From NCBI GenBank assembly GCA_000960865.2, contig JZWU02000004.1:1-64000 (forward strand): a stretch of DNA of 64,000 bases, given 5' to 3'. The translations under genes were made by a program, and so were the position numbers. The notes beneath the pieces were generated by a model. It was not told where the DNA came from. It searched no databases and saw nothing but the letters and a program-made list of their open reading frames with translations. How positions within the stretch are numbered: the first letter of the stretch is position 1; every line of letters begins with the position of its first letter. Shown in pieces: positions 1 to 64,000 of this stretch. This DNA comes from Vulcanisaeta sp. AZ3. GTDB taxonomy: Archaea > Thermoproteota > Thermoprotei > Thermoproteales > Thermocladiaceae.

Positions 1-249
1 TATGCCTCTTTCATCACTTGCATTCAACTCTAAAACATTCTCACGCCAAGCATCACCATACAACTCATGAGCAATAGCAAGAGCCATAGTAGTCTTACCA
101 GTACCAGGAGGACCGTAAAATAGTAAATGTGGCATGTTGCCTGTCTTTAGGAATTGTCTCACTCTATCCTTCACCTCTTCCTGGTCTATAATATCATCAA
201 TCCTAGAGGGTCTGTATTTCTCAACCCATATTAATTCGGCTATCGACAT
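1..249 (-). CDS. rfcS: Replication factor C small subunit, 5' part (runs off window edge)
   Basis: Manual translation [23 protein letters not shown]...[16 protein letters not shown]...[10 protein letters not shown]: RFC boxes WVEKYRP, Walker A, LELNASD. Confidence 0.95.
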
Positions 250-336
250 GTAGGTACTAATTAAGCTAGGTAGGGAGATAAATAAAATTTCCTTTTGGTG
301 TTGAAGGAAATACGTAATACTGTATAGGGTGTTGAA

Positions 337-1029
337 TTATCTCGCGCTAGCAGCTATCCTCTCTACTTCATCTCTCTTCCTAATAGCGTAAGATTTCTGG
401 TCATTTTGGGACGCGGCAATTATTTCCTCGGCTAGGCACTCCTCTATAGGCTTTGGATTATTGAAAGAGCACTGCCTAGCGCCTTCGGTTATCCACCTAA
501 TGGCTAAGTCTACTCTTCTCAACGGCGATACGTCAACCGAGACTGGGTATGCTATACCACCATAAATAACTCTAGTGATTTCCTCTCTAGGTGCTGAATT
601 AACTATAGCATCTACAAATACTTGTATTGGGTTTTGTCCAGTCTTCAGATACATAATGTCAAAGGCTCTCTTGACTATATTATAGGCCTTGTGCTTCTTA
701 CCGGCATTCCTACCTGGGTGCATTAGTTGATTTATTAGCCTCTCAATGGCCGATATCCTGGCCTTACCAAACTTCCTCTTCTGGTACCTACCTGCCGTGT
801 GCGGCAAGTACATGGGCTTAAGACATAGGTATCTCCTGAGACCTGGGTCTTTAATCACAACGCCCTCAAAGGTCCACTTACCAAACAACATAATTGATTC
901 ACCATACAAGGTCTTTAAGTCTCTGGGGCACTCCTCAATTATCGTTATACCGCCAACCTGATAGGTCACAGTCTCCTTAGGCAATGTAATTCCTTTATCG
1001 CTCATTATGAGGACAATAAATAGGTGCAT
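337..1029 (-). CDS. rps7: 30S ribosomal protein S7 (uS7); true start probably 1005 (MSDKG)
   Basis: [48 protein letters not shown]. Confidence 0.96.
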
Positions 1030-1137
1030 TTTTAAAGATTTGCTCGGTCCATGCTAAAGCCTGCTCATTTAAGTTTCTTAAGAGGTTATGATATAATCAA
1101 TACATCGTTTTATCCTGAGACCAGGTCGATCTTAATT

Positions 1138-2592
1138 TTAACCCTTAACCACACCCATGGGTATATGCCTCGAAACTCTCTTAGCCATCCCAGTGGCTTC
1201 AGCAACCTCAGCTACCTTATCTACGTTCTTGTAGGCTTCAGGGGCCTCTTCGCTAATTATTTCACTTTCAGCGGACCTAACGATGATGCCTCTACCCTCC
1301 AGGGCACCCCTAACCTTATTAGGCGGTAACATTCTGACAGCTGCAGACCTGCTGAGCGTCCTGCCTGCACCATGTGGTGCTGTACCGAAGGTTACCTGGA
1401 ATGATAACGGTTCACCAATCAATACATAGGATGCTGTGCCCATGCTGCCTGGTATGAGAACCGGTTGTCCACTATCTCTATATTTAGGCGGTATTTCAGG
1501 CCTACCTGCTGGGAAGGCTCTTGTAGCTCCCTTCCTATGGACCAAGACTCTCCTAATGCGTCCCTCATCATCAATCACATGATCCTCAATCTTGGCTATG
1601 TTATGGGCCACATCATATACAACCTCAAGCCCGAGCTTATCGGGATCCTTATTAAAAACCCTCCTAAAGGCCTCCCTAACCCAATGCGTTATTATCTGTC
1701 TATTCGTCCATGCATAATTCGCCGCGGCCTTCATGGCAGCTAAGTAATCCTCAGCCTCTCTAGTCTTTAGAGGCATCGCAGCTAGCTCCCTATCGGGTAG
1801 GAATAAGCCCCACTGTTTCATCTTATTCTCTGCAACCCTAATATAGTCAGTTGCGACTTGATGACCAAGACCTCTGCTGCCTGTGTGTATTAATACCATG
1901 ACCTGTCCCTCCTGTTCAATACCAAGTCTCTTGGCAAGATCAGGGTTGAATATCTTATTAACAACTTGAACCTCAATAAAGTGATTGCCACTACCGGTAG
2001 TTCCTAATTCATCCTTACCTCTCTCCTTAGCCCTCTGGCTAACTTTACTTGAGTCAGCCCCCTCATAGTGCCCAAATTCCTCAATGAAATTCTTGTCCTC
2101 CGACCAACCATAGCCTCTAGAAATAGCCCAATCAACTCCATCATCAAGGACTCTATCGAGGTCTGAGAAGGACAACCTTAGGATACCAGTTTCACCCACA
2201 CCTGCTGGGACTAGTTTAAATATCGTATCTACAAGCTCCCTAAGCTTAGGCCTTACGTCTTTTTCTGTGAGATTCGTCCTTAGGAGTCTGACTCCACAGT
2301 TTATATCGTAACCAATGCCGCCAGGGCTAACCACTCCCTCCTCCATATCCTCTGCAGCGACCCCGCCAACTGGAAATCCATAGCCTTGGTGAGCGTCAGG
2401 TAGGGCTATGCTGTATTTATAAATTCCCGGTAAGCATGCAACATTGGCTGCTTGCTCAAGCGTCATGTCAGTCTTCATCTTCTCTATTAACTCTTCATCA
2501 GCGAATATTCTAGCGGGTACCTTCATGCATGGTTTATAACTCCTCGGTATTTCCCAAACATACTTATCTATTCTCTTGAGTGGTGGAGCCAT
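1138..2592 (-). CDS. rtcB: tRNA-splicing ligase RtcB
   Basis: PDAHQGYGFPVG, GYDINCG, GSGNHF, HTGSRG, HRKGAT, PHGAGR. Confidence 0.97.
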   Translation of the reverse strand: MAPPLKRIDKYVWEIPRSYKPCMKVPARIFADEELIEKMKTDMTLEQAANVACLPGIYKYSIALPDAHQGYGFPVGGVAAEDMEEGVVSPGGIGYDINCGVRLLRTNLTEKDVRPKLRELVDTIFKLVPAGVGETGILRLSFSDLDRVLDDGVDWAISRGYGWSEDKNFIEEFGHYEGADSSKVSQRAKERGKDELGTTGSGNHFIEVQVVNKIFNPDLAKRLGIEQEGQVMVLIHTGSRGLGHQVATDYIRVAENKMKQWGLFLPDRELAAMPLKTREAEDYLAAMKAAANYAWTNRQIITHWVREAFRRVFNKDPDKLGLEVVYDVAHNIAKIEDHVIDDEGRIRRVLVHRKGATRAFPAGRPEIPPKYRDSGQPVLIPGSMGTASYVLIGEPLSFQVTFGTAPHGAGRTLSRSAAVRMLPPNKVRGALEGRGIIVRSAESEIISEEAPEAYKNVDKVAEVAEATGMAKRVSRHIPMGVVKG

Positions 2593-2685
2593 GATCCCTC
2601 TATGTATATTTAACGCTCATGAACTGCTTATAAGGGTTTATGCCTAAGCAATTTAAATTAGGGTTTTCCTTGCCCAATCACTGTT

Positions 2686-4560
2686 ATGCCAATTAATTAT
2701 AGTGCCTTAGGATTAAAGGTTGGCCTTGAGATCCATGTACAATTAAACACTGGTAGGAAGTTATTCTGTAACTGCCTGCCCATGGTTAGGAATGACGAAC
2801 CCCACTTCAAGGTTATTAGGAAGCTAAGGCCGAGTATGAGTGAACTCGGCGAGGTTGATCCAGCAGCCATGTGGGAGTTCAGAAAGCATAGGACGTTTAT
2901 ATACGAGGGTTATTATGATACGACATGCCTAGTAGAGCTTGACGAGGAGCCGCCGCATGAGCCGGACCCCGAGTCCCTAGAGGTGGCCCTTACCGTGGCT
3001 CAGATGTTTAACGCAAAAGTTTTTGATGAGGTTTATGTGATGAGGAAGACGGTGATTGATGGCTCGAATACATCAGGTTTCCAAAGGACTATGCTCATAG
3101 CTCACGATGGCTTAGCTAAGTTCTTCAATTACGAAGTTCCCATACAGACAATAGCCCTCGAGGAAGATGCAGCTAGGAAGATTGAGGAAAAGGGTGACGT
3201 AGTGATTTATAGGTTAGATAGACTTGGAATACCTCTTATCGAAATATCCACTGGAGTACTTACCTACAGCCCCCAAGAGATCATGGAGATAGCCTACTAC
3301 ATTGGGCATAGTATTAAGATGACTGGTAAAGCCAAAAGGGGTCTTGGCACAGTTAGGCAGGACATAAATGTGTCGATAGTTAATGGCGCAAAAACAGAGA
3401 TTAAGGGAGTTCCTGACTTAAGTCTCATACCCAGGGTCATTGAGTATGAAGTTCAGAGACAGCTAAACTTATTGGCGATAAGGGATGAGCTTAGGAATAG
3501 GGGTGTTAAAGAGGATTGGTTTATGAAGGATTTCATAGATGTGACAGACATATTTACACAGACAAGGTCAAGTGTGCTAAGGAGAGTGATTGATGCTGGC
3601 GGTAGGGTAATTGCAGTAAAGACGCCGGGTCTCAAGGGTGTGTTGGGTAAGGAAGTGCAGCCTGGGCGTAGGTTTGGTACTGAGTTAGCAGATAGGGTTA
3701 GAGTTTGGACAAGCCTATCTGGTTTAATCCATAGCGATGAGTTGCCTGGGTATGGCATAACGGCTGAGGAAGTCTCCAAGGTCTCCTCAAGGCTTGGCAC
3801 CGACTCATTCATACTATTAGCAGGTACCAATGAGAGAGACATCGTAGATGCTGTGGACGTAATAATGGAGAGAATTAAGGAGGCACTTCACGGAGTTCCT
3901 GAGGAGACTAGGGCAGCTAATCCAGATGGCACTACAAAGTTTATGAGGCCAAGGCCAGGCGCTGCTAGGATGTATCCAGAGACTGACCTAAGGCCTATTA
4001 GGGTCACCATAGAAATGCTTGAGAGAGCTAAGTCCTTCATACCGGAGTCAATCGAGTCTAGGTTCAATAGGTATATTAGTTATGGCATGAGCAGGGAGTT
4101 GGCTATGCAAGTAATTAAGTCCCCATATTACGACATGGTTGATTACTTAATAGAGGAGTTTAACGGAAGAATATCAGCAACTCTAATTGCTAACACTGTA
4201 GTTAATACCCTAAGATCGCTTCAGAGAGATGGGGTTGATGTGTCGGCAATTACTGAGGAACACCTAAAAGCATTATTTGAAGCCTTAGCCAATAACCTAA
4301 TAACGAAGGAGGCAATACCGGACATAATTAAAGAGTGGACTAAGGAGCCAAACGAAAACGTAAATGCTGTGGCTAAGAAACTTGGACTTATGAGGATGAG
4401 TTATGAGGAAATCAAGGCTTTCATACTTGAGAGAGTTAAAGAAACAAACATCAAAGATAAGGATAAATTATTTAAGATATTAATGAAGGACCTGAGAGGT
4501 AAGGCTGATCCAAGCGATATAACGAGAGCAATCAATGAATGCCTCCAAGGAAATAAGTAA
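2686..4560 (+). CDS. gatE: Glu-tRNA(Gln) amidotransferase subunit E
   Basis: KVGLEIHVQL, DGSNTSGFQRT, LEEDAARK, RPRPGAARMYPETD; 624 aa. Confidence 0.97.
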   Translation: MPINYSALGLKVGLEIHVQLNTGRKLFCNCLPMVRNDEPHFKVIRKLRPSMSELGEVDPAAMWEFRKHRTFIYEGYYDTTCLVELDEEPPHEPDPESLEVALTVAQMFNAKVFDEVYVMRKTVIDGSNTSGFQRTMLIAHDGLAKFFNYEVPIQTIALEEDAARKIEEKGDVVIYRLDRLGIPLIEISTGVLTYSPQEIMEIAYYIGHSIKMTGKAKRGLGTVRQDINVSIVNGAKTEIKGVPDLSLIPRVIEYEVQRQLNLLAIRDELRNRGVKEDWFMKDFIDVTDIFTQTRSSVLRRVIDAGGRVIAVKTPGLKGVLGKEVQPGRRFGTELADRVRVWTSLSGLIHSDELPGYGITAEEVSKVSSRLGTDSFILLAGTNERDIVDAVDVIMERIKEALHGVPEETRAANPDGTTKFMRPRPGAARMYPETDLRPIRVTIEMLERAKSFIPESIESRFNRYISYGMSRELAMQVIKSPYYDMVDYLIEEFNGRISATLIANTVVNTLRSLQRDGVDVSAITEEHLKALFEALANNLITKEAIPDIIKEWTKEPNENVNAVAKKLGLMRMSYEEIKAFILERVKETNIKDKDKLFKILMKDLRGKADPSDITRAINECLQGNK

Positions 4561-4569
4561 TGCAAATTT

Positions 4570-5220
4570 TTAATGAACCCAAGGGACTTGATCCCGCCTT
4601 ACTGAATTCCTCAGTATAACTATCTGATCTTGGCTAAATTTCACGGACCTATTAACGAGCTTATGATTTACCGCAAGCCTTACGTCCATAGCCTTCCCAA
4701 GCTTATCATCTAGACCCTCCTCGTGGAACTTTAGATAATGTATACTCCTTGGTTGCGTCCCTGGTCCGTAATCCTCAGGATATATTGGAGTTGCATTGAT
4801 CGTATGGCCATCAATTATGAGGGCTACAGTCCTCTCAATACCCTCATACTTAGGTAATAGATTCCTTAGTTCTTCATCATTATAAATATATATGAATAAT
4901 GTTAAGCTAATCTCATCCTTATTGGGTATTATTGGCGCATAGGTTCTTATTGCTTCGTTAAGCACGGTCTCATCATCTACACCTTCTAGGTATGTTGTCT
5001 CCTCGATTTGAAACCAAACGGTCACTGCATCCTCAATCAATGCTGTTACTCTATCATTAATCTTCACGTATCTTGGTGCTTTATAATTAGTGATGAGCGA
5101 GTAGCTTCTCTCCCTAATTCCTGAGTATTCGCTTGGTAAGTAAACCCTATTTATTATTTTGAAAATTTCATTTATTGCCATTCTTGACGCCTCAGAGTTT
5201 ACCCAGCGTCTCATCCTCAA
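4570..5220 (-). CDS. DUF3501-family protein (rubrerythrin-associated); start may be 5181
   Basis: TVWFQIEE, YAPIIP, SIHYLKF pattern; directly downstream of rubrerythrin. Confidence 0.7.
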   Translation of the reverse strand: MRMRRWVNSEASRMAINEIFKIINRVYLPSEYSGIRERSYSLITNYKAPRYVKINDRVTALIEDAVTVWFQIEETTYLEGVDDETVLNEAIRTYAPIIPNKDEISLTLFIYIYNDEELRNLLPKYEGIERTVALIIDGHTINATPIYPEDYGPGTQPRSIHYLKFHEEGLDDKLGKAMDVRLAVNHKLVNRSVKFSQDQIVILRNSVRRDQVPWVH

Positions 5221-5665
5221 TCTCTGTTTTAACGCCCTTAGTTTTATAGTACCTCTCTAAGGCCTCATTAAACCTATTTGCATGAAATCTCTCCACCTTA
5301 GCCACAGCTTCAAACCACTCAGCTACATCAAGAAATCCCTCCTCCCTAGCTACCTTAGCAAAGCCGGGGTACATCTGTGTCCACTCGTAGGTCTCGCCAT
5401 ATATTGACGCTCTCAGGGCATCCTCTAGAGTATTTATTTCAATATCAGCCACAGGATCCACGCCAAGATACATTAAGTGGCCAAAAGCATGGCCGGTTTC
5501 AGCATTGGCTGTCTTCTCTAAGATTTCGGCTATATCGTTAAAGCCCTGCTGCCTAGCAAGTCGTGCATAGTATAAATACCTCCTATTCGCCATGGCCTCG
5601 CCTTGAAAAGCTACCTTAAGGTTTTCAAAGGTTTTTGTACCCCTCGGTACTCTCTTTATACTCAC
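5192..5665 (-). CDS. rbr: Rubrerythrin/sulerythrin-type ferritin-like protein without rubredoxin domain
   Basis: AFQGEAMANRRYLYYA, ETGHAFGH, GETYEWTQMYPGFA, ERFHA diiron motifs; no C-terminal CxxC. Confidence 0.92.
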   Translation of the reverse strand: MSIKRVPRGTKTFENLKVAFQGEAMANRRYLYYARLARQQGFNDIAEILEKTANAETGHAFGHLMYLGVDPVADIEINTLEDALRASIYGETYEWTQMYPGFAKVAREEGFLDVAEWFEAVAKVERFHANRFNEALERYYKTKGVKTEIEDETLGKL

Positions 5666-5711
5666 GAAGTCTTCTATGCTTAGTTAGTTTATAAATATTT
5701 CCTCTTCGAAA

Positions 5712-6137
5712 TTATTTTGAATTAGGATTCGTGGGATCTTTTCTGCAATTACCACGGACTATTATTACCAAGTCTTTAACATCAATGCCCTTATCTCTAA
5801 GTTTATTTTCTATCCATGTTAGGTCGATATCATTAATATCAACAATATCTCCTGTGTCCTCGCAAAGTACGTTTATGTGGGGTTTCTTACTAATTTCATA
5901 CCAAGTCTTACCCATAACTTCAAAGGTTCTCACAATACCGGCCTTAGCTAAGGTATTCAATGTTACATACACCGTGGACATGCTTATACTAGGCTCTAAT
6001 CTCCTTACCTCACTTAATAATTGATCTATGCTAAAATGACCACCGTTAATTAATACCTTAAGTATTGCAATTCTCTGCGGCGTTACCTTCAATTTATTAC
6101 TCCTCAACAGGCTAATCACATAATCCTCCGTGCTCAC
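5712..6137 (-). CDS. Fur/PerR family transcriptional regulator
   Basis: LKVTPQRIAIL, ISMSTVYVTLNTL, HINVLCEDTG; upstream of rubrerythrin. Confidence 0.9.
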   Translation of the reverse strand: MSTEDYVISLLRSNKLKVTPQRIAILKVLINGGHFSIDQLLSEVRRLEPSISMSTVYVTLNTLAKAGIVRTFEVMGKTWYEISKKPHINVLCEDTGDIVDINDIDLTWIENKLRDKGIDVKDLVIIVRGNCRKDPTNPNSK

Positions 6138-6252
6138 TACTTAATTGAAAATTCTCTCGAAATAAAAGTCTTTTCTCAAAATAATTATCTTGTTAATCGA
6201 AATATATAAATTATTTATAGGTAAGTATTATTAACTTTAATTAAGTCATGGA

Positions 6253-7452
6253 ATGTTAATGACTGAGAATAGGGAGGCATACCTAGTCTACTTCAGGAGA
6301 ACTGCCTTCTCCAGGGTTAAGCGTGAGGATCCTAAGTTTGACGTATTCTACGAGATAAGCGGACCAACATTAATCTCTAAGCTCATGGTTAGGGCAGTAG
6401 AGGATCTAGGCATTAAGCCGGAAAGCATCGACCATGTTATAGTTGGTAATGCGCTCCAGGGTGGTGATAACTGGTCAATGGGTGGTAGAATACCGATTTT
6501 CCTGGCTAAGTTTCCAGTTAATATACCTGCTATGGCGGTAGATATGCAGTGTGCATCATCATTTGATGCGATTGGTATTGGAAGCATGGAGATATGGACG
6601 GGGCAAGCTGATATAGTGTTTGTGGGCGGTTATGAGCACATGTCTAGGGTACCCATGTATAACAACCCATACATATTGCCTCACATGGAGCTTGTCACGA
6701 ATCCTGATTATGCAATGTACGACATGGCTACCGGATATGTAATGGGGCTCACAGCAGAAAAGCTTGCTGCTCTTAAGGGGATTAATAGGGAGGAGATGGA
6801 TAAGTGGTCGTTGAGGAGTCACATGTTAGCTGCAAGAGCTTATGAAGAGGGTTATTTTAAAGATGAGATATTACCCATCGAGGTAGTTAAGGATGGACAG
6901 AGAATTATTGTGGATAAGGATTTGAGTGTGAGGCCAAATACATCAATGGAGGCCCTTGTAAAGTTGTCACCTGCCTTTAAACCAAGTGGTTTAATCACGG
7001 CAGGCAACTCAGCACCTCTTAACTCAGGGGCTTCGCTAGTGGTGTTGATGTCTGGGAAGAAAGTAAGGGAGCTGGGGGTTAAGCCACTGGCTCGTATCGT
7101 ATCGCTTGGCTGGGCGGCGGTAGATCCGTCAATAATGGGTGAGGGGCCAGTACCAGCTTCTAGAAAGGCGTTAGCGAAAGCTGGGCTTAGGGTTGAGGAT
7201 ATAGACTTATGGGAGATAAATGAGGCATTCGCCGTAGTTACCCTAAACGCAATCAAGGAGCTTGGTATTGATGAGAATAAGGTCAATGTCAAGGGAGGCG
7301 CAATAGCCATAGGGCATCCTTTAGGTGCCACAGGAGCTAGGCTCGTAGGCACATTAGCCAGGCAGCTGCAACTCACTGGTAAGGAGTATGGATTAGCCAC
7401 GGCTTGCGTCGGCGGTGGGCAGGGTTATGCAATAATAATACAAAGAGCTTAA
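6253..7452 (+). CDS. Acetyl-CoA C-acyltransferase (thiolase)
   Basis: MQCASS, TAGNS, EINEAFA, GHPLGATG, ACVGGGQG. Confidence 0.95.
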   Translation: MLMTENREAYLVYFRRTAFSRVKREDPKFDVFYEISGPTLISKLMVRAVEDLGIKPESIDHVIVGNALQGGDNWSMGGRIPIFLAKFPVNIPAMAVDMQCASSFDAIGIGSMEIWTGQADIVFVGGYEHMSRVPMYNNPYILPHMELVTNPDYAMYDMATGYVMGLTAEKLAALKGINREEMDKWSLRSHMLAARAYEEGYFKDEILPIEVVKDGQRIIVDKDLSVRPNTSMEALVKLSPAFKPSGLITAGNSAPLNSGASLVVLMSGKKVRELGVKPLARIVSLGWAAVDPSIMGEGPVPASRKALAKAGLRVEDIDLWEINEAFAVVTLNAIKELGIDENKVNVKGGAIAIGHPLGATGARLVGTLARQLQLTGKEYGLATACVGGGQGYAIIIQRA

Positions 7453-7550
7453 TTCATAGAGATTAATGAATTTCAATAATTAGGTCGCGCAGAATAATAA
7501 AGAGCGGGACGGCGTAAAGACTTAAATGCTCTAGGAGAAATGGTTAAGGT

Positions 7551-7629
7551 GCGGCCGTAGTCTAGCCTGGTCCAGGATGGCGGCCTTCCGAGCCGCAGAA
7601 CCCGGGTTCGAATCCCGGCGGCCGCACCA
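7551..7629 (+). tRNA. tRNA-Gly(TCC), intronless, CCA encoded
   Basis: Acceptor GCGGCCG/CGGCCGC-A-CCA; anticodon arm GCGGC-CTTCCGA-GCCGC; T arm CCGGG-TTCGAAT-CCCGG; TTAAAT box ~30 nt upstream. Confidence 0.97.
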
Positions 7630-7633
7630 TTAA

Positions 7634-7828
7634 TTACTTCCTCAATTCTCTAGGTATCTTAAGCCTTAGAATGATCTCCCTAGCCTCCTTACCATTCTTA
7701 GCCCTAGCTAATATCACGGCTTCCTCAAGGTGCATTACATATCCGCAGTATGGACATTGATGAGTTTTTGTGCTGTCCTTGACTATTGAGTAATTTCCAC
7801 ATTTCGGGCACGAAATTATCAGATACAT
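7634..7828 (-). CDS. Small Zn-ribbon protein (DUF1922-like)
   Basis: CPKCG...CPYCG, 64 aa. Confidence 0.75.
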   Translation of the reverse strand: MYLIISCPKCGNYSIVKDSTKTHQCPYCGYVMHLEEAVILARAKNGKEAREIILRLKIPRELRK

Positions 7829-7952
7829 TAAGTAACTAACATGTTTAGTACTTTTTATTACCTTCGTGAGATACGTCGCAATCTCTTGGTCCGTAAAGTT
7901 AAATCATTCTATCAGATAGGGTCCATTACTTAGATTTAATAATTTATAATAG

Positions 7953-8885
7953 TTAAAGTTCAACCCTTATCCTATACCTTGTTCTTCCCCTGACCAGTGT
8001 TAAGCTAAATACTCTGTTGCCTTCTATGAATCTCTTAGCTAGATGGACCTTCAGTTGTGCAGTGCTATTTAATTCCTCATCATCTATAGCCGTTATTACA
8101 TCGCCCTGCCTAATACCAGCATCATCTGATGGGGAACCAGGTACGACACCAGCCACCAACACTCCTTTATCCACGGACAGCCTGAAGTACTTAGCCATGG
8201 GTTTATTAACATCAACGCCGTATATGCCTAAACGGGGTCTAATGACTCTTCCAAACTTGAGTATCTCCTCAATTGATAATTTAGCTAAGTTAATTGGTAT
8301 AGCAAATCCAATGCCTTGGGCCCCAGCTATTATGGCCGTGTTTATTCCAATTACCTCACCATCTAGGTTAAGTAACGGTCCTCCTGAGTTTCCAGGATTT
8401 ATTGCGGCGTCAGTTTGTATTAAACCCTCAAGAACACCAACCGGTGTCCTAATACTCCTACTTATTGCTGAAATAACACCCAGAGTTACTGTAGGCTCAC
8501 CCAATAATCCAAGCGGGTAACCCACTGCAATTACAAGCTGCCCAACTTTAAGATTATCCGAATCACCAAGTTTAACGGGCTTTGCAGAACCAACACCGCC
8601 TCTGACCCTGACCAGGGCTGTGTCAAACTCAGGATCTGCGCCTAATAACTCACCTTCATACTCCTCTCCATCCGGGGTTACTATTATGAGCTCTGAGGCT
8701 CCTTGAACCACGTGGTTAGCAGTAACAATATGCATCTCATCGATGAAGAAGCCAGTTCCTAAACCCCTTATTGGCGTTGCATTTAACCATTCATCAACCA
8801 TTAACCTGGTCGTTATTATACTCACTACTGATGGTCTAATAGATTCAACCATGTTTACAACCTTCGACTCGATATCTCTACTCAC
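7953..8885 (-). CDS. htrA: HtrA/DegP-type serine protease with PDZ domain
   Basis: TANHVV, DTALV, QTDAAINPGNSGGPL, C-terminal PDZ; no signal peptide. Confidence 0.93.
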   Translation of the reverse strand: MSRDIESKVVNMVESIRPSVVSIITTRLMVDEWLNATPIRGLGTGFFIDEMHIVTANHVVQGASELIIVTPDGEEYEGELLGADPEFDTALVRVRGGVGSAKPVKLGDSDNLKVGQLVIAVGYPLGLLGEPTVTLGVISAISRSIRTPVGVLEGLIQTDAAINPGNSGGPLLNLDGEVIGINTAIIAGAQGIGFAIPINLAKLSIEEILKFGRVIRPRLGIYGVDVNKPMAKYFRLSVDKGVLVAGVVPGSPSDDAGIRQGDVITAIDDEELNSTAQLKVHLAKRFIEGNRVFSLTLVRGRTRYRIRVEL

Positions 8886-8934
8886 ATGAATTTAATGATG
8901 CATTAGTATATTAATATTGCGGTGATGGAGCAAT

Positions 8935-9909
8935 ATGGTTTATTTATTTAGCCGCATATTTTGTGGCAGAATGAGGAGAATTTGTGCACTATGCGGTAGG
9001 GAGACTGACATACTGATTGAGGGATTATGCCCCGATTGCTATAGGAAGACGCATCCTCTAGCTAGGGTTAAGAGAGATTATGTGGGCATTGTCAAATGCC
9101 CAAGCTGTGGGGCTATACTATACAGAGGTAGGTGGGTTAGAGATTCTAAAGCTATTGAGAAGCTAATAATTGATTCAATTGATTACTCGGGTAAAGTATC
9201 TAAGGTTTCAATTGAGAACCTTGAGTTAAGGCATGGTATGAATATCGCCACCGTTAGAATTAGAGGTACAGTCCATGAATTAATAAATGAGTATGAGGAG
9301 GAAGTACCTGTTAGGGTTAGGTATAGTGAGGAGTTCTGCCCTAGATGTAGGGATATGATTAATGAAAGGGAAAGAGCGGTCATACAGGTTAGGAGTGTTA
9401 TACTCATTGATGCCCAATTGAGGGAACTAATAATCGATATTATACGACGAGAAATTGGGAAAGATAAGGAACATAGTGGTTTTGTGAAAGTAGAGGATGC
9501 TCAGGGAGGCTTTGATGTGAAACTCTCTGACCAGGGACTTGCCAGAACTATTGCATATAAAGTGCATAAAACATTGCCTAGCAAAGTTGTTGAAAGCCAA
9601 AGTGTAGTCAGAGGTCGTGGTGATAAAGTTATCACTAAATTAAATATTAGCGTGACCATAGTTCCGATAAGTAGGGGATTTGTAATAACATATCTCAATA
9701 ATTTATATTATGTTCTTAATTACTCGCAAAGTACCGTAAAATTGTTCAATATCAGAACTAGGGAGGTTGTAAATGTAAGACTTAATGATATTATAAGGAA
9801 TGGAATTACAATACCTATGTATGAAGTAAAATGCATAGATAATAACGGAATTAGAGGGTTAGAAATCACGATAGGTAATGAGAAACACATTATAGATAAT
9901 GCCTGTTAA
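8935..9909 (+). CDS. nmd3: NMD3 family ribosome-biogenesis protein (start likely ~8971)
   Basis: Four CxxC pairs (CALC, CPDC, CPSC, CPRC), AVIQVR. Confidence 0.85.
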   Translation: MVYLFSRIFCGRMRRICALCGRETDILIEGLCPDCYRKTHPLARVKRDYVGIVKCPSCGAILYRGRWVRDSKAIEKLIIDSIDYSGKVSKVSIENLELRHGMNIATVRIRGTVHELINEYEEEVPVRVRYSEEFCPRCRDMINERERAVIQVRSVILIDAQLRELIIDIIRREIGKDKEHSGFVKVEDAQGGFDVKLSDQGLARTIAYKVHKTLPSKVVESQSVVRGRGDKVITKLNISVTIVPISRGFVITYLNNLYYVLNYSQSTVKLFNIRTREVVNVRLNDIIRNGITIPMYEVKCIDNNGIRGLEITIGNEKHIIDNAC

Positions 9910-9982
9910 TCTAATCATAGTAATAGTAATACGGATTGCAGGAAAGAACAAGTTTATAAATTCGTATTTGTCGTGATAATGA

Positions 9983-10300
9983 ATGTCTAAGGAAAATCAA
10001 CAGGGAAGTAAGGTTAGAATGCCTGGAGAAGGTGAGATGCTGGCTAAGATTGTAGAGTTAGTCGGTGATGATAGGGCCAAGGCTGTGTGCCAGGATGGTA
10101 AGGTTAGGCTTGTTAGAATACCAGGTAAGTATAGAAAGAGAATGTGGCTCAAGGTTGGTGATTATGTATTAGTTGCACCATGGGATTTTGAACCAAATAG
10201 AGCTGACTTAATCTATAAATACGAAAAAGGCGAGGTTAATGAATTGAAACAAAGCGGTTACGCTGAGGTTTTGAATCAATTAGATGAACTTGCAGGATAA
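9983..10300 (+). CDS. eif1a: Translation initiation factor aIF-1A
   Basis: RIPGKYRKRMWLKVGDYVLVAPWDF. Confidence 0.96.
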   Translation: MSKENQQGSKVRMPGEGEMLAKIVELVGDDRAKAVCQDGKVRLVRIPGKYRKRMWLKVGDYVLVAPWDFEPNRADLIYKYEKGEVNELKQSGYAEVLNQLDELAG

Positions 10301-11092
10301 TCACTTAAGCCCCAATTTCTTAATAAGCTCCCTAGCAATCTCCTCAGGATTACCTTCAATAAATTGACGTAGACGTTCACGTGTTCTCAGTTCCTTAAGC
10401 TCCGTCACAGAGGTTAATGAGCCCTTAAAGCCTACCTCATCCTCAGTTAATCCTAGATCCTTTATGCCCCATATCGTTAATTTAAGTTCGTTTTGGGCCC
10501 ATTGTAATCTCTCAAAGTCAGGGAATCTAGGTGTATTAACTCCCAACTCCACTGAAAGTACTGTGGGCATCTTAACCTTTAAAGTCTCATAACCTCCCTT
10601 AATAGTCCTTCTAACAATCACTGAATCTTCTATAATCTCCACAACTTGCGAGACGTAAGTGATCACAGGAATACCAAGCCACTCGGCAATACCCGGCGGT
10701 ACCTGTCCTGTCGAGCCGTCCTCACTCTCCTCACCAGTCACAATTAATGAGTAATCACCAATCTTCTTAATAGCAGCCGCAAGTACTTTAGAGGTTACGA
10801 ATGCGTCGGAGCCGCCTAAGGCTCTATCACTAATTAGTACTGCGTCATCAGCACCCATAGCAATACCCATCTTAATGAATTGATCCCAGAATGGTGGGCC
10901 CATGGATAGTATTATTACCTTACCACCATATCTCTCCTTTAATTGTAATGCTAGCTCGAGAGCATTCTTATCTGCTGGGTTAATCTCGTTCGTAGCCTTA
11001 GATCTATCTATTGTCTTAGTGACTGGGTCAAATCTTATCTCCTCAGGTTTTGGTGTTATCTTCATTGTGACTATTATGTTCTTGAGTGGCAT
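10301..11092 (-). CDS. etfB: Electron transfer flavoprotein beta subunit (EtfB/FixA)
   Basis: INPADKNALE, SMGPP, MGADDA, GSDAFVT, DGSTGQVP, NTPRFP. Confidence 0.93.
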   Translation of the reverse strand: MPLKNIIVTMKITPKPEEIRFDPVTKTIDRSKATNEINPADKNALELALQLKERYGGKVIILSMGPPFWDQFIKMGIAMGADDAVLISDRALGGSDAFVTSKVLAAAIKKIGDYSLIVTGEESEDGSTGQVPPGIAEWLGIPVITYVSQVVEIIEDSVIVRRTIKGGYETLKVKMPTVLSVELGVNTPRFPDFERLQWAQNELKLTIWGIKDLGLTEDEVGFKGSLTSVTELKELRTRERLRQFIEGNPEEIARELIKKLGLK

Positions 11093-11098
11093 GTTCTA

Positions 11099-12082
11099 TC
11101 ACCCCTTTAACTCTTTTATTAATGCCTTTAACACGTCAAATAGATCTGCAACAATACAATAATCACAATTCTCAAATATTGGTGCTTCCCTATCAGTATT
11201 CACAGCAACCACTGTGCCGCAGTCCCTAATGCCATAGACAAAGTGCGGGGCGCCACTAGCGCCAAAGACAAAAACAGTCTTAGCCCTAAGTGTGACACCC
11301 GTCGTACCTATCTGGTAATCCCTAGGCATTATACCCATGTCAGCCAGCGGTCTCGTGACACCAAGAGCAGCACCTATTAAATTGGCAAATTCCTTAATGA
11401 GTTCTAGGTCGCCGCCTGTACCAAGACCTGCAACCACGACCTTCTCTGCTTTAGATAAGTCAGGTATTGGTGAAACCTTCTTCTCGACGAGCTCAATTTT
11501 GCGTTTTCTTAATAAATCCTCAGGCACGGGTTCCCTAATGACCATAGCTTCCTTACTACTTGGTCTTGCTTCGTAAGTGCCTGGGCTCACGGTAGCCATC
11601 TCGGGCTTGCCGCTTATACAGGCAACTGTGGCTACAATATTGCCACCAAAGCCAGGCACTGCAGTGATTAACCTTTTATCTTTCTCATCAATATCAACCA
11701 TAATAGTATGAGCACTTAGGCAAGTCCTGAACCTAACGGCCAACCTACCAGCTAAGTCCCTGGAGTTCCTAGTGGCTGGTAAGAGTAAATACCTTGGCTT
11801 ATACTTGTTTATTACGTAAGAGAGCGTCTCAGTATAGGTGTCACTATTATAATGCCTAAGGTCTGGATGATCAAGAACTATGAGTCTATCAGCACCATAC
11901 TTAGATACCTCTTTAACTAACCCATCAGTCTCATAACCTAGTAATATTCCGAGAACCTCCTCCCCAAACTTACCACCTAGCTCACTGGCCCTAGTCAGTA
12001 TTTCTAAGGCTGTTCTCTCTAACTCGCCATCATCCTGTTCTATGAATACAGAGACACCTCTCCACTCGCTCATGCTAATCAC
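11099..12082 (-). CDS. etfA: Electron transfer flavoprotein alpha subunit (EtfA/FixB)
   Basis: RDLAGRLA, FGGNIVA, GVTRPLAD, QIGTTG, GASGAPHF, AVNTDREAPIF. Confidence 0.93.
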   Translation of the reverse strand: MISMSEWRGVSVFIEQDDGELERTALEILTRASELGGKFGEEVLGILLGYETDGLVKEVSKYGADRLIVLDHPDLRHYNSDTYTETLSYVINKYKPRYLLLPATRNSRDLAGRLAVRFRTCLSAHTIMVDIDEKDKRLITAVPGFGGNIVATVACISGKPEMATVSPGTYEARPSSKEAMVIREPVPEDLLRKRKIELVEKKVSPIPDLSKAEKVVVAGLGTGGDLELIKEFANLIGAALGVTRPLADMGIMPRDYQIGTTGVTLRAKTVFVFGASGAPHFVYGIRDCGTVVAVNTDREAPIFENCDYCIVADLFDVLKALIKELKG

Positions 12083-13199
12083 CCATCACGCTATCTAAGA
12101 ATTCTACCAAGTCCATAACCTTTAGGTTTGTCTTCATAACCTTATTGGCATCTTCAAGCATTCTAAAGCAATATGTGCATGCCGTTAATACCACCGAGGC
12201 ACCCGTATCAACAGCCTCCTTTAATCTACGCTTTGATAATTCCATGGAAACCCTTGTTTCGAGAGCAATACCGCCACCACCAGCACCACAACATAGAGAT
12301 TTCTCCTTAGAATGCTCCATTTCCACAAGCCTAACACCGGGTATTGCCATTATTACTCTCCTGGGTTCCTCAATAACTCTCTGGTGCTTAGATAGGTAGC
12401 ATGGGTCATGATAAGTCACAGTTGTATCTATCCTCTTATCAACCTTTAACTTGCCTGCTCGTATTAATTCATCTAAAAGTTCAGTGTAATGAACAACTTT
12501 AACGCCCTTAAGGTATTTCCTAAGTGAGTACTCGCAGTGCGGTGATAGAGTTACTATTATTGGAGCCTTAACATTACTCATTATTGAATCTCTAAGCTTG
12601 GTCGTATACTCGTCATAGAACGCTTTATTACCCGTATGCTGAATAATGTCGCCACAGCAGGATAGGCCCATGTACATACCGACCTTAAGTCCAGCCCTAG
12701 TTAGTACTCTAATTAGGGCCTTAATATGTTTCTGAAGCCTTGGGTCACCAATAGATAAGCAACATGGATATATTACAACGTCAGGATTCTCATTATTTAT
12801 TAAATTACTAAATTGGGTAGTAAACCTTCTCTTATCAGTTACTGTGTAGCCCCATGGATTTTGATTTTCATATATCTTCCACAGAACCTCATTTATCTTT
12901 GTTGGAAATACTTTAGATTTCATGGCCATGGTTCTAATGACCTCAACGAGATTAACAATCTCCACATTATTGGGACATAGGGCTTGGCATGTACCACAAG
13001 TTACGCAGTCCCATATAATCTTAAAGTCTCTATTTTCAATGGCGCCAAGCTGTGCCTTCTTTACGAGATACCTAATGTTATAGTTCTCATCAGTTATAGG
13101 GCAGTATGTACTGCACGTACCACATTGGTAGCATAGGCTTAAGGTTGGTACAACTTTAAGGAGTTCCTCCCTAAGGCCGAAATTAACAGCTACTGGCAT
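12075..13199 (-). CDS. HdrC/HdrD-like Fe-S oxidoreductase (2x[4Fe-4S] plus two CCG domains)
   Basis: CYQCGTCSTYCP, CVTCGTCQALCP, SCCGD, YHDPCYL, CCGAGGG, TACTYC. Confidence 0.88.
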   Translation of the reverse strand: MPVAVNFGLREELLKVVPTLSLCYQCGTCSTYCPITDENYNIRYLVKKAQLGAIENRDFKIIWDCVTCGTCQALCPNNVEIVNLVEVIRTMAMKSKVFPTKINEVLWKIYENQNPWGYTVTDKRRFTTQFSNLINNENPDVVIYPCCLSIGDPRLQKHIKALIRVLTRAGLKVGMYMGLSCCGDIIQHTGNKAFYDEYTTKLRDSIMSNVKAPIIVTLSPHCEYSLRKYLKGVKVVHYTELLDELIRAGKLKVDKRIDTTVTYHDPCYLSKHQRVIEEPRRVIMAIPGVRLVEMEHSKEKSLCCGAGGGGIALETRVSMELSKRRLKEAVDTGASVVLTACTYCFRMLEDANKVMKTNLKVMDLVEFLDSVMGD

Positions 13200-13203
13200 A
13201 CTC

Positions 13204-16200
13204 TCACCTCAATCGCTTTATTTTTTGTTTTGTTTGCTCTATTTCTTCTTTTGATATTGTTTTTACTACTCTCTCCGCCTCTCTCATAGCCTCCACTAGG
13301 TCCGTGACGTCCGGTGCTCCGAAGAGTCTTAATTGGAATCTATCTTCCCTAACACCAATATTCATTAACCTCTTCTTCCAATTCTCAAATCTCCTAACAG
13401 TATTATAATTCGCTGTTATGTAATGGCAGTCACCAAGCCTACAACCAGTTACAAAGACGCCAGCAGCACCTAATTCAAAGGCATGCTTAACATGCTTCCA
13501 ACTCAACCTGGAACTACATTGAAGCCTAATAATCCTAGCGTGCGGTGGGTATTGCAGCTTGAAGATGCCAGCATTATCAGCAGCCCAGTAAGAGCAATAA
13601 GCGCATGTAAACATGATAACCTTCTCCTCAGGTTTCTCAGCAAGTGTGGCATCAATTTGTGCCATAATAGCATCATCACTAAGGGCATCGAGAGTGATAG
13701 CATCTTGAGGGCACTCAGCAACACAAGAACCACAACCTTGACAAGCGGCTGGTACGTGCTCAATCCATTTACCGGGTACCCCTCTGATGGCACCATATGG
13801 GCATGCCTTTATACAGAGACCACATTTAGTGCACTTAGCCCAGTCGAATTTTGGTATGAATGGTTCTTTAGTGACGTATCCCTGGGCGAGCATCATGAAG
13901 GCCCTGGCCGCGGCTGCGTAGCCCTCGGCAATTGCCTCATTAACATTCTTAGGACCCCTTGCGGTTCCCGCTATGTAGATGCCAAGTGTCATTGTGTCAA
14001 CAGGCCCAAGCTTCGGATGCGCTTCCATTAGGAAGCCCTCGGGATCCTTAGATAGCCTCAGTATTTTAGAGGCTTCATCAGTGTCTTCACTAGGTGTAAG
14101 GCCTATGTTTAGTACGATATTATCAAAGGGCACCTCAACATCATCATTAAGTTCAACATCGTGAACCACCAACTTATTAGTATCCATCTTAATAGCCTCC
14201 ATTAACTCCGCCTTCCTGGGTATCCTGATAAATAACACTCCAGTATCCCTAGCCTTCTTATAAAGATCCTCAACCTCTGGAGTTACACCCATTATATCCC
14301 TATAGATAAGGACCACATTCTTACCCTGCTCCCTCAACTCTAAGGCCTTGCTAAGGCCAACTGCGCAACAGTACCTCGAACAACCCCTACCATTAGTCCT
14401 TGAACCTACACAGTTTATTATCGCTATATTCTTGCCCTCAACGGTCTTACCATTCTCTAAGTCCAGTGTCGTTAGAATTCTTGGGTCATTACCATAGTTA
14501 AACTCTGTGGGTGTGTAGGGCTTAGCACCCGTGGCCACTATTATTGCGCCAACGTCAAGTTCAGTACCGTTACTAAGCACTACGTGGAAATTACCCGTAA
14601 ACCCACTCACATCCTTAACCGTAGTACCAAACATAAACTTAACACCAACTTCCCTAGCCTCCTCAGCCATCTTATCGAGTAATTTCCTTGCCTCAATACC
14701 CTCAGGCTCAAGTTTATTCAAACGTCTGAGCATACCACCACACTCATTCGACTTCTCAACAAGTACTGTTTCAATACCAGCACTAGCAAGGCCTGTGGCC
14801 GCCGCAAGGCCTGAGGGTCCGCAACCAATTACTAACGCTTTCTTAATTACGGATAATTTTATTGTGCTTAATGGAACCATGTGATGTGTCTTAGCCACAG
14901 CCATCCTAATCATATCCTTAGCCTTCTCGGTAGCAGCCTCCCTATTTGAATGAACCCACGTGTCTAGGTTTCTAATGTTAGTCATTTCAACAAGGTATGG
15001 GTTAAGCCCAGCTCTCTTTGCAGAATCTTGGAAGAACCTTAAGTGTGTAACTGGAGAGCAGGACGCAACCACAACCCTATTTAATTTCTTCTCCTTAATA
15101 ACCTCAGTTATCCTATCGAGCGATGACTTGGCGCAGGCAAATTGTAAGTCCTCTGCATGAACAACACCCGGCATCTGCTTAGCAGCCTCAACTAAGGCAG
15201 GCACATCAGCTACACCAGCTATGTTTGTACCACAGTGACAAACAAAAACACCAACCCTTACTGGGTATGGTTCTATCGTTTCCTCATACTTCTCCTCCTC
15301 AATAACCCCGGGACTTGCATATCTAATTGCCTGTATTGCTGCTGCTAACCCTGTGACCACAGACTCAGATATATCCCTAGGGCCACTTGCAGAACCTGCA
15401 ACGAAAATACCGGACCTTGTTGTTATTGTTGGATTTTCAGGGCTTGTCCTCACAAAGCCCGCCTCATTGAGGGATATACCCAATATCTTACTGAGCTTAC
15501 CCATGTCACTTACAGGCTTTACTGATGGAGCTAACACCACCATATCATACTCATTCGTAACAATCCTCTTGTTCCTAGTATCCTCGAACCTAACGATTAT
15601 CCTACCATTTCTCTCACCAACAATCTCAGGCCTACCCCAGACGATATTTATACCCTCCTTAATGGCTCTATCATAAAAACTTTCAAAGCCCTTACCATAC
15701 GTCCTAATATCATTCATATACATTATCGTGACATTCTTAATACCATGCAAAACCTTAGCGTAAATACCTTGCTTAAGCAGGTATGTACAGCAAAAACCTG
15801 AGCAATAATCATTTTTCTTAGCATTTCTAGAACCAACACAGGATATTAATAATATATTCTCAGGTTCCTCACCAGTACTTGGTTTAACAACAATGCCACT
15901 TGAGGGCCCAGAAGCATTAACTAATCTCTCAAACTCAAGAGATGTCACGACATCCATGTACCTATCATAACCATACTCACTAAGCACATCACCTCCTTCA
16001 AGTTCAAAACCAGTTGACACTATCACTGCAGCTACATCACGCTCGATATATTTCGGCATCATTGTGTATATAATGGCATTCCTATCGCAGGCCTTAAGGC
16101 ATCTGTCGCAGGGGAAATAATTAGGTGGCTTATTTAAGCAGTGATCAATGTCGAGTATATATATACCAGGCTCGGCTTGAGGAAATGGCAAGTATATAGC

Positions 16201-16599
16201 CTTCCTAGCACCAATACCAGCCTCAAACTCGCTGGGTACCACGACAGGACACACATCCTCACATTGACCGCACTTCGTACAATCATCAGTCACGTACCTA
16301 GGCTTCACAAGTATCTTAGCTTTAAAATCACCCGGCGAACCTGTTAAATTCACAAGTTCAGCTGGTGCCAGGAGCTCGATGTTTGGATGTCTGGCAACAT
16401 CACTTATTAATGGGCCTTCAATACATATACTGCAGTCAAGGGTTGGGAACGTCTTATCTAACTGTGCCATCTTGCCACCAATGGCTGGTGACTTCTCCAC
16501 AAGCGTAACTCTATAACCCATGTTTGCTAGGGCTAATGCAGCTTCAATACCAGCAATACCACCACCAAGTATTAGGATCCTATTCGTGGGCACGACCAA
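13204..16599 (-). CDS. hdrA: HdrA-family flavoprotein, tandem HdrA-HdrA-ferredoxin-MvhD fusion
   Basis: GGGIAG, MAQLDKTFPTLDCSIC, CVGSR..CSGFCC; second module VGVFVCHCG, GCGPSG, CVGSR..CSRYCC; ferredoxin motifs; MvhD tail CAYC, QCSSR, GCRLGDCHY. Confidence 0.93.
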   Translation of the reverse strand: MVVPTNRILILGGGIAGIEAALALANMGYRVTLVEKSPAIGGKMAQLDKTFPTLDCSICIEGPLISDVARHPNIELLAPAELVNLTGSPGDFKAKILVKPRYVTDDCTKCGQCEDVCPVVVPSEFEAGIGARKAIYLPFPQAEPGIYILDIDHCLNKPPNYFPCDRCLKACDRNAIIYTMMPKYIERDVAAVIVSTGFELEGGDVLSEYGYDRYMDVVTSLEFERLVNASGPSSGIVVKPSTGEEPENILLISCVGSRNAKKNDYCSGFCCTYLLKQGIYAKVLHGIKNVTIMYMNDIRTYGKGFESFYDRAIKEGINIVWGRPEIVGERNGRIIVRFEDTRNKRIVTNEYDMVVLAPSVKPVSDMGKLSKILGISLNEAGFVRTSPENPTITTRSGIFVAGSASGPRDISESVVTGLAAAIQAIRYASPGVIEEEKYEETIEPYPVRVGVFVCHCGTNIAGVADVPALVEAAKQMPGVVHAEDLQFACAKSSLDRITEVIKEKKLNRVVVASCSPVTHLRFFQDSAKRAGLNPYLVEMTNIRNLDTWVHSNREAATEKAKDMIRMAVAKTHHMVPLSTIKLSVIKKALVIGCGPSGLAAATGLASAGIETVLVEKSNECGGMLRRLNKLEPEGIEARKLLDKMAEEAREVGVKFMFGTTVKDVSGFTGNFHVVLSNGTELDVGAIIVATGAKPYTPTEFNYGNDPRILTTLDLENGKTVEGKNIAIINCVGSRTNGRGCSRYCCAVGLSKALELREQGKNVVLIYRDIMGVTPEVEDLYKKARDTGVLFIRIPRKAELMEAIKMDTNKLVVHDVELNDDVEVPFDNIVLNIGLTPSEDTDEASKILRLSKDPEGFLMEAHPKLGPVDTMTLGIYIAGTARGPKNVNEAIAEGYAAAARAFMMLAQGYVTKEPFIPKFDWAKCTKCGLCIKACPYGAIRGVPGKWIEHVPAACQGCGSCVAECPQDAITLDALSDDAIMAQIDATLAEKPEEKVIMFTCAYCSYWAADNAGIFKLQYPPHARIIRLQCSSRLSWKHVKHAFELGAAGVFVTGCRLGDCHYITANYNTVRRFENWKKRLMNIGVREDRFQLRLFGAPDVTDLVEAMREAERVVKTISKEEIEQTKQKIKRLR

Positions 16600-17185
16600 T
16601 CACCTCCCTTAAATACTTTCTCCCGTAGTCAAGCCCTGCTTGAAATGCCTTGATGTTCATCTCTTGGACTGCTGTATCAAGTTTACCTGCTCTCCTTGTT
16701 ACATTCTTTATGGCGTTTATTACGGAATCCTCTTTCATCAATGGTTCAAGTGCTGCAGTTATGACCCCCACTAGAACAACATTCATTGTTAGTCTCCTAC
16801 CTGTAACGCTCTCAGCTATTTCCGTGGCGGGTACAGGTATTACTACATAGTCATTAGGATTTGGAATTATTGGTTTATAGATTGTGTTTTCATATATAAA
16901 TACGCCATTCTTATGAAGGCTATTAAACTCTAGATCAAAGGCTTGCTGAGTGGTGGCTACAAACACATCAGCTTCATCGATTAATGGGTAATCAACCATC
17001 TCCTTACTTATGATCACATCAGCCCTAGACCAACCACCCCTTTGTTCAGGACTATAAGTTATTGTTAATATTGAGTCAAGCCCACCCATCGCCGCGGCCA
17101 TACCCACAAGTCTACCTGCAAAGACTATACCATGACCACCGAGGCCCATGAGCCTAATGCGTACTTGATCGAGGGATCGCTGCAT
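16580..17185 (-). CDS. 2-oxoacid:ferredoxin oxidoreductase gamma subunit
   Basis: GLGGHGIVFAG, YSPEQRGGWSRADV, MNIKAFQAG. Confidence 0.92.
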   Translation of the reverse strand: MQRSLDQVRIRLMGLGGHGIVFAGRLVGMAAAMGGLDSILTITYSPEQRGGWSRADVIISKEMVDYPLIDEADVFVATTQQAFDLEFNSLHKNGVFIYENTIYKPIIPNPNDYVVIPVPATEIAESVTGRRLTMNVVLVGVITAALEPLMKEDSVINAIKNVTRRAGKLDTAVQEMNIKAFQAGLDYGRKYLREVIGRAHE

Positions 17186-17213
17186 GTTGTTCCATAAATA
17201 AATATCTAAGGGA

Positions 17214-17222
17214 TTTTATAAA
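17214..17222 (-). promoter_or_regulatory. Putative internal TATA box upstream of gamma-hdrA-hdrD-etfA-etfB
   Basis: TTTATAAAA on minus strand ~30 nt upstream of the ATG at 17185, in a 109-nt gap. Confidence 0.5.
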
Positions 17223-17294
17223 TTTTGTTCTTTTTGACATAAGTTGTTTTAATATATGCATAGATATGCGAAAAAAGTTCAGATTATATGATCA

Positions 17295-18131
17295 TTATCC
17301 ATACGATACAGGTCTCTCCCTCTTAACAAAATTTCCTAAGATTATCTTCTTCATACTAAAATCTATATCCAAATCTGAAAGGCTCGCAGTATGATCGACC
17401 ACGGATTTCTCTCTGATGATCTTCATTAAATCGACAGCATCACCCATAGCATTCCTATCAGTATATATTATACATGGAGACAAAACCTCAACTACGGCAA
17501 AGCCCTTAACCTTAAACATGTCGAGGAGTGCTTGATACAACTCATTTTGATGTAAAACGCTCCATCTAGTCACATATGATGCTCCAGCTGCATAGGCCAG
17601 GAGCGGTATGTTGAATGGATTCTCGAAGTGCCCATAGGGTGATGTTGTTGTCTTTGCACCCTTGGGTGTTGTTGGACTATACTGGCCTCCTGTCATTCCA
17701 TAGATGAAGTTGTTAACTATTATTACGTTAATATCATCATTCCTCCTGGCTGCATGTATGAAGTGATTACCGCCGATGGCCAGTATATCGCCATCACCGC
17801 CCACAACAGTAACCTCGAGCTCAGGGTTAGCCATTTTAAGGCCTACGGCAAATGGTATAGCTCTGCCGTGAGTTACGTGGTATGCATCGAGCTTTAAGTA
17901 ACCACCGAGCCTACCTGTGCATCCAATACCAGTAACTATTACGTGCTTCTCAATTGGTATCCCGGAATTTTTAATTGCCCTGGCCAATAGCTTAAGCAGT
18001 ATTCCTAAGCCGCAACCTGGGCACCAAATGTGAGGTAATCTATCGATTCTTATTAAATCCTTAATATCTTCGTATGATTTAGGGAGTTCGACTTTTATTC
18101 CTGTGGTTGTTGTCTCAGCCTCCATGCTCAT
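17295..18131 (-). CDS. korB: 2-oxoacid:ferredoxin oxidoreductase beta subunit (TPP-binding)
   Basis: WCPGCG, GIGC, HGRA, GGDGD...IGGNHFIHAARRN, YGMTGGQYSPTT. Confidence 0.93.
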   Translation of the reverse strand: MSMEAETTTTGIKVELPKSYEDIKDLIRIDRLPHIWCPGCGLGILLKLLARAIKNSGIPIEKHVIVTGIGCTGRLGGYLKLDAYHVTHGRAIPFAVGLKMANPELEVTVVGGDGDILAIGGNHFIHAARRNDDINVIIVNNFIYGMTGGQYSPTTPKGAKTTTSPYGHFENPFNIPLLAYAAGASYVTRWSVLHQNELYQALLDMFKVKGFAVVEVLSPCIIYTDRNAMGDAVDLMKIIREKSVVDHTASLSDLDIDFSMKKIILGNFVKRERPVSYG

Positions 18132-19309
18132 CTCTCGATCACCTTCCTCACATTACTTACTACATAATCTGGGTCCGGTATGTAACCTGGAGCGTATGGT
18201 ATGTGCTCCACCGGGACTCCCTTTGAGAATTCCCTAACTACATGATACATCTTACCCATGTTTACCTCCACGGTTATGAACTTCTGAATACCTCTTGAGG
18301 CAAGATTCTCAACAACCCATCCTGGAAATGGCCATGCAGTCTTCGGCCTAAGCATACCAACCCTGTAGCCCTGAGTCCTCAATATCTTTATTGCCCTTCT
18401 GGCAGAACCTGATGTTGAGCCATAGGATGTTATTACGTACTCTGCATCATCGAGCATGTACTCCTCCCACTCAGCTATCTCCTTTTCGTTTTCTCTAATT
18501 TTTCTAACAAGTCTCGTGACAAGTTTGAATGAGGCGTCTCTATCGGTTGTTGGGTATCCCTTATCTGTATGTGTTAATGATTCGTTGTTAGCCCTATAAC
18601 CAGTACCTGCTATGGCCATTGGTGGAACTAGGTATCTACTATCATAGGGTAAGTATTGATCTGGCGGTACTGTTGGTTTTGGCCTCTCAAATATTTCAAT
18701 TTCATCGAACTCAGGCACCCTAACTTTACCGTACATATGTCCAACTAATTGATCAGACAGAACTATAGCAATGACCCTATATTTCTCAGCCATATTAAAC
18801 GCCTTTATAGTGAAGTCAAAGGCTTCCTGGGGGTTAGCAGGTAAGTAAGCAATTATTTCATAATCTCCATGCGAACCGTACTTAGCTTGTAGTATATCGC
18901 CTTGTCCAAGGAGTGTTGGTATTCCTGTTGATGGACCTGCTCTCATTACATCAACTATCACGGCGGGTATTTCCAACATAGAACCTAGCCCAATCTCTTC
19001 CTGCATTAGGGAGAAACCTGGACCGCTTGTTGCGCTCATGGACTTAACACCGGCTGCTGATGCGCCGAGTAATGCCATTATACTTCCTATCTCATCCTCC
19101 ATCTGTATGAACTTACCACCAACCTGGGGCAGCCTATATGACATGTATTCAGCAATCTCGTTAGAAGGAGTGATTGGATAACCAGCATAGAACCTACAAC
19201 CAGCCGTTACCGCACCCTCAGCAATTGCGGTATTACCATCCAGGAAGTGAATGCCAGGCTTCAACAGCTTATCTAGGTCCTTCTTATATAATTCAGCTAC
19301 TGTGAGCAT
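18128..19309 (-). CDS. korA: 2-oxoacid:ferredoxin oxidoreductase alpha subunit
   Basis: YAGYPITPS, QMEDEI, ATSGPGFSLMQE, RAGPSTG. Confidence 0.93.
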   Translation of the reverse strand: MLTVAELYKKDLDKLLKPGIHFLDGNTAIAEGAVTAGCRFYAGYPITPSNEIAEYMSYRLPQVGGKFIQMEDEIGSIMALLGASAAGVKSMSATSGPGFSLMQEEIGLGSMLEIPAVIVDVMRAGPSTGIPTLLGQGDILQAKYGSHGDYEIIAYLPANPQEAFDFTIKAFNMAEKYRVIAIVLSDQLVGHMYGKVRVPEFDEIEIFERPKPTVPPDQYLPYDSRYLVPPMAIAGTGYRANNESLTHTDKGYPTTDRDASFKLVTRLVRKIRENEKEIAEWEEYMLDDAEYVITSYGSTSGSARRAIKILRTQGYRVGMLRPKTAWPFPGWVVENLASRGIQKFITVEVNMGKMYHVVREFSKGVPVEHIPYAPGYIPDPDYVVSNVRKVIER

Positions 19310-19631
19310 GCTTGTTCACCCCATAATACTTATCATACGTTATATACTCCTCTGAAATCACGGTTATTGCAAAATCTGGACACACCTTCTCACACATCTT
19401 ACAGGCCACGCACTCAAGTTCCTTACCAGGTTTAACCACAGGATAATGGTAACCCTTGAAATTCACGTCCTTAGATTCCTCGAGGACATCGTTTGGGCAG
19501 AATTCGATGCAGAATTTACAATCCTTACAAAGATCTATGTTGACTTGAATCTTACCAATGGGTCGTTTCATCTTATGAAGGTTAACGAGTCTACGCATGA
19601 ACCAAGACCCGTCCTGCTGAGCCAGAACCAT
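19293..19631 (-). CDS. 2-oxoacid oxidoreductase delta subunit (2x[4Fe-4S] ferredoxin)
   Basis: CKDCKFCIEFCP, CVACKMCEKVCPDFAI; overlaps alpha start. Confidence 0.9.
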   Translation of the reverse strand: MVLAQQDGSWFMRRLVNLHKMKRPIGKIQVNIDLCKDCKFCIEFCPNDVLEESKDVNFKGYHYPVVKPGKELECVACKMCEKVCPDFAITVISEEYITYDKYYGVNKHAHSS

Positions 19632-19835
19632 ACCTGATTACTATTGTTTTCAGTAAAAATATTTTTAAATCTTCTTCTTCAACAGTATAATTCTTATTGG
19701 TCTTACCATATACTTAAATAATTTAATATTAATGCATTTAAAAATATTCATTGAAATATTTATCATAAGCATTAGTATAACGATATGACAAGAAACCCTA
19801 GGATTTAAAATGTCTCAATTCATAGAGAATACTCA

Positions 19836-20717
19836 GTGAGCCTTCCTGAGGATGAGGATAGAGCAATTAGAAAGAGGATTGAAAGTAGAAGGTTTAGGAT
19901 TAAGGATATCGATCAACTAAAGACTGTTGATGACGTATTCAATCAATACACAATAAATGCATTGAGAGAGCTCATGAACAGAGGCATTGTTGATGAAGTT
20001 TATGGCCCTGTTGCTCAGGGTAAAGAGGCGAAGGTTGTATGGGCAAAATCACATGACAATAAGGATATTGCCCTAAAGATATTCTACACAACCACAGCCC
20101 AATTCATTAGGGGTAGATATAGGTATCTCCTTGGCGATCCTAGGTTCACCAGTGTAAATATATCGAATACGAGGAAGTTAATTGAGTATTGGTGTAAGAA
20201 GGAGTATGGTAATTTAAGCAGTGCTTACAATGCAGGCGTTAGGGTACCAAGGCCGATAGCCTTTAATAAAAATATATTGGTTATGGAATTCATAAACTAC
20301 GAGGGATATAACGGCGTACCTGCACCATTAATTAAGGATTTACCACCAAGTAATCCCAATGAGGCATACTTAGTAATTATCAAGTTCATCGAAAGAGCAT
20401 TATTACTTGGTGATATAATCCATGCAGACCTCAGTGAATTCAATATATTAAACACTGGAAGAGAATTGGTTATTATAGATTGGGGTAGTGCCGTGAGGGT
20501 AAGCCATCCCAATGCGTTTGAATTTCTACTTAGGGATCTAGAAAACGTGAATAGATACTTTGGTAGAGAGCTTGGTGTTGATGTGTTCAACAGTGGGACG
20601 TTATTGAAGGTATTATTACGTAGATATGAGTACAAGAGTGAGGCTAATGAGGATAAGGATGGCTGGTTATTAATAGAGGGGAATAGCATAATTGAGGAGA
20701 TTAATAATGGGCCTTAA
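19836..20717 (+). CDS. rio1: RIO1 family atypical Ser/Thr kinase
   Basis: GKEAKV, ALKIF, KEYGNL, IHADLSEFNIL, IIDWG. Confidence 0.95.
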   Translation: MSLPEDEDRAIRKRIESRRFRIKDIDQLKTVDDVFNQYTINALRELMNRGIVDEVYGPVAQGKEAKVVWAKSHDNKDIALKIFYTTTAQFIRGRYRYLLGDPRFTSVNISNTRKLIEYWCKKEYGNLSSAYNAGVRVPRPIAFNKNILVMEFINYEGYNGVPAPLIKDLPPSNPNEAYLVIIKFIERALLLGDIIHADLSEFNILNTGRELVIIDWGSAVRVSHPNAFEFLLRDLENVNRYFGRELGVDVFNSGTLLKVLLRRYEYKSEANEDKDGWLLIEGNSIIEEINNGP

Positions 20718-21002
20718 GATCTCATTTTCTTCTTTCAGGTTTGATAAGGCTTATTCCTGCAAGACTTTAGTCCGATATCGGGAGTAACAGACTCATTAAT
20801 TTAGCACTAAACCCTAGGGATTTGATTCTAAGTATATATCATGGGAATATTGAATTAATTGTTGGAATTAGGAATAGAACATGCTAATTAAGATTAAAAC
20901 TATGAACTTTGGAATAAGTTCGTAAACTAGAAACTTCGTAAAGAGAATAAAAGTCAATATATTAGTTAAATTAATATATTCGTAGTTAATTAATGATTAT
21001 AG

Positions 21003-21341
21003 ATGTCATTACCTATACCGCCAGAGCCTGGGGATATTAAGGATAGGATCATGAAGCGAAGAAGTGCATGCACAGGTACTGGTTGTGACTCCTTTGCTGT
21101 TTGGTTTGGTAACGAGTTAGCTAAGTATCTATGGGCTCATTGGAGTAAAGAATTAAGTAGGGTTCACATTAATTGGCAGAGATTTCTGGTGATACTTGGT
21201 AATCATACTCAAGATATTATTAATTGGGCCATTAAAGGTACCCTTAATTGGGAGGATTTAGTTAAGATAATTGCAGGTGAGGCATTAACGGGCGTGAGAA
21301 TACAGGAGGAGAAGGGCGGTATACTAGATTACATTAGGTGA
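21003..21341 (+). CDS. Hypothetical protein, Trp-rich, 112 aa
   Basis: Clean ORF, host-like codon use, AT-rich promoter region upstream; family not recognised. Confidence 0.7.
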   Translation: MSLPIPPEPGDIKDRIMKRRSACTGTGCDSFAVWFGNELAKYLWAHWSKELSRVHINWQRFLVILGNHTQDIINWAIKGTLNWEDLVKIIAGEALTGVRIQEEKGGILDYIR

Positions 21342-21396
21342 TCAATGCTTCAAGTGGCAGGATCTTAAGGAGACGCACTTAAGACTTGGTTTGGAG

Positions 21397-21756
21397 TTAT
21401 GATGAAGGAATAAGACTATTTACTTGATTTGCTTTAATATTGGCTTGTTTCTTTCGCCCTAGTATTGATTCATTCATTATCCTTATCAATATACAAATCT
21501 CTCTACAAATGTTATATGGTTCTGTGTTTGAGCGCATGTATTCGATGATCATTATTGGTGTTGCATAAGTATTAATCCAGAACTCTGCGAATAATTTCTC
21601 ATCCTTGTCAACAAGGTGTACCTCCACATTACTGTCACCACTAAATCTCACCATGTACCTTGACCCACTCATGAATTGCTGTCTCTCAACCGATATAGCA
21701 TTGCAAGTCCTCATTAGTAAATCAGCCACTAAGCCGGCTATTCGCGTGCTCATCAC
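21397..21756 (-). CDS. Hypothetical protein
   Basis: 119-aa ORF filling a gap, TTTAAA box upstream. Confidence 0.55.
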   Translation of the reverse strand: MMSTRIAGLVADLLMRTCNAISVERQQFMSGSRYMVRFSGDSNVEVHLVDKDEKLFAEFWINTYATPIMIIEYMRSNTEPYNICREICILIRIMNESILGRKKQANIKANQVNSLIPSS

Positions 21757-21835
21757 TGAATATGCTTAAGTCTCATTTTAAAGCATGCGTTTTAATTTAT
21801 TGGAAATTATGGATCGAGACAGAGCACTCCAATCC

Positions 21836-22387
21836 TTATTTAACCACTATGGTACTATCATCATCTTCATCATCATGAGGTTTAAATGTCATGATAATGA
21901 ATCTATATAATGTCGATAGTTTATTATTCATCAAATCCTCAATTAGCTGCCAAGACATCACCAATAAGCCTGCATTGTAAAGAGCAAGCCCAAATCCTAG
22001 ATAATGATCACCGGTCAATTGGTAATCAGTAATAACAAGCCCAAGGTCTGCATAATGCATTATTGATATGTATGTAAAGTACATAAGAGCTATCATGAAG
22101 AAAGTTATGTATGTAATTATAAGCGCTCTGGCCCTGAATGACATATCCCCAAAGCCGTTCCTTAATTGTTTAATCATTGTTAGTGAGGATATCACAAGCA
22201 TGGACAGCATGAACATAAACACTGGAGTAACTATCAGCACCGTTAGGTTCGCAATGCCATAAAGCCACAGCTCTATTAATACATAGTCGAGAGCCATTGC
22301 CATAGATAGGGCTGAGATTAGGGACATTATGTATATATACCTTACATAATCCTGAATACCTCCCGTATTAACCGACATACTATTCAA
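21836..22387 (-). CDS. Hypothetical membrane protein (~4 TM), acidic C-tail
   Basis: Four hydrophobic segments; HDDEDDD tail. Confidence 0.65.
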   Translation of the reverse strand: MNSMSVNTGGIQDYVRYIYIMSLISALSMAMALDYVLIELWLYGIANLTVLIVTPVFMFMLSMLVISSLTMIKQLRNGFGDMSFRARALIITYITFFMIALMYFTYISIMHYADLGLVITDYQLTGDHYLGFGLALYNAGLLVMSWQLIEDLMNNKLSTLYRFIIMTFKPHDDEDDDSTIVVK

Positions 22388-22499
22388 GCAATACTCTCAT
22401 AATATTAATATTTAATGCTAACAATTAGAATTCCGAGGAATATAACGAACCCCCATAAGTGCTTATTAAGGGGTTCCTCAGAGTATGGTGGATTAGTTA

Positions 22500-25400
22500 A
22501 TGGAGAAACAACCGTTAGTGATATATAGAAAGGTCTGTCCAAACTGCGGTGGAGACATAACCTCGGATAGACTTAATTCTGGATTACCATGCCATAAATG
22601 CTTACCTGAGAATTTAAGTAATGTTGCTGGGGTAATTGAAGTTCTTAATCTCCTTGAGAGGTTAGGTACGATTAATAGACTTAGAACATTATCAAATCTC
22701 ATTCATGAGTATGAGGAATTTAGTGATATGTTCAAAAGTGCCATAGGTATGAGCATGTGGGGTGCTCAGAGGCTCTGGGCTAGGAGACTTATTAAGGGTA
22801 AAAGTTTTGCAGTGGTTGCGCCTACGGGTAGTGGGAAGACTACCTTCGGTATAATTGCGTCAATATACATGGTGGTTAGGAGGACGGGTAAGGTATTGAT
22901 AATGGTACCCACATCAACACTGGCTTACGACATCCATAGAAGGCTTGTGAATTATGCAAATAAGCTTGGCGTTAGCGTTAAAGTAGTACATGTATCCTCA
23001 ATATTAAGTAAGCAGGAGCTTTCTGAAGCTATGAAGTCAGTCGAGGATGGTGATTTTGACATATTGATAATAACAAATGCCTTCTTACCGCGTCACATGG
23101 ACCTCCTCAAGAGGTACAGATTCTCATTGATCTTTGTTGACGATGTCGATAGTGTATTGAGAGCCTCTAGTAGGAACATAGATAGATTATTGATACTGCT
23201 CGGTATTAGTGAGGAGACGCTACATAAGGCATTAGAGGTCGTTGAGCTAATAAAGAAGCTTAGGAGAGCAATTAGGTTTAGATTAAGTGAGGAAGAAATC
23301 AATAGTCTTAGGAGGGATATTGAGAAATTAAGTGGTGAATTACGTAATTATATAAACAATAATAAGATAGGTATCTTAATAGCCTCAGGAGCGTTGACAA
23401 AGATAAGAAAGACCACCAGGCTCTTCCTCTTTAGGGAATTCTTGGGCTTTGAGACAGGCGGTAGGGCTGAGGGGCTTAGGAATGTTGTTGATGTTTATGT
23501 TAAACTTGATAAGTCCATAATCGATACTGCAGTTCAAATCGTGAAGAGACTTAGTGGTGGGGGTATAGTGTATGTGCCATCGGACCTTAAGGACTTAATT
23601 AATGAGTTAGATAAGAAACTCAATGAAAGCGGTATAAAGTCAGCACCCTACTTAAGGCCCAGTAAGTCCGTGCTTAATGATTTCATTGATGGAAAAATAG
23701 ACGTATTGATAGGTCTCGCCACCCCTAGGTCATCTCTAGTTAGGGGTATCGATTTACCTCAAAGGATTGCTTATGTTGTTTTCATAGGCGTCCCACGCAT
23801 GAGGTTTAGAGTTAAGCTTGACGAATTCACACCAATTAGATACCTAATGCTTCTATTCAATATCAGGAATGCCGTTCCTCAATACCTAAGGAATGATATC
23901 GATAGAGTTGTTGCTAAACTTAAGAATTTAACAGTACTTAATCAAGAGCAAATAAATAATTTATTAAAAGCCATTAAGGAGAATAAAGAGTTAAGTGGAT
24001 TTGAAAAATATGCCGTTGATGTAATTAAGGAGGCTGTAGATCTCGTAAATAAATTATTAAGTGATAAAAATGTTAGGAAGGCCATTGAACAATCAAGCGA
24101 AGTTGGTCTTGAGTACATTAATAATGAATTATATGTAGTGGTTCCTGATGTAACAACGTATGTGCAAGGTAGTGGTAGAACCTCAAGATTCTACGTTGGC
24201 GGTGTTTCCAAGGGCCTGTCCGTACTTATTATTGATAATGAGAAAATATTCAATGGACTGACTAGAAACCTTAAGTACAGGCTTGAAGATGTGAGATTTC
24301 AAGAAATAAGTGAGGTAAACCTCGATAATTTAATAAAGAATATCAAAGAGGAAAGGGAGTTAATTAGAAATATAATGCTTGGTAAGATACCAAATCAATT
24401 CCTGGGTAAGGATCCGTTAAGAACAGCGTTTGTAATTGTCGAATCGCCAACTAAAGCAAGGACAATAGCAAGCTTCTTCGGCGTACCCACTAGAAGGGAG
24501 GTCGGTCCTCTCATTATTTATGAGGCTGTCCTAGGTAATCTATACTTACTAATAACAGCTACAAAGGGTCATATGTGGGACTTAATGCCCTCAGTTCCAC
24601 TCGACGTAAAAGATTTCGCGCCAATCCTAGGGGCAAGTAAGTTACTTGATTATTACGGTGTTCTAAAGGTTAATGATAACTTCATCCCTATTTATAGCAC
24701 AATAAAAAGATGCCCCGTTGGGGGTGAAACCTACACGGAAGATTCTGATGTATGTAAGATACATGATGTTAAGCTCGTAGATGTCATGGAAGTAGTCAAT
24801 GCAATAAGAGATGTGGCCACAGAGGTTGATCAAGTAATGATCGGCACAGATCCTGACTCAGAGGGAGAAAAGATCGCATGGGATGTTTACATGATTCTCA
24901 GACCTTACGTAAGTAACATATATAGGATTGAGTTCCATGAGGTAACCAAGAAGGCAATAATAGATGCAATAACAAATCCAAGAGGAATAAACACAAATAT
25001 GGTCAATGCCCAATTGATAAGAAGAATTGAGGACAGGTGGATTGGCTTCGGACTAAGCCAGAAGGTCCAAGAAGAGTTTCACAGGAAGAACCTATCGGCC
25101 GGTAGAGTACAGACACCAGTACTTGGCTGGATAATAGATAGGTTTGATGTGAGTAGAAAAGACAAGGTTTACACTGTGACCCTAACTCTCAATAACAACA
25201 TTAAGGTAAGGTTAAGTATACCCCCTGAGAAGGAGGACTTAATAAAGGTCTTGAGAGCACTCCATAGGAATAAGCCCGTTGAACCTACAATAAAGGTCAA
25301 GGTCAACAAGATTAGTGAAGAGAAAGGAATTGAGTTAAATCCACCACCTCCATACACAACAGATGCCTTACTCAGAGATGCCGCAAACATCCTTGGGCTA

Positions 25401-26300
25401 AGCGTTGAGAGAACAATGGCAATAGCCCAGGAACTCTTCGAATCAGGGTTAATAACATACCATAGGACCGATAGTACAAGAGTATCAACCGTCGGCATCG
25501 GTATAGCCAAGGAATATATTAGTGAGAGAATTGGTGGAGATTATTTCGTGGGCAGATCGTGGAGCGGTGAAGAGCTTGGTGCACATGAGTGCATAAGACC
25601 AACAAGACCTATAGACTCTGATGATTTAAGGAACCTATTGAACACAGGGCTTCTCCAATTAGCTATTAGAGTTACTCCAAACCACCTTAGAGTCTACGAC
25701 CTAATCTTCAGGAGGTTCATCGCAAGCCAAATGAAGAGTGCCAAGGTTACAAAAGAGAGATTTAAATTAAGCATTTACTTAAATAATGAAGAGGTTCATT
25801 CTGAGGAGTTTGAAAGAATAAGTAAGATCGATGAGCCTGGATTTACTAGGGTTTGGAGTTACCCTGAGGGTAGGGTGTCTCAAGAGCTTAACCTCGATAG
25901 GGGTGAGTATGAGATAATTAATGTTGATTATATTAAGAAGGTAAGCAGGACACAACCACTTAGGGAGGGTGATATAATAGATTTAATGAGGAACAGGGGA
26001 ATAGGTAGGCCGAGTACTTACGCCAAAATAATTGACGTAATCTTAAAAAGGCACTATGCAATTGTTGTTGGTAAGAGGGCTAGGTTCGTTGTACCAACAA
26101 CCCTCGGCCGTCAAGTCTATGATTATTTAACGAAGAAGAATAGTAAATTCAGTGATTTAGTTAGTGAAGAGAGGACTAGAATGGTTGAGAATTACATGGA
26201 CGACATTGAAAATGGCAAAAGAGAATACGCAGATGTACTTAATGAACTATTTGATGAGGCAGTAAGCAAGGGAGTATTGAGAGGGAATGTTATTGATTGA
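22500..26300 (+). CDS. rgy: Reverse gyrase
   Basis: N-terminal CPNCGG..PCHKC, APTGSGKTT, DDVD, QGSGRTSR, VESPTKA, DPDSEGEKI, ITYHRTDS, GIGRPSTYA. Confidence 0.98.
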   Translation: MEKQPLVIYRKVCPNCGGDITSDRLNSGLPCHKCLPENLSNVAGVIEVLNLLERLGTINRLRTLSNLIHEYEEFSDMFKSAIGMSMWGAQRLWARRLIKGKSFAVVAPTGSGKTTFGIIASIYMVVRRTGKVLIMVPTSTLAYDIHRRLVNYANKLGVSVKVVHVSSILSKQELSEAMKSVEDGDFDILIITNAFLPRHMDLLKRYRFSLIFVDDVDSVLRASSRNIDRLLILLGISEETLHKALEVVELIKKLRRAIRFRLSEEEINSLRRDIEKLSGELRNYINNNKIGILIASGALTKIRKTTRLFLFREFLGFETGGRAEGLRNVVDVYVKLDKSIIDTAVQIVKRLSGGGIVYVPSDLKDLINELDKKLNESGIKSAPYLRPSKSVLNDFIDGKIDVLIGLATPRSSLVRGIDLPQRIAYVVFIGVPRMRFRVKLDEFTPIRYLMLLFNIRNAVPQYLRNDIDRVVAKLKNLTVLNQEQINNLLKAIKENKELSGFEKYAVDVIKEAVDLVNKLLSDKNVRKAIEQSSEVGLEYINNELYVVVPDVTTYVQGSGRTSRFYVGGVSKGLSVLIIDNEKIFNGLTRNLKYRLEDVRFQEISEVNLDNLIKNIKEERELIRNIMLGKIPNQFLGKDPLRTAFVIVESPTKARTIASFFGVPTRREVGPLIIYEAVLGNLYLLITATKGHMWDLMPSVPLDVKDFAPILGASKLLDYYGVLKVNDNFIPIYSTIKRCPVGGETYTEDSDVCKIHDVKLVDVMEVVNAIRDVATEVDQVMIGTDPDSEGEKIAWDVYMILRPYVSNIYRIEFHEVTKKAIIDAITNPRGINTNMVNAQLIRRIEDRWIGFGLSQKVQEEFHRKNLSAGRVQTPVLGWIIDRFDVSRKDKVYTVTLTLNNNIKVRLSIPPEKEDLIKVLRALHRNKPVEPTIKVKVNKISEEKGIELNPPPPYTTDALLRDAANILGLSVERTMAIAQELFESGLITYHRTDSTRVSTVGIGIAKEYISERIGGDYFVGRSWSGEELGAHECIRPTRPIDSDDLRNLLNTGLLQLAIRVTPNHLRVYDLIFRRFIASQMKSAKVTKERFKLSIYLNNEEVHSEEFERISKIDEPGFTRVWSYPEGRVSQELNLDRGEYEIINVDYIKKVSRTQPLREGDIIDLMRNRGIGRPSTYAKIIDVILKRHYAIVVGKRARFVVPTTLGRQVYDYLTKKNSKFSDLVSEERTRMVENYMDDIENGKREYADVLNELFDEAVSKGVLRGNVID

Positions 26301-26317
26301 AAAACCACAGACTAGTT

Positions 26318-28432
26318 TTATCCACAAGAGCCTGTTTTGCAATACGGATCATCTGTCTCTCCAAGCTCCTCTCTCATTTCCTCCTCAATACTACCTGAAC
26401 CATCACCCTTAATCCTGACCAACTTGTCCTTAAGTGATGATAGGGATGTATAGCTGGCCTTCGCCTCAATCTCAATCCTTGGTTTTGTCTCGATCTTGGC
26501 TTTTATTTCAGTCTCAGCGCTCTTAATGCCTGTGTATATTACTTGGGCTGACTTGCTCCTATCTCTATATACAGTAATTCCGAAGGCATTTAGGAGCCAA
26601 GCTAACCTATATGCCTGCTCCACATCCTCTATAGGCGTCTCACTGGGCATGTTTATTGTCTTACTAACACCAGAATCATTCCACCTAGCCCAGGTGACTT
26701 GCATGTAGATGTGCCACTTCCAATGTACCTCATGGGCAGTCCTCAATAGATTATTCAATGGGTGGTCTTTGGGTAATACGCCGTATTCCTCAACGAATTT
26801 CCTGGTCCTCTCATCAAGTGTCTTCGTGCTCATTAGTAGCTTGAGAGCCGTATAGTTATACTCAATGAGTTTGCCAATGCTTAAGTTCCTAATGTAGGCA
26901 ATGGCGAATAGGGGTTCTATGCTTGAGTTCACACCTGCAATGAGGCTTCTCGAACCCTCTGGTGCAATGCTCATTATTGAGCCATTCCTAATGCCAATAG
27001 TGCTCACGTCTATTGATAAATCCTCATCAGTGGCATCATAACCCTTAAGCACTGCTGTGTAGCCCCTCATTATTGACTTAACAGTCTCATCCTCATAACC
27101 AATCCTCAATGTATTTAAGTACTCATTAACTGCCTCCTCATCTATTGAACTCGAGAACCTCTCAAGTCTCTCCCTATGCTTTGTCCAGGGTAGTACACCA
27201 TCAGCCCAATCACCATGCTTATACGCCGGGTAAGCACCCTTCTCCCTAGCCAATTCAATACTTGCCCTAACAGCAAACCTAGCCATAAAACTAGCCAGGG
27301 CATCCGACACAGCCAAGGCCTGGGGTGAATCATACCTAAGACCCAGGGCTATCAAGGCATCAGCCAAGCCATTAGCCCCAAGCCCAATCCTCCTAGTCTC
27401 TAAAACCCTCTTCTTAAGTCTCTCGTGAGGTAACTTATTCACATCAATAACATCATCCAAAAACCTAACCGCCAAACCCACATCCCTAGCTAACCCCTCC
27501 CAATCAATACTGCCACTCACCACGTATTTAGCCAAGTTAATACTGCCTAGGTTACAACTCTCAAAGTCATACAGTGACTCCTCTGAGCATGGGTTTGTGG
27601 CATTAATAACCTCGCCAGGTAACTTCTCATTATTAATGAAGTTAGCTAAATCCCTATTCCAAAGACCTGGATCTCCACTATCCCAAGCGGACTTAACTAT
27701 TTTGTCCCAGAGCTCCCTTGCATTGACTTTCTTCCATATCCTAACCTTCCCAGCCCTTATTGCCTCTACGCATGACTCATAGCACTTAACGAAGTCCTCA
27801 CCCCACGTCTTGTAGAGGCATGGGCACTCCCTTGGGCTAATTAAATAAACATCCTCACTCTTAAGAGCCTTCTGCATGAAGTAGTCGTCGATAGTTACGG
27901 ATATGTTGAAGTTCTGAAGCTGCGTATCCTTTAAACCACCACTCTTTGATGTTATGAACTTCTCAATATCTGGATGCCACCAGAAGAGCATACCCATTTG
28001 GGCACCGCGTCTCTTACCGCCCTGCTTAATAGTGTCGACCAATGTGTCGAAGAGGCGCATGAAGCTTAGAGGACCACTGGCAATGCCAGTGGTTGACCTA
28101 ACAATGTCTCCCTCAGGTCTCAATTTACCAAAGTTATAACCAACACCACCACCAGACTGGAATATCAAGGCGGCAAGTCTCAAGGCATCCATTATGCCGA
28201 AGTTACACTCCGCATCCTCCCTATTTGTATCGCTATCCCTAGATAGACAATCATCAACGGGTATTACGAAGCATGCAGATAACTGGCCAAGCCTAGTAAA
28301 TGCATTATATAACGTTGGCGAATTAGGCATGAACTTAAGCTGACTAATTAGGTCGTAGAATCTCCTTGCCCAAGTTATTGGATCACCACCATACCTAAGC
28401 TCCGCATAAGCAACACCCATTGCAGTCCTCAT
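26318..28432 (-). CDS. nrdJ: Class II (B12-dependent) ribonucleotide reductase, catalytic part (continues from upstream ORF across a frameshift)
   Basis: PNSPTL, LSACFV, KQGGKRRGAQM, TNPCSE, CNLGSINL, SIAPEG, VSKTINM, C-terminal CKTGSC. Confidence 0.92.
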   Translation of the reverse strand: MRTAMGVAYAELRYGGDPITWARRFYDLISQLKFMPNSPTLYNAFTRLGQLSACFVIPVDDCLSRDSDTNREDAECNFGIMDALRLAALIFQSGGGVGYNFGKLRPEGDIVRSTTGIASGPLSFMRLFDTLVDTIKQGGKRRGAQMGMLFWWHPDIEKFITSKSGGLKDTQLQNFNISVTIDDYFMQKALKSEDVYLISPRECPCLYKTWGEDFVKCYESCVEAIRAGKVRIWKKVNARELWDKIVKSAWDSGDPGLWNRDLANFINNEKLPGEVINATNPCSEESLYDFESCNLGSINLAKYVVSGSIDWEGLARDVGLAVRFLDDVIDVNKLPHERLKKRVLETRRIGLGANGLADALIALGLRYDSPQALAVSDALASFMARFAVRASIELAREKGAYPAYKHGDWADGVLPWTKHRERLERFSSSIDEEAVNEYLNTLRIGYEDETVKSIMRGYTAVLKGYDATDEDLSIDVSTIGIRNGSIMSIAPEGSRSLIAGVNSSIEPLFAIAYIRNLSIGKLIEYNYTALKLLMSTKTLDERTRKFVEEYGVLPKDHPLNNLLRTAHEVHWKWHIYMQVTWARWNDSGVSKTINMPSETPIEDVEQAYRLAWLLNAFGITVYRDRSKSAQVIYTGIKSAETEIKAKIETKPRIEIEAKASYTSLSSLKDKLVRIKGDGSGSIEEEMREELGETDDPYCKTGSCG

Positions 28433-29001
28433 CCATAAGTATTGAGGCGCCTCGAAAAAGAACCATCAATCCTTTTCAGGAGGTACCTACTCATTAGCGT
28501 CCTGACACCATTGTACGTTAGAAGCTCATCCCTACTGGGGTCTAGATAGCTAGCCAACTCATCAATGTGATCTCCAAACCAAGCAGCCATCTCAGGATCC
28601 CAAATTCTCAGTTCAAGCCCTGTCCTAAACCAATCCTTGAAACCATCACGGTAGGCACCCTCAAATTTCAACTTACTTTCATCAATAGCCTTAATAATGC
28701 TCTTACCCCAAACCTGCTTATACACGCTCCAAAGTAAGTAATTCCTAGCAGCATAATGCCAACTCAAATCTTCAGTGACCATGTTAAGCATGATCAACTG
28801 AACCCTATCAAACAACTCCACGGACGAAATAACACCACTAATATCTAAGGCATTAAGTACAGCACTTGGGTCAGGAGCCCTAGCAAGCTTCAAAGTAGTG
28901 AGTAGTTTATTTTCGTCGAAACTCTCCACAACACCATTCCTCTTCAACACTTCTGCTTTAACCATTTCTCTAACTCCTTCAGTACTTAATTGCACGCCCA
29001 A
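28429..29001 (-). CDS. nrdJ: N-terminal ATP-cone part of NrdJ, separated by a 1-nt frameshift
   Basis: VLKRNGVVESFDENKL ATP cone; one extra T in the run at 28455-28459 gives RYLLKRIDGSFFEAPQYLWMRTA, joining both ORFs. Confidence 0.85.
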   Translation of the reverse strand: MGVQLSTEGVREMVKAEVLKRNGVVESFDENKLLTTLKLARAPDPSAVLNALDISGVISSVELFDRVQLIMLNMVTEDLSWHYAARNYLLWSVYKQVWGKSIIKAIDESKLKFEGAYRDGFKDWFRTGLELRIWDPEMAAWFGDHIDELASYLDPSRDELLTYNGVRTLMSRYLLKRIDGSFSRRLNTYG

Positions 29002-29391
29002 AATATAAATTACTTTTATTAGGAGGTAAGAGACAAAATAAAAGAAAATGATTGAAGGAGAAAGACATATATATTACATTCATTCAACTCTAGGGATGTC
29101 TTAAGGTTCCATGTAAAAGGCTTTGTTTCCTATTGTCACGATTGACTAAACAGTAGTTGGGTAATTTTTCAAGAGTGGTAATATTAAATCTACATAACTA
29201 ATCGTTAATTCACTACTTTGTATCATTGATTTCTAATTCTTACTAAGGAGTTATTAAATGATTTATAATTAATGCAGCAATTGGTTTGCTTATTTTTCGT
29301 ATTATTTAATCTAAGCTAGTCCATGGTTGATCTACTTAGAATTAATAACACTAATAAAGAAGATTAAAACGCGTGTATTTGGTATAGGCAT

Positions 29392-30540
29392 ATGACGATT
29401 GAGATTATAAAGCCTGATTATAATGGTTATAGCATTCAAAATTTAGCTAACACGCTACTTTCGAATTTCGGTATTGCCGTGAGGGGTCCTAGGTTGAGAT
29501 ACGACTTGGATCTAGATAGGCGTGTAGTATTGATATTAATTGATGGCGTTAGTTATCAGGACTTAATCAATGTGTTTGGAGATTCACTTAGGGTTAGTAA
29601 GTTGTATAGGTTGTCTACGGTATTCCCTACAACAACATCAACGGTATTAACGACCTTATTTACGGGATTAAGCCCTGGAACCCATGGAGTCTTGGGACCT
29701 AACCTATACCTTAAGGAGTTAGGTGCTATAATTAATACCCTGAACATGGGGCCTGTAATTGGTGAAAGGGATGGTTTGTATAGGTCAGGTTATGATTTGA
29801 AGGAGTTATTCCCGATAAAATCTACGATATTTGAAGAATTAAGTGCAATGGGTATTAGGGGTAGAGTTTACGTGCCAAGGGGTATATCGGGTGGGTTGTC
29901 TAGGTTGACTTATGCGGGGGCTGAGGTTGTGGAGTACGCTACATATTATGATGCTATTGTGAATGCGGGTAAGTTTCTTAATGACTATAAAGAGGTGTTT
30001 GTGCATATATACATAACTACTGTGGACTCGGCTTCGCATAAGTATGGGCCGAATTCTGAGGAGAGTAGGGTTGTTTTAAGGGAGACTGTAGATTCCGTGA
30101 TTCGTCTTACCAGGAATTACCTTAAGGAATCAAGTGTTATTATAACTGCTGATCATGGTCATGATGAGGTATTGAGGAATGTGAAGGCTAATGATTTATT
30201 AAACCTGCTCGATCTGCTTACTGTACCTCCATATGGTGATGCTAGGGCAATATACTATAGGCTTAATAATGGTGTTGATATTGCTGACTTGAGGTCGTTA
30301 TTGAATAAGAATAATATTAGTGGGGTTATGCTGAGCAAGGGAGAGGCGGTAAGTATGGAGCTGTTTGGTGAGATTGATGGTGGAGTTATTGATAGAGTTG
30401 GAGATGCCGTGTTCATACCAAGTAGTGGTTCGTCCTTAATATATCTCTATAGACCTGATAATGAGGAGGTGTTGATGTTAAAAGGCCAGCATGGTGGGTT
30501 AACAGAGAGGGAGTTATACGTACCATTAATACAGCCTTAA
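29392..30540 (+). CDS. Alkaline phosphatase superfamily / nucleotide pyrophosphatase-phosphodiesterase
   Basis: LIDGV, VFPTTTSTVLTTLFTG, DSASHKYG, TADHG, GQHGG. Confidence 0.88.
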   Translation: MTIEIIKPDYNGYSIQNLANTLLSNFGIAVRGPRLRYDLDLDRRVVLILIDGVSYQDLINVFGDSLRVSKLYRLSTVFPTTTSTVLTTLFTGLSPGTHGVLGPNLYLKELGAIINTLNMGPVIGERDGLYRSGYDLKELFPIKSTIFEELSAMGIRGRVYVPRGISGGLSRLTYAGAEVVEYATYYDAIVNAGKFLNDYKEVFVHIYITTVDSASHKYGPNSEESRVVLRETVDSVIRLTRNYLKESSVIITADHGHDEVLRNVKANDLLNLLDLLTVPPYGDARAIYYRLNNGVDIADLRSLLNKNNISGVMLSKGEAVSMELFGEIDGGVIDRVGDAVFIPSSGSSLIYLYRPDNEEVLMLKGQHGGLTERELYVPLIQP

Positions 30541-31871
30541 CCACCAACAAGTCTATCTAATCTTCTCCTAGACTTCTTTATTTGATTGACCATTCTCTTC
30601 ATTAGTTGATAATAATTCAGTAGCTCCTTAACGTCTTTAGGCGATACACCGGCACCCTTAGCTATTCTCCTAATCCTCGATGCATTTATCGTCTCAGGGT
30701 TAAGCAGTTCCTCTTTCGTCATTGAGTTAAGTATGTTTCTCCATCTCCTAAGCATCTCCTGGGCGTTACTCATTCTCTCATCATCAAGCATTAATGCCCT
30801 ATACTGGGTTGGTAGTAGGCTTGTTGGTAGTAGTTCCATGATTTTGCTCAGTGGTCCAAGTTTTAGCATGGAATCTAATTGTTTCTTTAGGGTTAATAGG
30901 TTCATTTTACCTTCCTCAATTTCCTCCATAACCTTATTCTCCTCCTCAATGGCCTTGATTCTTTCAATGAGCGTTTCAAGGTCGCCCATACCAAGCATCC
31001 TAGATACGAATTTATCGGCATTGAAGACCTCAACCTCATCAATGCCCTCACCAACACCAATGAACTTAATCTTAGCACCACTCTTAATGACTGAGGTCAA
31101 TGCACCACCAGCCTTAGCAGTACTATCCATCTTCGTCAAAAATACACTATTTATGGGTACGTACTTCATGAAGGCTTCAGTCTGGGCGGCTGCTTGCCTA
31201 CCTATGGTTGCATCAATGACTAACATAACCTCATCAGGCTTGGACTCCTCATAAATTGCCCTGGCCTCTCTCAATAACTCTTCCTCATTCCTATGCCTAC
31301 CTGCCGTATCAATTATTATCAAGTCAACCTTATTTCTCTGCATGTATTCAAGCCCGTGTCTCAATATTGTAAGTGAGTCCTTAGAATTCTCCTCACCATA
31401 GAACATAGCATTAACTTTCTCAGCTAACTGTTTAAGCTGGTAGTAGGCACCTGGCCTGTATGTGTCAGTCTCAATGAGCCCAACCTTTAGGTTTCTTCTC
31501 ATGTAGAACCAAGCCAATTTAGCAGCTGTCGTTGTCTTTCCACTACCCTCAACGCCAATTAACATTAGTCTATACGGCTTCTTAGTAATATTAACATCAA
31601 GTCCTCCCTCACCGCCCAAGGCTTTAATCAATTCTTGATAGAGTAGGTATATGAGGAATTCCTTCGAGGTTATTCCCTCTGGGGGTTTCTCCTGCCTAAA
31701 TCTTTCTTCAATTGACTTAGTTATTGATGAAACAGCATCAGCACTTACATCAGCCCTTAATAATACTCTTTGAACTTCCCTTAAAATCTCCCTTAGCGTT
31801 GTCTCATCTATGTAATTAATTCCCCTAATCCTAGCAACTAAGTTGGTGAATGCCTCAATTAACGGTTTCAC
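30537..31871 (-). CDS. srp54: Signal recognition particle protein SRP54
   Basis: GSGKTTTAAKLA, DTAGRH, TKMDSTAKAGG, LGMGDL, SRIRRIAKGAG. Confidence 0.96.
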   Translation of the reverse strand: MKPLIEAFTNLVARIRGINYIDETTLREILREVQRVLLRADVSADAVSSITKSIEERFRQEKPPEGITSKEFLIYLLYQELIKALGGEGGLDVNITKKPYRLMLIGVEGSGKTTTAAKLAWFYMRRNLKVGLIETDTYRPGAYYQLKQLAEKVNAMFYGEENSKDSLTILRHGLEYMQRNKVDLIIIDTAGRHRNEEELLREARAIYEESKPDEVMLVIDATIGRQAAAQTEAFMKYVPINSVFLTKMDSTAKAGGALTSVIKSGAKIKFIGVGEGIDEVEVFNADKFVSRMLGMGDLETLIERIKAIEEENKVMEEIEEGKMNLLTLKKQLDSMLKLGPLSKIMELLPTSLLPTQYRALMLDDERMSNAQEMLRRWRNILNSMTKEELLNPETINASRIRRIAKGAGVSPKDVKELLNYYQLMKRMVNQIKKSRRRLDRLVGG

Positions 31872-31914
31872 GGTAACCTAATTTTTCCTTCGGCTTAGCC
31901 TTAAATAGTTATTG

Positions 31915-32988
31915 TTATTGCGGGTATTGCTGTGTCCCGTAGTATTGTGATGTGTAGTATTGTTGTGGATAATAATAGTTTTGCGTTGTTTGTTTACCGC
32001 AATAATAACTTCTGTAATAATTAAGTGTTGTTTCATCGTTCAAGGGCCCTATTATGTATATGCCGCTGGGTCCAATTTCGTAGATCAATTTTATAGGCCT
32101 AATTGGCATCCACCTCATTTTTCTAATGAACATAACTCTCATTAGGCATCCAATGTCATTGTTGGCCAGGCTTAACTCCTTGAGAGAGAGCATAATGACT
32201 CCACTGGCTAGGTACTCCTCAACACCAAATCTGCTTAATTTATTCTCCTCGCCTGTAGGTATTTCTGACGTCATTATTGTCGTGACATCCTTAAGCTTCT
32301 TAAGCTGAAACACAAGCTCCCTGAGATATTCCCTTATCCAAATTACGTCTTGATGGCTCATTATTATTAATGGTGCTATCGGGTCTATGACCAGTCTCTT
32401 TACATTGTACTTTTTCACTTGCTCAATAATCATCTTAGCTAGATCTCTCGGGTTAAGGGTTATCTTCTCGTCACGGGCATAGACACTGAAGTACGTTCTG
32501 AAGTCAGCCAGAACTAACTTACTGCTTCTCTCATAGGTATCTAGGTCCCAGCCAAGTGCGTCACGGACACCGTTCTTAACATCCTCAGAGGGTTCATCAA
32601 CAGTTACGTACATGCCAACTTCATCTGAATCCGCTCCGGTTCTTAGGAAGGTTAGGCTGAATATTGTCTTTCCAGTACCGGCCTCGCCAGCTATCAAGTA
32701 AACCTCTCCCTTCTTAAATCCACCACCGAGCACGTACGTATCTAAATAATTAATGCCAGTTAATGCCTTATCCTCATAGTAATAGTAATAATATGGGTAT
32801 TGGCCCTGGGGATACTGCATTGTTTGAGTAGGGCTTTGAGTATCATATTGGTATTGATAGTATGCCGTTGTATCATAATTATAATAATTATTCGATGCAT
32901 AATTAGTATAATTGGTGTAGGAATCCTGGTTAGTCTCATAATCTCTCCTTATTGGTTTCATATTACTCGTCAATAGTAATAAAGGCAC
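31915..32988 (-). CDS. KaiC/RAD55-like RecA-superfamily ATPase with Y/Q/N-rich termini (start possibly 32961)
   Basis: TGINYLD..LGGG, GEAGTGKT, RLVIDPI, GVEEYLASGVI, IRKMR. Confidence 0.88.
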   Translation of the reverse strand: MPLLLLTSNMKPIRRDYETNQDSYTNYTNYASNNYYNYDTTAYYQYQYDTQSPTQTMQYPQGQYPYYYYYYEDKALTGINYLDTYVLGGGFKKGEVYLIAGEAGTGKTIFSLTFLRTGADSDEVGMYVTVDEPSEDVKNGVRDALGWDLDTYERSSKLVLADFRTYFSVYARDEKITLNPRDLAKMIIEQVKKYNVKRLVIDPIAPLIIMSHQDVIWIREYLRELVFQLKKLKDVTTIMTSEIPTGEENKLSRFGVEEYLASGVIMLSLKELSLANNDIGCLMRVMFIRKMRWMPIRPIKLIYEIGPSGIYIIGPLNDETTLNYYRSYYCGKQTTQNYYYPQQYYTSQYYGTQQYPQ

Positions 32989-33012
32989 TATATATATGTT
33001 GCGTTCCCTTAA

Positions 33013-34644
33013 TCATTCTCTGGGCTTAACCTTAAGTTGAACATTGAACTTCCTACCAATGCTCTCGAGCTTAGGTAAACCCTTAGATATGACCACACCA
33101 ATATAAGCATTAGGCACTTGAATTACTATTGAGCCGTCCTCGCCTCTAACAATTGTGACTTCCTCAGGAGGTACATACTTCCTCAAAATCCTAATAATCC
33201 TACTCAACAACCTCTTATCACTCACTGCGCGTTCAACTCTACGGGCCTTACCAATGGGTGTTACGAAAATCTCCTCACCGAACACGTAAATTTCGTACTC
33301 AACAGTATTACTTATGAAATCCTTAACAATAACAACAGGCCTTGCAAGATCCTCCTCGCTCATACCCTCAGGAACCTTCACCGTAAGTTCTAAACTATAT
33401 ACCTTCTGAACCTCGCCATCTCTCATGAAGAGTACTGTGTCTATTATTGAGGGGAGCATGCCAAGTTCGGTCCTACCTATGAATCTCTGGATTGCGTCTA
33501 TTGGGTTTGTTGCATGTACAACACCAACCATACCAACGCCAGCGAGCCTAAGGTCTATGTACAACTGAAAGTCAGCCGTATCTCTCATTTCATCAAATAT
33601 TGTGAAGTCTGGTCTAGATAGTAATAGGAGATCGTGAATCTCCTCGGAGGATGCGTAAGTCTTTGAGATTTGCGTGACCTCATTGGGCAGTATCATATCT
33701 CTAGGAGACTCCACGGTCTTAACTATTCTACCAAGGTTCATGTAATACTCAGCTAATGCCTGCGCAAATGTTGTCTTACCAGCACCAGGTGGCCCCGCTA
33801 TAAGTATTCCCTCAGCCTGCTTACTAAGCCTCTCAAGAACCCCAGGATGTAGCGAATATTCCTCCAACCTTCTCTTAATCAGTGGCCTAACGGCAGTTAT
33901 CTCAATTCCATCAGAAACGGGAGGTAATGCAATGACTATTCTGTACTCACCGTGCTGAATTATTAACGAATTCTCTCTCTTAATCTCAACCCTAGTATTA
34001 CTATCTGCCTTCAATGATGCAGATATTAATTCCCTAACCATCCTTTCCAAATACTCTCTACTCAATGGTTTAGTACCAAGAGGCACTAACTGCCAATTAC
34101 CTGGCCTCCCTTTCTTGGCGTAGGGTATTGATCCCTCCTTAAGGTGAATTGACATAGTGTCTTGGTCAAAAAATCTCTCGATCTCTAGTGCTTCCTTGTG
34201 CTGGCCTATGAAAAGTGTCTCTACACCCATTGCCTTAGCTATTTCTAGGTTCATCTCATCGCTAGTAATTAGGGTAGCCCCTAATTCCCTAGCCATTTCT
34301 CTAACCACTTCATCGACAGTATGTTGATCGAGTCTCATTATTGATTTAGGAATTATTGATACGTATTCTATGGTCGTACCCTCAGAATTAAACCTACTAA
34401 TGGGTTCCGTGATATTATTTAATTCTCTAATACCTAACCAACCCAGAGCACCACCAGCCCTAGCCTCACTTTCAAATCTCCTAATAATCTCTGTATGAAC
34501 AAGAATTCTACCCCTAATGCTACCCTTCAATATGGCCTCTTTCAAACTACCATCCAAGAAAACCGAGGTATCAGGCACGTACACATTACTTACCTGCATT
34601 CCTCCAATCGCTAATTGGATCGAAGCTAACACCTTAATAAACAC
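33013..34644 (-). CDS. PINA-type ATPase (PIN + PilT/VirB11-like ATPase + KH domain)
   Basis: VPDTSV PIN start, TMSIHLKEG, GPPGAGKTTFAQAL, KTVESPRD, FDEMR, C-terminal IGVVISKG KH-like. Confidence 0.9.
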   Translation of the reverse strand: MFIKVLASIQLAIGGMQVSNVYVPDTSVFLDGSLKEAILKGSIRGRILVHTEIIRRFESEARAGGALGWLGIRELNNITEPISRFNSEGTTIEYVSIIPKSIMRLDQHTVDEVVREMARELGATLITSDEMNLEIAKAMGVETLFIGQHKEALEIERFFDQDTMSIHLKEGSIPYAKKGRPGNWQLVPLGTKPLSREYLERMVRELISASLKADSNTRVEIKRENSLIIQHGEYRIVIALPPVSDGIEITAVRPLIKRRLEEYSLHPGVLERLSKQAEGILIAGPPGAGKTTFAQALAEYYMNLGRIVKTVESPRDMILPNEVTQISKTYASSEEIHDLLLLSRPDFTIFDEMRDTADFQLYIDLRLAGVGMVGVVHATNPIDAIQRFIGRTELGMLPSIIDTVLFMRDGEVQKVYSLELTVKVPEGMSEEDLARPVVIVKDFISNTVEYEIYVFGEEIFVTPIGKARRVERAVSDKRLLSRIIRILRKYVPPEEVTIVRGEDGSIVIQVPNAYIGVVISKGLPKLESIGRKFNVQLKVKPRE

Positions 34645-34659
34645 TTTTGTTCGTTATGG

Positions 34660-35649
34660 CTAATCCTCAATAACCTTAGCACCTTCTGAGTCCAGGCTGG
34701 CCTTTATAACGGAACCGCCAACAAGCTCCACAGCCCTCTCAACCTCAGGCTTATTTGATAGAGCGATCATGCATCCACCACCGCCCGCACCAGTTAGCTT
34801 AGAACCAAGGGCACCGGCATGTCTCGCCGCATATACAAGCTCACTCAATTGCCTATTAGATACACCCAATGCCTCGAGTAAGCCTTGATTTACATTCATC
34901 AACACACCCATTAACTCTAAATCACCCTTCTCCAATGCTTCCCTACCCTTCCTCGTAATGATACCAATAGTCTTAATTATCGGCTCAATAACATCTCTCA
35001 TCTCTTCATACCTTCTCTTAACCATGGCTACCAATTCCTTAGTCGTACTGACCCTAGGTACATACCCAATGATTAGGGGTATCTCTGTACCAGGCCTTAC
35101 AGGGTCCATAGTTGTATTGTCTCCATCAGGCTTTACATACATTATACCGCCGAAGGTAGCCATTGTCGTATCCGTAGGACTTGCAGCGCCTTGAACATCT
35201 CTTTCCACTCTCCAAGCAAGGCTCGCTAAATCCCTCTTATCAATTTCATACCCTAGCTCCCTGATGTAAGAGAGTAGTGTTGCCACGGCCACCGCAGCAG
35301 AAGTCCCTAGACCAGCACCCACTGGCATCTCTGATTTTATGATTAAGTCAACACCCACTCTCTTATCTACATAATCCATTGCTAATTCAACAGCCCTCTT
35401 AACATAACTTAAAGCCGATATCACAGCACCATAGTCAGTCCTTGCGGTGATATTACCATCCTCTTGAATAGTTACTGAAATGCCCACAAGCCTAAGGTCT
35501 CTGGCATTTATGTTTACCTTACCATCGCTCCTAGCCTTGGCCGTTACATATACGTACTTATTAATAGCCATTGCCAGGGCAGGTTCTCCATATACAACAG
35601 CATGTTCGCCATACAATATTACTTTACCCGGCGCCCTAACGGTAACCAC
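34660..35649 (-). CDS. mvk: Mevalonate kinase
   Basis: APGKVILYGEHAVVYG, PVGAGLGTSAA, KLTGAGGGGC. Confidence 0.95.
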   Translation of the reverse strand: MVTVRAPGKVILYGEHAVVYGEPALAMAINKYVYVTAKARSDGKVNINARDLRLVGISVTIQEDGNITARTDYGAVISALSYVKRAVELAMDYVDKRVGVDLIIKSEMPVGAGLGTSAAVAVATLLSYIRELGYEIDKRDLASLAWRVERDVQGAASPTDTTMATFGGIMYVKPDGDNTTMDPVRPGTEIPLIIGYVPRVSTTKELVAMVKRRYEEMRDVIEPIIKTIGIITRKGREALEKGDLELMGVLMNVNQGLLEALGVSNRQLSELVYAARHAGALGSKLTGAGGGGCMIALSNKPEVERAVELVGGSVIKASLDSEGAKVIED

Positions 35650-35740
35650 ACAAGTGGAAATTAGGGATTAGGAATTAAGCCTTTCCATTCATAATATTAG
35701 TAAACTCATGCTTGAACTAATTATTTGTCAGTGATTTTCC

Positions 35741-36919
35741 TTATATATGCAGAATTAAAATCATCAATGAAAGGATTAAGGGTGTTAAGAAGAGTGTATA
35801 TGTACTAATACTATATAAGGCGCCGGATAAGTATCCACCTATTATTTGACCAACTAATTGAAATACAATAAAGAAGCTAAACCCATAACCTCTTCTATCA
35901 ATCTTAACTAACCTCCCAAGCCCACTCTGTAACTCAGTCATTATTAATTGAGATCCGACTTGAAGTAATATGAGGTAAAACATGGCCGTTAATACGTTCT
36001 CAAAGAGGCCCACAGCGCTACCTAAAATATTAATTACAGAACCTAGTAACATCAGCCATCTTCTTAATCTATCAACGTAAAACGTCAGTAATATACCAAT
36101 GACTATGTAAGCTGCATAGGATACAGAGACAAAGTACCCCCAATAAACCGTACTTAACCCCAACCTATAAACCGCAAATACTGAAAGCAATGTATTAGCC
36201 GGCATTACGGATATCGTCAGTAATAATGCAATAATGTATATTCTCACAACATCATTGGGTAAGTTAACTATATCACTGAGAGAATAGTAAGAATGCAGTA
36301 CCTCTCTAAACGAAATCTTCTCATTGTTATTCCTTAGCGTTTCCTTTAAGGTAAATTGCCTAATCACAGCCACGGCTATGGATATAAATGCTGAGATTAT
36401 GTATGCCAGCCTAATACCTAGTAAACCATACTTATTAATCAAGAGACCCCCAATGGGTGGTAGTATCAACCAAGGTATTTGTGGTAATACTGAGGTTATT
36501 AGGATACCGCTTGCATATCGTTCTTGTGGTAATGAATCAATTATTATTGCAGATAGAGCTGGTTGGTAGAAGGCGGCAGCCATGTTTATTGCATATATTG
36601 CAATTAATGACTGCCAATTCGGCGCAATTGCCATTAGGAATGAAGTTATAGTGATTAACCATGTACCAATGACTATTGACTTCCTACGGCCAATGGTATC
36701 TGTTAAATAACCTCCAGGTATTATCGTCATTAACTGTGCCGAAATTGCTATGGAATAGGTAATACCAATCTCAACAGAGTTTGCGCCAAGCATCTTCATG
36801 TAGATTGATAGATAAGGCATTGTTATGGCATTACCAATACCATAAAGCAACCAAGTGAGTAATAATACTCCAACATTCCCAGTTATATAATACTTAATAT
36901 TATTTCTCAGACTCCGCAA
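35741..36919 (-). CDS. MFS transporter
   Basis: ~12 TM segments, GYLTDTIGRRK motif A. Confidence 0.9.
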   Translation of the reverse strand: MRSLRNNIKYYITGNVGVLLLTWLLYGIGNAITMPYLSIYMKMLGANSVEIGITYSIAISAQLMTIIPGGYLTDTIGRRKSIVIGTWLITITSFLMAIAPNWQSLIAIYAINMAAAFYQPALSAIIIDSLPQERYASGILITSVLPQIPWLILPPIGGLLINKYGLLGIRLAYIISAFISIAVAVIRQFTLKETLRNNNEKISFREVLHSYYSLSDIVNLPNDVVRIYIIALLLTISVMPANTLLSVFAVYRLGLSTVYWGYFVSVSYAAYIVIGILLTFYVDRLRRWLMLLGSVINILGSAVGLFENVLTAMFYLILLQVGSQLIMTELQSGLGRLVKIDRRGYGFSFFIVFQLVGQIIGGYLSGALYSISTYTLFLTPLILSLMILILHI

Positions 36920-36964
36920 ATGATAGCACCACCAGGTTATTTCTGTACTGCATTTTAAGCTTAA

Positions 36965-37012
36965 TCAGCGACTCTACTTTCATCACTGGTCAAGAGACCG
37001 TCGACTCATCAC
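36965..37012 (-). ncRNA. Box C/D methylation guide sRNA
   Basis: GTGATGA-GTCGACGGTCTC-TTGA-CCA-GTGATGA-AAGTAGAGTCG-CTGA (C, D', C', D boxes, 11-12 nt guides), intergenic. Confidence 0.85.
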
Positions 37013-37051
37013 TCATGGAAATAATTAGCAGAAATGACTTAAAAAGTTATG

Positions 37052-38587
37052 TTAAGTTGATTTATACCTGACGATAGCACCCCTCGTACACACTAATTGG
37101 CATATACCACAACCAACGCACTTGCTTACATTTATTACAGGATTGCTATCCATGTATATTGCTGGACAATTAATCCTTAAGCAATCACCACAATTATCGC
37201 AATAATCATTAATAACCCTATAAACATACCTAACTGTTGAACCAACCACGTTCATCACTATAACCCCCTTGGTATTAATAATACTTAGTAATTCTGCCAG
37301 GGAGTTTAGAGGGTCTTCCTCGTTATAATTAATGGTCTTAAAGTCAATGTTAAGCTTAGAGAGTATGTTGAGGGCCTCCTTGCAATTATCGCCTATGATG
37401 AGTATGATCAATAAATAATTAGTGTTGCGGTAGTTTATTATCTCCTTAAGTAGGTCTTGATACATAATTAGTGTGCATGGGTTTATTATTGCTATACTCC
37501 TACCATAACTATACCCAGCCTTACTTATTGCCAATATTGCAGCTAGCGGATTAGTCACTAAATCTATGGCTTGATCGTAATTGTTTGGTTCGAAGTAAGT
37601 TAGTAGTATATCAAAGCTTGGTAATAAACCCTCCTTACTCACTAGGTGCGTGTATGTTGTGTCTAGAACTACAAGGGGCACTTCACCATGTCTTACGTAC
37701 TTTGATATTAACCATTCAATGAGCATTAATGGGTCTCCTGGGCTTCGAAAAAAGAGTTCCTGCTTTAGTCTCATTATTAATTCATTGTATTGATTAGTAA
37801 CATCATTAATCATGAGCCTAGTAATACCAAGCCTACTAGCTAGGTAATCATTGATGTCAACTACGTATTTAGCATTAATGGAATCCTTGGGTATGGGATT
37901 AACGTAGAGAGTTCTTACTAATGCGTAATTCACGAGTTCACTAATCCTTCCCTTAATTAGAGACCAGGCAGAACCAGAAAATAAGACTCCATCGCCACTA
38001 CCCATTGTAACTATGGTATCCTTAGCCCTAATCACGGCATCCTTCGGCAGTTCCCTCGCTTGGTAACTCAGTAATCGATCTAACCCCCACCGCATTGGTT
38101 CACCCCAGTTCTTATTGAATGTAGGTTCTCTGCGTCTAATGCCAAAGCCCTTAACCCCATCATTGATGGTTATCCAAGGTCCTAGCCTGATAATGTATGG
38201 TGTTTCGAGGGTCTCACTATAATCTCTACCTTCTCTAGTCGCCGTTAATAAGCTCTCGGAATCCCAGGGTTCAAGGCAAGGAATACCCATTAGCTCACAG
38301 AATGGCCTCACGTCCCCTAGATCATATACATAAATCACAATGGAGCCTCTAACTCTAACTGTGTTTAGGGCACCTAATGAGTTAAGGAAGCCTACGTCGT
38401 CGGTGAGAATCGCAGTGCTTCTAAACATGCTTGATAATACTTCAGTCTCATGAACTGCTTCTTCAGGTCTTACCTTAATGTCGAATATCTTATTCATTAT
38501 GAGGGAGCCTGTAATCACTAAATCATCGAATGAATCCTTAAGCACATCAGCAATACGCCTTATGGTGCTCTTTGCATCGCTCACCAT
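37052..38587 (-). CDS. Divergent indolepyruvate oxidoreductase alpha (IorA)-like protein with C-terminal ferredoxin
   Basis: C-terminal CDNCGDCLRINCPAI..CVGCGICQLVC; IPCLEP..SE..ETPYIIR region; TPP motif not evident. Confidence 0.6.
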   Translation of the reverse strand: MVSDAKSTIRRIADVLKDSFDDLVITGSLIMNKIFDIKVRPEEAVHETEVLSSMFRSTAILTDDVGFLNSLGALNTVRVRGSIVIYVYDLGDVRPFCELMGIPCLEPWDSESLLTATREGRDYSETLETPYIIRLGPWITINDGVKGFGIRRREPTFNKNWGEPMRWGLDRLLSYQARELPKDAVIRAKDTIVTMGSGDGVLFSGSAWSLIKGRISELVNYALVRTLYVNPIPKDSINAKYVVDINDYLASRLGITRLMINDVTNQYNELIMRLKQELFFRSPGDPLMLIEWLISKYVRHGEVPLVVLDTTYTHLVSKEGLLPSFDILLTYFEPNNYDQAIDLVTNPLAAILAISKAGYSYGRSIAIINPCTLIMYQDLLKEIINYRNTNYLLIILIIGDNCKEALNILSKLNIDFKTINYNEEDPLNSLAELLSIINTKGVIVMNVVGSTVRYVYRVINDYCDNCGDCLRINCPAIYMDSNPVINVSKCVGCGICQLVCTRGAIVRYKST

Positions 38588-38637
38588 GCCTTAATTATAT
38601 CATGACTTAAAAAGCCTTATTTATATGGCTCATGGCT

Positions 38638-39407
38638 CTAGGCAAGGCCAAGCTTACCCTCAATTCTAAGGTGCTTGTCGAATATTCTTAGTAACGCATA
38701 GGTGATCATGAATAAGATTATCACAGTCGATATAGAGATTGTTAATTGGTACGTGATTGGTAATGGTATTTCCATATAACCAAGGGCTGACTCACGCATA
38801 ATCACGAATGGATAGGCAATGGGTGAATACTCATTTATTATAAGGAAATACTTGCTGGACTCGCTCGGTATTAATCCACCTAGTGCTGGCATTAGGAACT
38901 GTATGATGTTAGTAACGACCCAGCTAGATCTAAGTTTAATTACAAGCATGGCATATACTGTGGATATGAAGAGTAACTGCAGCGACGCCAGTAATATGGA
39001 TAATACCAAAAGTACCCAATCATGAACCTCAATAACTACATTAAATATTAAGTAAAACTAAACATCAGCGCTAGCAGATCTAGGATAGTATACATGCTGT
39101 AAGCAAGGCCCCAACCAACCACATGCCCCAGCAAGCTACCCTTTACTGTCATTAAGTTCTCAAGGACCCCATTATAACCCTCCTCAATGATACCATGGCC
39201 AAAACCCCACAACCAGCTTGAGTATAGTGTGAAGGCATAAGCAGCCCATAGAAATAATTGTATAACCTGCTCGCTCAGTACCGTAACTCCAAAACCCCTA
39301 AGTGTTAATATGAAGAAGGCTAACCATAGGGGTGCCGTGAGTATATTAATCACTATGAGTAGTGGCCTAGAGAGTACAATGCGTAACCCCCTCCAAGCCT
39401 CAACCAC
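38638..39407 (-). CDS. ABC-2 type permease split by a 1-nt frameshift (ORFs 39048-39407 and 38638-39009)
   Basis: One extra T in the run at 39054-39057 fuses ...MFSFYLIFNVVIEVHDWVLLVLS... into a ~255-aa permease. Confidence 0.75.
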
Positions 39408-39411
39408 TAAC

Positions 39412-40263
39412 TCACTGAATACCCTTTCTCCTAAGGTCTCTCTCGAGGCTTGCGTATGAGGTCACCCCAAGTAGTAAATATATTATTACAGCAAGAACCA
39501 TACTAATTACCAGGGCAAGGTTTTCCTTACCCAAGATCTCCATATACATTGAATAGAAGGTCATGTACATAGGCAGGACGTAAACTAAATACTTAATCCA
39601 GAGGGGGAGTACATATGTCGGGTACGTAGTTCCAGAGAGTATTGTTAGGATCGGAGTTACTATATTCATTACTGAGTCCGCATCATTAAACCTCATGACT
39701 AAACCTGCTATTATTAATCCAATACCGTAAAGAGGCATTAAGCCTATAAAAAGCAGAAGCAACGCTAATATTAACCTCTCCATACTAATTAATCCATAGC
39801 TTAGGTAAAGTACTGGTAGGGATGCTATGGTAAAGGCCCCAATATCAACAATAACCATGGTTAAGGAAGTACCTAACAAAACCACATACATACCAGTCGA
39901 AGTCATAAGTAAGTATTCAAGCCTACCACCATTCCTCTCCTCTGCAAGAAATCTAGCCCCCGTCTGAACCATTATTAATGATAATATGAGAACTTCAAAA
40001 CCAAGGAATTCCCTAATAAATATTAAATCAGTAACCCTAGAAAAGAAGGATGCTATGAAAGCCATGCCACCAGCTATGAAATAAGGCATTATAATAAGCA
40101 ACACCAAACCACCAGGCTCTCTACTTATTATCCTAAGCTCATTAACCATAACGGCGTATAATACACTTAATTTACCTAACCTCACCGCTAACCACCCTAA
40201 CGAAGGCCTCCTCAAGGGAAGGCTCATTAACTCTAACCCTAACCACCTTAAATCCCCTGGCAT
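39412..40263 (-). CDS. ABC-2 type exporter permease (true start probably ~40149-40185)
   Basis: EERNGGRLEYLL, LSGTTYPTYVLPLW; ~6 TM. Confidence 0.88.
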   Translation of the reverse strand: MPGDLRWLGLELMSLPLRRPSLGWLAVRLGKLSVLYAVMVNELRIISREPGGLVLLIIMPYFIAGGMAFIASFFSRVTDLIFIREFLGFEVLILSLIMVQTGARFLAEERNGGRLEYLLMTSTGMYVVLLGTSLTMVIVDIGAFTIASLPVLYLSYGLISMERLILALLLLFIGLMPLYGIGLIIAGLVMRFNDADSVMNIVTPILTILSGTTYPTYVLPLWIKYLVYVLPMYMTFYSMYMEILGKENLALVISMVLAVIIYLLLGVTSYASLERDLRRKGIQ

Positions 40264-41107
40264 CAGCCTCGTTCATTAACCTACGGAGTGAACCAGCAGG
40301 ATCTGTAGTCTCCTCCTGTAGAGTTTCAACACGGCCATTGACTTGAACCTCGATCTCAACTAAGTACTTCAAACCAAGCGTGTCCTTTATGTCCTTTGGG
40401 GAACCCTCCACTATCATGGTTCCCTTACTTATTATACCAACGTAATCACATACCTCCTCAACCTCCCACAAGTTATGGCTAGTAAATAGTACGGCCTTAC
40501 CCTCCCTCTTCAATTCTCTCACTAACTGCCTTACTTCTCTAGCGGATATGGGATCTAACCCTATGGTTGGTTCATCTAAGAATAAGACGGGTGGATCATG
40601 GATCAATGCCTTGGCTATCGCCAACCTAGCTCTCATACCAAGACTATACTCCTCATAAGGCCTATTCATGGCATCCTCAAGACCCACAATCTTCAACAAC
40701 TCCCTAGCTCTAGCCTCGGCATCAACTCTATTGAGTCCGTATAATCTGCCGAAGTAAACCAGGTTTTCATATCCGCTTAACCTTGAGTAAAAACCCTTAT
40801 CGGGGTATAGGACGGCTCCTATTAATTTTCTCACAGTTTGTGCTTCTTTAACTACATCGTGGCCGTCAATCAACGCATAACCACCGTCTGGAATGAGAAG
40901 TGTGGTTAGTATTTTGACAGTCGTTGTTTTACCAGCTCCATTCGGGCCGAGAAGACCATAAACCTCACCCCATCTAACGTTAAAGCTCACATGCTTCAAT
41001 GCTTCAATCATGATCTTCCTCTTCTTAAGGAAGCCAATACGTTCATAACTAATGAATGATTTCCTGAGATTGTGGGCTTCAACAGCTATGCTCACTGGAA
41101 TCAGCAC
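40172..41107 (-). CDS. ABC exporter ATP-binding subunit (DrrA-like)
   Basis: GPNGAGKTT, YSLGM, LFLDEPTIGLD, SH switch. Confidence 0.95.
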   Translation of the reverse strand: MLIPVSIAVEAHNLRKSFISYERIGFLKKRKIMIEALKHVSFNVRWGEVYGLLGPNGAGKTTTVKILTTLLIPDGGYALIDGHDVVKEAQTVRKLIGAVLYPDKGFYSRLSGYENLVYFGRLYGLNRVDAEARARELLKIVGLEDAMNRPYEEYSLGMRARLAIAKALIHDPPVLFLDEPTIGLDPISAREVRQLVRELKREGKAVLFTSHNLWEVEEVCDYVGIISKGTMIVEGSPKDIKDTLGLKYLVEIEVQVNGRVETLQEETTDPAGSLRRLMNEADARGFKVVRVRVNEPSLEEAFVRVVSGEVR

Positions 41108-41206
41108 GTTAATGCTCAGACTTTTTAATAAGGTTTAATCATGCACCAATAACTTAACTACTCTTAATGGAAAGGTTTATTAATAGTTATAGTTTACGGG
41201 TGTTGA

Positions 41207-41719
41207 ATGAAGATACCTTTCTGCACCTTCTGCGTTAAGACCAGGGTATTTTGCAACAAGTGCCAATCCCTCCTAGACAGCGGAGAGTACTCTATGCTGG
41301 ATGTTGATGTAAGCGACGCCCTACTGAACATAGCCACAGGGAAGATGGAGGAGACCTTGAGGAATGTGGAGTATGTAAAATCCTACGAAATTGGCAATCT
41401 AGTAATAGTAGTGCTTAGAGGTATAAGGGCGCTACCACGATCGATCATACAACAAGTTGAGTACGAGTTAGAAAGAGCCTTGAATAAAAAGGTGAGAGTT
41501 GTTGAGAAAGGGGTCAATGTTAACGAGCTTGCATCACAATTAGCATCGCCAGCTCGCATATTGACAACATCAACATCTTGGCTCCCTGATGGCACTACAG
41601 AAACCATAGTCAGGATAACTAGGGGTGAGCTTAAGAGATTGCCATTTAAACCAAGTGAGCTGGCCAGAATCCTTAGTCAAATTAGCGGCACAAATATTAG
41701 GGTTGAGATAACGAAATAA
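41207..41719 (+). CDS. NusA paralogue (NusA2-like) with N-terminal Zn finger and KH-like domains
   Basis: PFCTFCVKTRVFCNKC, LNKKVRVVE, WLPDG. Confidence 0.75.
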   Translation: MKIPFCTFCVKTRVFCNKCQSLLDSGEYSMLDVDVSDALLNIATGKMEETLRNVEYVKSYEIGNLVIVVLRGIRALPRSIIQQVEYELERALNKKVRVVEKGVNVNELASQLASPARILTTSTSWLPDGTTETIVRITRGELKRLPFKPSELARILSQISGTNIRVEITK

Positions 41720-41758
41720 TAGCAATTCTTAAATTCTCCTCAGCCTTAATGAGCTATC

Positions 41759-43060
41759 GTGAGCTTTCCTCGAAAGACCCACTGGACTAAGGATGTAACG
41801 CCCGAGCTAGATGGCAGAGAAGTGGTCTTGGCAGGCTGGGTTTGGGATATTAGGGATATCGGCAGCATAAAGTTCATCCTTCTCAGGGACAGGGAGGGTA
41901 TGGTACAACTCACGATAAAGAAGAGTATGGTATCGAATGATGTTTGGTCAGTAGTATCGACATTGAATAGGGAAGACGCTATAGTGATTAGAGGAGTTGT
42001 TAAGGCGAGTAAGATAGCTAAGGTTGGTGTAGAGGTATTTCCAAGCGAAGTTTATGTGGTGGCGAGGTCTAAGTCTCTACCTATCGATATATGGGGCAAT
42101 GTAGAGACTGACATGGACACCAGGTTGAAGTTTAGGCCTATAGACCTCAAGAGACCCGTTAACTCATTAATATTTAGGGTTGAGAGTGAGGTTGTTCATG
42201 TAATCAGAGATACGCTTCGCAGCCATGGATTTATTGAGGTATTTACGCCGAAAATCATCGTGACAAGCACTGAGGGTGGTGCGGAGTTATTCACAGTCCA
42301 ATACTTCGAGAGAGTGGCTTACTTAGCACAAAGTCCCCAGTTGTATAAAGAGGAATTAACGGCAAGTTTAGAGAGAGTGTTTGAGATAGCACCAGCATAC
42401 AGGGCTGAAAAGCACAACACGAATTACCACCTTAATGAATTCATATCTGTGGATATGGAAGAGGCTTTTGCGAATTATAATGATGTAATGAATATACTAG
42501 AGGACGTAATTATTAACGTATATGATGGAATTATGAGAGTATTTAATAACGAACTTAGTAAGTATGGTATAAAGATTAAGGTGCCCAAGAGACCCTTCAG
42601 GAGGATAACATATGATGAAGCCTTGGAAATGCTTAGCAAGAAAGGATTGAAGATTAATTGGGGTGAGGATGTGCCCAAGAACGGTATGGAAATGCTCAGC
42701 GAAGAACTCGGCGAACCCTTCTTCATAATTCACTTTCCCACAGACATAAGGGCATTCTACACAAAGCCTCTCGACAGTGATCCAAGGATAAGCGAATCCT
42801 TCGACCTAGTAATTAATGGCCTAGAGATTGCATCAGGGAGTAGTAGAATTCATGTTAAGGAACAATTGATAGATGCATTGAGAAAGAGAGACTTGGATCC
42901 GAAGAACTTCGAGAACCATCTAATGATTTACGACTACGGAATGCCACCCCACGCAGGCTGGGGCATGGGACTCTACAGGCTGATGATGGTATTACTAGGG
43001 AGAGAGAATATCCGTGAGGTTGTACTTTACCCAAGGGATAGGTTCAGGTTAGAGCCATAA
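41759..43060 (+). CDS. aspS: Aspartyl-tRNA synthetase
   Basis: FILLRDREG, TEGGAELF, LAQSPQLYK, YRAEKH, GMPPHAGWGMG, YPRDRFRL. Confidence 0.97.
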   Translation: MSFPRKTHWTKDVTPELDGREVVLAGWVWDIRDIGSIKFILLRDREGMVQLTIKKSMVSNDVWSVVSTLNREDAIVIRGVVKASKIAKVGVEVFPSEVYVVARSKSLPIDIWGNVETDMDTRLKFRPIDLKRPVNSLIFRVESEVVHVIRDTLRSHGFIEVFTPKIIVTSTEGGAELFTVQYFERVAYLAQSPQLYKEELTASLERVFEIAPAYRAEKHNTNYHLNEFISVDMEEAFANYNDVMNILEDVIINVYDGIMRVFNNELSKYGIKIKVPKRPFRRITYDEALEMLSKKGLKINWGEDVPKNGMEMLSEELGEPFFIIHFPTDIRAFYTKPLDSDPRISESFDLVINGLEIASGSSRIHVKEQLIDALRKRDLDPKNFENHLMIYDYGMPPHAGWGMGLYRLMMVLLGRENIREVVLYPRDRFRLEP

Positions 43061-43420
43061 TAATATTTATAGAGTTAATCTCTAAGTTGTTTACTTTTGA
43101 CATTTAGTATCAATCTCTACCGCAGTGTTCAGCCCAACCATACTCAAAGCCTTTATATTCTCCTACATAACCCCCATAGCTTCAGTGCCTCAGAGCTTTA
43201 CAAGACCTAACCTGTACCGTGTAAAACTCCAAGCATCCTTACTTTCGGTTAGTGAGCCACATGGCTTAGTCTCCAGGACAAGTGGGACATAGACTTTAGA
43301 TGTATTTACTTTTAACTTAAATGAAGTTCTAACTAAACTTTATCAGTTCTTTCTAACCTGTAGAATTGAGATTGCATGGATAGCATTTGTGGTACTTGCA
43401 GCCGTAACTGTCTCATATTC

Positions 43421-44738
43421 ATGGGAAAAAGACGGAATACTAAACGTGATGTAGCTAGAGTTAGTGATTGTAGTATTATAGTAGCTGTTGTTGGTCAGCC
43501 ATCTGCCGGTAAGTCCACCTTCTTTACCCATTTGCAGTATTTCTAGTCGCATTTACCATTAACACGGGTTTTCCGCTGAATGTAATTCTAAGTTATCTAG
43601 GCTTTGGGGGAGCAGCTGGGGTTCTAGAGACATATAGTCTAAAGTGGACTAGTAGCGGAGGCGTTCTCAATTCTCGGAGAGATTATTAAAAACTATCTTG
43701 GAGGGAGCTGGATCGCTGCCCTCTTAAGTGATGGGATCATTGCTGGAGTAGGACTAGTGCTTAGCTTCGCGCCGCTGGTACTCGTAGTATCTGCAGCAAT
43801 AGCCGTACTTGAGGATAGTGGTTTAGGGCCTAGGATGGCTACATCTCTTCACAATCTCTTTTCAGCTTTCGGTCTCTCTGGCAGATCTCTCTATCCGCTG
43901 GTGTTAGGTTTTGGATGTAACGTTCCGGCAGCCATTCAGTCCAGGATTTCTATAGATAATACCGAGAGGTTTGAGGTCCTAGCATCAGTACCGTTTGTTA
44001 TATGTCAAGCTAGGCTTATGGTTATGATGTACTTCATTCAAGCCCTACTACCTGGTAGGCCCTTGCTTCAAGCAGCTCTAATGCTATCCATTTACGTAGT
44101 CTCAATAATTCTCTACCTACTAACAGCTAAGCTAGTTCGCAGGGTCCTTAGAGTTAGAGAACCTCCAGAGCTGGTGACGGAGATACCCCTTACATAGGGT
44201 AAGTTCTAGAGTTGTTTGGTGGAACTCTTGGTTTATGACTAGACACTTCCTTGTGAAAGCTGGGGTAATAGTATTCGGAATGGTTCTATTGAGCTGGTTT
44301 TTAATATCCTTTGGGCCCTCAGGACCTGTCAGGAATCCCGCTGAATCATGTGCAGCCCTAGCAGGCTCGTACATTGGTAGGGCGCTAACCTACCTCTACG
44401 GTATTAGCGTAGAGTCTGCATGGAAAATCGGCTATGCCCTAATCTACGGTAGTATAGCTAAGGAGGGTCTCATTACATCCATAGCTCAACTCTCGGCTGT
44501 TGAAGAGAAAGAAGCAGTGGAGGCTCTTGAACTAACCCTTCCACAAGCAATGTCTCTCCTAGTCTTCTTTATGTATTACATACCGTGTATAGCAACGATA
44601 GCTGTAATATATAGGGAGCAAGAGCGCCAAGTTTACTTTAACGGTAGTAGCGTACGAAGTCACTGTAGCTACAGTTCTCTCATACCTATCTTACGTACCT
44701 CTCTCAATGCTATATCCTTAGCTATACAACTAGTCTAA
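43421..44738 (+). pseudogene. feoB: Decayed ferrous iron transporter FeoB
   Basis: MGKRR..IVAVVGQPSAGKSTFF (G1 motif) then jumps to membrane domain; LEDSG..RMA, LGFGCNVPA, ICQARL, IAKEG, YIPCIAT; frameshifts near 43640, 44190, 44618. Confidence 0.85.
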
Positions 44739-44771
44739 TTATGTGTGCACGCCAGGCAGGGATTGGTCAGC

Positions 44772-44992
44772 CTATGTTCTCTTAACTAAGATCTTGGAAG
44801 CCACACCTCTACTAAGGGCAATGGCAGCTCCTCTAACTCTAACGAGAACATGGCCTCTACTATTGGATAGCACCTCAATCTGAGAACCAGGGAATATACC
44901 CATCCGCTCTAGCCTAGCCCTAAGCCCCAACCAGCGTCTATCTCAATTACTTCAACATTCTCTCCAGCGACGACCTTGCTTAACGTGGTCAT
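44772..44992 (-). pseudogene. feoA: FeoA, frameshifted
   Basis: MTTLSKVVAGENVEVIEIDAGW, then in another frame GLRARLERMGIFPGSQIEVL...VRGAAIALSRGVASKILV; one G missing from the G4 run at ~44925. Confidence 0.8.
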
Positions 44993-45037
44993 GTTAAGTC
45001 TATATGCGTTAGGGATGATTTAAGCTTCACGCATTAG

Positions 45038-46048
45038 CTATATTACCTTCCTCCTGCCCAACATTACTATTACAGACCTGAGACGATGCCTAGGCATAAT
45101 CTCTCCAGTCAAATAATTATGAATATCTTGACCCTTAGTAATGAATACTTCACTAATATTCTCATTGTAAGTACTTGTTAAGGTTAATCCACGATGTATA
45201 TTCATGGGCGTCCCGACGCTTGTTGATAATATTGACGTAATTAGTAATATCCATGCAATTGGATTAGTGGGGAGTTGCTGGAATGGTATTGAGGCAAATA
45301 TTGAGCTGGCTATCTCTACCGAGGTGGTTAATGAAGTCTCAGTGGGGCCTATCATCCTTATCGATATGGCGTATAACGTGTATGGAATAACATTACCCAC
45401 CAGAGCAAGTAGTATTGGGTAATAAACGTAGGATACACTTAAGTATGTAATACTGGGTATACGATTTATCATTACGAGCGAGATTAATAGAGTACCTATG
45501 AATTGGCCAAATACTAGGTTTAGGGTATCTACATCATTGATTCTATCTAATACTATAGCATATAATAAGTTAAGGACCATGAGTAATAATGCGAGATCTA
45601 CTGAGTCGGCATAACCCTGAAATAAGAGATATAGACTGCCCAACAGAGTTAATGCAGAGACCACATGCCTAATATTAACGGAGCCCTCACGGAAATAATC
45701 AAGAATTATTAAAGGAACCACATAACCAGAGCTTATTAAAGCCGTTAACCCACCCATATATTCAGCCACCTTGATATATAGGTATGAGAGAGCATAATTA
45801 ATCGGCGATATTAATAGACCCATCAATATCGACCTACCGTCATATCCCCACACTACTAACGCCACCATTAGTAATACTACAGAAAAGAGATAAGTTAACA
45901 TAAGCAGTTGTCCAACACCATACAGCCTAAGGGCTAGATAAGTAATGGGATACGAGACTCCCCACAGAGCCGAGGCTATGAGTGCCAATGTCAGGTAGCG
46001 ATTAGTCATGAAAACCACCAAATTCGTGAGAACTATATTACTTAACAA
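45038..46048 (-). CDS. EamA/DMT family transporter (start likely ~46009)
   Basis: LWGVSYP, ~10 TM, IGPTETSLTTSVE. Confidence 0.82.
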   Translation of the reverse strand: MLSNIVLTNLVVFMTNRYLTLALIASALWGVSYPITYLALRLYGVGQLLMLTYLFSVVLLMVALVVWGYDGRSILMGLLISPINYALSYLYIKVAEYMGGLTALISSGYVVPLIILDYFREGSVNIRHVVSALTLLGSLYLLFQGYADSVDLALLLMVLNLLYAIVLDRINDVDTLNLVFGQFIGTLLISLVMINRIPSITYLSVSYVYYPILLALVGNVIPYTLYAISIRMIGPTETSLTTSVEIASSIFASIPFQQLPTNPIAWILLITSILSTSVGTPMNIHRGLTLTSTYNENISEVFITKGQDIHNYLTGEIMPRHRLRSVIVMLGRRKVI

Positions 46049-46173
46049 TAAGACATTAGTTCTTCTGTATTAAAAATCTTTCTTAGATATTTTTAAGCAA
46101 ATTATGGCTGTTATTACGGTTGTTTAATGAATGGTAAATTTTGATATTTTTGAATATTTTTCTAGCATCATGA

Positions 46174-47520
46174 TTATTTACCAGCAGCTTCGTCCAATGC
46201 ACTTACATGTAATCCTCTTGTTTCCACACCAAATGCATACCAAGCTACGGCTGCTGCAACACCTATAGCATAAAGTACTAGGACCGAGAGTAGATATATG
46301 TAAGTACTGGCCGTAGCTAATAAGTAGTATATTAGGAATACATAAAATGCCCAAGCAATAAATCTCACTAGACCTACCCAGGTAGCCCTAACCTTCGTTG
46401 GGAACAGTTCAGGTTCTAACATTGTTCTCACAGCCCAACCAAACTCGCTAAATACCATGTTTAGGAAAAGGAGTAGGTAAAAGACAATTAACGAAGAGCT
46501 TATGTTGGTGAGCATTAAGCCATAGATTAGGAATATCGGCACCATGGTCACTAAACCGCCTATGTATGAGAAGAGGGTGAAAGATCTCCTACTAATTCTA
46601 TCAATTACCAAACCAATTAATCCAGCCAGCGAAGCGCCAACGTTGGCCCAAAGAAGTACTTGTGTAGCCAATTCCTCATTGTTTGAGAAGGGTAATGATG
46701 GTAAGTATATTATGTAATAGGCCATTAAACCGTACGTGACTATTTGTGCAATGCCTATCAATGATAGGAATAACACTCTAAACCAGGCGGGCGGGAACCT
46801 AGTAATTTCTGTTCCTCCCTCATCAGTTAATGTATATGTTAGTCCTTCCTTCTCAGCAATCCTCTTAGCCACATCGCCTCTACCCCTAATTAATAACCAC
46901 CTTATTGATTCAGGTATTACCAATCTTATAATTATAGCTACCATTATCACCACTAAGGCAGAGCCAATCATAGTCCAAATGGCCGACACTGGTGTGCCCA
47001 TAAGTAGAGCCATGAGAAGTATTGCGGCAGCAATAGCAGCTCCAATATTATCAAAATTCGTAATTAACACTAACATGGAACCCCTATAATTGGGCGGCAT
47101 TAACTCAGTTGCAGCAGCTAGGGCTGGCGGTTCTTCACCACCAACACCAAGTTCTGCAAGGGCGTATGATACTAGGAATATTGTGAATGCGGTCATTATT
47201 GGCATGGTCTTTGTTAATAACAGTGATATCGCCATACCTACTAGTCCTATTGCGTATAGGCTCATTGTGTATGCATATATGCCTCTTCTACCGACGATAT
47301 CGGCTAACCTACCCATTAATGTATTACCAATCATTAGAAATATTGGTCCTAAGGCTGCAGAAATTGGTAGCAAGAACCTTGGTATATATTTAGAGAAGTA
47401 ATCTAAGGTCATCACACCACTTGTACCAACAAAGCCCCATATTAGGAACGTTAAGGAGTAACTAAGGAACATCATATAATGTATTCTCGACAATCTAAAC
47501 TTTGGCGTCACTTTTGCCAT
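46174..47520 (-). CDS. MFS transporter (sugar/aromatic acid porter-like)
   Basis: GRLADIVGRR, GVGGE, ELMPPNYRG, PESIRWL, ELFPTKVRA, ETRG. Confidence 0.92.
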   Translation of the reverse strand: MAKVTPKFRLSRIHYMMFLSYSLTFLIWGFVGTSGVMTLDYFSKYIPRFLLPISAALGPIFLMIGNTLMGRLADIVGRRGIYAYTMSLYAIGLVGMAISLLLTKTMPIMTAFTIFLVSYALAELGVGGEEPPALAAATELMPPNYRGSMLVLITNFDNIGAAIAAAILLMALLMGTPVSAIWTMIGSALVVIMVAIIIRLVIPESIRWLLIRGRGDVAKRIAEKEGLTYTLTDEGGTEITRFPPAWFRVLFLSLIGIAQIVTYGLMAYYIIYLPSLPFSNNEELATQVLLWANVGASLAGLIGLVIDRISRRSFTLFSYIGGLVTMVPIFLIYGLMLTNISSSLIVFYLLLFLNMVFSEFGWAVRTMLEPELFPTKVRATWVGLVRFIAWAFYVFLIYYLLATASTYIYLLSVLVLYAIGVAAAVAWYAFGVETRGLHVSALDEAAGK

Positions 47521-47538
47521 ACCGTAATCAACCTGTTA

Positions 47539-47578
47539 TTATGCGATAATAACCTATTTATAAGGCTTATGCGATAAT
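47539..47578. promoter_or_regulatory. Two TTATGCGATAAT repeats flanking the MFS gene TATA box
   Basis: Identical 12-mers at 47539-47550 and 47567-47578 around TTATAAATA (minus strand). Confidence 0.6.
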
Positions 47579-47660
47579 CTAATAAGTTCTCTGTTCCAAA
47601 GGTATTGCACGGCGATGAGGACGTTATTAATTAAGGCGATATATAAGGCGTTTCGTTATA

Positions 47661-48317
47661 TTACTCTTCAGACTCTTGTGGTATCTCTATGTTCAGTTTC
47701 TTAAACCATTTCGCGTAATAATCCTTAATTTTACCTTTAACTTCCTCAAGGTGCTTAGGCAAATCGGCAGGATCTAAACCCTTAGCTAAGTATTGGGAGA
47801 AACGTGCCTTATATAGCGTCTCATTCTCATTCTTTAGCCTCTCGGCATACTCAGCTATGTGCTTACCAACTAATCTATCCTCATCAGGCAGAATTTCCTC
47901 GCCATGAGGCACCTCAAGACCAGCATCTACGGCACCTTTTAACACAGCGAACACTCTAGAGCCCTTGATAGGCCTATGGAGTCCTATGTCGAGTACAGCC
48001 TTTTTAATACCTTTAAGTAACGCCTTATAACCAATCATCAGGCCAACGAGGTAAGCACTTGGTATATTCTTCATACTGCCCTTCCAACCAAAGTCTAGCA
48101 GCTCTTTTGATGAGGCGCTCACAATAACTTCGTCACCAGGAACCTTGGCGATAATTATCTGCGCAGTTACGTACTTATTACTCCTCCTGACAACAAGTCT
48201 TGGCAATCCGCTCTTAATCATTTCCCTACGTTTATAATAACTCGTCTTACCCTCACTGCGTCTCCTAAACTTAACCTTATAACGCCCACTCCTCGCCATG
48301 GATTCTCGCAAAGCCAA
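47661..48317 (-). CDS. rpl18: 50S ribosomal protein L18 (uL18); start likely 48299
   Basis: [36 protein letters not shown]. Confidence 0.96.
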
Positions 48318-48378
48318 TGGTATAGTCGCTTAATAAGTATTTCTGAAGGTTTATCGGTAAATTGAGGTGCTGTTACTG

Positions 48379-48825
48379 TTACTGTTTAATTATATTATTA
48401 TTTATAAGGTATGTTCTAAGCGAGGCCACACTATCAAATCTGCCACCCTTAACCTCTAGGTAAAGTTCTCTCCAAGTCTTAGTGTCGATTAACCCCCTTT
48501 TCTTCAATGAATTTAGATACCTCCTCAATGCCCTAATCCTTCTCACCCAATTCTCCTTTGGATCAAGCCTAGCGTACTTAGAACCCCTCCTACTGCCAAC
48601 TCCTCTTCCTCTACCCTTCCTTTTCTTCTCATGATACTCACGCCACCTACCCCTACTTACGCCTCTTTCGTACACGGCATATATCAAGCCTTCCTTAACT
48701 AAAGCCCTAACATCAGCCTTAGTAGTAACCTCCTCAAGCCTATCAATAGCCTCAGGGCTAATTCTAACTCTGGATTCACCAGCACCAAGAACATCAGCGG
48801 CAAGTCTCCTAACGTCAACCATCAA
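48379..48825 (-). CDS. rpl19e: 50S ribosomal protein L19e
   Basis: RRLAADVLGAGESRV, GRGRGVGSRRG, WVRRIRALRR. Confidence 0.96.
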   Translation of the reverse strand: MMVDVRRLAADVLGAGESRVRISPEAIDRLEEVTTKADVRALVKEGLIYAVYERGVSRGRWREYHEKKRKGRGRGVGSRRGSKYARLDPKENWVRRIRALRRYLNSLKKRGLIDTKTWRELYLEVKGGRFDSVASLRTYLINNNIIKQ

Positions 48826-49170
48826 GACGCATCAACAAAAAAGCTATTTAAGCATTTGGTCCCATCATCAGTCGTGTTCTAGTGAGCTTATTTTCCTTAA
48901 TTATTGGTTAATCCCAGTGTAATTAGTGTCACGTGATTGGGCAGGATAACCCATAGGGATTTAGGTTTAGTTCATGGGAATTTCATGCCGATAAAGGTAA
49001 ATAAGTACGAATGCAGTTGAGGTGCTAAACTCTGGGTATCCGTAAATGTCACGAACGTTAATTCAAAACAACCTAATTAACTTAGGTGGCCTCTAATTGT
49101 GTTCGTTAGTTCTAATAATAAATTCGCTGTTCTTTTTACTTATTGTTTATCATAATTTATCATAATTAAA

Positions 49171-50049
49171 TTAGAGAGGATTAGCCTCGTACTTACCATC
49201 TGGGTAAATAATAGCCCTGGCCCTTCTTGTGGCCCAGCAGGAGAAGACTATTCCTACGGCAAAGGTAGCTGGGTGCCTATAGGCGTATTCTATGTGGACA
49301 TCAAGTGCGGTCACCTTACCGCCGGTACCATGAGCACCGATGCCAAGCTTATTGATTGCTTCGAGCAAGGCGTCTTCAATTTTCGCAATACCTGGGTTAC
49401 TATTCCTAGAACCAACGGGTCTTAAAACCGCTGCCTTCTTTGCAAGCTTAGCCGCCACGTCTAAGTTGGGTCCAATGCCTATGCCAACTATAACTGGTGG
49501 GCAGGGCATGGGTCCTGCGTCAATAACAGCATTAAGAACTAACTCTGGCAGTCTTTCCCATGCATTTCCTGGTGGTATAACAAAGGCCTTACTCGGTAAT
49601 TCAGTACCGCCACCTTTAGGCGTATATATCATTTCTAAGTAATTGCCATCAAATAACTCAACATCAAATACTGGTATGCCTATGCCTGTATTATCACCAC
49701 TATTCTTCTCTGTTAATGGATCAACAGAGTTTGATCTTAAGGGCAATTCCTTAGTTACCTCTTTAACAGCCTCTGTGAGTATTGAGAATAACTTACTTCT
49801 TATTGGGAATCCATCACCCAGTCTTATAAAGAAGGTTGGTACACCAGTGTCCTGGCATACTGCAGAATTCGTCTTTACCGCTAGTTCCACGTTTGTTAAT
49901 ATTGCATTCAACTGAACCTTACTTGGTTCGTGAACCTCGATTTTAACTGCATTCCTTAATGCATTAACTACGTCATCTGCCGGGGACACACTTGCCATTC
50001 TAATGATGGTCTTCGCGGCCTCCTTAACAACCTCTTCTAGGCTCGGCAT
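49171..50049 (-). CDS. Class I fumarate hydratase / tartrate dehydratase alpha subunit
   Basis: CQDTG, PKGGGTE, PCPP, GIGAHGTGG, SCWATRR. Confidence 0.92.
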   Translation of the reverse strand: MPSLEEVVKEAAKTIIRMASVSPADDVVNALRNAVKIEVHEPSKVQLNAILTNVELAVKTNSAVCQDTGVPTFFIRLGDGFPIRSKLFSILTEAVKEVTKELPLRSNSVDPLTEKNSGDNTGIGIPVFDVELFDGNYLEMIYTPKGGGTELPSKAFVIPPGNAWERLPELVLNAVIDAGPMPCPPVIVGIGIGPNLDVAAKLAKKAAVLRPVGSRNSNPGIAKIEDALLEAINKLGIGAHGTGGKVTALDVHIEYAYRHPATFAVGIVFSCWATRRARAIIYPDGKYEANPL

Positions 50050-50116
50050 AACCTATCTAGCCCCTCCTCTATATTAAAAGTCTTGCTGTGAGACCTCAGT
50101 TGTGAATAATTAGGAA

Positions 50117-50779
50117 ATGCTTAATTATGCTATTCAATTATTATCATTTAGTATGGGTACTTATTACTTAAGGACTCCCATAATAGATGATGATGTGGTT
50201 AAATTAAGTGTTGGCGATACAATATACATAAGTGGTACCCTTGTCAGTGCGAGGGATGCGGCCCACGTTAGAATAATCGAAGCGATAAGGAAAGGCGAGA
50301 AGCTACCTATCGATTTAAGGGGTGGAGTTATTTATCATGCAGGCCCTGTGGCAGTGAAGCAAGGCGATACATGGAGGATAATCAGTATGGGGCCTACAAC
50401 AAGTGCAAGAATGGAGGAGTTCGAACCAGAGGTTATTGAGAAACTTGGGGTTAAGTTAGTAATTGGTAAAGGTGGTATGGGTCCTAAGACCACGGAAGCC
50501 ATGAAGAAGTTTAAAGCAGTATACGCAATATTCACTGGTGGTGCTGGGGTCTTGGCTGCCCAAGCTATTAAGAGGGTTCTTGGTGTTAATTGGCTTGATC
50601 TAGGCATTGCAGAGGCCATGTGGATACTTGAAGTTGAGAATTTCGGACCGTTGACCGTAGTCATCGATTCCCACGGGAATAATTATTATGAGGATCTAAG
50701 AAGAAATGTGAGGGAAAAGGTTAAGGATCTGTCTGAGGATGTTAGGAGAACAATAAATGATGTACTCTCCCAACACTAG
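50117..50779 (+). CDS. Class I fumarate hydratase / tartrate dehydratase beta subunit (start likely 50153)
   Basis: ARDAAH, YHAGP, GPTTSARME, IGKGGM, DLGIAEA, IDSHGN. Confidence 0.92.
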   Translation: MLNYAIQLLSFSMGTYYLRTPIIDDDVVKLSVGDTIYISGTLVSARDAAHVRIIEAIRKGEKLPIDLRGGVIYHAGPVAVKQGDTWRIISMGPTTSARMEEFEPEVIEKLGVKLVIGKGGMGPKTTEAMKKFKAVYAIFTGGAGVLAAQAIKRVLGVNWLDLGIAEAMWILEVENFGPLTVVIDSHGNNYYEDLRRNVREKVKDLSEDVRRTINDVLSQH

Positions 50780-51546
50780 GTTATTATTTCACGTATTAAG
50801 TCTCTCTCCGTAACGATACCCATTAATTTGCCTCTCTCGACGACTGGTAGGGAACTTACATTATTGTTCCTCATTAGGTTTACTGCATCAATAACGTATG
50901 CGCCCGGGTCTATTGTAATTGGATTATGACTCATTATGGAACTGATAGACAGGCCTAGGTCAATTCCCTTGCCCACTTCAACGTGCTTCATTAGGTGTCT
51001 CAGTATGTCTCTAATAGAGACTACACCCATGACCCTGTCACCTCTGGCTATTAGTAAATGACGTATATCATGAGTTGCCGCCGTCTTTATGGAGTCATTT
51101 ATTGAGGAATCGAGGTCAAGAACTACGGGTTTTCCACTCATTACATCAAAAATCCTACGTCTACTGAATAATTGAGCCGGAATCTTATGGACTAAGTCCC
51201 TCTCTGTAATAATACCAATTACAGTATCACCATCAAAGACTAGGGCTGCATCCATTCTTTCATTAATCATCTTTTTCACGATGTCATTAACGTCATCACT
51301 TTGCGATGCCTTAATGAAGTTCGCAATCAATGAAGCATCTCTCACATACCCACTAAGTACCTGGATACCCATCTTATCAACATCTTTAATTATACTTAAT
51401 GCTGTGATGAGACCTACTACTGTATTGTCTCTAATGATCGGTACATGTCTAAATCCGTGATTTACCATGAGGCTTACGGCATCGATTAACTTAGCATCAG
51501 CATCTAATGTGATCACTCTTTTGGTCATTAGGTCTCTAATAAGCAT
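50776..51546 (-). CDS. CBS-domain protein (4 CBS)
   Basis: RHVPI, GIITERDL, GVVSIRDI, GIVTERDL. Confidence 0.92.
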   Translation of the reverse strand: MLIRDLMTKRVITLDADAKLIDAVSLMVNHGFRHVPIIRDNTVVGLITALSIIKDVDKMGIQVLSGYVRDASLIANFIKASQSDDVNDIVKKMINERMDAALVFDGDTVIGIITERDLVHKIPAQLFSRRRIFDVMSGKPVVLDLDSSINDSIKTAATHDIRHLLIARGDRVMGVVSIRDILRHLMKHVEVGKGIDLGLSISSIMSHNPITIDPGAYVIDAVNLMRNNNVSSLPVVERGKLMGIVTERDLIREIIT

Positions 51547-51667
51547 AAATATTCATAGTAACTTACATGACTTAGTTATTATATTTTACTACAAGGTACA
51601 CATGTTAAACTCAGTAGAATTGCTATACCCATAAGCTTAATAATTTAATGAGCCCTAGAGGAGGCGG

Positions 51668-53170
51668 ATGCTTAAAGGGCTTATAATCAACATACTAGGT
51701 CCTGTTAACCTACCTGACTTTCCCAGGGAATTCCACGATGTAATGGTTAAGTTCGGGGTTTTTAAGGTATTCATTGGTGGTTCTTGGATAGACTTTGGTA
51801 ACTACATGCCTGTTAAGTCGCCGATAAATAATGAAGTTATCGCCCAGGTGAACAAACTAGAGCCTGAGCATGTTGATTCAGCGGTTGAAAAGCTTCATGA
51901 ATCCTGGAGTTCTCTCAAGGGTATCCCAGCCCATAGGAGGGCTGATATGTTGGTGAAGGTTGCGGATTTCATAAGTGAGTATAAGGATTTATTCCGTGAC
52001 ATACTGATTATTGAGGGAGGTAAGCCAATCAATGAGGCTGAGGGTGAGGTTCAATCAACAATAACAAGATTAAGAATGGTGCATCAAGACTTGGGTAGAT
52101 TATTAGATGTTGGAATACCTGGTGAGTTTGGTGCTGGTACTGAGAATAAGTATGCAGTTGTTGTTAGGGAGCCTGTGGGTGTAGTTGCTGCAATAGCCCC
52201 ATTCAATTACCCGTTGTTCACGCCAATGGTTAAGATAGCCACTGCATTACTGGCGGGTAACCCAGTGATACTCAAGCCCTCCAGTTACACACCAATTATT
52301 GGTATTCTCATGGCAAAGGCTATTGAGTATGCAGGGTTAGGCAACTACTTTGCCTTGGTAACAGGGCCTGGGGCAAGTGTCGGTGATGCCTTAGTAACAC
52401 ATCCATTAGTTAGGGCAATATCCCTAACCGGTAGTACAGATACAGGGCTTAGGGTTCTCAGGATGGCAGGCTTAAAGAAGGTTCAGCTTGAGCTTGGGGG
52501 TAAGGCACCAGCCATAGTCCTCGAGGACGCAGACCTAAGGCTAGCCGCCAATAAAATAGTCACAGGTTCTCTTAGATTATCTGGACAGAGGTGTGACGCA
52601 ATTAGTAGGGTAATAGCGGTTGATGACGTTGCCGACGAGTTAAGTGAGTTAATTGTTAAGGAGGTGGAGAGGTGGCGTATTGGTGATCCAAGGGATCCAA
52701 AGGTTAGTATGGGTCCATTAATAAGCGTTAATGCTGCAGAGAGGGTCTCTTCAATGATTGATGACGCGCTTGCTAAAGGTGGTAAGTTAATCTACGGCGG
52801 TAACTACTGGTTAACTTATCACGAGGCTTCTGTGATCGACCACGTAGATAGAAAGGCCAGGCTTGCAGTTGAGGAGACCTTTGGCCCCGCAATACCAATA
52901 ATTAGGGTTAAGAATGTTGAGGAGGCCATTCAAGTGGCTAATGAGGTTAGGTATGGTTTAGATGCCGCAATCTTCGGCAAGGATTTAGCCGCATTATGGC
53001 GTGTCGCTAGGTCTCTTGAGGTTGGTGAGGTTACATTTAATGATTTTCCGAGGCATGGTCTTGGCCTATTCCCATTTGGTGGTGTTAAGGATTCTGGAGT
53101 TGGTCGTGAGGGTGTTGGATTTTCTATTGAAGATTTTACTGAGTTAAAGACTATAGTAATGACGTATTAG
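51668..53170 (+). CDS. gapN: Non-phosphorylating glyceraldehyde-3-phosphate dehydrogenase (GAPN)-like aldehyde dehydrogenase
   Basis: REPVGVVAAIAPFNYPL, LELGGK, GQRCDAI, DFPRHGLGLFPFGG resembling Thermoproteus GAPN. Confidence 0.75.
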   Translation: MLKGLIINILGPVNLPDFPREFHDVMVKFGVFKVFIGGSWIDFGNYMPVKSPINNEVIAQVNKLEPEHVDSAVEKLHESWSSLKGIPAHRRADMLVKVADFISEYKDLFRDILIIEGGKPINEAEGEVQSTITRLRMVHQDLGRLLDVGIPGEFGAGTENKYAVVVREPVGVVAAIAPFNYPLFTPMVKIATALLAGNPVILKPSSYTPIIGILMAKAIEYAGLGNYFALVTGPGASVGDALVTHPLVRAISLTGSTDTGLRVLRMAGLKKVQLELGGKAPAIVLEDADLRLAANKIVTGSLRLSGQRCDAISRVIAVDDVADELSELIVKEVERWRIGDPRDPKVSMGPLISVNAAERVSSMIDDALAKGGKLIYGGNYWLTYHEASVIDHVDRKARLAVEETFGPAIPIIRVKNVEEAIQVANEVRYGLDAAIFGKDLAALWRVARSLEVGEVTFNDFPRHGLGLFPFGGVKDSGVGREGVGFSIEDFTELKTIVMTY

Positions 53171-53171
53171 T

Positions 53172-53219
53172 TCAGTCCCTGACCCACCAATCACCAGATC
53201 AGTTGCCTTACTTCATCAT
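53172..53219 (-). ncRNA. Box C/D guide sRNA
   Basis: ATGATGA-AGTAAGGCAA-CTGA-TC-TGGTGA-TTGGTGGGTCAGGGA-CTGA, intergenic. Confidence 0.8.
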
Positions 53220-53259
53220 TTAATGATTCTCTTCTCGAGTCAAGGATTTAAAAATAATT

Positions 53260-53955
53260 TTGCATGGTGATAATGTGGAGAGGCTTGCCAAGTCGTTAAT
53301 TGCGTTATCTAAGGAGGGTGTATTCTCGAGAGAGTCTCTTGAGGAGTTAAGCGGTTTCAAGGGATCTTTAATTGATTACTTTCTAGATAGTTTGTTGAGT
53401 GAGGGGGTCTTGGTTAAGGTAGGTGATGGCTATAAATCAAGCTTACCGCCTCATAGATTAATTAAGTACTTCATGGAAAAAGGGCTAAATGTTGATCTTG
53501 AGGAATTAAGTGGTCTACTTCCATGGGATGAGTTTGAGGCCTTAATAAGGCTTATCTTCGAGGAGTGGGGATTCCGCGTGGTTAGTAGGTTGAGGGTTCC
53601 TGCGATGGGGACTAGAGTGGAGTTTGATGTAATTGCCTTCAAGGAGCCCAGGGTATTACTAATAGAGGCTAAACGTTGGAGGAGAATTTCCTCAAGTATA
53701 TCTATGATAGTTGAGAAGCATTTGAAAAAGGTTGAGCTGGTTTCTAGGAAACCAGAAGTACTCATGAATAGGTTAGGTGTCAGATGGGGCGAAGCGTTAC
53801 TAATACCCATCATCGTTACTTGGCATAAGATTGCGATGCAAGTGATTGATGGAATGCCAATAGTCAGTATTTATCAAGTGAATTCCTTCATAATGGAGCT
53901 TGATGCTATTATTGATAGAATAAGGATTTTCAAGGTCTCCTGGAGTCGCCTTTAA
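53260..53955 (+). CDS. Mrr-like PD-(D/E)XK nuclease with putative N-terminal wHTH
   Basis: WDEFEALIRLIFEEWGF...EFDVIA...LIEAKRW. Confidence 0.75.
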   Translation: MHGDNVERLAKSLIALSKEGVFSRESLEELSGFKGSLIDYFLDSLLSEGVLVKVGDGYKSSLPPHRLIKYFMEKGLNVDLEELSGLLPWDEFEALIRLIFEEWGFRVVSRLRVPAMGTRVEFDVIAFKEPRVLLIEAKRWRRISSSISMIVEKHLKKVELVSRKPEVLMNRLGVRWGEALLIPIIVTWHKIAMQVIDGMPIVSIYQVNSFIMELDAIIDRIRIFKVSWSRL

Positions 53956-54103
53956 TCCTACTAATTCTTGCATAGCAGTCTGGGCATGCGTAGACCTTAA
54001 ACACCATACCTAACTCCCTAACCTCATAATCAACGATGTAGTATTCTCTAACCCTCCTCAGACAGAAGAAGCATATAACACCCTTATTACTGGTTCTCTT
54101 CAT
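53930..54103 (-). CDS. 57-aa Zn-finger microprotein (not in ORF track)
   Basis: MKRTSNKGVICFFCLRRVREYYIVDYEVRELGMVFKVYACPDCYARISRIKGDSRRP; start overlaps upstream stop (TAATG). Confidence 0.7.
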   Translation of the reverse strand: MKRTSNKGVICFFCLRRVREYYIVDYEVRELGMVFKVYACPDCYARISRIKGDSRRP

Positions 54104-54717
54104 TATTCAGAACGTTCAGTCTCCTCCTCACTCTTAAGTATAACTGTCATATTAGTCAATTGGTCAATATCTAAATATTGATCATCCACTAACTGAGGTT
54201 CTCTGTACAACCACATGCCTGCGATAAGTAATATTGTGCTTATTAAATACATTACTGATGCAAAACCCACATAGGCATTAATACCCACTAACATGTATAC
54301 ATTAACGTTTGTTAGATAACCATCAGATATGTATATGGGTGTTGGTATAGGCAATGCGAATATTAAGGATAAGGCAAGCATTAGTATGGTTCCTAGTAAA
54401 AACGGATCCGATAAGTTCATAGTAATGCTCCTTCTCACTATGAATAGTGCTATGGATACAACCATCCCTATAAATACGAACAATGGAGATAGATAATTAA
54501 TCATATTAATAAATCCTGAATATCCCCTAGCCTGTATTAACCTTAATGCACCATTTATGTTGCTAATGATTAAGGTTGTGCCTGGTGTTATATTAACCAT
54601 TGTGTTAAGATTTGATAATGCTGAGTTGCTAATTATCATCGGTATCGTTATTCTAATACTTGACATTATGAGAATTACTAGGCCAATCACCACAAATGCA
54701 ATTGCCACTTTCTTCAT
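54103..54717 (-). CDS. Hypothetical membrane protein (~4 TM)
   Basis: Hydrophobic segments, acidic C-tail. Confidence 0.7.
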   Translation of the reverse strand: MKKVAIAFVVIGLVILIMSSIRITIPMIISNSALSNLNTMVNITPGTTLIISNINGALRLIQARGYSGFINMINYLSPLFVFIGMVVSIALFIVRRSITMNLSDPFLLGTILMLALSLIFALPIPTPIYISDGYLTNVNVYMLVGINAYVGFASVMYLISTILLIAGMWLYREPQLVDDQYLDIDQLTNMTVILKSEEETERSE

Positions 54718-54740
54718 TATTAATCATTGAATAGGGTATA

Positions 54741-55652
54741 TTATAAGGTTTTAAGGTTTTCTTTATCGAAATTATTAATCTCGGTTTTCATAATTTTACT
54801 TTTAATAGCGCCCTTTAATTCATAGATTAATGAGTAATCACCATCCATAACCCTCCTAACATTTTCAATCAATGAGTCAATCGGATTCTTAACTAATGAC
54901 TTTTCAAGCAATTTCCTATCAGTATCTAGATGCCTTATTACATTTGCTGGGTCTGCAGATATCGTTGTAAAGTCATAGATGCGAGGTATGGGGATTGCCG
55001 ATAGTTTAGTAGACCAATGGAGTGAATATGGGATCCTAAACATCTTAACCTTAAGCATTGTGTTACCGCCTATTAATGCCTCATCGCCAAGCGCCTGATA
55101 TAGCTCGTTTGACTTAATACTCCTGATAACAGCATCACTAATTATATTTATCAAGACTCTCAGCTCCTCGGCACTAATTCCGCCGGAAAGAAACGCCATT
55201 ATCTTAAAGCCATTCATACCATCAAAAAACACAAGGCTATTCATAAGCCCCAGGTACTCAAGTGCAGTACGTATTGCACTGGTTATCAAGTCCATGAGTT
55301 CCAACCCCCTATTAATAATCCAAGCCTTCCTACTACCCTTCACATCAATTATTACTGTGTCTGCATCCTTAGCGGTGGCACTACTCACAGAGGCCATGAA
55401 ATCAATACCGCCTATCTTAACGAACCTTAGCAATTCGTTCTTATCACTAATTATTATCGGTAATTTGCTGCCATCCTCATGCTTAATTCTGGTCATTACG
55501 GTTATAGAATCACCAGTCTGCCTAATTATGGTAATTCTTCTACCAATTAGAAAGTTCATCATTAAGTCGCCAACAATATCGTAATACTTAAGCGGCCTAA
55601 CCGAGGGCTTAGGTACTATTGGGATTAACTTCCTGGGCATTATCATCACCAA
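54741..55652 (-). CDS. Divergent archaeo-eukaryotic primase (PriS/LigD-Pol)-like protein
   Basis: VIIDVK, FFDGMNGFKI and FRIPYSLHWSTKLSAIPI resemble AEP motifs I, II and III. Confidence 0.5.
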   Translation of the reverse strand: MVMIMPRKLIPIVPKPSVRPLKYYDIVGDLMMNFLIGRRITIIRQTGDSITVMTRIKHEDGSKLPIIISDKNELLRFVKIGGIDFMASVSSATAKDADTVIIDVKGSRKAWIINRGLELMDLITSAIRTALEYLGLMNSLVFFDGMNGFKIMAFLSGGISAEELRVLINIISDAVIRSIKSNELYQALGDEALIGGNTMLKVKMFRIPYSLHWSTKLSAIPIPRIYDFTTISADPANVIRHLDTDRKLLEKSLVKNPIDSLIENVRRVMDGDYSLIYELKGAIKSKIMKTEINNFDKENLKTL

Positions 55653-56433
55653 TGGGCTTGTAGTAATAGGTTAATTTACCGAGTATCCAATCTCTAATTA
55701 TAGTTATTGCAGCATTCCTAATACTTACCTTACCACCCTTTAATAATAAACCCCTCCTCTTGCCAACTAACTCAAGCAATTCCAACGGATCGTCTGAATC
55801 AACACCATACCTATCCATAAAAGCCCTAGGATTGAAGCCCTTAATCCTCATTATTAACTTTATTGCTGATGGCACAGGATCCTCAAGCTTTGAAGGATCC
55901 ACAACACCCTTTATAATGAGCAAAGCATCATCCTTAGCCTCCTCAGGTTGAATGACTCCAGGCGTGTCTACAACAATGAGCCACTGCTTAGCCTTAACTA
56001 ATTGCTCACCAATAGTCCAACCAGGCACTGGGCTAGTCTCCGCTACGTGTCTCCCCTTTAAGTAATTAATTATTGTTGATTTGCCCACATTTGGGTATCC
56101 AACTACCGAAACCCTCACGGGTAACCTAGGGGCATACTGTTTAATCTTTATTATTAGCTTTCTCGTGCCAAGCCTATCCTTAGCACTTATGAATACGGTT
56201 GGATAATTCCTCTCGAGAAAGTTCTTCCACTCCCTAAGTATCTCAATTGGGACTAAATCTGCTTTATTAATGACTATGAGGAGAGGCTTACCTAACCTAT
56301 TCACCAGTTCCTCTAATCTCTTATTCCTAGTTTCCAACGGATCTCTTGCATCCACAACCTCAAGTACCAAATCGCTCATCTCAAGCACTCTCCTAACTCG
56401 GAACCAAGCTTCTCTCCGGCTGACTCTACTCAT
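55609..56433 (-). CDS. Circularly permuted ribosome-biogenesis GTPase (RbgA/YlqF family)
   Basis: DARDP, NKADL, SA, GYPNVGKSTIIN, PGWT, DTPG in G4-G5-G1-G2-G3 order. Confidence 0.92.
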   Translation of the reverse strand: MSRVSRREAWFRVRRVLEMSDLVLEVVDARDPLETRNKRLEELVNRLGKPLLIVINKADLVPIEILREWKNFLERNYPTVFISAKDRLGTRKLIIKIKQYAPRLPVRVSVVGYPNVGKSTIINYLKGRHVAETSPVPGWTIGEQLVKAKQWLIVVDTPGVIQPEEAKDDALLIIKGVVDPSKLEDPVPSAIKLIMRIKGFNPRAFMDRYGVDSDDPLELLELVGKRRGLLLKGGKVSIRNAAITIIRDWILGKLTYYYKPIGDDNAQEVNPNST

Positions 56434-56488
56434 AATCTTATCTGTTGCTTGTAATAATGTTTATAAATATAAAACGTTATTCATATGC

Positions 56489-57109
56489 GTGGCCTTTGAA
56501 AGGCCCATTCCATCGAGACTCACGTTATTAAGACTTAGGAATCAAGAGAGGTTTTACAGAGGTATTAGGAAGACTGTTGAGGATGCCCGCAATGCAACAA
56601 TACAGAGAATTAGGGCAATAATACCAAAACTTGAGTCTGCTAGGAAGGGTGTTTATGAAGAGTTAAGTAAAACTTCATTACTACTTAAGGCAGCAGTTTC
56701 TAAGATGGGCATTGAGGATTATGGAAAGTTAAGTGAGTTAGTTAGACCTACGGTGAATGCAGAGTTCGTAGATATAACAATGGAGGGCTTGAAGTTCAGA
56801 GGTTTAGAGTTTAGGGATATTGTGAGTCCTAACTACGGAATATTCGCAATACCACCTGAGCTAGATAGTGCTTTGTATGGTATTTACAGTAATTTCAGAA
56901 TTATTACAGAAATGATGAACTTAGAAACTCTATTTTACACATTGCTGGCTAGGGTTAGGGAATATCAGAGGATGGTTAATGCAATAGATAACGTCCTTTT
57001 GCCAAGGATAATAGATAATGCTAATTTTGTCAGGTTAAAACTAGATGAAGATGAACGTGAGGAATTCGTAAGGAGAATAATAATCAATAAACTACTCGGT
57101 ACTGGGTAA
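56489..57109 (+). CDS. atpD: A/V-type ATP synthase subunit D (GTG start 56489; the ORF track extends upstream to 56270)
   Basis: PSRLTLLRLR N-terminal helix; YQRMVNAIDNVLLPRI...LDEDEREEFVR signature. Confidence 0.82.
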   Translation: MAFERPIPSRLTLLRLRNQERFYRGIRKTVEDARNATIQRIRAIIPKLESARKGVYEELSKTSLLLKAAVSKMGIEDYGKLSELVRPTVNAEFVDITMEGLKFRGLEFRDIVSPNYGIFAIPPELDSALYGIYSNFRIITEMMNLETLFYTLLARVREYQRMVNAIDNVLLPRIIDNANFVRLKLDEDEREEFVRRIIINKLLGTG

Positions 57110-57149
57110 AAAGGTAAGATTTAAGTAAACAGCTGTTACCTTAATGATA

Positions 57150-57199
57150 GTGACGAGAGGAGGGATGTGCAGATCGATGAAGATGGATTTGAACGCAGA
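57150..57199 (+). ncRNA. Box C/D sRNA, probable tRNA Cm56 guide
   Basis: GTGACGA-GAGGAGGGATGTG-CAGA-TCGATGA-AGATGGATTTGAACG-CAGA; D guide complementary to tRNA GTTCRAATCC with the fifth nt pairing C56. Confidence 0.7.
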
Positions 57200-57223
57200 T
57201 TAATTAAGAACCCTCCTAATACC

Positions 57224-57793
57224 CTACGAAATTAGGTTCTTTATGAATTTACTGAAGTATATTATCTCGAGATATTCTAGGTTGGCAGCTATGAAAAGTA
57301 GAACCACAGATATTGCGTAGTAAATCAATAATGTTATTAAATCGTTCTTACTAATCGAACCCTTATTGCGTAATGCTCTGAATAATTTTAGGGTGAATGT
57401 GATGGAGCCCGTTGTTGAGAATGCGTAGGCGAGTAACTCAATTATGCCATGAGGAAAAAATAGGGTGACTAATAATGCGGATATTAATACTAATGGTGAA
57501 CTAACTGTGTAAGCTATGTCAACACCCAATATAAATCCAGTTGTTGTCAGAGAGATTATGAAAGCAACAGGACCGATCACCGGTACTGCCATTAAGGTGT
57601 CTATCTCCAGGTTATGGAGGAAGATGCCATTAGGACCTAATTTTACAGCACTCAATAATTCATTCTTTATTACATTAATGGTTGACTGACTTATTAAGCG
57701 AGGGCCAATATAGAAGCCAATTATTGATAAAATAACCATAATTACAAGCTCAAGCATATACACAATAAAGACGTTCTTAATACTAATATTCAT
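57224..57793 (-). CDS. SpoIIM (DUF95) family membrane protein
   Basis: IFLHN, PHGIIELLAY, LLFIAANLE. Confidence 0.85.
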   Translation of the reverse strand: MNISIKNVFIVYMLELVIMVILSIIGFYIGPRLISQSTINVIKNELLSAVKLGPNGIFLHNLEIDTLMAVPVIGPVAFIISLTTTGFILGVDIAYTVSSPLVLISALLVTLFFPHGIIELLAYAFSTTGSITFTLKLFRALRNKGSISKNDLITLLIYYAISVVLLFIAANLEYLEIIYFSKFIKNLIS

Positions 57794-57804
57794 GTACTTA
57801 CCAC

Positions 57805-58683
57805 CTAACCGTTAATGTTTTGATACATGAACCTCTGCGTTGCTAGATTATTCACGAACGTGGAAAGCTGTGTAGGTGTATACGTATCATCATAAGCCCC
57901 GCTCACTGAGTTATAACCTAGTATAAACACTACCGGTGAGTTAACAGATGAGGTACCTAATGGCGCTTGCGTGTAAAATGGTTGTACATAATATGCATTA
58001 AGTATGACACCAACACTGGTTTGATACTTCGTAATGATATTCTCATATTTGTTCACACAATTTGTTACGTTCATATTTATACTCATTTGATTCAGCATAT
58101 TTTGTATTAAGGTTGTACTTGTTAGGCTTGCTACTTTAGTGGCATTGGAACCCACATAGGAAGCTACCTCCCTTAGGAATAATAATGCATTATCCTTATT
58201 TGTTGAATTATAGTATAGGCAATATGCCACAGACGCTACATTAGTCTCTGCAAGGGTCATTGGAGATGAACCAGTACCCATAAATGAGAATAGGTTGAAG
58301 GCTATTTCATACTGCACAAGGCCTGACTTTGTTGAATTTAGCATGTAGTTTATGTTTGATAGCGTGAAGTTAGTGCCAGGCGGCATGATTGGATTGTATA
58401 TTATTAGTACTTTGATGGGTGCTGTATTCGGTCCATAAACGAGACTATAGTTGGTGAATAATTTATATATTGATGATGCATTTAGTAATTGAAAGTATGG
58501 AGGCCACGCAATAATATTCACCTGATAAGAGCCTATGCCCAGCGGCAATGTTATTATCGTTGTGCCTCTATGTAATGTTGTTGGCGGTGCTACAACCTTA
58601 ACAAGTATGAAATATGTAACTACAGCAGCTAGTGCAATTACTAAGGCCAGTATTGTCATCCCAATTACCTTATTAACATCCAT
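57805..58683 (-). CDS. Membrane-anchored extracellular DsbA/thioredoxin-like protein lacking CxxC
   Basis: N-terminal TM; [34 protein letters not shown]; N/S/T-rich with many N-x-S/T. Confidence 0.55.
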
Positions 58684-58776
58684 ACCTATGCTCTCCGTAC
58701 ATTAAGCGATCACTTTATTAAGGATTACTCACGCTCACCCACACCCTCTAGATCATTAGAGAAATGTTTAAATTAC

Positions 58777-59010
58777 ATGCGATTCCACGAATTACCAATG
58801 GCAATATCCAGAGTTGAGAGACCGAAGCCTGCGCTGTATGGACCAAACGTACCAGTGTGCACTTCATGCGGTAAGCCCATTAAACCCTATGAGAGGGCTA
58901 CTCACTTCTTATGCCCGAACTGTGGTAAGGCAGAGATCTGGAGGTGCGAGCATTGCAGGAGGACTGGCAATCCATATAGATGCCCAGTCTGTGGTTTTGA
59001 GGGACCTTAA
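58777..59010 (+). CDS. Zn-ribbon protein, DUF1610/HVO_2753 family
   Basis: CTSC...[26 protein letters not shown]. Confidence 0.9.
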
Positions 59011-59041
59011 TTCATTTAAATCATCAAATGAGTTACATACC

Positions 59042-59449
59042 TTAGCGATTAAGGTGGGAAGATTTATCGTTCTTCCAATCGCTGAATGGTCTTGGAAATA
59101 ACTCCTTAAGGCTATGTTTAATGACTTGATCATTATGAATGATTATAACCTCCTCAACACCAAACTCGCTCATTACTTGTAGACAAGCACCACAGGGATA
59201 TATTGGTTTATCAAGATTTGATGTTAAGACCACAGTCTTGATCTTTCTCTCACCATTTGATACGGCGTTGAAGATTGCAACTCTCTCGGCACATATTGTT
59301 AATCCCAGCGATGCGTTTTCCACATTAACACCGCGATAAACCTTACCCTCTGGTGTTATTGCTAGAGCACTAACTTTAATGTTACTGTACGGTGCATATG
59401 AGTACCTTAACCCATCCTTAACAATCTCAATCCACTCCTTCGGTATCAT
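59042..59449 (-). CDS. cdd: Cytidine deaminase
   Basis: YAPYS, GVNVENAS, CAERVA, PCGACLQ. Confidence 0.95.
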   Translation of the reverse strand: MIPKEWIEIVKDGLRYSYAPYSNIKVSALAITPEGKVYRGVNVENASLGLTICAERVAIFNAVSNGERKIKTVVLTSNLDKPIYPCGACLQVMSEFGVEEVIIIHNDQVIKHSLKELFPRPFSDWKNDKSSHLNR

Positions 59450-59567
59450 TAATTCCTAGATATCTCATCTCTTCATTTAAGCCTTTGACTACTTTGGGAG
59501 ACCTCCCACGTAATTTTTAGCAATGCTTTAAATACTCCATCCTTCGTATTATGATTGGTGATATGGT

Positions 59568-60233
59568 TTGAAGAAGGCCATAATAATTAGTGCGAATAAT
59601 GTTAGTATTGAAGTAGCTAGGATACTCAGTAATAATGATTATGAGGTTTCAATAGTCGATAATGATGAACAATTATGTGAGAAAGCCTACAAGGTTCTTA
59701 AGTCGAAGGCGCTAATTTATAGGGGAGATCCTCGAAGTGCTGATGTACTTAATGATGTTGGTATTGATAAAGCAGAGATTTTATTAGCGCTTTCGAGTAA
59801 TGATGATATAAATTACGAAGCCTGTAAGATCGCCAAAGAGAGTGGTGTTCCTTTTGTGATTGCTAGGGTCAATGACAAGAGTAAAGAGGATTTATTTAAG
59901 GAGTTAAATGTAGAGGTAATAAGTGTTGAGGACATTATTACAAGTAAAATTGGGGACCAAGTGCTTAGTAAATTCACGGAACAGCTACTTACAGATCAAT
60001 CTTCAGGACTTTCCTTCGTAAAGATAAGGATTAGGGAGAACTCAGAGGTCATAGGTTTAAAGGTAGGAGATTTAGTGAGCACCTATGATGTTGCAATACC
60101 ATACATAGTAACTTCTGGTGGTGTCATTAAGCCTGACAATGAGCATGTAATTGAGAGTAACATGGAACTCGTTGTCGTAGGCCCCCTGGACCATGTTGAA
60201 AACTTAATTAAGAGAATAATCGGTGAAGCATGA
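59568..60233 (+). CDS. trkA: TrkA/KtrA-type RCK domain protein
   Basis: GDPRSADVL..GIDKAE, DDINY, IARV, RCK-C tail; GxGxxG degenerate. Confidence 0.8.
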   Translation: MKKAIIISANNVSIEVARILSNNDYEVSIVDNDEQLCEKAYKVLKSKALIYRGDPRSADVLNDVGIDKAEILLALSSNDDINYEACKIAKESGVPFVIARVNDKSKEDLFKELNVEVISVEDIITSKIGDQVLSKFTEQLLTDQSSGLSFVKIRIRENSEVIGLKVGDLVSTYDVAIPYIVTSGGVIKPDNEHVIESNMELVVVGPLDHVENLIKRIIGEA

Positions 60234-60234
60234 A

Positions 60235-61023
60235 CTATTCATTATTCTCAACACTACCATACCTTTCCTTATTTTTCGCGAATAATTCAAAGGCCTTATT
60301 AAGTATGGAATACTTAACGTCGTCAATAGTTCTTAAATCTTTATATATACCCCTCGCAATTAATTCCACATACTTATCCTCAATGGCTGCAATATCAACA
60401 TGCGGATCCTCAATACCTTGATCCTTCATGTACTCATTTAATTCCTCACGTAAATCATCAATGAGCACGCCATCCTTAGGTACCTTAAACGGGATCCTAA
60501 CCTCAATACCTTCGGTAGGTGATACCTTCCTAATCATGTTCTTCATAAGTAGGGTATACGGTACATAAATAAGTTCATTACGTGAGTTCCTAATCACTAG
60601 TCCTAGTGATGTTTGTTTAATCACGTAACCCTTAATGCCCATGACCTCTACATGATCACCAATATCCAATGAGTAATCCCTAATGAGCCTACTTATCTTA
60701 CCTGTAAAATACTCCTCAATTATTGGTCTCATACCTATTATTAAAATGACAGCAACAATTATGAGCAGGGCACCAACAATTAAATATTGCCCATACACAT
60801 AGGCTATGGCTGATAATATAATTACAGCCAATATAATTCTAAAAATAAACCTCGCATTCTCAACATCACCCTTCCTACTAAGTTTAATGAAGACCTTAAT
60901 TATCCTACCAAAGACATAATCAAGTAGAAAATATATCGCAATCGCCGTAATTATCACAATTAAGGCAGTCTCTATCGAGTAAAGGATACCTCCAGGAATC
61001 AAGCCATTAATCTCGATAATCAT
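60235..61023 (-). CDS. mscS: MscS-family mechanosensitive channel
   Basis: 3 TM then IGDHVEV..IKGYV...IYVPY. Confidence 0.8.
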   Translation of the reverse strand: MIIEINGLIPGGILYSIETALIVIITAIAIYFLLDYVFGRIIKVFIKLSRKGDVENARFIFRIILAVIILSAIAYVYGQYLIVGALLIIVAVILIIGMRPIIEEYFTGKISRLIRDYSLDIGDHVEVMGIKGYVIKQTSLGLVIRNSRNELIYVPYTLLMKNMIRKVSPTEGIEVRIPFKVPKDGVLIDDLREELNEYMKDQGIEDPHVDIAAIEDKYVELIARGIYKDLRTIDDVKYSILNKAFELFAKNKERYGSVENNE

Positions 61024-61076
61024 ATGTTACTAAACCATATGGCTACAATCTCTTTAAAAACCTAAATTAACTTAAG

Positions 61077-61511
61077 CTAATGAACAACCAACACAGGTCT
61101 ATTCGCATACCTAATCACCTTCTCTGACACGGAGCCAAGTAGGAACCTCGTTAAACCCCTCAATCCTCTAGAGCCGACAATTATCATATCCACACCAAGT
61201 CTATTAGCTACATTTATTATAGTATCAGCAGCATCAGCGCCAGTCTCGAGGAGCCCCTCGGCATCAACACCCATGCTTCTTGCATATTCAAGCGACCTAT
61301 TTAATATATCCCTACCTTGTCTCTCCATGGTCTCTATTAATGATGGATATATTGCTGAATCCTGAGCTACTACTACCTTACTCTCCTCAATCACATGTAG
61401 TATATAGAGCTTTGCATTGAATATCTTGGTAATGCTTATCGCATATTCAAGTGCCTTTTCTCCAGCCTTTGATCCATCAACACCAACCAGTATTTTAGAT
61501 ATTAATTGCAT
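61077..61511 (-). CDS. Universal stress protein
   Basis: ILVGVDGS, IIVGSRG..LLGSVSEKV..PVLVV. Confidence 0.95.
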   Translation of the reverse strand: MQLISKILVGVDGSKAGEKALEYAISITKIFNAKLYILHVIEESKVVVAQDSAIYPSLIETMERQGRDILNRSLEYARSMGVDAEGLLETGADAADTIINVANRLGVDMIIVGSRGLRGLTRFLLGSVSEKVIRYANRPVLVVH

Positions 61512-61714
61512 TAATTAAATGACACATAAACTAAATAAAAGCTTAACCTTAGTCATTGTCTTAATTTTGGCAAAATTTAATTCTTACCACTTTTATCACA
61601 ATCTCGCAATTTTCCATTTTACGCATCCAAGACAAATTAATGATCGCATCTTCGGCTAAATGTTATCTCACTGGAAGATGTCTCCCATCCCTAGAATTCA
61701 TATTTAACTTTAAA

Positions 61715-62431
61715 TTAAAGCCTTTGGTTGTAGATACTGTAGGTAGTGCATATAGGCTTTAGTTCGCATCTCATGCATAATGATATGTTCGGTGGTTTAG
61801 TCGGCCATCCTTGGAATGATTCGATTGCTTTCAACTCGTTTAAGACCCCCTGGTACTCTCTCCTTAATCCCATTATTGGTAGGGGCTTAACCTCCCTCAT
61901 TGTGACTAAGTAAGCCTCTCTAATCTGTATACCTGCCTCCTCGAGCATGAATATATATGAAGTAACCTGCTTTAGGTATCTCTTTTCCCTATCCTCATCT
62001 AGATTCCATGAACTCTTTAATTCAATTAATCCCCAAATCTCATCATCATCGAACTCCCGCATATAGACAATATCAGCCCTACCCGAGGTGTCTGCAGTTT
62101 CTATTCCACTTTCAACCTCAACATGGACCCTTGGATTAACAATCCTAAACCACTCCTGGTACAAATCATGGATGGCCCTACCCCTAGCTAGGTTCCTCAA
62201 GCCGTCCATGTTTGTTATTGTGCCATATCTAAGCTTAATTAATGATTTTACAATGCAATCATAGCTGAATATGGATGGTGTTGCCCTACCCGTGGGTCTA
62301 TCCACGAGGTACAACCCATCGCCTATCACCTGGGCAGTACGCATCATTTCTTCTAAGTAATCCTCAGTCTTTCTGCTAATCTCATCTCTGCTAAGAACCT
62401 CAGCAATCGGCTTAATCACTAACTTAACCAT
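61715..62431 (-). CDS. Stand-alone Cas4-like PD-(D/E)XK exonuclease
   Basis: N-terminal Cys (YDC), RGRAIH, GRADIV, IELKS, QVTSY, C-terminal CMRCELKPIC. Confidence 0.78.
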   Translation of the reverse strand: MVKLVIKPIAEVLSRDEISRKTEDYLEEMMRTAQVIGDGLYLVDRPTGRATPSIFSYDCIVKSLIKLRYGTITNMDGLRNLARGRAIHDLYQEWFRIVNPRVHVEVESGIETADTSGRADIVYMREFDDDEIWGLIELKSSWNLDEDREKRYLKQVTSYIFMLEEAGIQIREAYLVTMREVKPLPIMGLRREYQGVLNELKAIESFQGWPTKPPNISLCMRCELKPICTTYSIYNQRL

Positions 62432-62517
62432 TTGCCAGAGGATCCTATATTTAACTCACTTATAAAGTCAAAACTCATTATAAGTATTTAAAGTAGTGAA
62501 TCTCCATAGGGTATGTT

Positions 62518-63501
62518 ATGGTATACGTGGGTGTTGATGTCGGCGCCACATACATAAGGGTTGGATTAATTAACAATGAGGGTAGTGTTATTAGTAAAGT
62601 TAAGACTAGTCAGCCGTCTAATGGTAATGAGAATACAGTTGCGGAGGTAATAATTAAGCTAATAAAAAGCCTAGTGGGTTCTGAAAGGATTGATGGTATT
62701 GGCATTGGTTCAATAGGCCCCCTTGACCTGAGGGAGGGTATTGTCCCGCATGCACCGAATGCGTCAATTAAGAGTTTTAAACTCGTGGAACCTATAATTA
62801 GGGAGCTTAAGGTGCCTGTGGTACTTGGTAACGATGCCATGGCAGCTGCATGGGGTGAGTATGTATTCGGCATTGGTAAGGGTATGGAGAACCTCGTATA
62901 CGTAACCTTCAGCACTGGGATAGGTGCTGGAGTCATAGTTGATGGTCACTTACTAGTTGGTAAGGATGGCAATGCCCATGAGATAGGCCACCTCGTCCTT
63001 GATGTGAATTCAGAATTACAATGTGGTTGTGGAGGTTACGGTCATTGGGAGGCATTGGGGTCAGGTGCCAACGTGCCTAAGGTAATTAGGGAATTCGTAA
63101 AGGGTAAGGTGTACTCGTCAAGCCTTTACGAGAAGCTAATGAGGAGTGAGTTAGTCACCACGGAGAATGTTTTCAAGGCTTATTACGATGGTGATGAGTT
63201 AGCAAGGGATTTCATAGATAACTTCCTTATGAGGATACACGCTGCTGGGTTGGCATCTGTCATGAATGCCTACGACCCAGAGCTCGTGATTTTAGGTGGC
63301 TCGATGGCGCTCAATAATCAAGAATTATTTAGGAGGGGTATTGAGAAGTACTTAGGTAGGTATTTAACTGTTAGGGCAGCTAGAATTGAATTCACAAAAT
63401 TCGGTGATGATATAGGCATAATAGGTGGTGCAGCTCTCGTGAAAAGAATTCCAGATTCTTTAAGGAGCTTCGTAGAATCCTACAGTAAATACATATCCTA
63501 A
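62518..63501 (+). CDS. glk: ROK family sugar kinase (glucokinase/hexokinase)
   Basis: GVDVGAT, NDAMAAAWGE, STGIGAG, HEIGH, CGCGGYGHWE. Confidence 0.9.
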   Translation: MVYVGVDVGATYIRVGLINNEGSVISKVKTSQPSNGNENTVAEVIIKLIKSLVGSERIDGIGIGSIGPLDLREGIVPHAPNASIKSFKLVEPIIRELKVPVVLGNDAMAAAWGEYVFGIGKGMENLVYVTFSTGIGAGVIVDGHLLVGKDGNAHEIGHLVLDVNSELQCGCGGYGHWEALGSGANVPKVIREFVKGKVYSSSLYEKLMRSELVTTENVFKAYYDGDELARDFIDNFLMRIHAAGLASVMNAYDPELVILGGSMALNNQELFRRGIEKYLGRYLTVRAARIEFTKFGDDIGIIGGAALVKRIPDSLRSFVESYSKYIS

Positions 63502-63589
63502 GTGTCAGTAGAAGGCCAGGTCAATGATGTGCTTAGTTGTAATACGGCTAGAAAGATACTTCAAGACCGGAGTTCATTGAGGTGATGGC

Positions 63590-63955
63590 ATGTATAAGCA
63601 AGTAATTATTGTTAGGTCTGACCTAAACATGTCTTGCGGTAAGACTGCAGCTCAGGTTGCCCACGGCTCCGTGGGTGTGGTTCTCAGAATACTCAATGAG
63701 GGTAGGAGAGATTGGATGATGTGGTTTAAGGCTTGGGAGTCTTCAGGGCAGAAGAAGATAGTGCTTATTGTTGATTCATTAAATGAACTATTAGCGCTTA
63801 AGGAGAAGGCTGATAAGCTTGGGCTACCGAGCTTTCTAGTTGAGGATGCAGGGCTTACGGAACTACCACCAGGAACAATAACAGTACTCGCCGTAGGGCC
63901 AGGGCCTGAGGATCTTATTAATAAGGTGAGTGGTTCATTAAAGCTATTGAGGTAA
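63590..63955 (+). CDS. pth2: Peptidyl-tRNA hydrolase Pth2
   Basis: [37 protein letters not shown]. Confidence 0.96.
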
Positions 63956-64000
63956 TTGCAATGAGTAGGACTAGTATCTTTAGAAATATAATGAATAGAG

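Follow-up and report, generated by a model that had tools for sequence, protein, structure and literature searches.

A conserved eight-gene cluster that appears to connect a 2-oxoacid oxidoreductase with NAD(H) by way of two flavin-based bifurcation modules

Which electron donors and acceptors are joined by a gene cluster that sets a 2-oxoacid oxidoreductase (OFOR) beside a tandem HdrA fused to MvhD, an HdrD-like Fe-S protein and an Etf? We considered this question for positions 10301–19631 (minus strand) of the window, the whole 64,000-nucleotide stretch of Vulcanisaeta sp. AZ3 DNA that was analysed. On our analysis, the cluster appears to wire a 2-oxoacid oxidoreductase to NAD(H) via two flavin electron-splitting modules, a combination new to bench study. 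The genes run in the order korD, korA, korB, korG, hdrAA-mvhD, hdrD-like, etfA and etfB in the open reading frame listing, with overlaps at korD/korA (17 nt), korA/korB (4 nt), korG/hdrAA (20 nt) and hdrD/etfA (8 nt) and gaps of 4 and 6 nt at the remaining junctions, except for 109 nt between korB and korG. An initial annotation had described eight co-oriented, mostly overlapping or abutting genes, from the delta, alpha, beta and gamma OFOR subunits to etfB, as a soluble system; the listing and the domains agree with this description, and, as the initial annotation had also noted, Pfam and NCBIfam matches revealed no hydrogenase, acyl-CoA dehydrogenase, FixCX, AprAB or membrane subunit within the cluster. 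Opposite-strand housekeeping genes flank it (eIF-1A at 9983–10300 and a RIO kinase at 19836–20717, both on the plus strand), with NMD3, an HtrA-like protease, a thiolase and reverse gyrase lying past the RIO kinase. The Etf and OFOR of the cluster are dedicated copies: the same genome encodes two more Etf pairs and four further homologues of the OFOR alpha subunit.

The AT-rich intergenic region upstream of korD (19632–19835, minus strand), common to korD and the divergent RIO kinase gene, contains the stretch TTTAAAAATATTTTT approximately 30 nt ahead of the korD ATG, a candidate archaeal TATA/BRE. The korB–korG gap (17186–17294, minus strand), the sole sizeable one in the cluster, holds the T-run CTTTTTTC directly after korB and TTTATAAAA approximately 30 nt ahead of the korG ATG; it may thus combine a weak terminator with an internal promoter, and transcription may comprise two units divided at this point. 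Across loci, intergenic distances (estimated by extrapolation to the first residue of the window protein) were mostly small or negative from korB to korG, being larger at a few loci, and lay between −17 and −2 nt from korG to hdrAA in 13 of the 17 loci for which an estimate was possible. Insertions are tolerated between korG and hdrAA in locus L052 and between hdrD and etfA in locus L038.

The eight genes behave as a single conserved unit in both Archaea and Bacteria. All eight occur in identical order in the four congeners examined (4/4), and three other families of the same phylum supplied four further loci, each with the full set of eight. A scan of genome contigs gave 78 loci, 20 of which encode an almost complete HdrAA with at least 43% identity; 10 of these hold all eight genes (in Chloroflexota, Elusimicrobiota, Ca. 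Sysuimicrobium and Ca. Geocrenenecus of the Nitrososphaerota), and the other 10 are cut by a contig end and have every gene that the remaining DNA allows, leaving no exception among the 20. Loci with HdrAA at 40–42% identity had kor or etf in none of three cases, and no conserved ninth gene was found (no other gene family in more than 3 of 17 loci). A FastTree phylogeny of 48 tandem HdrAs resolved one clade of 26 (support 100), made up of 21 cluster-type sequences, 3 Calditrichota forms (kor, hdrAA, mvhD and hdrD, without etf) and 2 congener paralogues; the last have a korD-like ferredoxin domain fused at the N-terminus, and a por-type OFOR operon follows them approximately 1.7 kb downstream. 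All 26 adjoin OFOR genes where the contig allows, and this clade, together with the fusion paralogues, points to OFOR–HdrAA as the core link of the system.

The OFOR comprises a ferredoxin-like delta subunit with two [4Fe-4S] clusters (korD, 112 aa, 19293–19631; Fer4 families), an alpha subunit (korA, 393 aa, 18128–19309; POR_N and PFOR_II), a TPP-binding beta subunit (korB, 278 aa, 17295–18131; TPP_enzyme_C) and a gamma subunit (korG, 201 aa, 16580–17185; POR domain, with its 3′ end in the 20-nt overlap with hdrAA), all on the minus strand. KorA scores 487 bits with the NCBIfam equivalog PRK08659, exceeding the cut-off of 411, and has 1yd7 (2-keto acid:ferredoxin oxidoreductase alpha, 1.3e-107), 8ys5 (2-oxoglutarate synthase alpha, 2.7e-82) and 6n2n as its best solved relatives, and the best solved relative of KorB is a 2-oxoglutarate:ferredoxin oxidoreductase beta subunit (8ys5_C, 9.3e-64). 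Models specific for 2-oxoglutarate enzymes score under their cut-offs on the cluster OFOR (for example, KorD against OGOR_delta, 71.7 bits with a cut-off of 125); among the 2-oxoacids, 2-oxoglutarate would be the most likely substrate. KorD, we infer, is the electrical link from the OFOR to the ferredoxin domain inserted in HdrAA.

The hdrAA-mvhD gene (13204–16599, minus strand; TTG start) encodes 1,131 aa, in which the domain searches detected FAD Rossmann starts at residues 7 and 587, Fer4 domains and FlpD/MvhD at 994–1114. Combining Pfam and NCBIfam matches with alignment to HdrA (5odc_A residues 143–492, 5–150 and 485–648) and to MvhD chains gave a TrxR-like FAD domain with an inserted 2×[4Fe-4S] ferredoxin domain (residues 5–357), the HdrA N-terminal domain (448–592), a second, divergent TrxR-like FAD domain (587–893), a C-terminal ferredoxin domain (915–984) and MvhD with its [2Fe-2S] site (991–1114). 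All 48 tandem HdrAs share Lys276, equivalent to HdrA Lys409 as counted on the 5odc_A alignment, and Cys56 and Cys59 are invariant in all 21 cluster-type sequences; the matching position in the second FAD domain is variable, with no conserved Lys. These features match the description of BamE in a preprint on class II benzoyl-CoA reductase (BCRII): TrxR1 has a bifurcating FAD with a Lys, the FAD of TrxR2 is structural, there is a Cys pair, and an inserted ferredoxin domain feeds the low-potential module.

The 374-aa HdrD-like protein (12075–13199, minus strand; Fer4_8 and two CCG domains) has two cubane [4Fe-4S] motifs (C23/26/29/33 and C65/68/71/75), a proximal non-cubane site (C267, C303, C304, C341 and C344, with H221) and a modified distal site (C147, C181, C182 and C222, with S219 replacing Cys), reading Ser-Pro-His-Cys where CxxC is expected. 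The same motif recurs in the AOR-linked BamD-like proteins of loci L044 and L047. Much closer to Mycobacterium smegmatis EtfD (9ojn, E = 1.8e-42) than to HdrB or HdrC (approximately 1e-15), the protein also gave a model (mean pLDDT 88.7) for which 9ojn ranked first in Foldseek (E = 4.4e-20, TMq 0.82). According to work on EtfD, EMO and BamD, the His corresponding to H221 fills and blocks the heterodisulfide (CoM) site in all three, and the partner of EMO and BamD is ETF. Together, these comparisons suggest a BamD/EtfD (EMO)-type wire rather than a disulfide reductase.

The Etf that would receive electrons from this wire is encoded by etfA (327 aa, 11099–12082, minus strand; ETF and ETF_alpha, without an N-terminal ferredoxin domain) and etfB (263 aa, 10301–11092, minus strand; ETF). 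The five best solved relatives of EtfA are Etf subunits (6fah, 7qh2, 5ol2, 7koe and 4kpu; 4e-59 to 3e-38), whereas canonical Etfs match at 2e-26 or weaker, and we take the five best relatives of both subunits to be bifurcating-type complexes. EtfB has Gly at both candidate equivalents (G120 and G126) of Acidaminococcus fermentans Gly123, a position reported to be invariant in two-FAD Etfs and diagnostic for the beta-FAD. These signatures argue for a two-FAD Etf able to exchange electrons with NAD(H). In the EtfB loop 186–197, N186, P188, R189, F190 and D192 are invariant, and complex prediction placed EtfB on the HdrD-like protein with a score of 0.80 (runs of 0.79, 0.81 and 0.80; best of three controls 0.54, a control that still contained EtfB), a mark that, in a calibration holding roughly for our own alignments, 58 of 80 solved complexes attained but only 2 of 110 mismatched pairs. 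The runs had at least 90% of their contacts in common, with partner pLDDT of at least 88, and the predicted interface runs solely via EtfB (residues 15–42 and 187–197), as it does in the reported EMO:EtfAB cryo-EM structure. Loop 186–197 is thus predicted to dock on the HdrD-like protein, a prediction that may partly reflect ETF–partner structures already known to the predictor. The initial annotation had seen two flavin-based bifurcation platforms in the cluster; the HdrA and Etf modules both bear hallmarks of bifurcating enzymes (K276, C56/C59 and the beta-FAD Gly), and gene co-conservation likewise favours the single module that it had envisaged.

As a whole, the reading that we favour, tentatively and at a little under an even chance, is one soluble Fe-S/flavin complex on the BamDEF plan in which the OFOR is wired to NAD(H) and the net reaction is reversible. 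By homology, the bifurcating flavin would be the FAD of the first HdrA half, which bears K276, C56/C59 and the inserted ferredoxin domain; the low-potential branch would pass through that domain and KorD to the TPP/[4Fe-4S] site of the Kor-type OFOR, and the high-potential branch through the HdrD-like wire to the EtfAB encoded in the cluster, entering at its alpha-FAD. This EtfAB would dock through the EtfB recognition loop and, being of the two-FAD type, would exchange these electrons with NAD(H). A third port, the fused MvhD and C-terminal ferredoxin domain, would exchange electrons with free ferredoxin. We infer the net reaction 2-oxoacid (most likely 2-oxoglutarate) + CoA + NADH + oxidised ferredoxin ↔ acyl-CoA + CO2 + NAD+ + reduced ferredoxin, in which couples at approximately −500 and −320 mV average to approximately −410 mV. 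Run thus in a peptide-degrading anaerobe, the complex would confurcate, raising NADH electrons to the ferredoxin level; in the opposite direction it would boost reductive carboxylation. The cluster contains no partner gene for the MvhD port and no input module, so free ferredoxin is a guess from redox arithmetic. A two-FAD Etf normally requires its own low-potential acceptor, which makes the stoichiometry uncertain, and an Etf alpha-FAD usually has a much higher potential than NAD+, so its electrons may instead reach quinone or acyl-CoA enzymes, as in BCRII. The etf-less Calditrichota relatives, which keep the HdrD-like protein, also count against this reading.

Etf could, alternatively, be a diffusible high-potential acceptor, with NAD(H) no substrate of the complex itself, an arrangement that we judge unlikely. 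Reduced ferredoxin or an NADH-linked module encoded elsewhere would then feed the MvhD port, and the HdrA flavin would send one electron to the OFOR for acyl-CoA reductive carboxylation and 2-oxoacid synthesis and the other through the HdrD-like protein to Etf. Etf would leave, and either a quinone reductase (FixCX or EMO) or enoyl-CoA reductases would reoxidise it. The preprint gives exactly this wiring for BCRII, transient binding of ETF to BamD included. The HdrAA and HdrD-like signatures serve it as well as they serve the favoured reading, the genome encodes acyl-CoA dehydrogenases besides its extra Etf pairs, and the energetics fit (input at approximately −320 to −410 mV; outputs at approximately −500 and 0 mV). 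However, etfAB lies within the operon and is kept in every complete locus, unlike the ETF of Geobacter, a separate shared carrier; an NADH-binding two-FAD type is needless for a mere carrier; and most hosts named in cluster-bearing records, presumably heterotrophs, have no obvious use for a 2-oxoacid synthase boosted in this way.

A linear NAD+-dependent 2-oxoacid oxidoreductase (OFOR to HdrAA to HdrD-like protein to Etf to NAD+), with no third partner or energy coupling, would be a functional analogue of the NADH-dependent phenylglyoxylate dehydrogenase (PadEFGHI) or of 2-oxoacid dehydrogenase complexes. The cluster has every part of such a wire, and conservation extends to no gene that would serve a third substrate; KorA, KorB and KorG show weak NCBIfam similarity to PadG, PadI and PadE, and some two-FAD Etfs operate without bifurcation, for example that of acryloyl-CoA reductase. 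Yet a plain wire would have no use for the bifurcation hallmarks of the first HdrA domain (the invariant K276 and C56/C59 and its inserted ferredoxin domain) or for the MvhD port that is kept, four flavin sites and approximately ten Fe-S clusters make a costly wire, and approximately 180 mV would be wasted, which leaves this route with a rather low probability.

Reduction of a disulfide, DsrC trisulfide or persulfide, the outcome proposed by the initial annotation, fares worse and seems to us quite improbable. NADH would enter via Etf (or the enzyme would be OFOR-linked), and the HdrA flavin would split electrons to ferredoxin or OFOR and to the substrate, whose reduction would take place on the CCG domains of the HdrD-like protein, in analogy to FlxABCD–HdrABC or Mvh–Hdr. 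The domain content (HdrA, MvhD and HdrC/B) fits, NCBIfam matches the 374-aa protein best to TfrB (173 bits, cut-off 385), a subunit of thiol:fumarate reductase, a CC pair that EtfD lacks is retained at the distal site, a DsrC-family gene occurs in the same genome, and the Calditrichota protein, with no etf at its locus, has a full C-P-E-C and could be a catalytic end point. Set against this, all 16 orthologues keep H221, Ser takes the place of the first Cys of CxxC, two of the 16 have lost the distal cysteines, the protein lies much nearer EtfD than HdrB, and its signature is shared with BamD-like proteins, heterodisulfide binding in BamD being disfavoured in the preprint; nor is a thiol carrier gene conserved nearby. 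DsrC as the end acceptor is poorly supported too: a search of five cluster-bearing genomes, all of them incomplete, found a DsrC-family gene in three and none in the other two. An ordinary ferredoxin-reducing OFOR and a separate Hdr/Etf enzyme sharing one operon, with ferredoxin as diffusible link, might account for the possible internal promoter and T-run and for the two insertions, but is very improbable, as the possible split falls inside the OFOR (korDAB/korG-hdrAA...) and not between the supposed enzymes, most loci have korG overlapping or directly adjoining hdrAA, gene order is conserved across domains of life, a paralogue fuses a korD-like domain to HdrAA and the whole HdrAA clade keeps its OFOR neighbours as far as the contigs extend.

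A full-text literature search found no paper describing this gene combination, and the cluster, widespread from hot-spring archaea to several bacterial phyla, is itself uncharacterised, as had been supposed; the supposition does not extend to its HdrAA/HdrD/Etf part, which has a precedent. The closest known system is BCRII (BamDEF and ETF), structurally characterised in a 2026 preprint (two of our key literature sources are preprints). The HdrAA/HdrD/Etf part of the cluster matches the BamE/BamD/ETF part of BCRII, whereas the BamGHI input module of BCRII has no counterpart among the eight genes; by homology, we propose that the OFOR is placed where Bam(BC)2 sits in BCRII.

Searches with Pfam and NCBIfam on the ORF list bore out every gene assignment that the initial annotation had made by eye. 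The cluster, on the minus strand throughout, runs from korD (19293-19631), korA (18128-19309), korB (17295-18131) and korG (16580-17185), the genes for a 2-oxoacid:ferredoxin oxidoreductase (OFOR), through hdrAA (13204-16599), whose 1131-aa product combines two FAD Rossmann starts with several 4Fe-4S motifs and, at the C terminus, an FlpD/MvhD domain, and a gene for a 374-aa HdrD-like protein in which two CCG domains accompany a two-cubane ferredoxin domain (12075-13199), to etfA (11099-12082) and etfB (10301-11092). Its borders are clean: eIF-1A and RIO kinase genes flank it on the opposite strand, with NMD3, an HtrA-like protease, thiolase and reverse gyrase farther out, and these flanking genes, with reverse gyrase (1266 aa; 22500-26300, plus strand) as the marker, identify the host as a hyperthermophilic archaeon. 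The thiolase gene (6253-7452, plus strand) lies about 3 kb from the cluster, past housekeeping genes, and three ORFs of 112, 119 and 183 aa between RIO kinase and reverse gyrase (21003-21341, plus strand; 21397-21756 and 21836-22387, minus strand) matched no Pfam family at E ≤ 0.001. Within the cluster, korG and hdrAA overlap by 20 nt, and the sole real gap is the 109 nt between korB and korG. Transcription may restart in this gap, since a T-run lies within it and a TATA-like TTTATAAAA precedes the korG start by about 30 nt; a split at this point would break the transcript within the OFOR and not between the OFOR and Hdr genes. Scans for sigma-70 promoters and intrinsic terminators, models that are not meaningful for an archaeon, gave no excess over shuffled sequences.

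All four congeners examined (G004, G008, G011 and G012) carry the eight genes in the same order at 78-95% identity, which alone says little because the flanks are conserved in these genomes too. A wider scan of one genome per species, queried with an alignment of 12 tandem HdrA proteins, returned 78 loci, 20 of which had a near-full-length HdrAA of at least 43% identity. Half of these (L023, L025, L030, L032, L034, L037, L038, L041, L052 and L063) contain all eight genes with the order kept; the other ten end at contig edges and hold every gene that fits in the available DNA, and at none of the 20 loci is a cluster gene missing where the DNA is present. Hosts in the scan, by record title, were Anaerolineae and Dehalococcoidia (Chloroflexota), Elusimicrobiota, Ca. 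Sysuimicrobium, Ca. Geocrenenecus (Nitrososphaerota), a Natrialbaceae MAG and an unclassified archaeon, and close protein relatives, judged by source name, also occur in Thermoplasmatota, Armatimonadota and Methylomirabilia. In the Thermoproteota, the phylum of the window, strong matches were found in 16 of 201 sampled genomes, and the cluster occurs in 4 of about 40 sampled families; four loci from three other families of this phylum (HdrAA identity 47-53%) all have the eight genes in order (4/4), and three Thermoproteota loci with HdrAA at 40-42% identity have neither kor nor etf genes. The initial annotation had let its candidate module stand or fall with co-conservation of the genes, and in the locus scan, the sample of the window's own phylum and the congeners alike they are clearly co-conserved. 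The cluster is widespread, conserved across Archaea and Bacteria, and uncharacterised.

Clustering the ORFs of 17 loci yielded no ninth conserved gene, whether for a thiol carrier, a lipoyl protein, an acyl-CoA dehydrogenase or a quinone reductase; non-cluster gene families recur in at most 3 of the 17 loci, and the estimated junction distances are small in most. Insertions into otherwise intact clusters were seen at L038 (a saccharopine-dehydrogenase-like gene between hdrD and etfA, 11967-13202), at L052 (two ORFs of 295 and 313 aa with no Pfam family between korG and hdrAA, 8108-9944) and at L104 (G095:C25), where an in-frame insertion of about 520 aa in HdrAA near the DCSIC motif (approximately residue 60 in the window's numbering; 6399-8000) is an intein with a homing endonuclease (Intein_splicing and LAGLIDADG_3).

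The four OFOR subunits form a Kor-type set, found together: an alpha subunit with POR_N and domain II, a TPP-binding beta subunit, a POR gamma subunit and a 2x[4Fe-4S] delta subunit. At 487 bits, KorA clears the cut-off (411) of the NCBIfam equivalog PRK08659. OGORs are the closest named relatives (8ys5; NCBIfam PRK09627, PRK09628 and OGOR_delta), with the OGOR-specific equivalogs below cut-off (alpha 374 versus 579, beta 248 versus 364 and delta 72 versus 125). The set matches the KorDABG/KGOR enzymes (8ys5, 1yd7 and 6n2n) in subunits and domains, with OGOR-type best relatives both among solved structures and in NCBIfam, and differs from them in that the window's gamma gene is translationally coupled to hdrAA and that this OFOR is the fifth in its genome, beside four other alpha homologues.

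For HdrAA, the best solved match is the methanogenic HdrA 5odc_A (E = 5e-178), with MvhD chains matching residues 991-1114. By alignment, residues 5-357 correspond to HdrA (5odc_A) 143-492, a TrxR-like FAD domain with an inserted ferredoxin domain; 448-592 to HdrA 5-150, the N-terminal domain; 587-893 to a second, more divergent TrxR-like domain; 824-984 to HdrA 485-648, the end of the TrxR domain and the C-terminal ferredoxin domain; and 991-1114 to MvhD. The hallmarks of HdrA are all present (FAD domain with its lysine, inserted 2x[4Fe-4S] ferredoxin domain, and N- and C-terminal cluster domains), and the best NCBIfam model is HdrA2; the cut-offs of the heterodisulfide-reductase equivalogs are not reached (HdrA2, 1063 bits versus 1100; HdrA, 685 versus 1400; hdrA_Methbact, 683 versus 1300). 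K276, invariant in all 48 aligned tandem HdrAs, pairs by our own count on the 5odc_A alignment with HdrA Lys409, which we take to be the key lysine beside flavin N5; its counterpart in the second TrxR-like domain is variable inside the cluster clade, and C56 and C59 of a DCSIC motif are invariant in 21 of 21 cluster-type HdrAAs. BamE, from the class II benzoyl-CoA reductase (BCRII), is described as a fused HdrA dimer in which the first FAD alone bifurcates, with a lysine at N5 (Lys280, equivalent to that of HdrA) and a Cys pair nearby, the second FAD plays a structural part, the inserted ferredoxin domain leads to the low-potential catalytic module, and a flavin-adjacent cluster leads to BamD (10.64898/2026.04.10.717634). 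HdrAA likewise has tandem TrxR domains, bifurcating-FAD hallmarks only in the first and a Cys pair near the flavin; C56 and C59 probably correspond, on the strength of the motif, to BamE Cys59 and Cys62, and its residues and domains, as far as alignment can tell, follow the pattern reported for BamE. HdrA-HdrA-MvhD fusions have been reported as common in TACK archaea (PMC11237513).

The initial annotation took the end reaction to be reduction of a disulfide or sulfur carrier, which places the burden on the HdrD-like protein. Its best solved sequence relative is 9ojn_A (E = 1.8e-42), with HdrB and HdrC at about 1e-15; in a fold search with the predicted model (mean pLDDT 88.7), the first match was again 9ojn ('Structure of Mycobacterium smegmatis EtfD'; E = 4.4e-20, TM 0.82 over the whole query), ahead of LutA and HdrB. 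All 18 aligned HdrD-like sequences keep the eight cubane cysteines and the proximal C267, C303, C304, C341 and C344. The first CCG motif reads S219-P-H221-C222 in place of CxxC, where the HdrB chains align with C-N-G-C, and H221 is invariant in all 16 cluster orthologues, two of which (L052 and L082) are without the distal-site C147, C181 and C182. A heterodisulfide-type catalytic site takes two complete CCG motifs (C..CC..CxxC, ten Cys) that build two open non-cubane [4Fe-4S] clusters, and the HdrD-like protein does not have such a pair of motifs; it has instead the features of the BamD/EtfD type, namely an HdrC-like domain with two cubanes, a proximal site of five cysteines and a histidine, and a degenerate distal site. 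S-P-H-C also occurs in the HdrD-like proteins of loci L044 and L047, whose genes have an AOR-family gene on one side and a BamE-like tandem HdrA on the other in a bamBCDEF-like arrangement; the AOR-linked BamE-like proteins of these loci are 37-39% identical to HdrAA, and their BamD-like proteins 32% identical to the HdrD-like protein. In such proteins the histidine is reported to complete coordination of the proximal cluster or to fill the CoM-binding site, and EtfD, ETF:menaquinone oxidoreductase (EMO) and BamD are described as transferring electrons, with ETF as partner and no disulfide reduction (PMC13083937; 10.64898/2026.08.18.745454; 10.64898/2026.04.10.717634). The S-P-H-C motif, the invariant H221, the likeness to EtfD and the lost distal cysteines together speak against a disulfide or sulfur-carrier reductase for the cluster clade, and we reject this part of the initial reading. 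A family search detected a DsrC-family gene in three of five cluster-bearing genomes, which lends that rejection weak support, the genomes being incomplete, and a general link to DsrC is not supported.

Both Etf subunits have the same five closest solved relatives, 6fah, 7qh2, 5ol2, 7koe and 4kpu (4e-59 to 3e-38 for EtfA and 3e-46 to 1e-39 for EtfB), which we take to be bifurcating-type Etf complexes; canonical Etfs score 2e-26 (EtfA) and 1e-22 (EtfB) or weaker. Gly123 of Acidaminococcus fermentans EtfB is reported as invariant in two-FAD Etfs, where a small residue leaves room for the beta-FAD, and replaced by a bulkier residue in canonical ones (PMC12630350). Both positions of the cluster's EtfB that could be its counterpart are Gly (G120, invariant; G126, at least 90%), and one of them probably corresponds to Gly123; from this glycine and the likeness to beta-FAD Etfs, the cluster's Etf is therefore predicted to bind NADH at the beta-FAD. 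Two further Etf pairs and four acyl-CoA dehydrogenases are encoded elsewhere in the genome, which indicates that the Etf of the cluster is not the general Etf of the cell.

Binding of EtfAB to the HdrD-like protein was examined by complex prediction, each chain entered as an alignment of 13-14 orthologues. The predicted EtfA/EtfB/HdrD-like complex scored 0.80 (runs 0.79, 0.81 and 0.80) against 0.54 for the best control, which is no true negative because EtfB was kept and EtfA alone replaced, and part of the 0.80 may be memory because ETF-partner structures using the same loop are in the PDB. Of 80 solved complexes, 58 attain such a score, as do 2 of 110 mismatched pairs, a calibration that is rough with alignments of our own. 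The runs share at least 90% of contacts, with partner pLDDT of at least 88. All confident contacts are made through EtfB (residues 15, 17-18, 34, 36, 42, 187-190, 192-194 and 196-197, with F190 central), opposite residues 100-121 and 191-197 of the HdrD-like protein. This predicted EtfB-only interface agrees with the binding reported for EtfAB on EMO, 'exclusively via the EtfB subunit' (10.64898/2026.08.18.745454).

The connection between OFOR and HdrAA was traced in a FastTree phylogeny of 48 tandem HdrAs (SH-like support, midpoint root); 64 tandem HdrA ORFs had been found, and 17 longer than 1330 aa were excluded from the tree. One clade of 26 HdrAAs (support 100) includes all 21 cluster-type sequences, along with three Calditrichota sequences and two paralogues from congeners G008 and G011, and the tree places the AOR-linked BamE-like sequences in its other half. 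The Calditrichota loci (L059, 3072-10867; L090, 6962-15471; and L081) have korDABG, a shorter tandem HdrA of about 955 aa, a separate mvhD and an HdrD-like gene with C-P-E-C, and lack etf. Next to come after this variant cluster at L059 are 3-hydroxyacyl-CoA dehydrogenase, thiolase-like and HMG-CoA-synthase-like genes, and at L090 another HdrA-like/MvhD gene. In the paralogues of the congeners (L018 of G008, 7550-11535; L017 of G011, approximately 7860-11913, minus strand), a korD-like 2x[4Fe-4S] domain is fused to the N terminus of HdrAA-MvhD, giving proteins of 1226 and 1255 aa that are 63% identical to the window-type HdrAA; etf is absent, a 102-aa HdrC-like protein without CCG domains follows, and some 1.7 kb downstream there is a por-type OFOR operon. 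No such korD-fused paralogue was found in the window's own genome (89.85% complete). Because these paralogues carry the delta domain at the same end of HdrAA as the inserted ferredoxin domain, they suggest, as a Rosetta-stone hint, that the low-potential branch is where the OFOR connects, and on the midpoint-rooted tree the OFOR-HdrAA link is the oldest part of the cluster.

Some separate observations were made at these and other loci. The paralogous HdrAA adjoins acetolactate synthase and ketol-acid reductoisomerase genes, and at L018 (12029-12753), in a complete genome, citrate synthase appears as two adjacent ORFs of 114 and 121 aa that cover profile positions 140-246 and 260-356 and may represent a broken or split gene. 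A third type of HdrA-like locus, with neither kor nor etf (L019, G011:C1:1695000-1714000; L020, G023:C25), consists of an HdrA-like gene of about 460 aa (42-44% identical to the first half of HdrAA), a second gene of about 660 aa and a small MvhD-like gene, and presumably resembles QmoAB of sulfate reducers.

On the template of BCRII, we propose three ports around the bifurcating FAD in the first half of HdrAA. The first would lead from the inserted ferredoxin domain through KorD to the OFOR (approximately −500 mV), as homology to BCRII and the korD fusion suggest, and the second from the HdrD-like protein, acting as a wire, to the alpha-FAD and then the beta-FAD of Etf, in exchange with NAD(H) (−320 mV), as homology and the complex prediction suggest. 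The third would run through the C-terminal ferredoxin domain and MvhD to a partner that has no gene in the cluster, for which we propose free ferredoxin at approximately −410 mV, the mean of the other two (these potentials are textbook figures). No conserved gene for this port was found among the cluster loci, the window's own genome (89.85% complete) gave no match to [NiFe] hydrogenase (NiFeSe_Hases), and its sole NuoF-like gene belongs to a formate-dehydrogenase-like pair on another contig, beside a cytochrome bd oxidase gene; free ferredoxin is therefore the simplest partner. That locus (L109, 381-7445; G000:C22:12380-19445) comprises four same-strand genes, for the NuoF-like protein (489 aa), an 890-aa molybdopterin oxidoreductase with NuoG-like N-terminal Fe-S domains, similar to NAD-dependent formate dehydrogenase, a pyridine nucleotide-disulfide oxidoreductase and cytochrome bd oxidase subunit I.

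The committed reaction would reversibly link 2-oxoacid/acyl-CoA + CO2, NAD(H) and ferredoxin, with uncertain stoichiometry; an anaerobe that ferments peptides or respires sulfur would thereby use the excess driving force of 2-oxoacid oxidation to raise electrons from NADH to ferredoxin. We regard the three-port architecture as probable, if not strongly so, and the specific net reaction among 2-oxoacid, NAD(H) and ferredoxin as a tentative suggestion that may well be wrong; our best explanation as a whole, a BamDEF-like core carrying an OFOR together with this reaction, stands at slightly less than an even chance. Etf may instead hand electrons to quinone or acyl-CoA enzymes, as in BCRII, or, as a two-FAD Etf, may require a low-potential acceptor of its own. 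A more ambitious arrangement, which we consider improbable, is a ferredoxin-independent CO2-fixing supercomplex in which an NADH-fed Etf module and the HdrA module act in series into a bound 2-oxoacid synthase. NADH alone, with Etf or a quinone as high-potential sink, would then drive reductive carboxylation of succinyl-CoA or acetyl-CoA, and this would be the third hierarchical bifurcation coupled directly to a difficult reduction, after Hdr-Fmd and BCRII, and present in Archaea and Bacteria alike.

About a dozen enzyme types that perform flavin-based electron bifurcation are known, and to our knowledge a complex chaining two bifurcation modules has been shown only recently, in BCRII. With a BamDEF-like core carrying an OFOR, the cluster would be a second and far more widespread two-module case on an HdrA/BamD/ETF core, attached, unlike BCRII, to an enzyme of central metabolism, 2-oxoacid:ferredoxin oxidoreductase. 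The proposed reaction, if true, would explain exchange between NADH and ferredoxin in anaerobes that have no NADH-binding complex I module, Rnf or confurcating hydrogenases and, in reverse, would allow reductive carboxylation to be driven without very low-potential ferredoxin. There is also a consequence for annotation: in clusters of this kind the HdrD-like and HdrA genes as a rule receive the name 'heterodisulfide reductase', a label taken as a sign of thiol/disulfide or methane-related metabolism, and the signatures described here argue against it. Cultured Vulcanisaeta strains exist, and the hypothesis is directly testable if the congeners belong to Vulcanisaeta. A full-text search of open-access papers found no description of a kor-hdrAA-hdrD-etfAB cluster; in the passages retrieved from PMC9723716, PMC5736913, PMC11237513, PMC6085437, PMC7382037, 10.1101/2025.02.26.640444 and PMC5861303, Hdr, Etf and Kor are handled separately.

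Among known systems, BCRII of Geobacter metallireducens (Bam[(BC)2DEFGHI]2 with ETF) is described with a fused HdrA dimer whose bifurcating FAD, with its lysine, lies in the first TrxR domain and whose inserted ferredoxin domain supplies the low-potential catalytic module, with an HdrD-like subunit that has a histidine capping its proximal non-cubane cluster, Ser for Cys at its distal site, and ETF for its partner, and with an MvhD-type adaptor (10.64898/2026.04.10.717634); the cluster shares these features, the bifurcating role of the FAD, the feeding of the low-potential module, the capping by histidine and the partnership with Etf being predicted. The cluster differs from BCRII in that its low-potential module is a TPP-dependent Kor-type OFOR and not the tungsten enzyme BamBC, that it has no BamGHI (NuoEFG/HydABC-like) input module, that MvhD is fused to HdrAA in a frame free of TGA, whereas BamF is described with selenocysteine, that two-FAD-type etfAB genes lie within the operon, and that its HdrAAs form a separate clade (support 100). 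Pfam and NCBIfam searches found no AFOR or Complex1_51K domain in the cluster, and membership in BCRII itself is ruled out by the absence of BamB and BamGHI and by the separation of its HdrAAs from the AOR-linked ones. As in the reported EtfD of M. smegmatis (PMC13083937; 9ojn) and EMO of Syntrophus aciditrophicus (10.64898/2026.08.18.745454), an HdrC-like domain is joined to non-cubane-cluster domains with a histidine that would fill the substrate site, and electrons would pass to or from an EtfAB bound, in the cluster by prediction, via EtfB alone. Unlike EtfD/EMO, the cluster has no haem b membrane domain or quinone site, its distal site keeps the CC pair (C-T in EtfD) and has Ser where EtfD has Cys581, and the partner on the other side is HdrAA and not the membrane.

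EtfA and EtfB are closest to those of Bcd-EtfAB, CarCDE, LctBCD and EtfABCX/FixABCX, including the Gly diagnostic of beta-FAD. In those systems the partner is an acyl-CoA, lactate or quinone oxidoreductase flavoprotein, whereas here it would be an HdrD-like Fe-S protein; EtfA, moreover, lacks a ferredoxin domain, and etfA precedes etfB. With the methanogenic HdrABC-MvhAGD and Fdh-Hdr-Fmd complexes and HdrA2B2C2 of Methanosarcina acetivorans, the cluster shares the HdrA fold and clusters and the MvhD adaptor, and with the last an HdrA-MvhD fusion; the Fdh-Hdr-Fmd complex, in which low-potential electrons are channelled directly to a CO2-fixing enzyme, is also a conceptual parallel. The cluster differs from these systems in its tandem HdrA, an HdrA2 score below cut-off, the lack of an HdrB-type catalytic site and of a hydrogenase, formate dehydrogenase or F420 module, and hosts that are not methanogens; unlike FlxABCD-HdrABC and Mvh-Hdr, it contains no Flx NADH dehydrogenase or [NiFe] hydrogenase module. 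A CoB-CoM heterodisulfide reductase is excluded by the equivalog cut-offs and the catalytic site. Together, these comparisons place the cluster, by sequence, in the OFOR, HdrA-fold, BamD/EtfD-type and two-FAD-Etf families; it resembles an Etf/EMO system minus the membrane part, and we propose that it works like BCRII (BamDEF with ETF), with an OFOR for the tungsten enzyme and without BamGHI.

Follow-up and report, generated by a model that had tools for sequence, protein, structure and literature searches.

Tyrosine-rich tails of predicted disorder on a conserved KaiC-like ATPase of Vulcanisaeta sp. AZ3

Clock KaiC is built of the tandem domains CI and CII and is about 500 aa long; the autophosphorylation pair in the H-I-S-T site of its CII domain is numbered S431/T432. 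Bacterial RadA/Sms combines an N-terminal C4 zinc finger with a RecA-like ATPase carrying the KNRFG motif. Aromatic low-complexity domains have been studied mostly in eukaryotes at moderate temperatures. Among the Thermoproteota, the aRadC proteins of the Sulfolobales (RadC1/RadC2, SSO2452; PDB 2w0m) are single-domain KaiC-like ATPases of the RecA superfamily, as is the protein described here; for those of Sulfolobus, interactions with RadA and Hjc and modulation of RadA have been reported (PMC4080772). Reported partners of the recombination ATPase PINA are Hjc and Hjm (PMC6061704).

The analysed window, a stretch of 64,000 nucleotides, encodes on its minus strand a KaiC-like ATPase with a tyrosine-rich sequence at either end. 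Its features and direct neighbours are:

31915..32961, minus strand: coding sequence of the KaiC-like ATPase, 348 aa plus stop codon from ATG 32961 (open reading frame list, translation)
32989..32997, minus strand: TATA-like promoter element ATATATATA, 28-36 nt upstream of ATG 32961
32773..32961, minus strand: N-terminal tail, residues 1-63, with a short basic head (MKPIRR), then low-complexity sequence rich in Tyr, Gln, Asn and Thr, 19 Tyr
32044..32772, minus strand: ATPase core, residues 64-306 (30-sequence alignment, profile matches, Foldseek)
32665-32688, minus strand: Walker A motif GEAGTGKT, residues 92-99, within the ATPase core
31984..32043, minus strand: C-terminal helix region, residues 307-326 (PLNDETTLNYYRSYYCGKQT), with an AF2 helix at 310-326, kept among Vulcanisaeta
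31918..31983, minus strand: C-terminal Tyr/Gln-rich tail, residues 327-348, containing the 21-aa NYYYPQQYYTSQYYGTQQYPQ
33013..34599, minus strand: upstream neighbour, PINA-type ATPase with PIN-like, PilT-like ATPase and KH parts; likely start ATG 34599 (from orthologues)
30537..31871, minus strand: downstream neighbour, SRP54 (Pfam SRP54, SRP_SPB, SRP54_N), starting 43 nt past the stop codon of the KaiC-like gene

The sequence-only reading had placed the gene at 31915..32988. The frame exists, but its start at GTG 32988 is less likely than ATG 32961, because the TATA-like box abuts the GTG codon. The motif AAC(G/A)CAAC(A/T)TATATA is kept in 5/5 Vulcanisaeta sequences of the gene, and A/T-rich TATA-like elements at comparable spacing were found by eye in 16/17 sequences inspected. 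Five in-frame starts are present in total, none of them usable past the last Tyr run: ATG 32820 would still keep MQYPQGQYPYYYYYYE and GTG 32733 falls within the ATPase core, which leads us to reject a real start downstream of the Tyr-rich segment. At the other end, the C-tail runs on from the KaiC domain before the first stop codon. Judged from the sequence, both tails are genuinely translated, since a TATA box precedes the ATG, no later start is usable and the protein is conserved at saturated synonymous sites.

The protein is a conserved single-domain P-loop ATPase of the KaiC/RecA superfamily and of KaiC-CI type. It contains one Pfam KaiC domain (PF06745, E 8.2e-61, 205.7 bits compared to a cutoff of 26.6), which matches residues 77-314 of the 357-aa form and profile positions 3-228 of 231. 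Profile comparison with PDB entries yielded KaiC (1.6e-61), PH0186 (4.6e-49), PH0284 (3.3e-37) and SSO2452 (2w0m, 3.2e-31), while the best Foldseek match was 2zts_A (E 4e-20, 34% identity, TM 0.87 normalised by target). All three approaches agree with the KaiC-family assignment made from sequence earlier. The alignment of 30 orthologue sequences has 73 invariant columns, and the Walker A motif, RLVIDP (VIDP) and D122-E123-P124 (DEP) are invariant throughout. Besides DEP, the core contains the motifs VIDPIAPL and SRFGVEEYLASG, and its dN/dS among Vulcanisaeta is about 0.03. The motifs expected of such an ATPase, Walker A (GxxxxGK[ST]), Walker B (hhhhD) and a catalytic acidic pair past strand 2, are thus all present; when the profiles are aligned, DE falls on the EE of KaiC CI. 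Fold and ATPase motifs are thus shared with KaiC CI, PH0186 (PDB 2zts) and PH0284 (2dr3), to which the Vulcanisaeta protein adds the 63-aa N-tail and a C-tail of about 22-42 aa, both with 30-38% Tyr. By homology to these proteins, it probably forms a hexameric ring.

Assignment to clock KaiC was rejected. A single Pfam stretch was found in the 348 aa, without tandem CI and CII domains, so that one domain stands against two in the clock protein. The NCBIfam models circ_KaiC (74.6 bits, cutoff 546) and PRK09302 (114.6 bits, cutoff 408) scored far below their cutoffs. The VEE of the family aligns with the H-I-S-T site of the CII half of 8zn5, and its residues are Glu as in CI; the family therefore resembles CI of KaiC at this site and not the phosphorylated CII site. 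No KaiA or KaiB family was detected among the five neighbouring and 56 further open reading frames of the window. The archaeal KaiC subfamilies of NCBIfam also stayed below cutoff, with 94.9 bits compared to 249 for KaiC_arch_3, 83.6 compared to 307 for thermo_KaiC_1, 74.0 compared to 248 for KaiC_arch_4 and 41.2 compared to 232 for thermo_KaiC_2. ArlH/FlaH reached 25-25.6 bits (cutoff 215), and the annotated open reading frames of the 64-kb window included no recognisable archaellum genes. Bacterial RadA/Sms was rejected as well, based on 27.2 bits for TIGR00416 (cutoff 403), an N-tail free of cysteines and an AF2 model without a C-terminal domain, which in RadA/Sms is Lon-like. The aRadC protein 2w0m (E 3.2e-31) is less similar than KaiC or PH0186, and no sequence of the Sulfolobales was found among the best 79 genomic loci.

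The segment of 56 aa from YETNQ to YYYYYYE contains 19 Tyr (34%), in agreement with the one-third stated earlier, and NYYYPQQYYTSQYYGTQQYPQ contains 8 Tyr in 21 residues (38%). Residues 8-63 are free of Lys and Arg and also of Ile, Leu, Val, Phe and Trp. The composition of the 63-aa N-tail is 30% Y, 13% Q, 10% N and 13% T, that of the last 21 aa 38% Y and 29% Q; the two tails together hold 31 tyrosines per protomer. The binomial probability of at least 19 Tyr in 56 residues is 1.4e-13 at the mean Tyr content of the window (3.84%) and 1.1e-11 at the Tyr frequency of the core itself (12/243). For at least 8 in 21 in the C-tail, the corresponding values are 6e-07 and 4e-06. Among the 77 open reading frames of at least 100 aa in the window, the KaiC-like frame features the richest 40-aa stretch (37.5% Tyr), followed by a membrane protein with 17.5%. 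Tyr codons are mixed, as had been noticed before, with 23 TAT and 20 TAC overall (13/6 in the N-tail, 6/6 in the C-tail). Even at its lowest threshold, Tandem Repeats Finder detected nothing beyond two mini-repeats of 15 and 21 nt, and a DNA microsatellite was rejected as the origin. Low complexity is confirmed by entropies of 2.37 and 2.32 bits compared to a core mean of 3.51. Both tails are predicted to be intrinsically disordered, with AF2 pLDDT values below 50 at residues 9-59 and 327-338 and of 34-41 for each 10-residue block of residues 11-60.

Comparison with other Vulcanisaeta yielded dN values of 0.24-0.26, dS values of 1.1-2.2 and omega values of 0.12-0.21 for the N-tail. For the C-tail, dN is 0.03-0.15 at saturated dS, and the C-terminal region 307-348 (42 residues) shows 80-95% amino acid identity between four Vulcanisaeta sequences. 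All indels preserve the frame. This substitution pattern indicates that the tails are under purifying selection.

N-tails with at least 15% Tyr are present in 34/34 close orthologues (median 29% Tyr), which belong to Vulcanisaeta, Caldivirga, Thermocladium, Thermoproteus and Pyrobaculum, and in 0/32 Thermofilaceae-type orthologues. Their length ranges from 10 to 100 aa. Tyr-rich C-tails are distributed more narrowly (9/31 close orthologues). The concern that the tails might be absent from orthologues was therefore unfounded for the N-tail of close relatives, but it holds for all 32 distant ones and for most C-tails. The family's core function does not require Tyr-rich tails, since the Thermofilaceae-type branch lacks them and C-tails are this rare. 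Within the sequences compared, the feature is confined to this gene: 22 of 1324 open reading frames at the 79 loci reach at least 25% Tyr over 40 aa, all of them the KaiC-like gene, and none of 146 further KaiC-superfamily representatives reaches 20% Tyr in 30 aa. A search of the ESM Atlas with residues 1-64 gave no usable match to the tail. A word-based search with the N-tail only (residues 1-63, E up to 10, targets of 191-609 aa) returned a single candidate, which was an orthologue. With no look-alikes from these tail-only searches, there is no sign of a 'tail code' common to other proteins.

In place of the Tyr-rich sequence, Thermofilaceae-type orthologues feature a four-cysteine module and a Pro/Ser/Thr linker. 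At least four Cys were counted in 26/33 of their N-tails compared to 0/34 in close orthologues. In the AF2 model, the Cys4 part has a confident fold (pLDDT 73-90) and residues 38-98 are disordered; a Pfam scan of the module revealed no family at E <= 1. The order of parts in these orthologues resembles that of archaeal zinc-ribbon-linker-KaiC proteins: the Cys4 module is followed by a disordered linker and then by the ATPase, which contains SRFG, an arrangement that may be called RadA/Sms-like by analogy. In more distant relatives, a Pfam zinc ribbon immediately precedes the core, and other KaiC-like representatives carry zinc ribbons and acidic linkers. Compared to such architectures, the protein of the window has lost the Cys4 module and has Tyr-rich sequence in its place. 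The N-tail is best read as a Thermoproteaceae-specific replacement of an older module, made up of a small folded four-cysteine domain and a disordered linker of about 60 aa, which Thermofilaceae-type orthologues have retained. In Pyrobaculum, just a 16-19-aa Tyr-rich head remains and PINA is not found upstream.

The gene lies in a conserved PINA-KaiC-SRP54 array. The upstream protein scored 671 bits with NCBIfam PRK13764 (cutoff 340) and 562 bits with HJMigATPsPINA, which is under the cutoff of 800 for that model. PINA is located directly upstream at 38/60 orthologue loci and SRP54 directly downstream at 52/68, with gaps that are often -3 to 50 nt. The proposed link to PINA is thus backed by gene order, but the KaiC-like gene's own conserved promoter and the tighter association with SRP54 weaken the case for an operon. 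Prediction of a complex between PINA and the KaiC-like protein came back as 'no answer' (score 0.26, mark 0.32), which speaks neither for nor against binding. The PINA papers examined mention neither a KaiC neighbour nor an operon. While aRadC itself is reported to bind Hjc, the KaiC-like gene adjoins that of a reported Hjc/Hjm partner, and the KaiC-like ATPase may have a role in DNA repair. The relation of SRP54, the more constant neighbour, to DNA repair is not obvious. A reverse gyrase gene is located within the 64-kb window, which indicates that the host is a hyperthermophile.

Taken together, we consider it most plausible, with a probability of roughly 45%, that the tails serve a ring ATPase as disordered aromatic 'sticker' arms for multivalent weak binding. 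A hexamer would carry 186 tail tyrosines (31 x 6), and avidity would arise from numerous contacts, each of them weak, between two Tyr, between Tyr and Gln or between Tyr and a partner. The tails would then cluster rings together, keep a client (such as DNA or the neighbouring PINA) near the motor, or both, in an assembly that would be reversible and multivalent and not a templated amyloid. The composition of the N-tails is kept (at least 15% Tyr in 34/34) at lengths that vary from 10 to 100 aa. The tails would be sticky in this reading, but FUS-like aromatic low-complexity contacts weaken on heating, so that stickiness cannot be taken for granted at about 85-90 °C.

The low-complexity domains of FUS and hnRNPA1 and the N domain of Sup35 share with the tails a disordered, polar character, regularly spaced Tyr 'stickers' and a near absence of charged or aliphatic residues. 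However, the tails contain 30-38% Tyr, compared to roughly 12-13% in the FUS domain, and little Gly or Ser; they are much shorter and belong to a hyperthermophile. None of the papers listed by a full-text search on tyrosine-rich low-complexity regions and phase separation in hyperthermophiles and archaea was relevant. A more far-reaching version, which we think unlikely, regards the tails as a heat-adapted form of the eukaryotic 'sticker-and-spacer' domain and the ATP-driven KaiC-like ring as scaffold of a DNA-repair body without a membrane, in which PINA and its Holliday-junction partners would be concentrated. A Tyr density two- to three-fold above that of FUS-type domains would keep reversible condensation working at about 85-90 °C, and in Thermoproteaceae the repair body would replace an older recruitment based on the zinc module. 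The ATP-regulated condensate, the prion-like switch and the Tyr-modification platform proposed earlier from the sequence gained no support from the results.

The tails are a natural, selected and extremely Tyr-dense example of aromatic low-complexity sequence on a conserved ATPase of reverse-gyrase-bearing organisms. Sister lineages with the Cys4 module and Pro/Ser/Thr linker on the same ATPase constitute a built-in evolutionary control, and the protein offers a simple system for asking if interactions of the sticker type work near 90 °C, and by what means. It is also an uncharacterised, strongly conserved candidate partner of the recombination ATPase PINA. Should the tails be inert, the family would still represent a tight, previously unnamed orthologue group of KaiC-like proteins with conserved gene order.

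A possible, though doubtful, alternative is that the Tyr-rich tails do what the Cys4 module did before its loss and bind one defined target. This would be either single-stranded DNA, by stacking of Tyr on bases, or a single partner protein, recognised by a short linear motif, and the remaining tail would be a flexible tether. The mutual exclusivity of Tyr-rich tail and Cys4 (34/34 and 0/34 in close orthologues, 0/32 and 26/33 in the Thermofilaceae type) argues for it, as do the short basic heads (MSIFDKLRRKRKE, MGIFRRRKK, MKPIRR) ahead of both tail kinds, the basic C-tails of Thermofilaceae (KRISRGTK, RRIRARR) and PINA as gene neighbour. Pyrobaculum retains only the compact acidic-aromatic motif MSYQEQYSYDYQDYYQ, and the YY-x-[DE]-[DN]-[KR]-A junction beside the core is conserved. 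This junction aside, however, no fixed motif is common across genera. The tails differ in length (10-100 aa) and sequence at constant composition, which fits a function driven by composition rather than by motifs.

It is quite improbable that the tails are tolerated filler, i.e. a spacer without specific function that drifted to Tyr and Gln in one lineage. Such filler would be compatible with the tenfold variation of tail length, the dispensability of the tails in Thermofilaceae-type orthologues, the patchy C-tails and an N-tail omega of 0.12-0.21, several-fold above the 0.03 of the core. However, Tyr is costly and sticky and an improbable neutral end-point. Tyr-richness in all 34 close orthologues from at least five genera, amino acids conserved despite saturated dS, the lack of slippage-prone DNA repeats and the finding that no other open reading frame at the 79 loci drifts likewise also argue against drift.

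The suggestion that the tails are a Tyr-modification platform, in which phosphorylation or oxidative cross-linking of tail tyrosines switches the ATPase, has little probability in our view. The 31 tyrosines exposed in predicted disordered tails would suit it, and KaiC relatives such as ArlH are reported to be regulated by phosphorylation (bioRxiv 10.1101/2021.03.19.436134). However, no gene for a kinase, phosphatase or oxidase was found next to the KaiC-like gene within the window, the PINA-KaiC-SRP54 array suggests no modifying enzyme, and the positions aligned to the KaiC phosphosites are Glu, as in non-phosphorylated CI.

Less probable still is a prion-like or amyloid switch, in which self-templating tails would heritably alter the activity of the protein. 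The polar, aromatic, Q/N-containing low-complexity composition is in line with this idea, but Tyr and Thr predominate in the N-tail, where Q and N together make up no more than about 22%. The C-tail (21-42 aa) and the N-tails of Pyrobaculum (16-19 aa) are short in comparison with known prion domains. Tyr and Phe are reported to be higher in archaeal prion-domain candidates that tested positive (bioRxiv 10.1101/2020.07.20.212902), but the main texts of the archaeal prion-domain studies examined mention neither KaiC nor Vulcanisaeta.

An annotation artefact, with the Tyr-rich stretch as untranslated leader or chance open frame, is already contradicted by the lack of a start from codon 57 to the core (bar the GTG inside it), the TATA box upstream of ATG 32961, in-frame indels with omega below 0.25, a C-tail that follows the domain without an intervening stop codon and the identical architecture of 34/34 close orthologues, even though the DNA of the tail is also open in two further frames, one on each strand (minus, 32760-32939; plus, 32800-32976).

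The KaiC-like reading frame named in the sequence-only reading is present on the minus strand, together with the Tyr-rich ends claimed for it. The relevant features are:

31915..32988, minus strand: KaiC-like ORF with one Pfam KaiC domain (E 8.2e-61)
32989-32997, minus strand: TATA-like element ATATATATA, abutting GTG 32988 and 28-36 nt ahead of ATG 32961
31872-31914: intergenic gap between the KaiC-like gene and the downstream SRP54 gene

The N-terminal 56-residue segment contains 19 Tyr (34%) and the last 21 residues contain 8 (38%), with Lys/Arg and Ile/Leu/Val/Phe/Trp absent from residues 8-63. At the window mean Tyr frequency of 3.84%, the binomial probability of such an excess is 1.4e-13 in the N-segment and 6e-07 in the C-tail, and the enrichment in both tails is far above chance expectation. 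Among the 77 window ORFs of at least 100 aa, the Tyr-richest 40-residue stretch (37.5%) is found in this protein, followed by one in a membrane protein (17.5%). A DNA microsatellite was ruled out, as the sequence-only reading had argued: Tyr codons are mixed (TAT 23, TAC 20), and Tandem Repeats Finder reported only one 15-nt and one 21-nt mini-repeat even when set to its lowest threshold. Two further frames are open across the Tyr-rich coding DNA (32760-32939, minus, 59 aa; 32800-32976, plus, 58 aa), which are likely to be a side effect of the TAT/TAC richness rather than additional genes.

In-frame starts ahead of the ATPase core are GTG 32988, TTG 32973, ATG 32961 and ATG 32820. A start downstream of the Tyr-rich segment, which would have removed the N-tail, is not available: ATG 32820 would still retain MQYPQGQYPYYYYYYE, and the next candidate, GTG 32733, lies within the core. 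The promoter-like motif AAC(G/A)CAAC(A/T)TATATA (window 32989-33010) is kept in 5/5 Vulcanisaeta sequences, and a TATA-like element, judged by eye, occurs at a similar distance upstream of the proposed ATG in 16/17 sequences. Crenarchaeal promoters carry the TATA box about 26 nt upstream of the transcript start, and leaderless mRNAs are common in Crenarchaeota; the position of the element therefore points to ATG 32961 as translation start, yielding a protein of 348 aa. The KaiC-like gene therefore has a promoter of its own, despite lying 51 nt behind the gene for the PINA-type ATPase.

The protein is a conserved ATPase of the CI type whose motifs are intact, in agreement with the KaiC-like assignment made earlier. 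Profile E-values were 1.6e-61 for KaiC, 4.6e-49 for PH0186, 3.3e-37 for PH0284 and 3.2e-31 for SSO2452. In an AlphaFold2 model built on a 30-sequence alignment, most 10-residue blocks of the core had a pLDDT of 85-97 (three blocks 50-63) and a C-terminal helix was predicted at residues 310-326, with values below 50 at residues 9-59 and 327-338. The nearest solved structures in Foldseek were KaiC CI domains and the single-domain KaiC-like PH0186 (2zts_A; E 4e-20, 34% identity, TM 0.87). Walker A, DEP and the VIDPIAPL Walker B region do not vary across 30 orthologues, and VEE occupies the position aligned to the KaiC CII phosphorylation pair, as in CI. Identity with clock KaiC was rejected: unlike the latter, the protein has one domain, it falls under all NCBIfam KaiC cutoffs, and a search of 61 window ORFs found neither KaiA nor KaiB. 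The window also encodes reverse gyrase (22500-26297, plus; domains: zinc finger, helicase, Toprim and topoisomerase). This enzyme is the standard marker of hyperthermophiles, and its presence supports the assumption that the host is heat-loving.

A word-indexed search returned 411 homologues, the best being Vulcanisaeta proteins with 77-89% identity. In an exhaustive profile search (superfamily of 13,807 matches), four 50%-identity representatives scored 393-488 bits and the next ones 308 and 271, indicating a tight orthologue group. Full reading frames from 79 loci of species-representative genomes were grouped by core identity after removal of L031 (frameshifted, draft assembly), L037 and L010 (both cut by a contig end). 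Group A (at least 60%, n=34) comprises Vulcanisaeta, Caldivirga, Thermocladium, Thermoproteus, Pyrobaculum and other Thermoproteaceae, group B (48-60%, n=33) Thermofilaceae and related lineages, and group C (below 48%) nine sequences.

Absence of the tails from orthologues, named earlier as evidence against them, was found in part. N-tails with at least 15% Tyr are present in 34/34 members of group A (median 29%, range 16-44%, length 10-100 aa), in 0/32 of group B and in 0/9 of group C; Tyr-rich C-tails occur in 9/31 of group A (Vulcanisaeta, Caldivirga, Thermocladium and one further lineage). Only this gene shows such extreme Tyr-richness: of 1324 ORFs in the loci, 22 have at least 25% Tyr in 40 residues and every one of them is the KaiC-like gene, and 0/146 other KaiC-superfamily representatives reach 20% in 30 residues. 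With the N-tail alone as query, no look-alike beyond an orthologue was found at the sensitivity and in the length range (191-609 aa) of the word-based search. Some Thermofilaceae-type genomes have another KaiC-like gene, less closely related (42-45% identity), a few kb from the orthologue (L043:789-1547 and L043:3540-4373; also L067 and L077, same contig). In draft assemblies of culture-collection Vulcanisaeta (L004, L005, L031, L002), matches to KaiC-like, PINA, mevalonate kinase and SRP54 genes are split across frames; since adjacent genes are broken together, these look like sequencing indels and not true pseudogenes.

Four-cysteine N-tails were found in 0/34 members of group A. At least four cysteines occur in 26/33 N-tails of group B (CxxC...C...PPC, then a Pro/Ser/Thr/Gln-rich stretch), and in group C a classical zinc ribbon (Pfam match) immediately precedes the core in 5/9. 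The conserved module CxxC-x9-YCLKL-x10-PPC opening the Thermofilaceae-type orthologues (L038-L068, e.g. L045:5632-5740; proteins P0072, P0096, P0063) had no Pfam match at E <= 1 and may be an undescribed small zinc-binding domain. In a predicted fold of a Thermofilum-type orthologue, a disordered linker (38-98) joins a small, confidently modelled Cys4 domain (residues 1-37, pLDDT 73-90) to the core; the ancestral plan of the family is therefore anchor module, disordered linker and ATPase. In Thermoproteaceae, Tyr-rich sequence occupies the place of module and linker, a clade-wide swap of the Cys4 anchor. A short basic head precedes both versions (MSIFDKLRRKRKE, MGIFRRRKK; MKPIRR in the window).

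For dN/dS, the window gene and three other full-length Vulcanisaeta genes were compared (six pairs). They have diverged to saturation at synonymous sites, dS being either 0.9 to >2 or impossible to compute. In the N-tail, dN was 0.24-0.26 in pairs with the window gene and 0.11-0.38 across all six, with omega of 0.12-0.21 where computable; dN of the C-terminal 42 residues was 0.03-0.15, and omega in the core was about 0.03. No indel disrupts the frame. Both tails are coding sequence under constraint, although the core is held more tightly.

The PINA-KaiC-SRP54 array is conserved. A PINA-type ATPase gene lies immediately upstream on the same strand in 38/60 loci with enough flank, which backs the proposed PINA link, and SRP54 lies immediately downstream in 52/68, with gaps often of -3 to 50 nt (overlap of -3 in L010, L012, L035 and L036; gap 0 in L019 and L026). 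Pyrobaculum loci retain SRP54 and not PINA, and nine distant loci have neither adjacent (0/9 each). The SRP54 link is the tighter one, with no functional reason apparent. The window PINA passes the NCBIfam PRK13764 cutoff and stays below the stricter PINA equivalog cutoff (562 vs 800 bits). Its longest ORF begins at GTG 34644 and orthologues at the equivalent of ATG 34599 (MQV.NVY.PDTS), so that the actual protein probably has 528 aa. According to PMC6061704, PINA is an ATPase for Holliday-junction branch migration and binds Hjc and Hjm; its deletion in S. acidocaldarius is reported to cause cold sensitivity (PMC8775617), and Sulfolobus KaiC-like aRadC proteins are reported to act on RadA and Hjc (PMC4080772). 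A KaiC neighbour is mentioned in neither of the PINA papers.

Taken together, the tails are predicted to be disordered, and are translated, selected and Tyr/Gln-rich. By analogy with its solved relatives the protein would form rings. Each protomer has 31 tail tyrosines, which makes 186 in a hexamer, and these could act as multivalent aromatic stickers that bring rings together or retain partners such as DNA or PINA. We give this reading a probability of roughly 0.45. Against it stand the Thermofilaceae branch, which manages without Tyr, the patchy C-tails, the gene's own promoter and SRP54 as the more faithful neighbour; moreover, heat usually weakens aromatic low-complexity contacts. The main rival, clearly less probable, is that the tails inherited from the lost zinc module a specific role in binding DNA or a partner. 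Less probable still are neutral filler, a platform for Tyr modification, a true prion switch and an annotation artefact. The KaiC fold and the 'module-linker-KaiC' plan are already known kinds. For very Tyr-dense, selected tails on both ends of a conserved hyperthermophile ATPase, no description was found in a literature search that covered neither paper supplements nor the 2017 survey of archaeal KaiC-like ATPases.

Elsewhere in the window, the N-terminal domain match is truncated at the start of the ORF for the ribonucleotide reductase large subunit (26318-28432, minus, 704 aa). A 190-aa ORF (28429-29001, minus) without Pfam match at 1e-5 lies ahead of this ORF and overlaps it by 4 nt; a gene split in two, a frameshift or an ATP-cone-like piece encoded separately could account for the arrangement.
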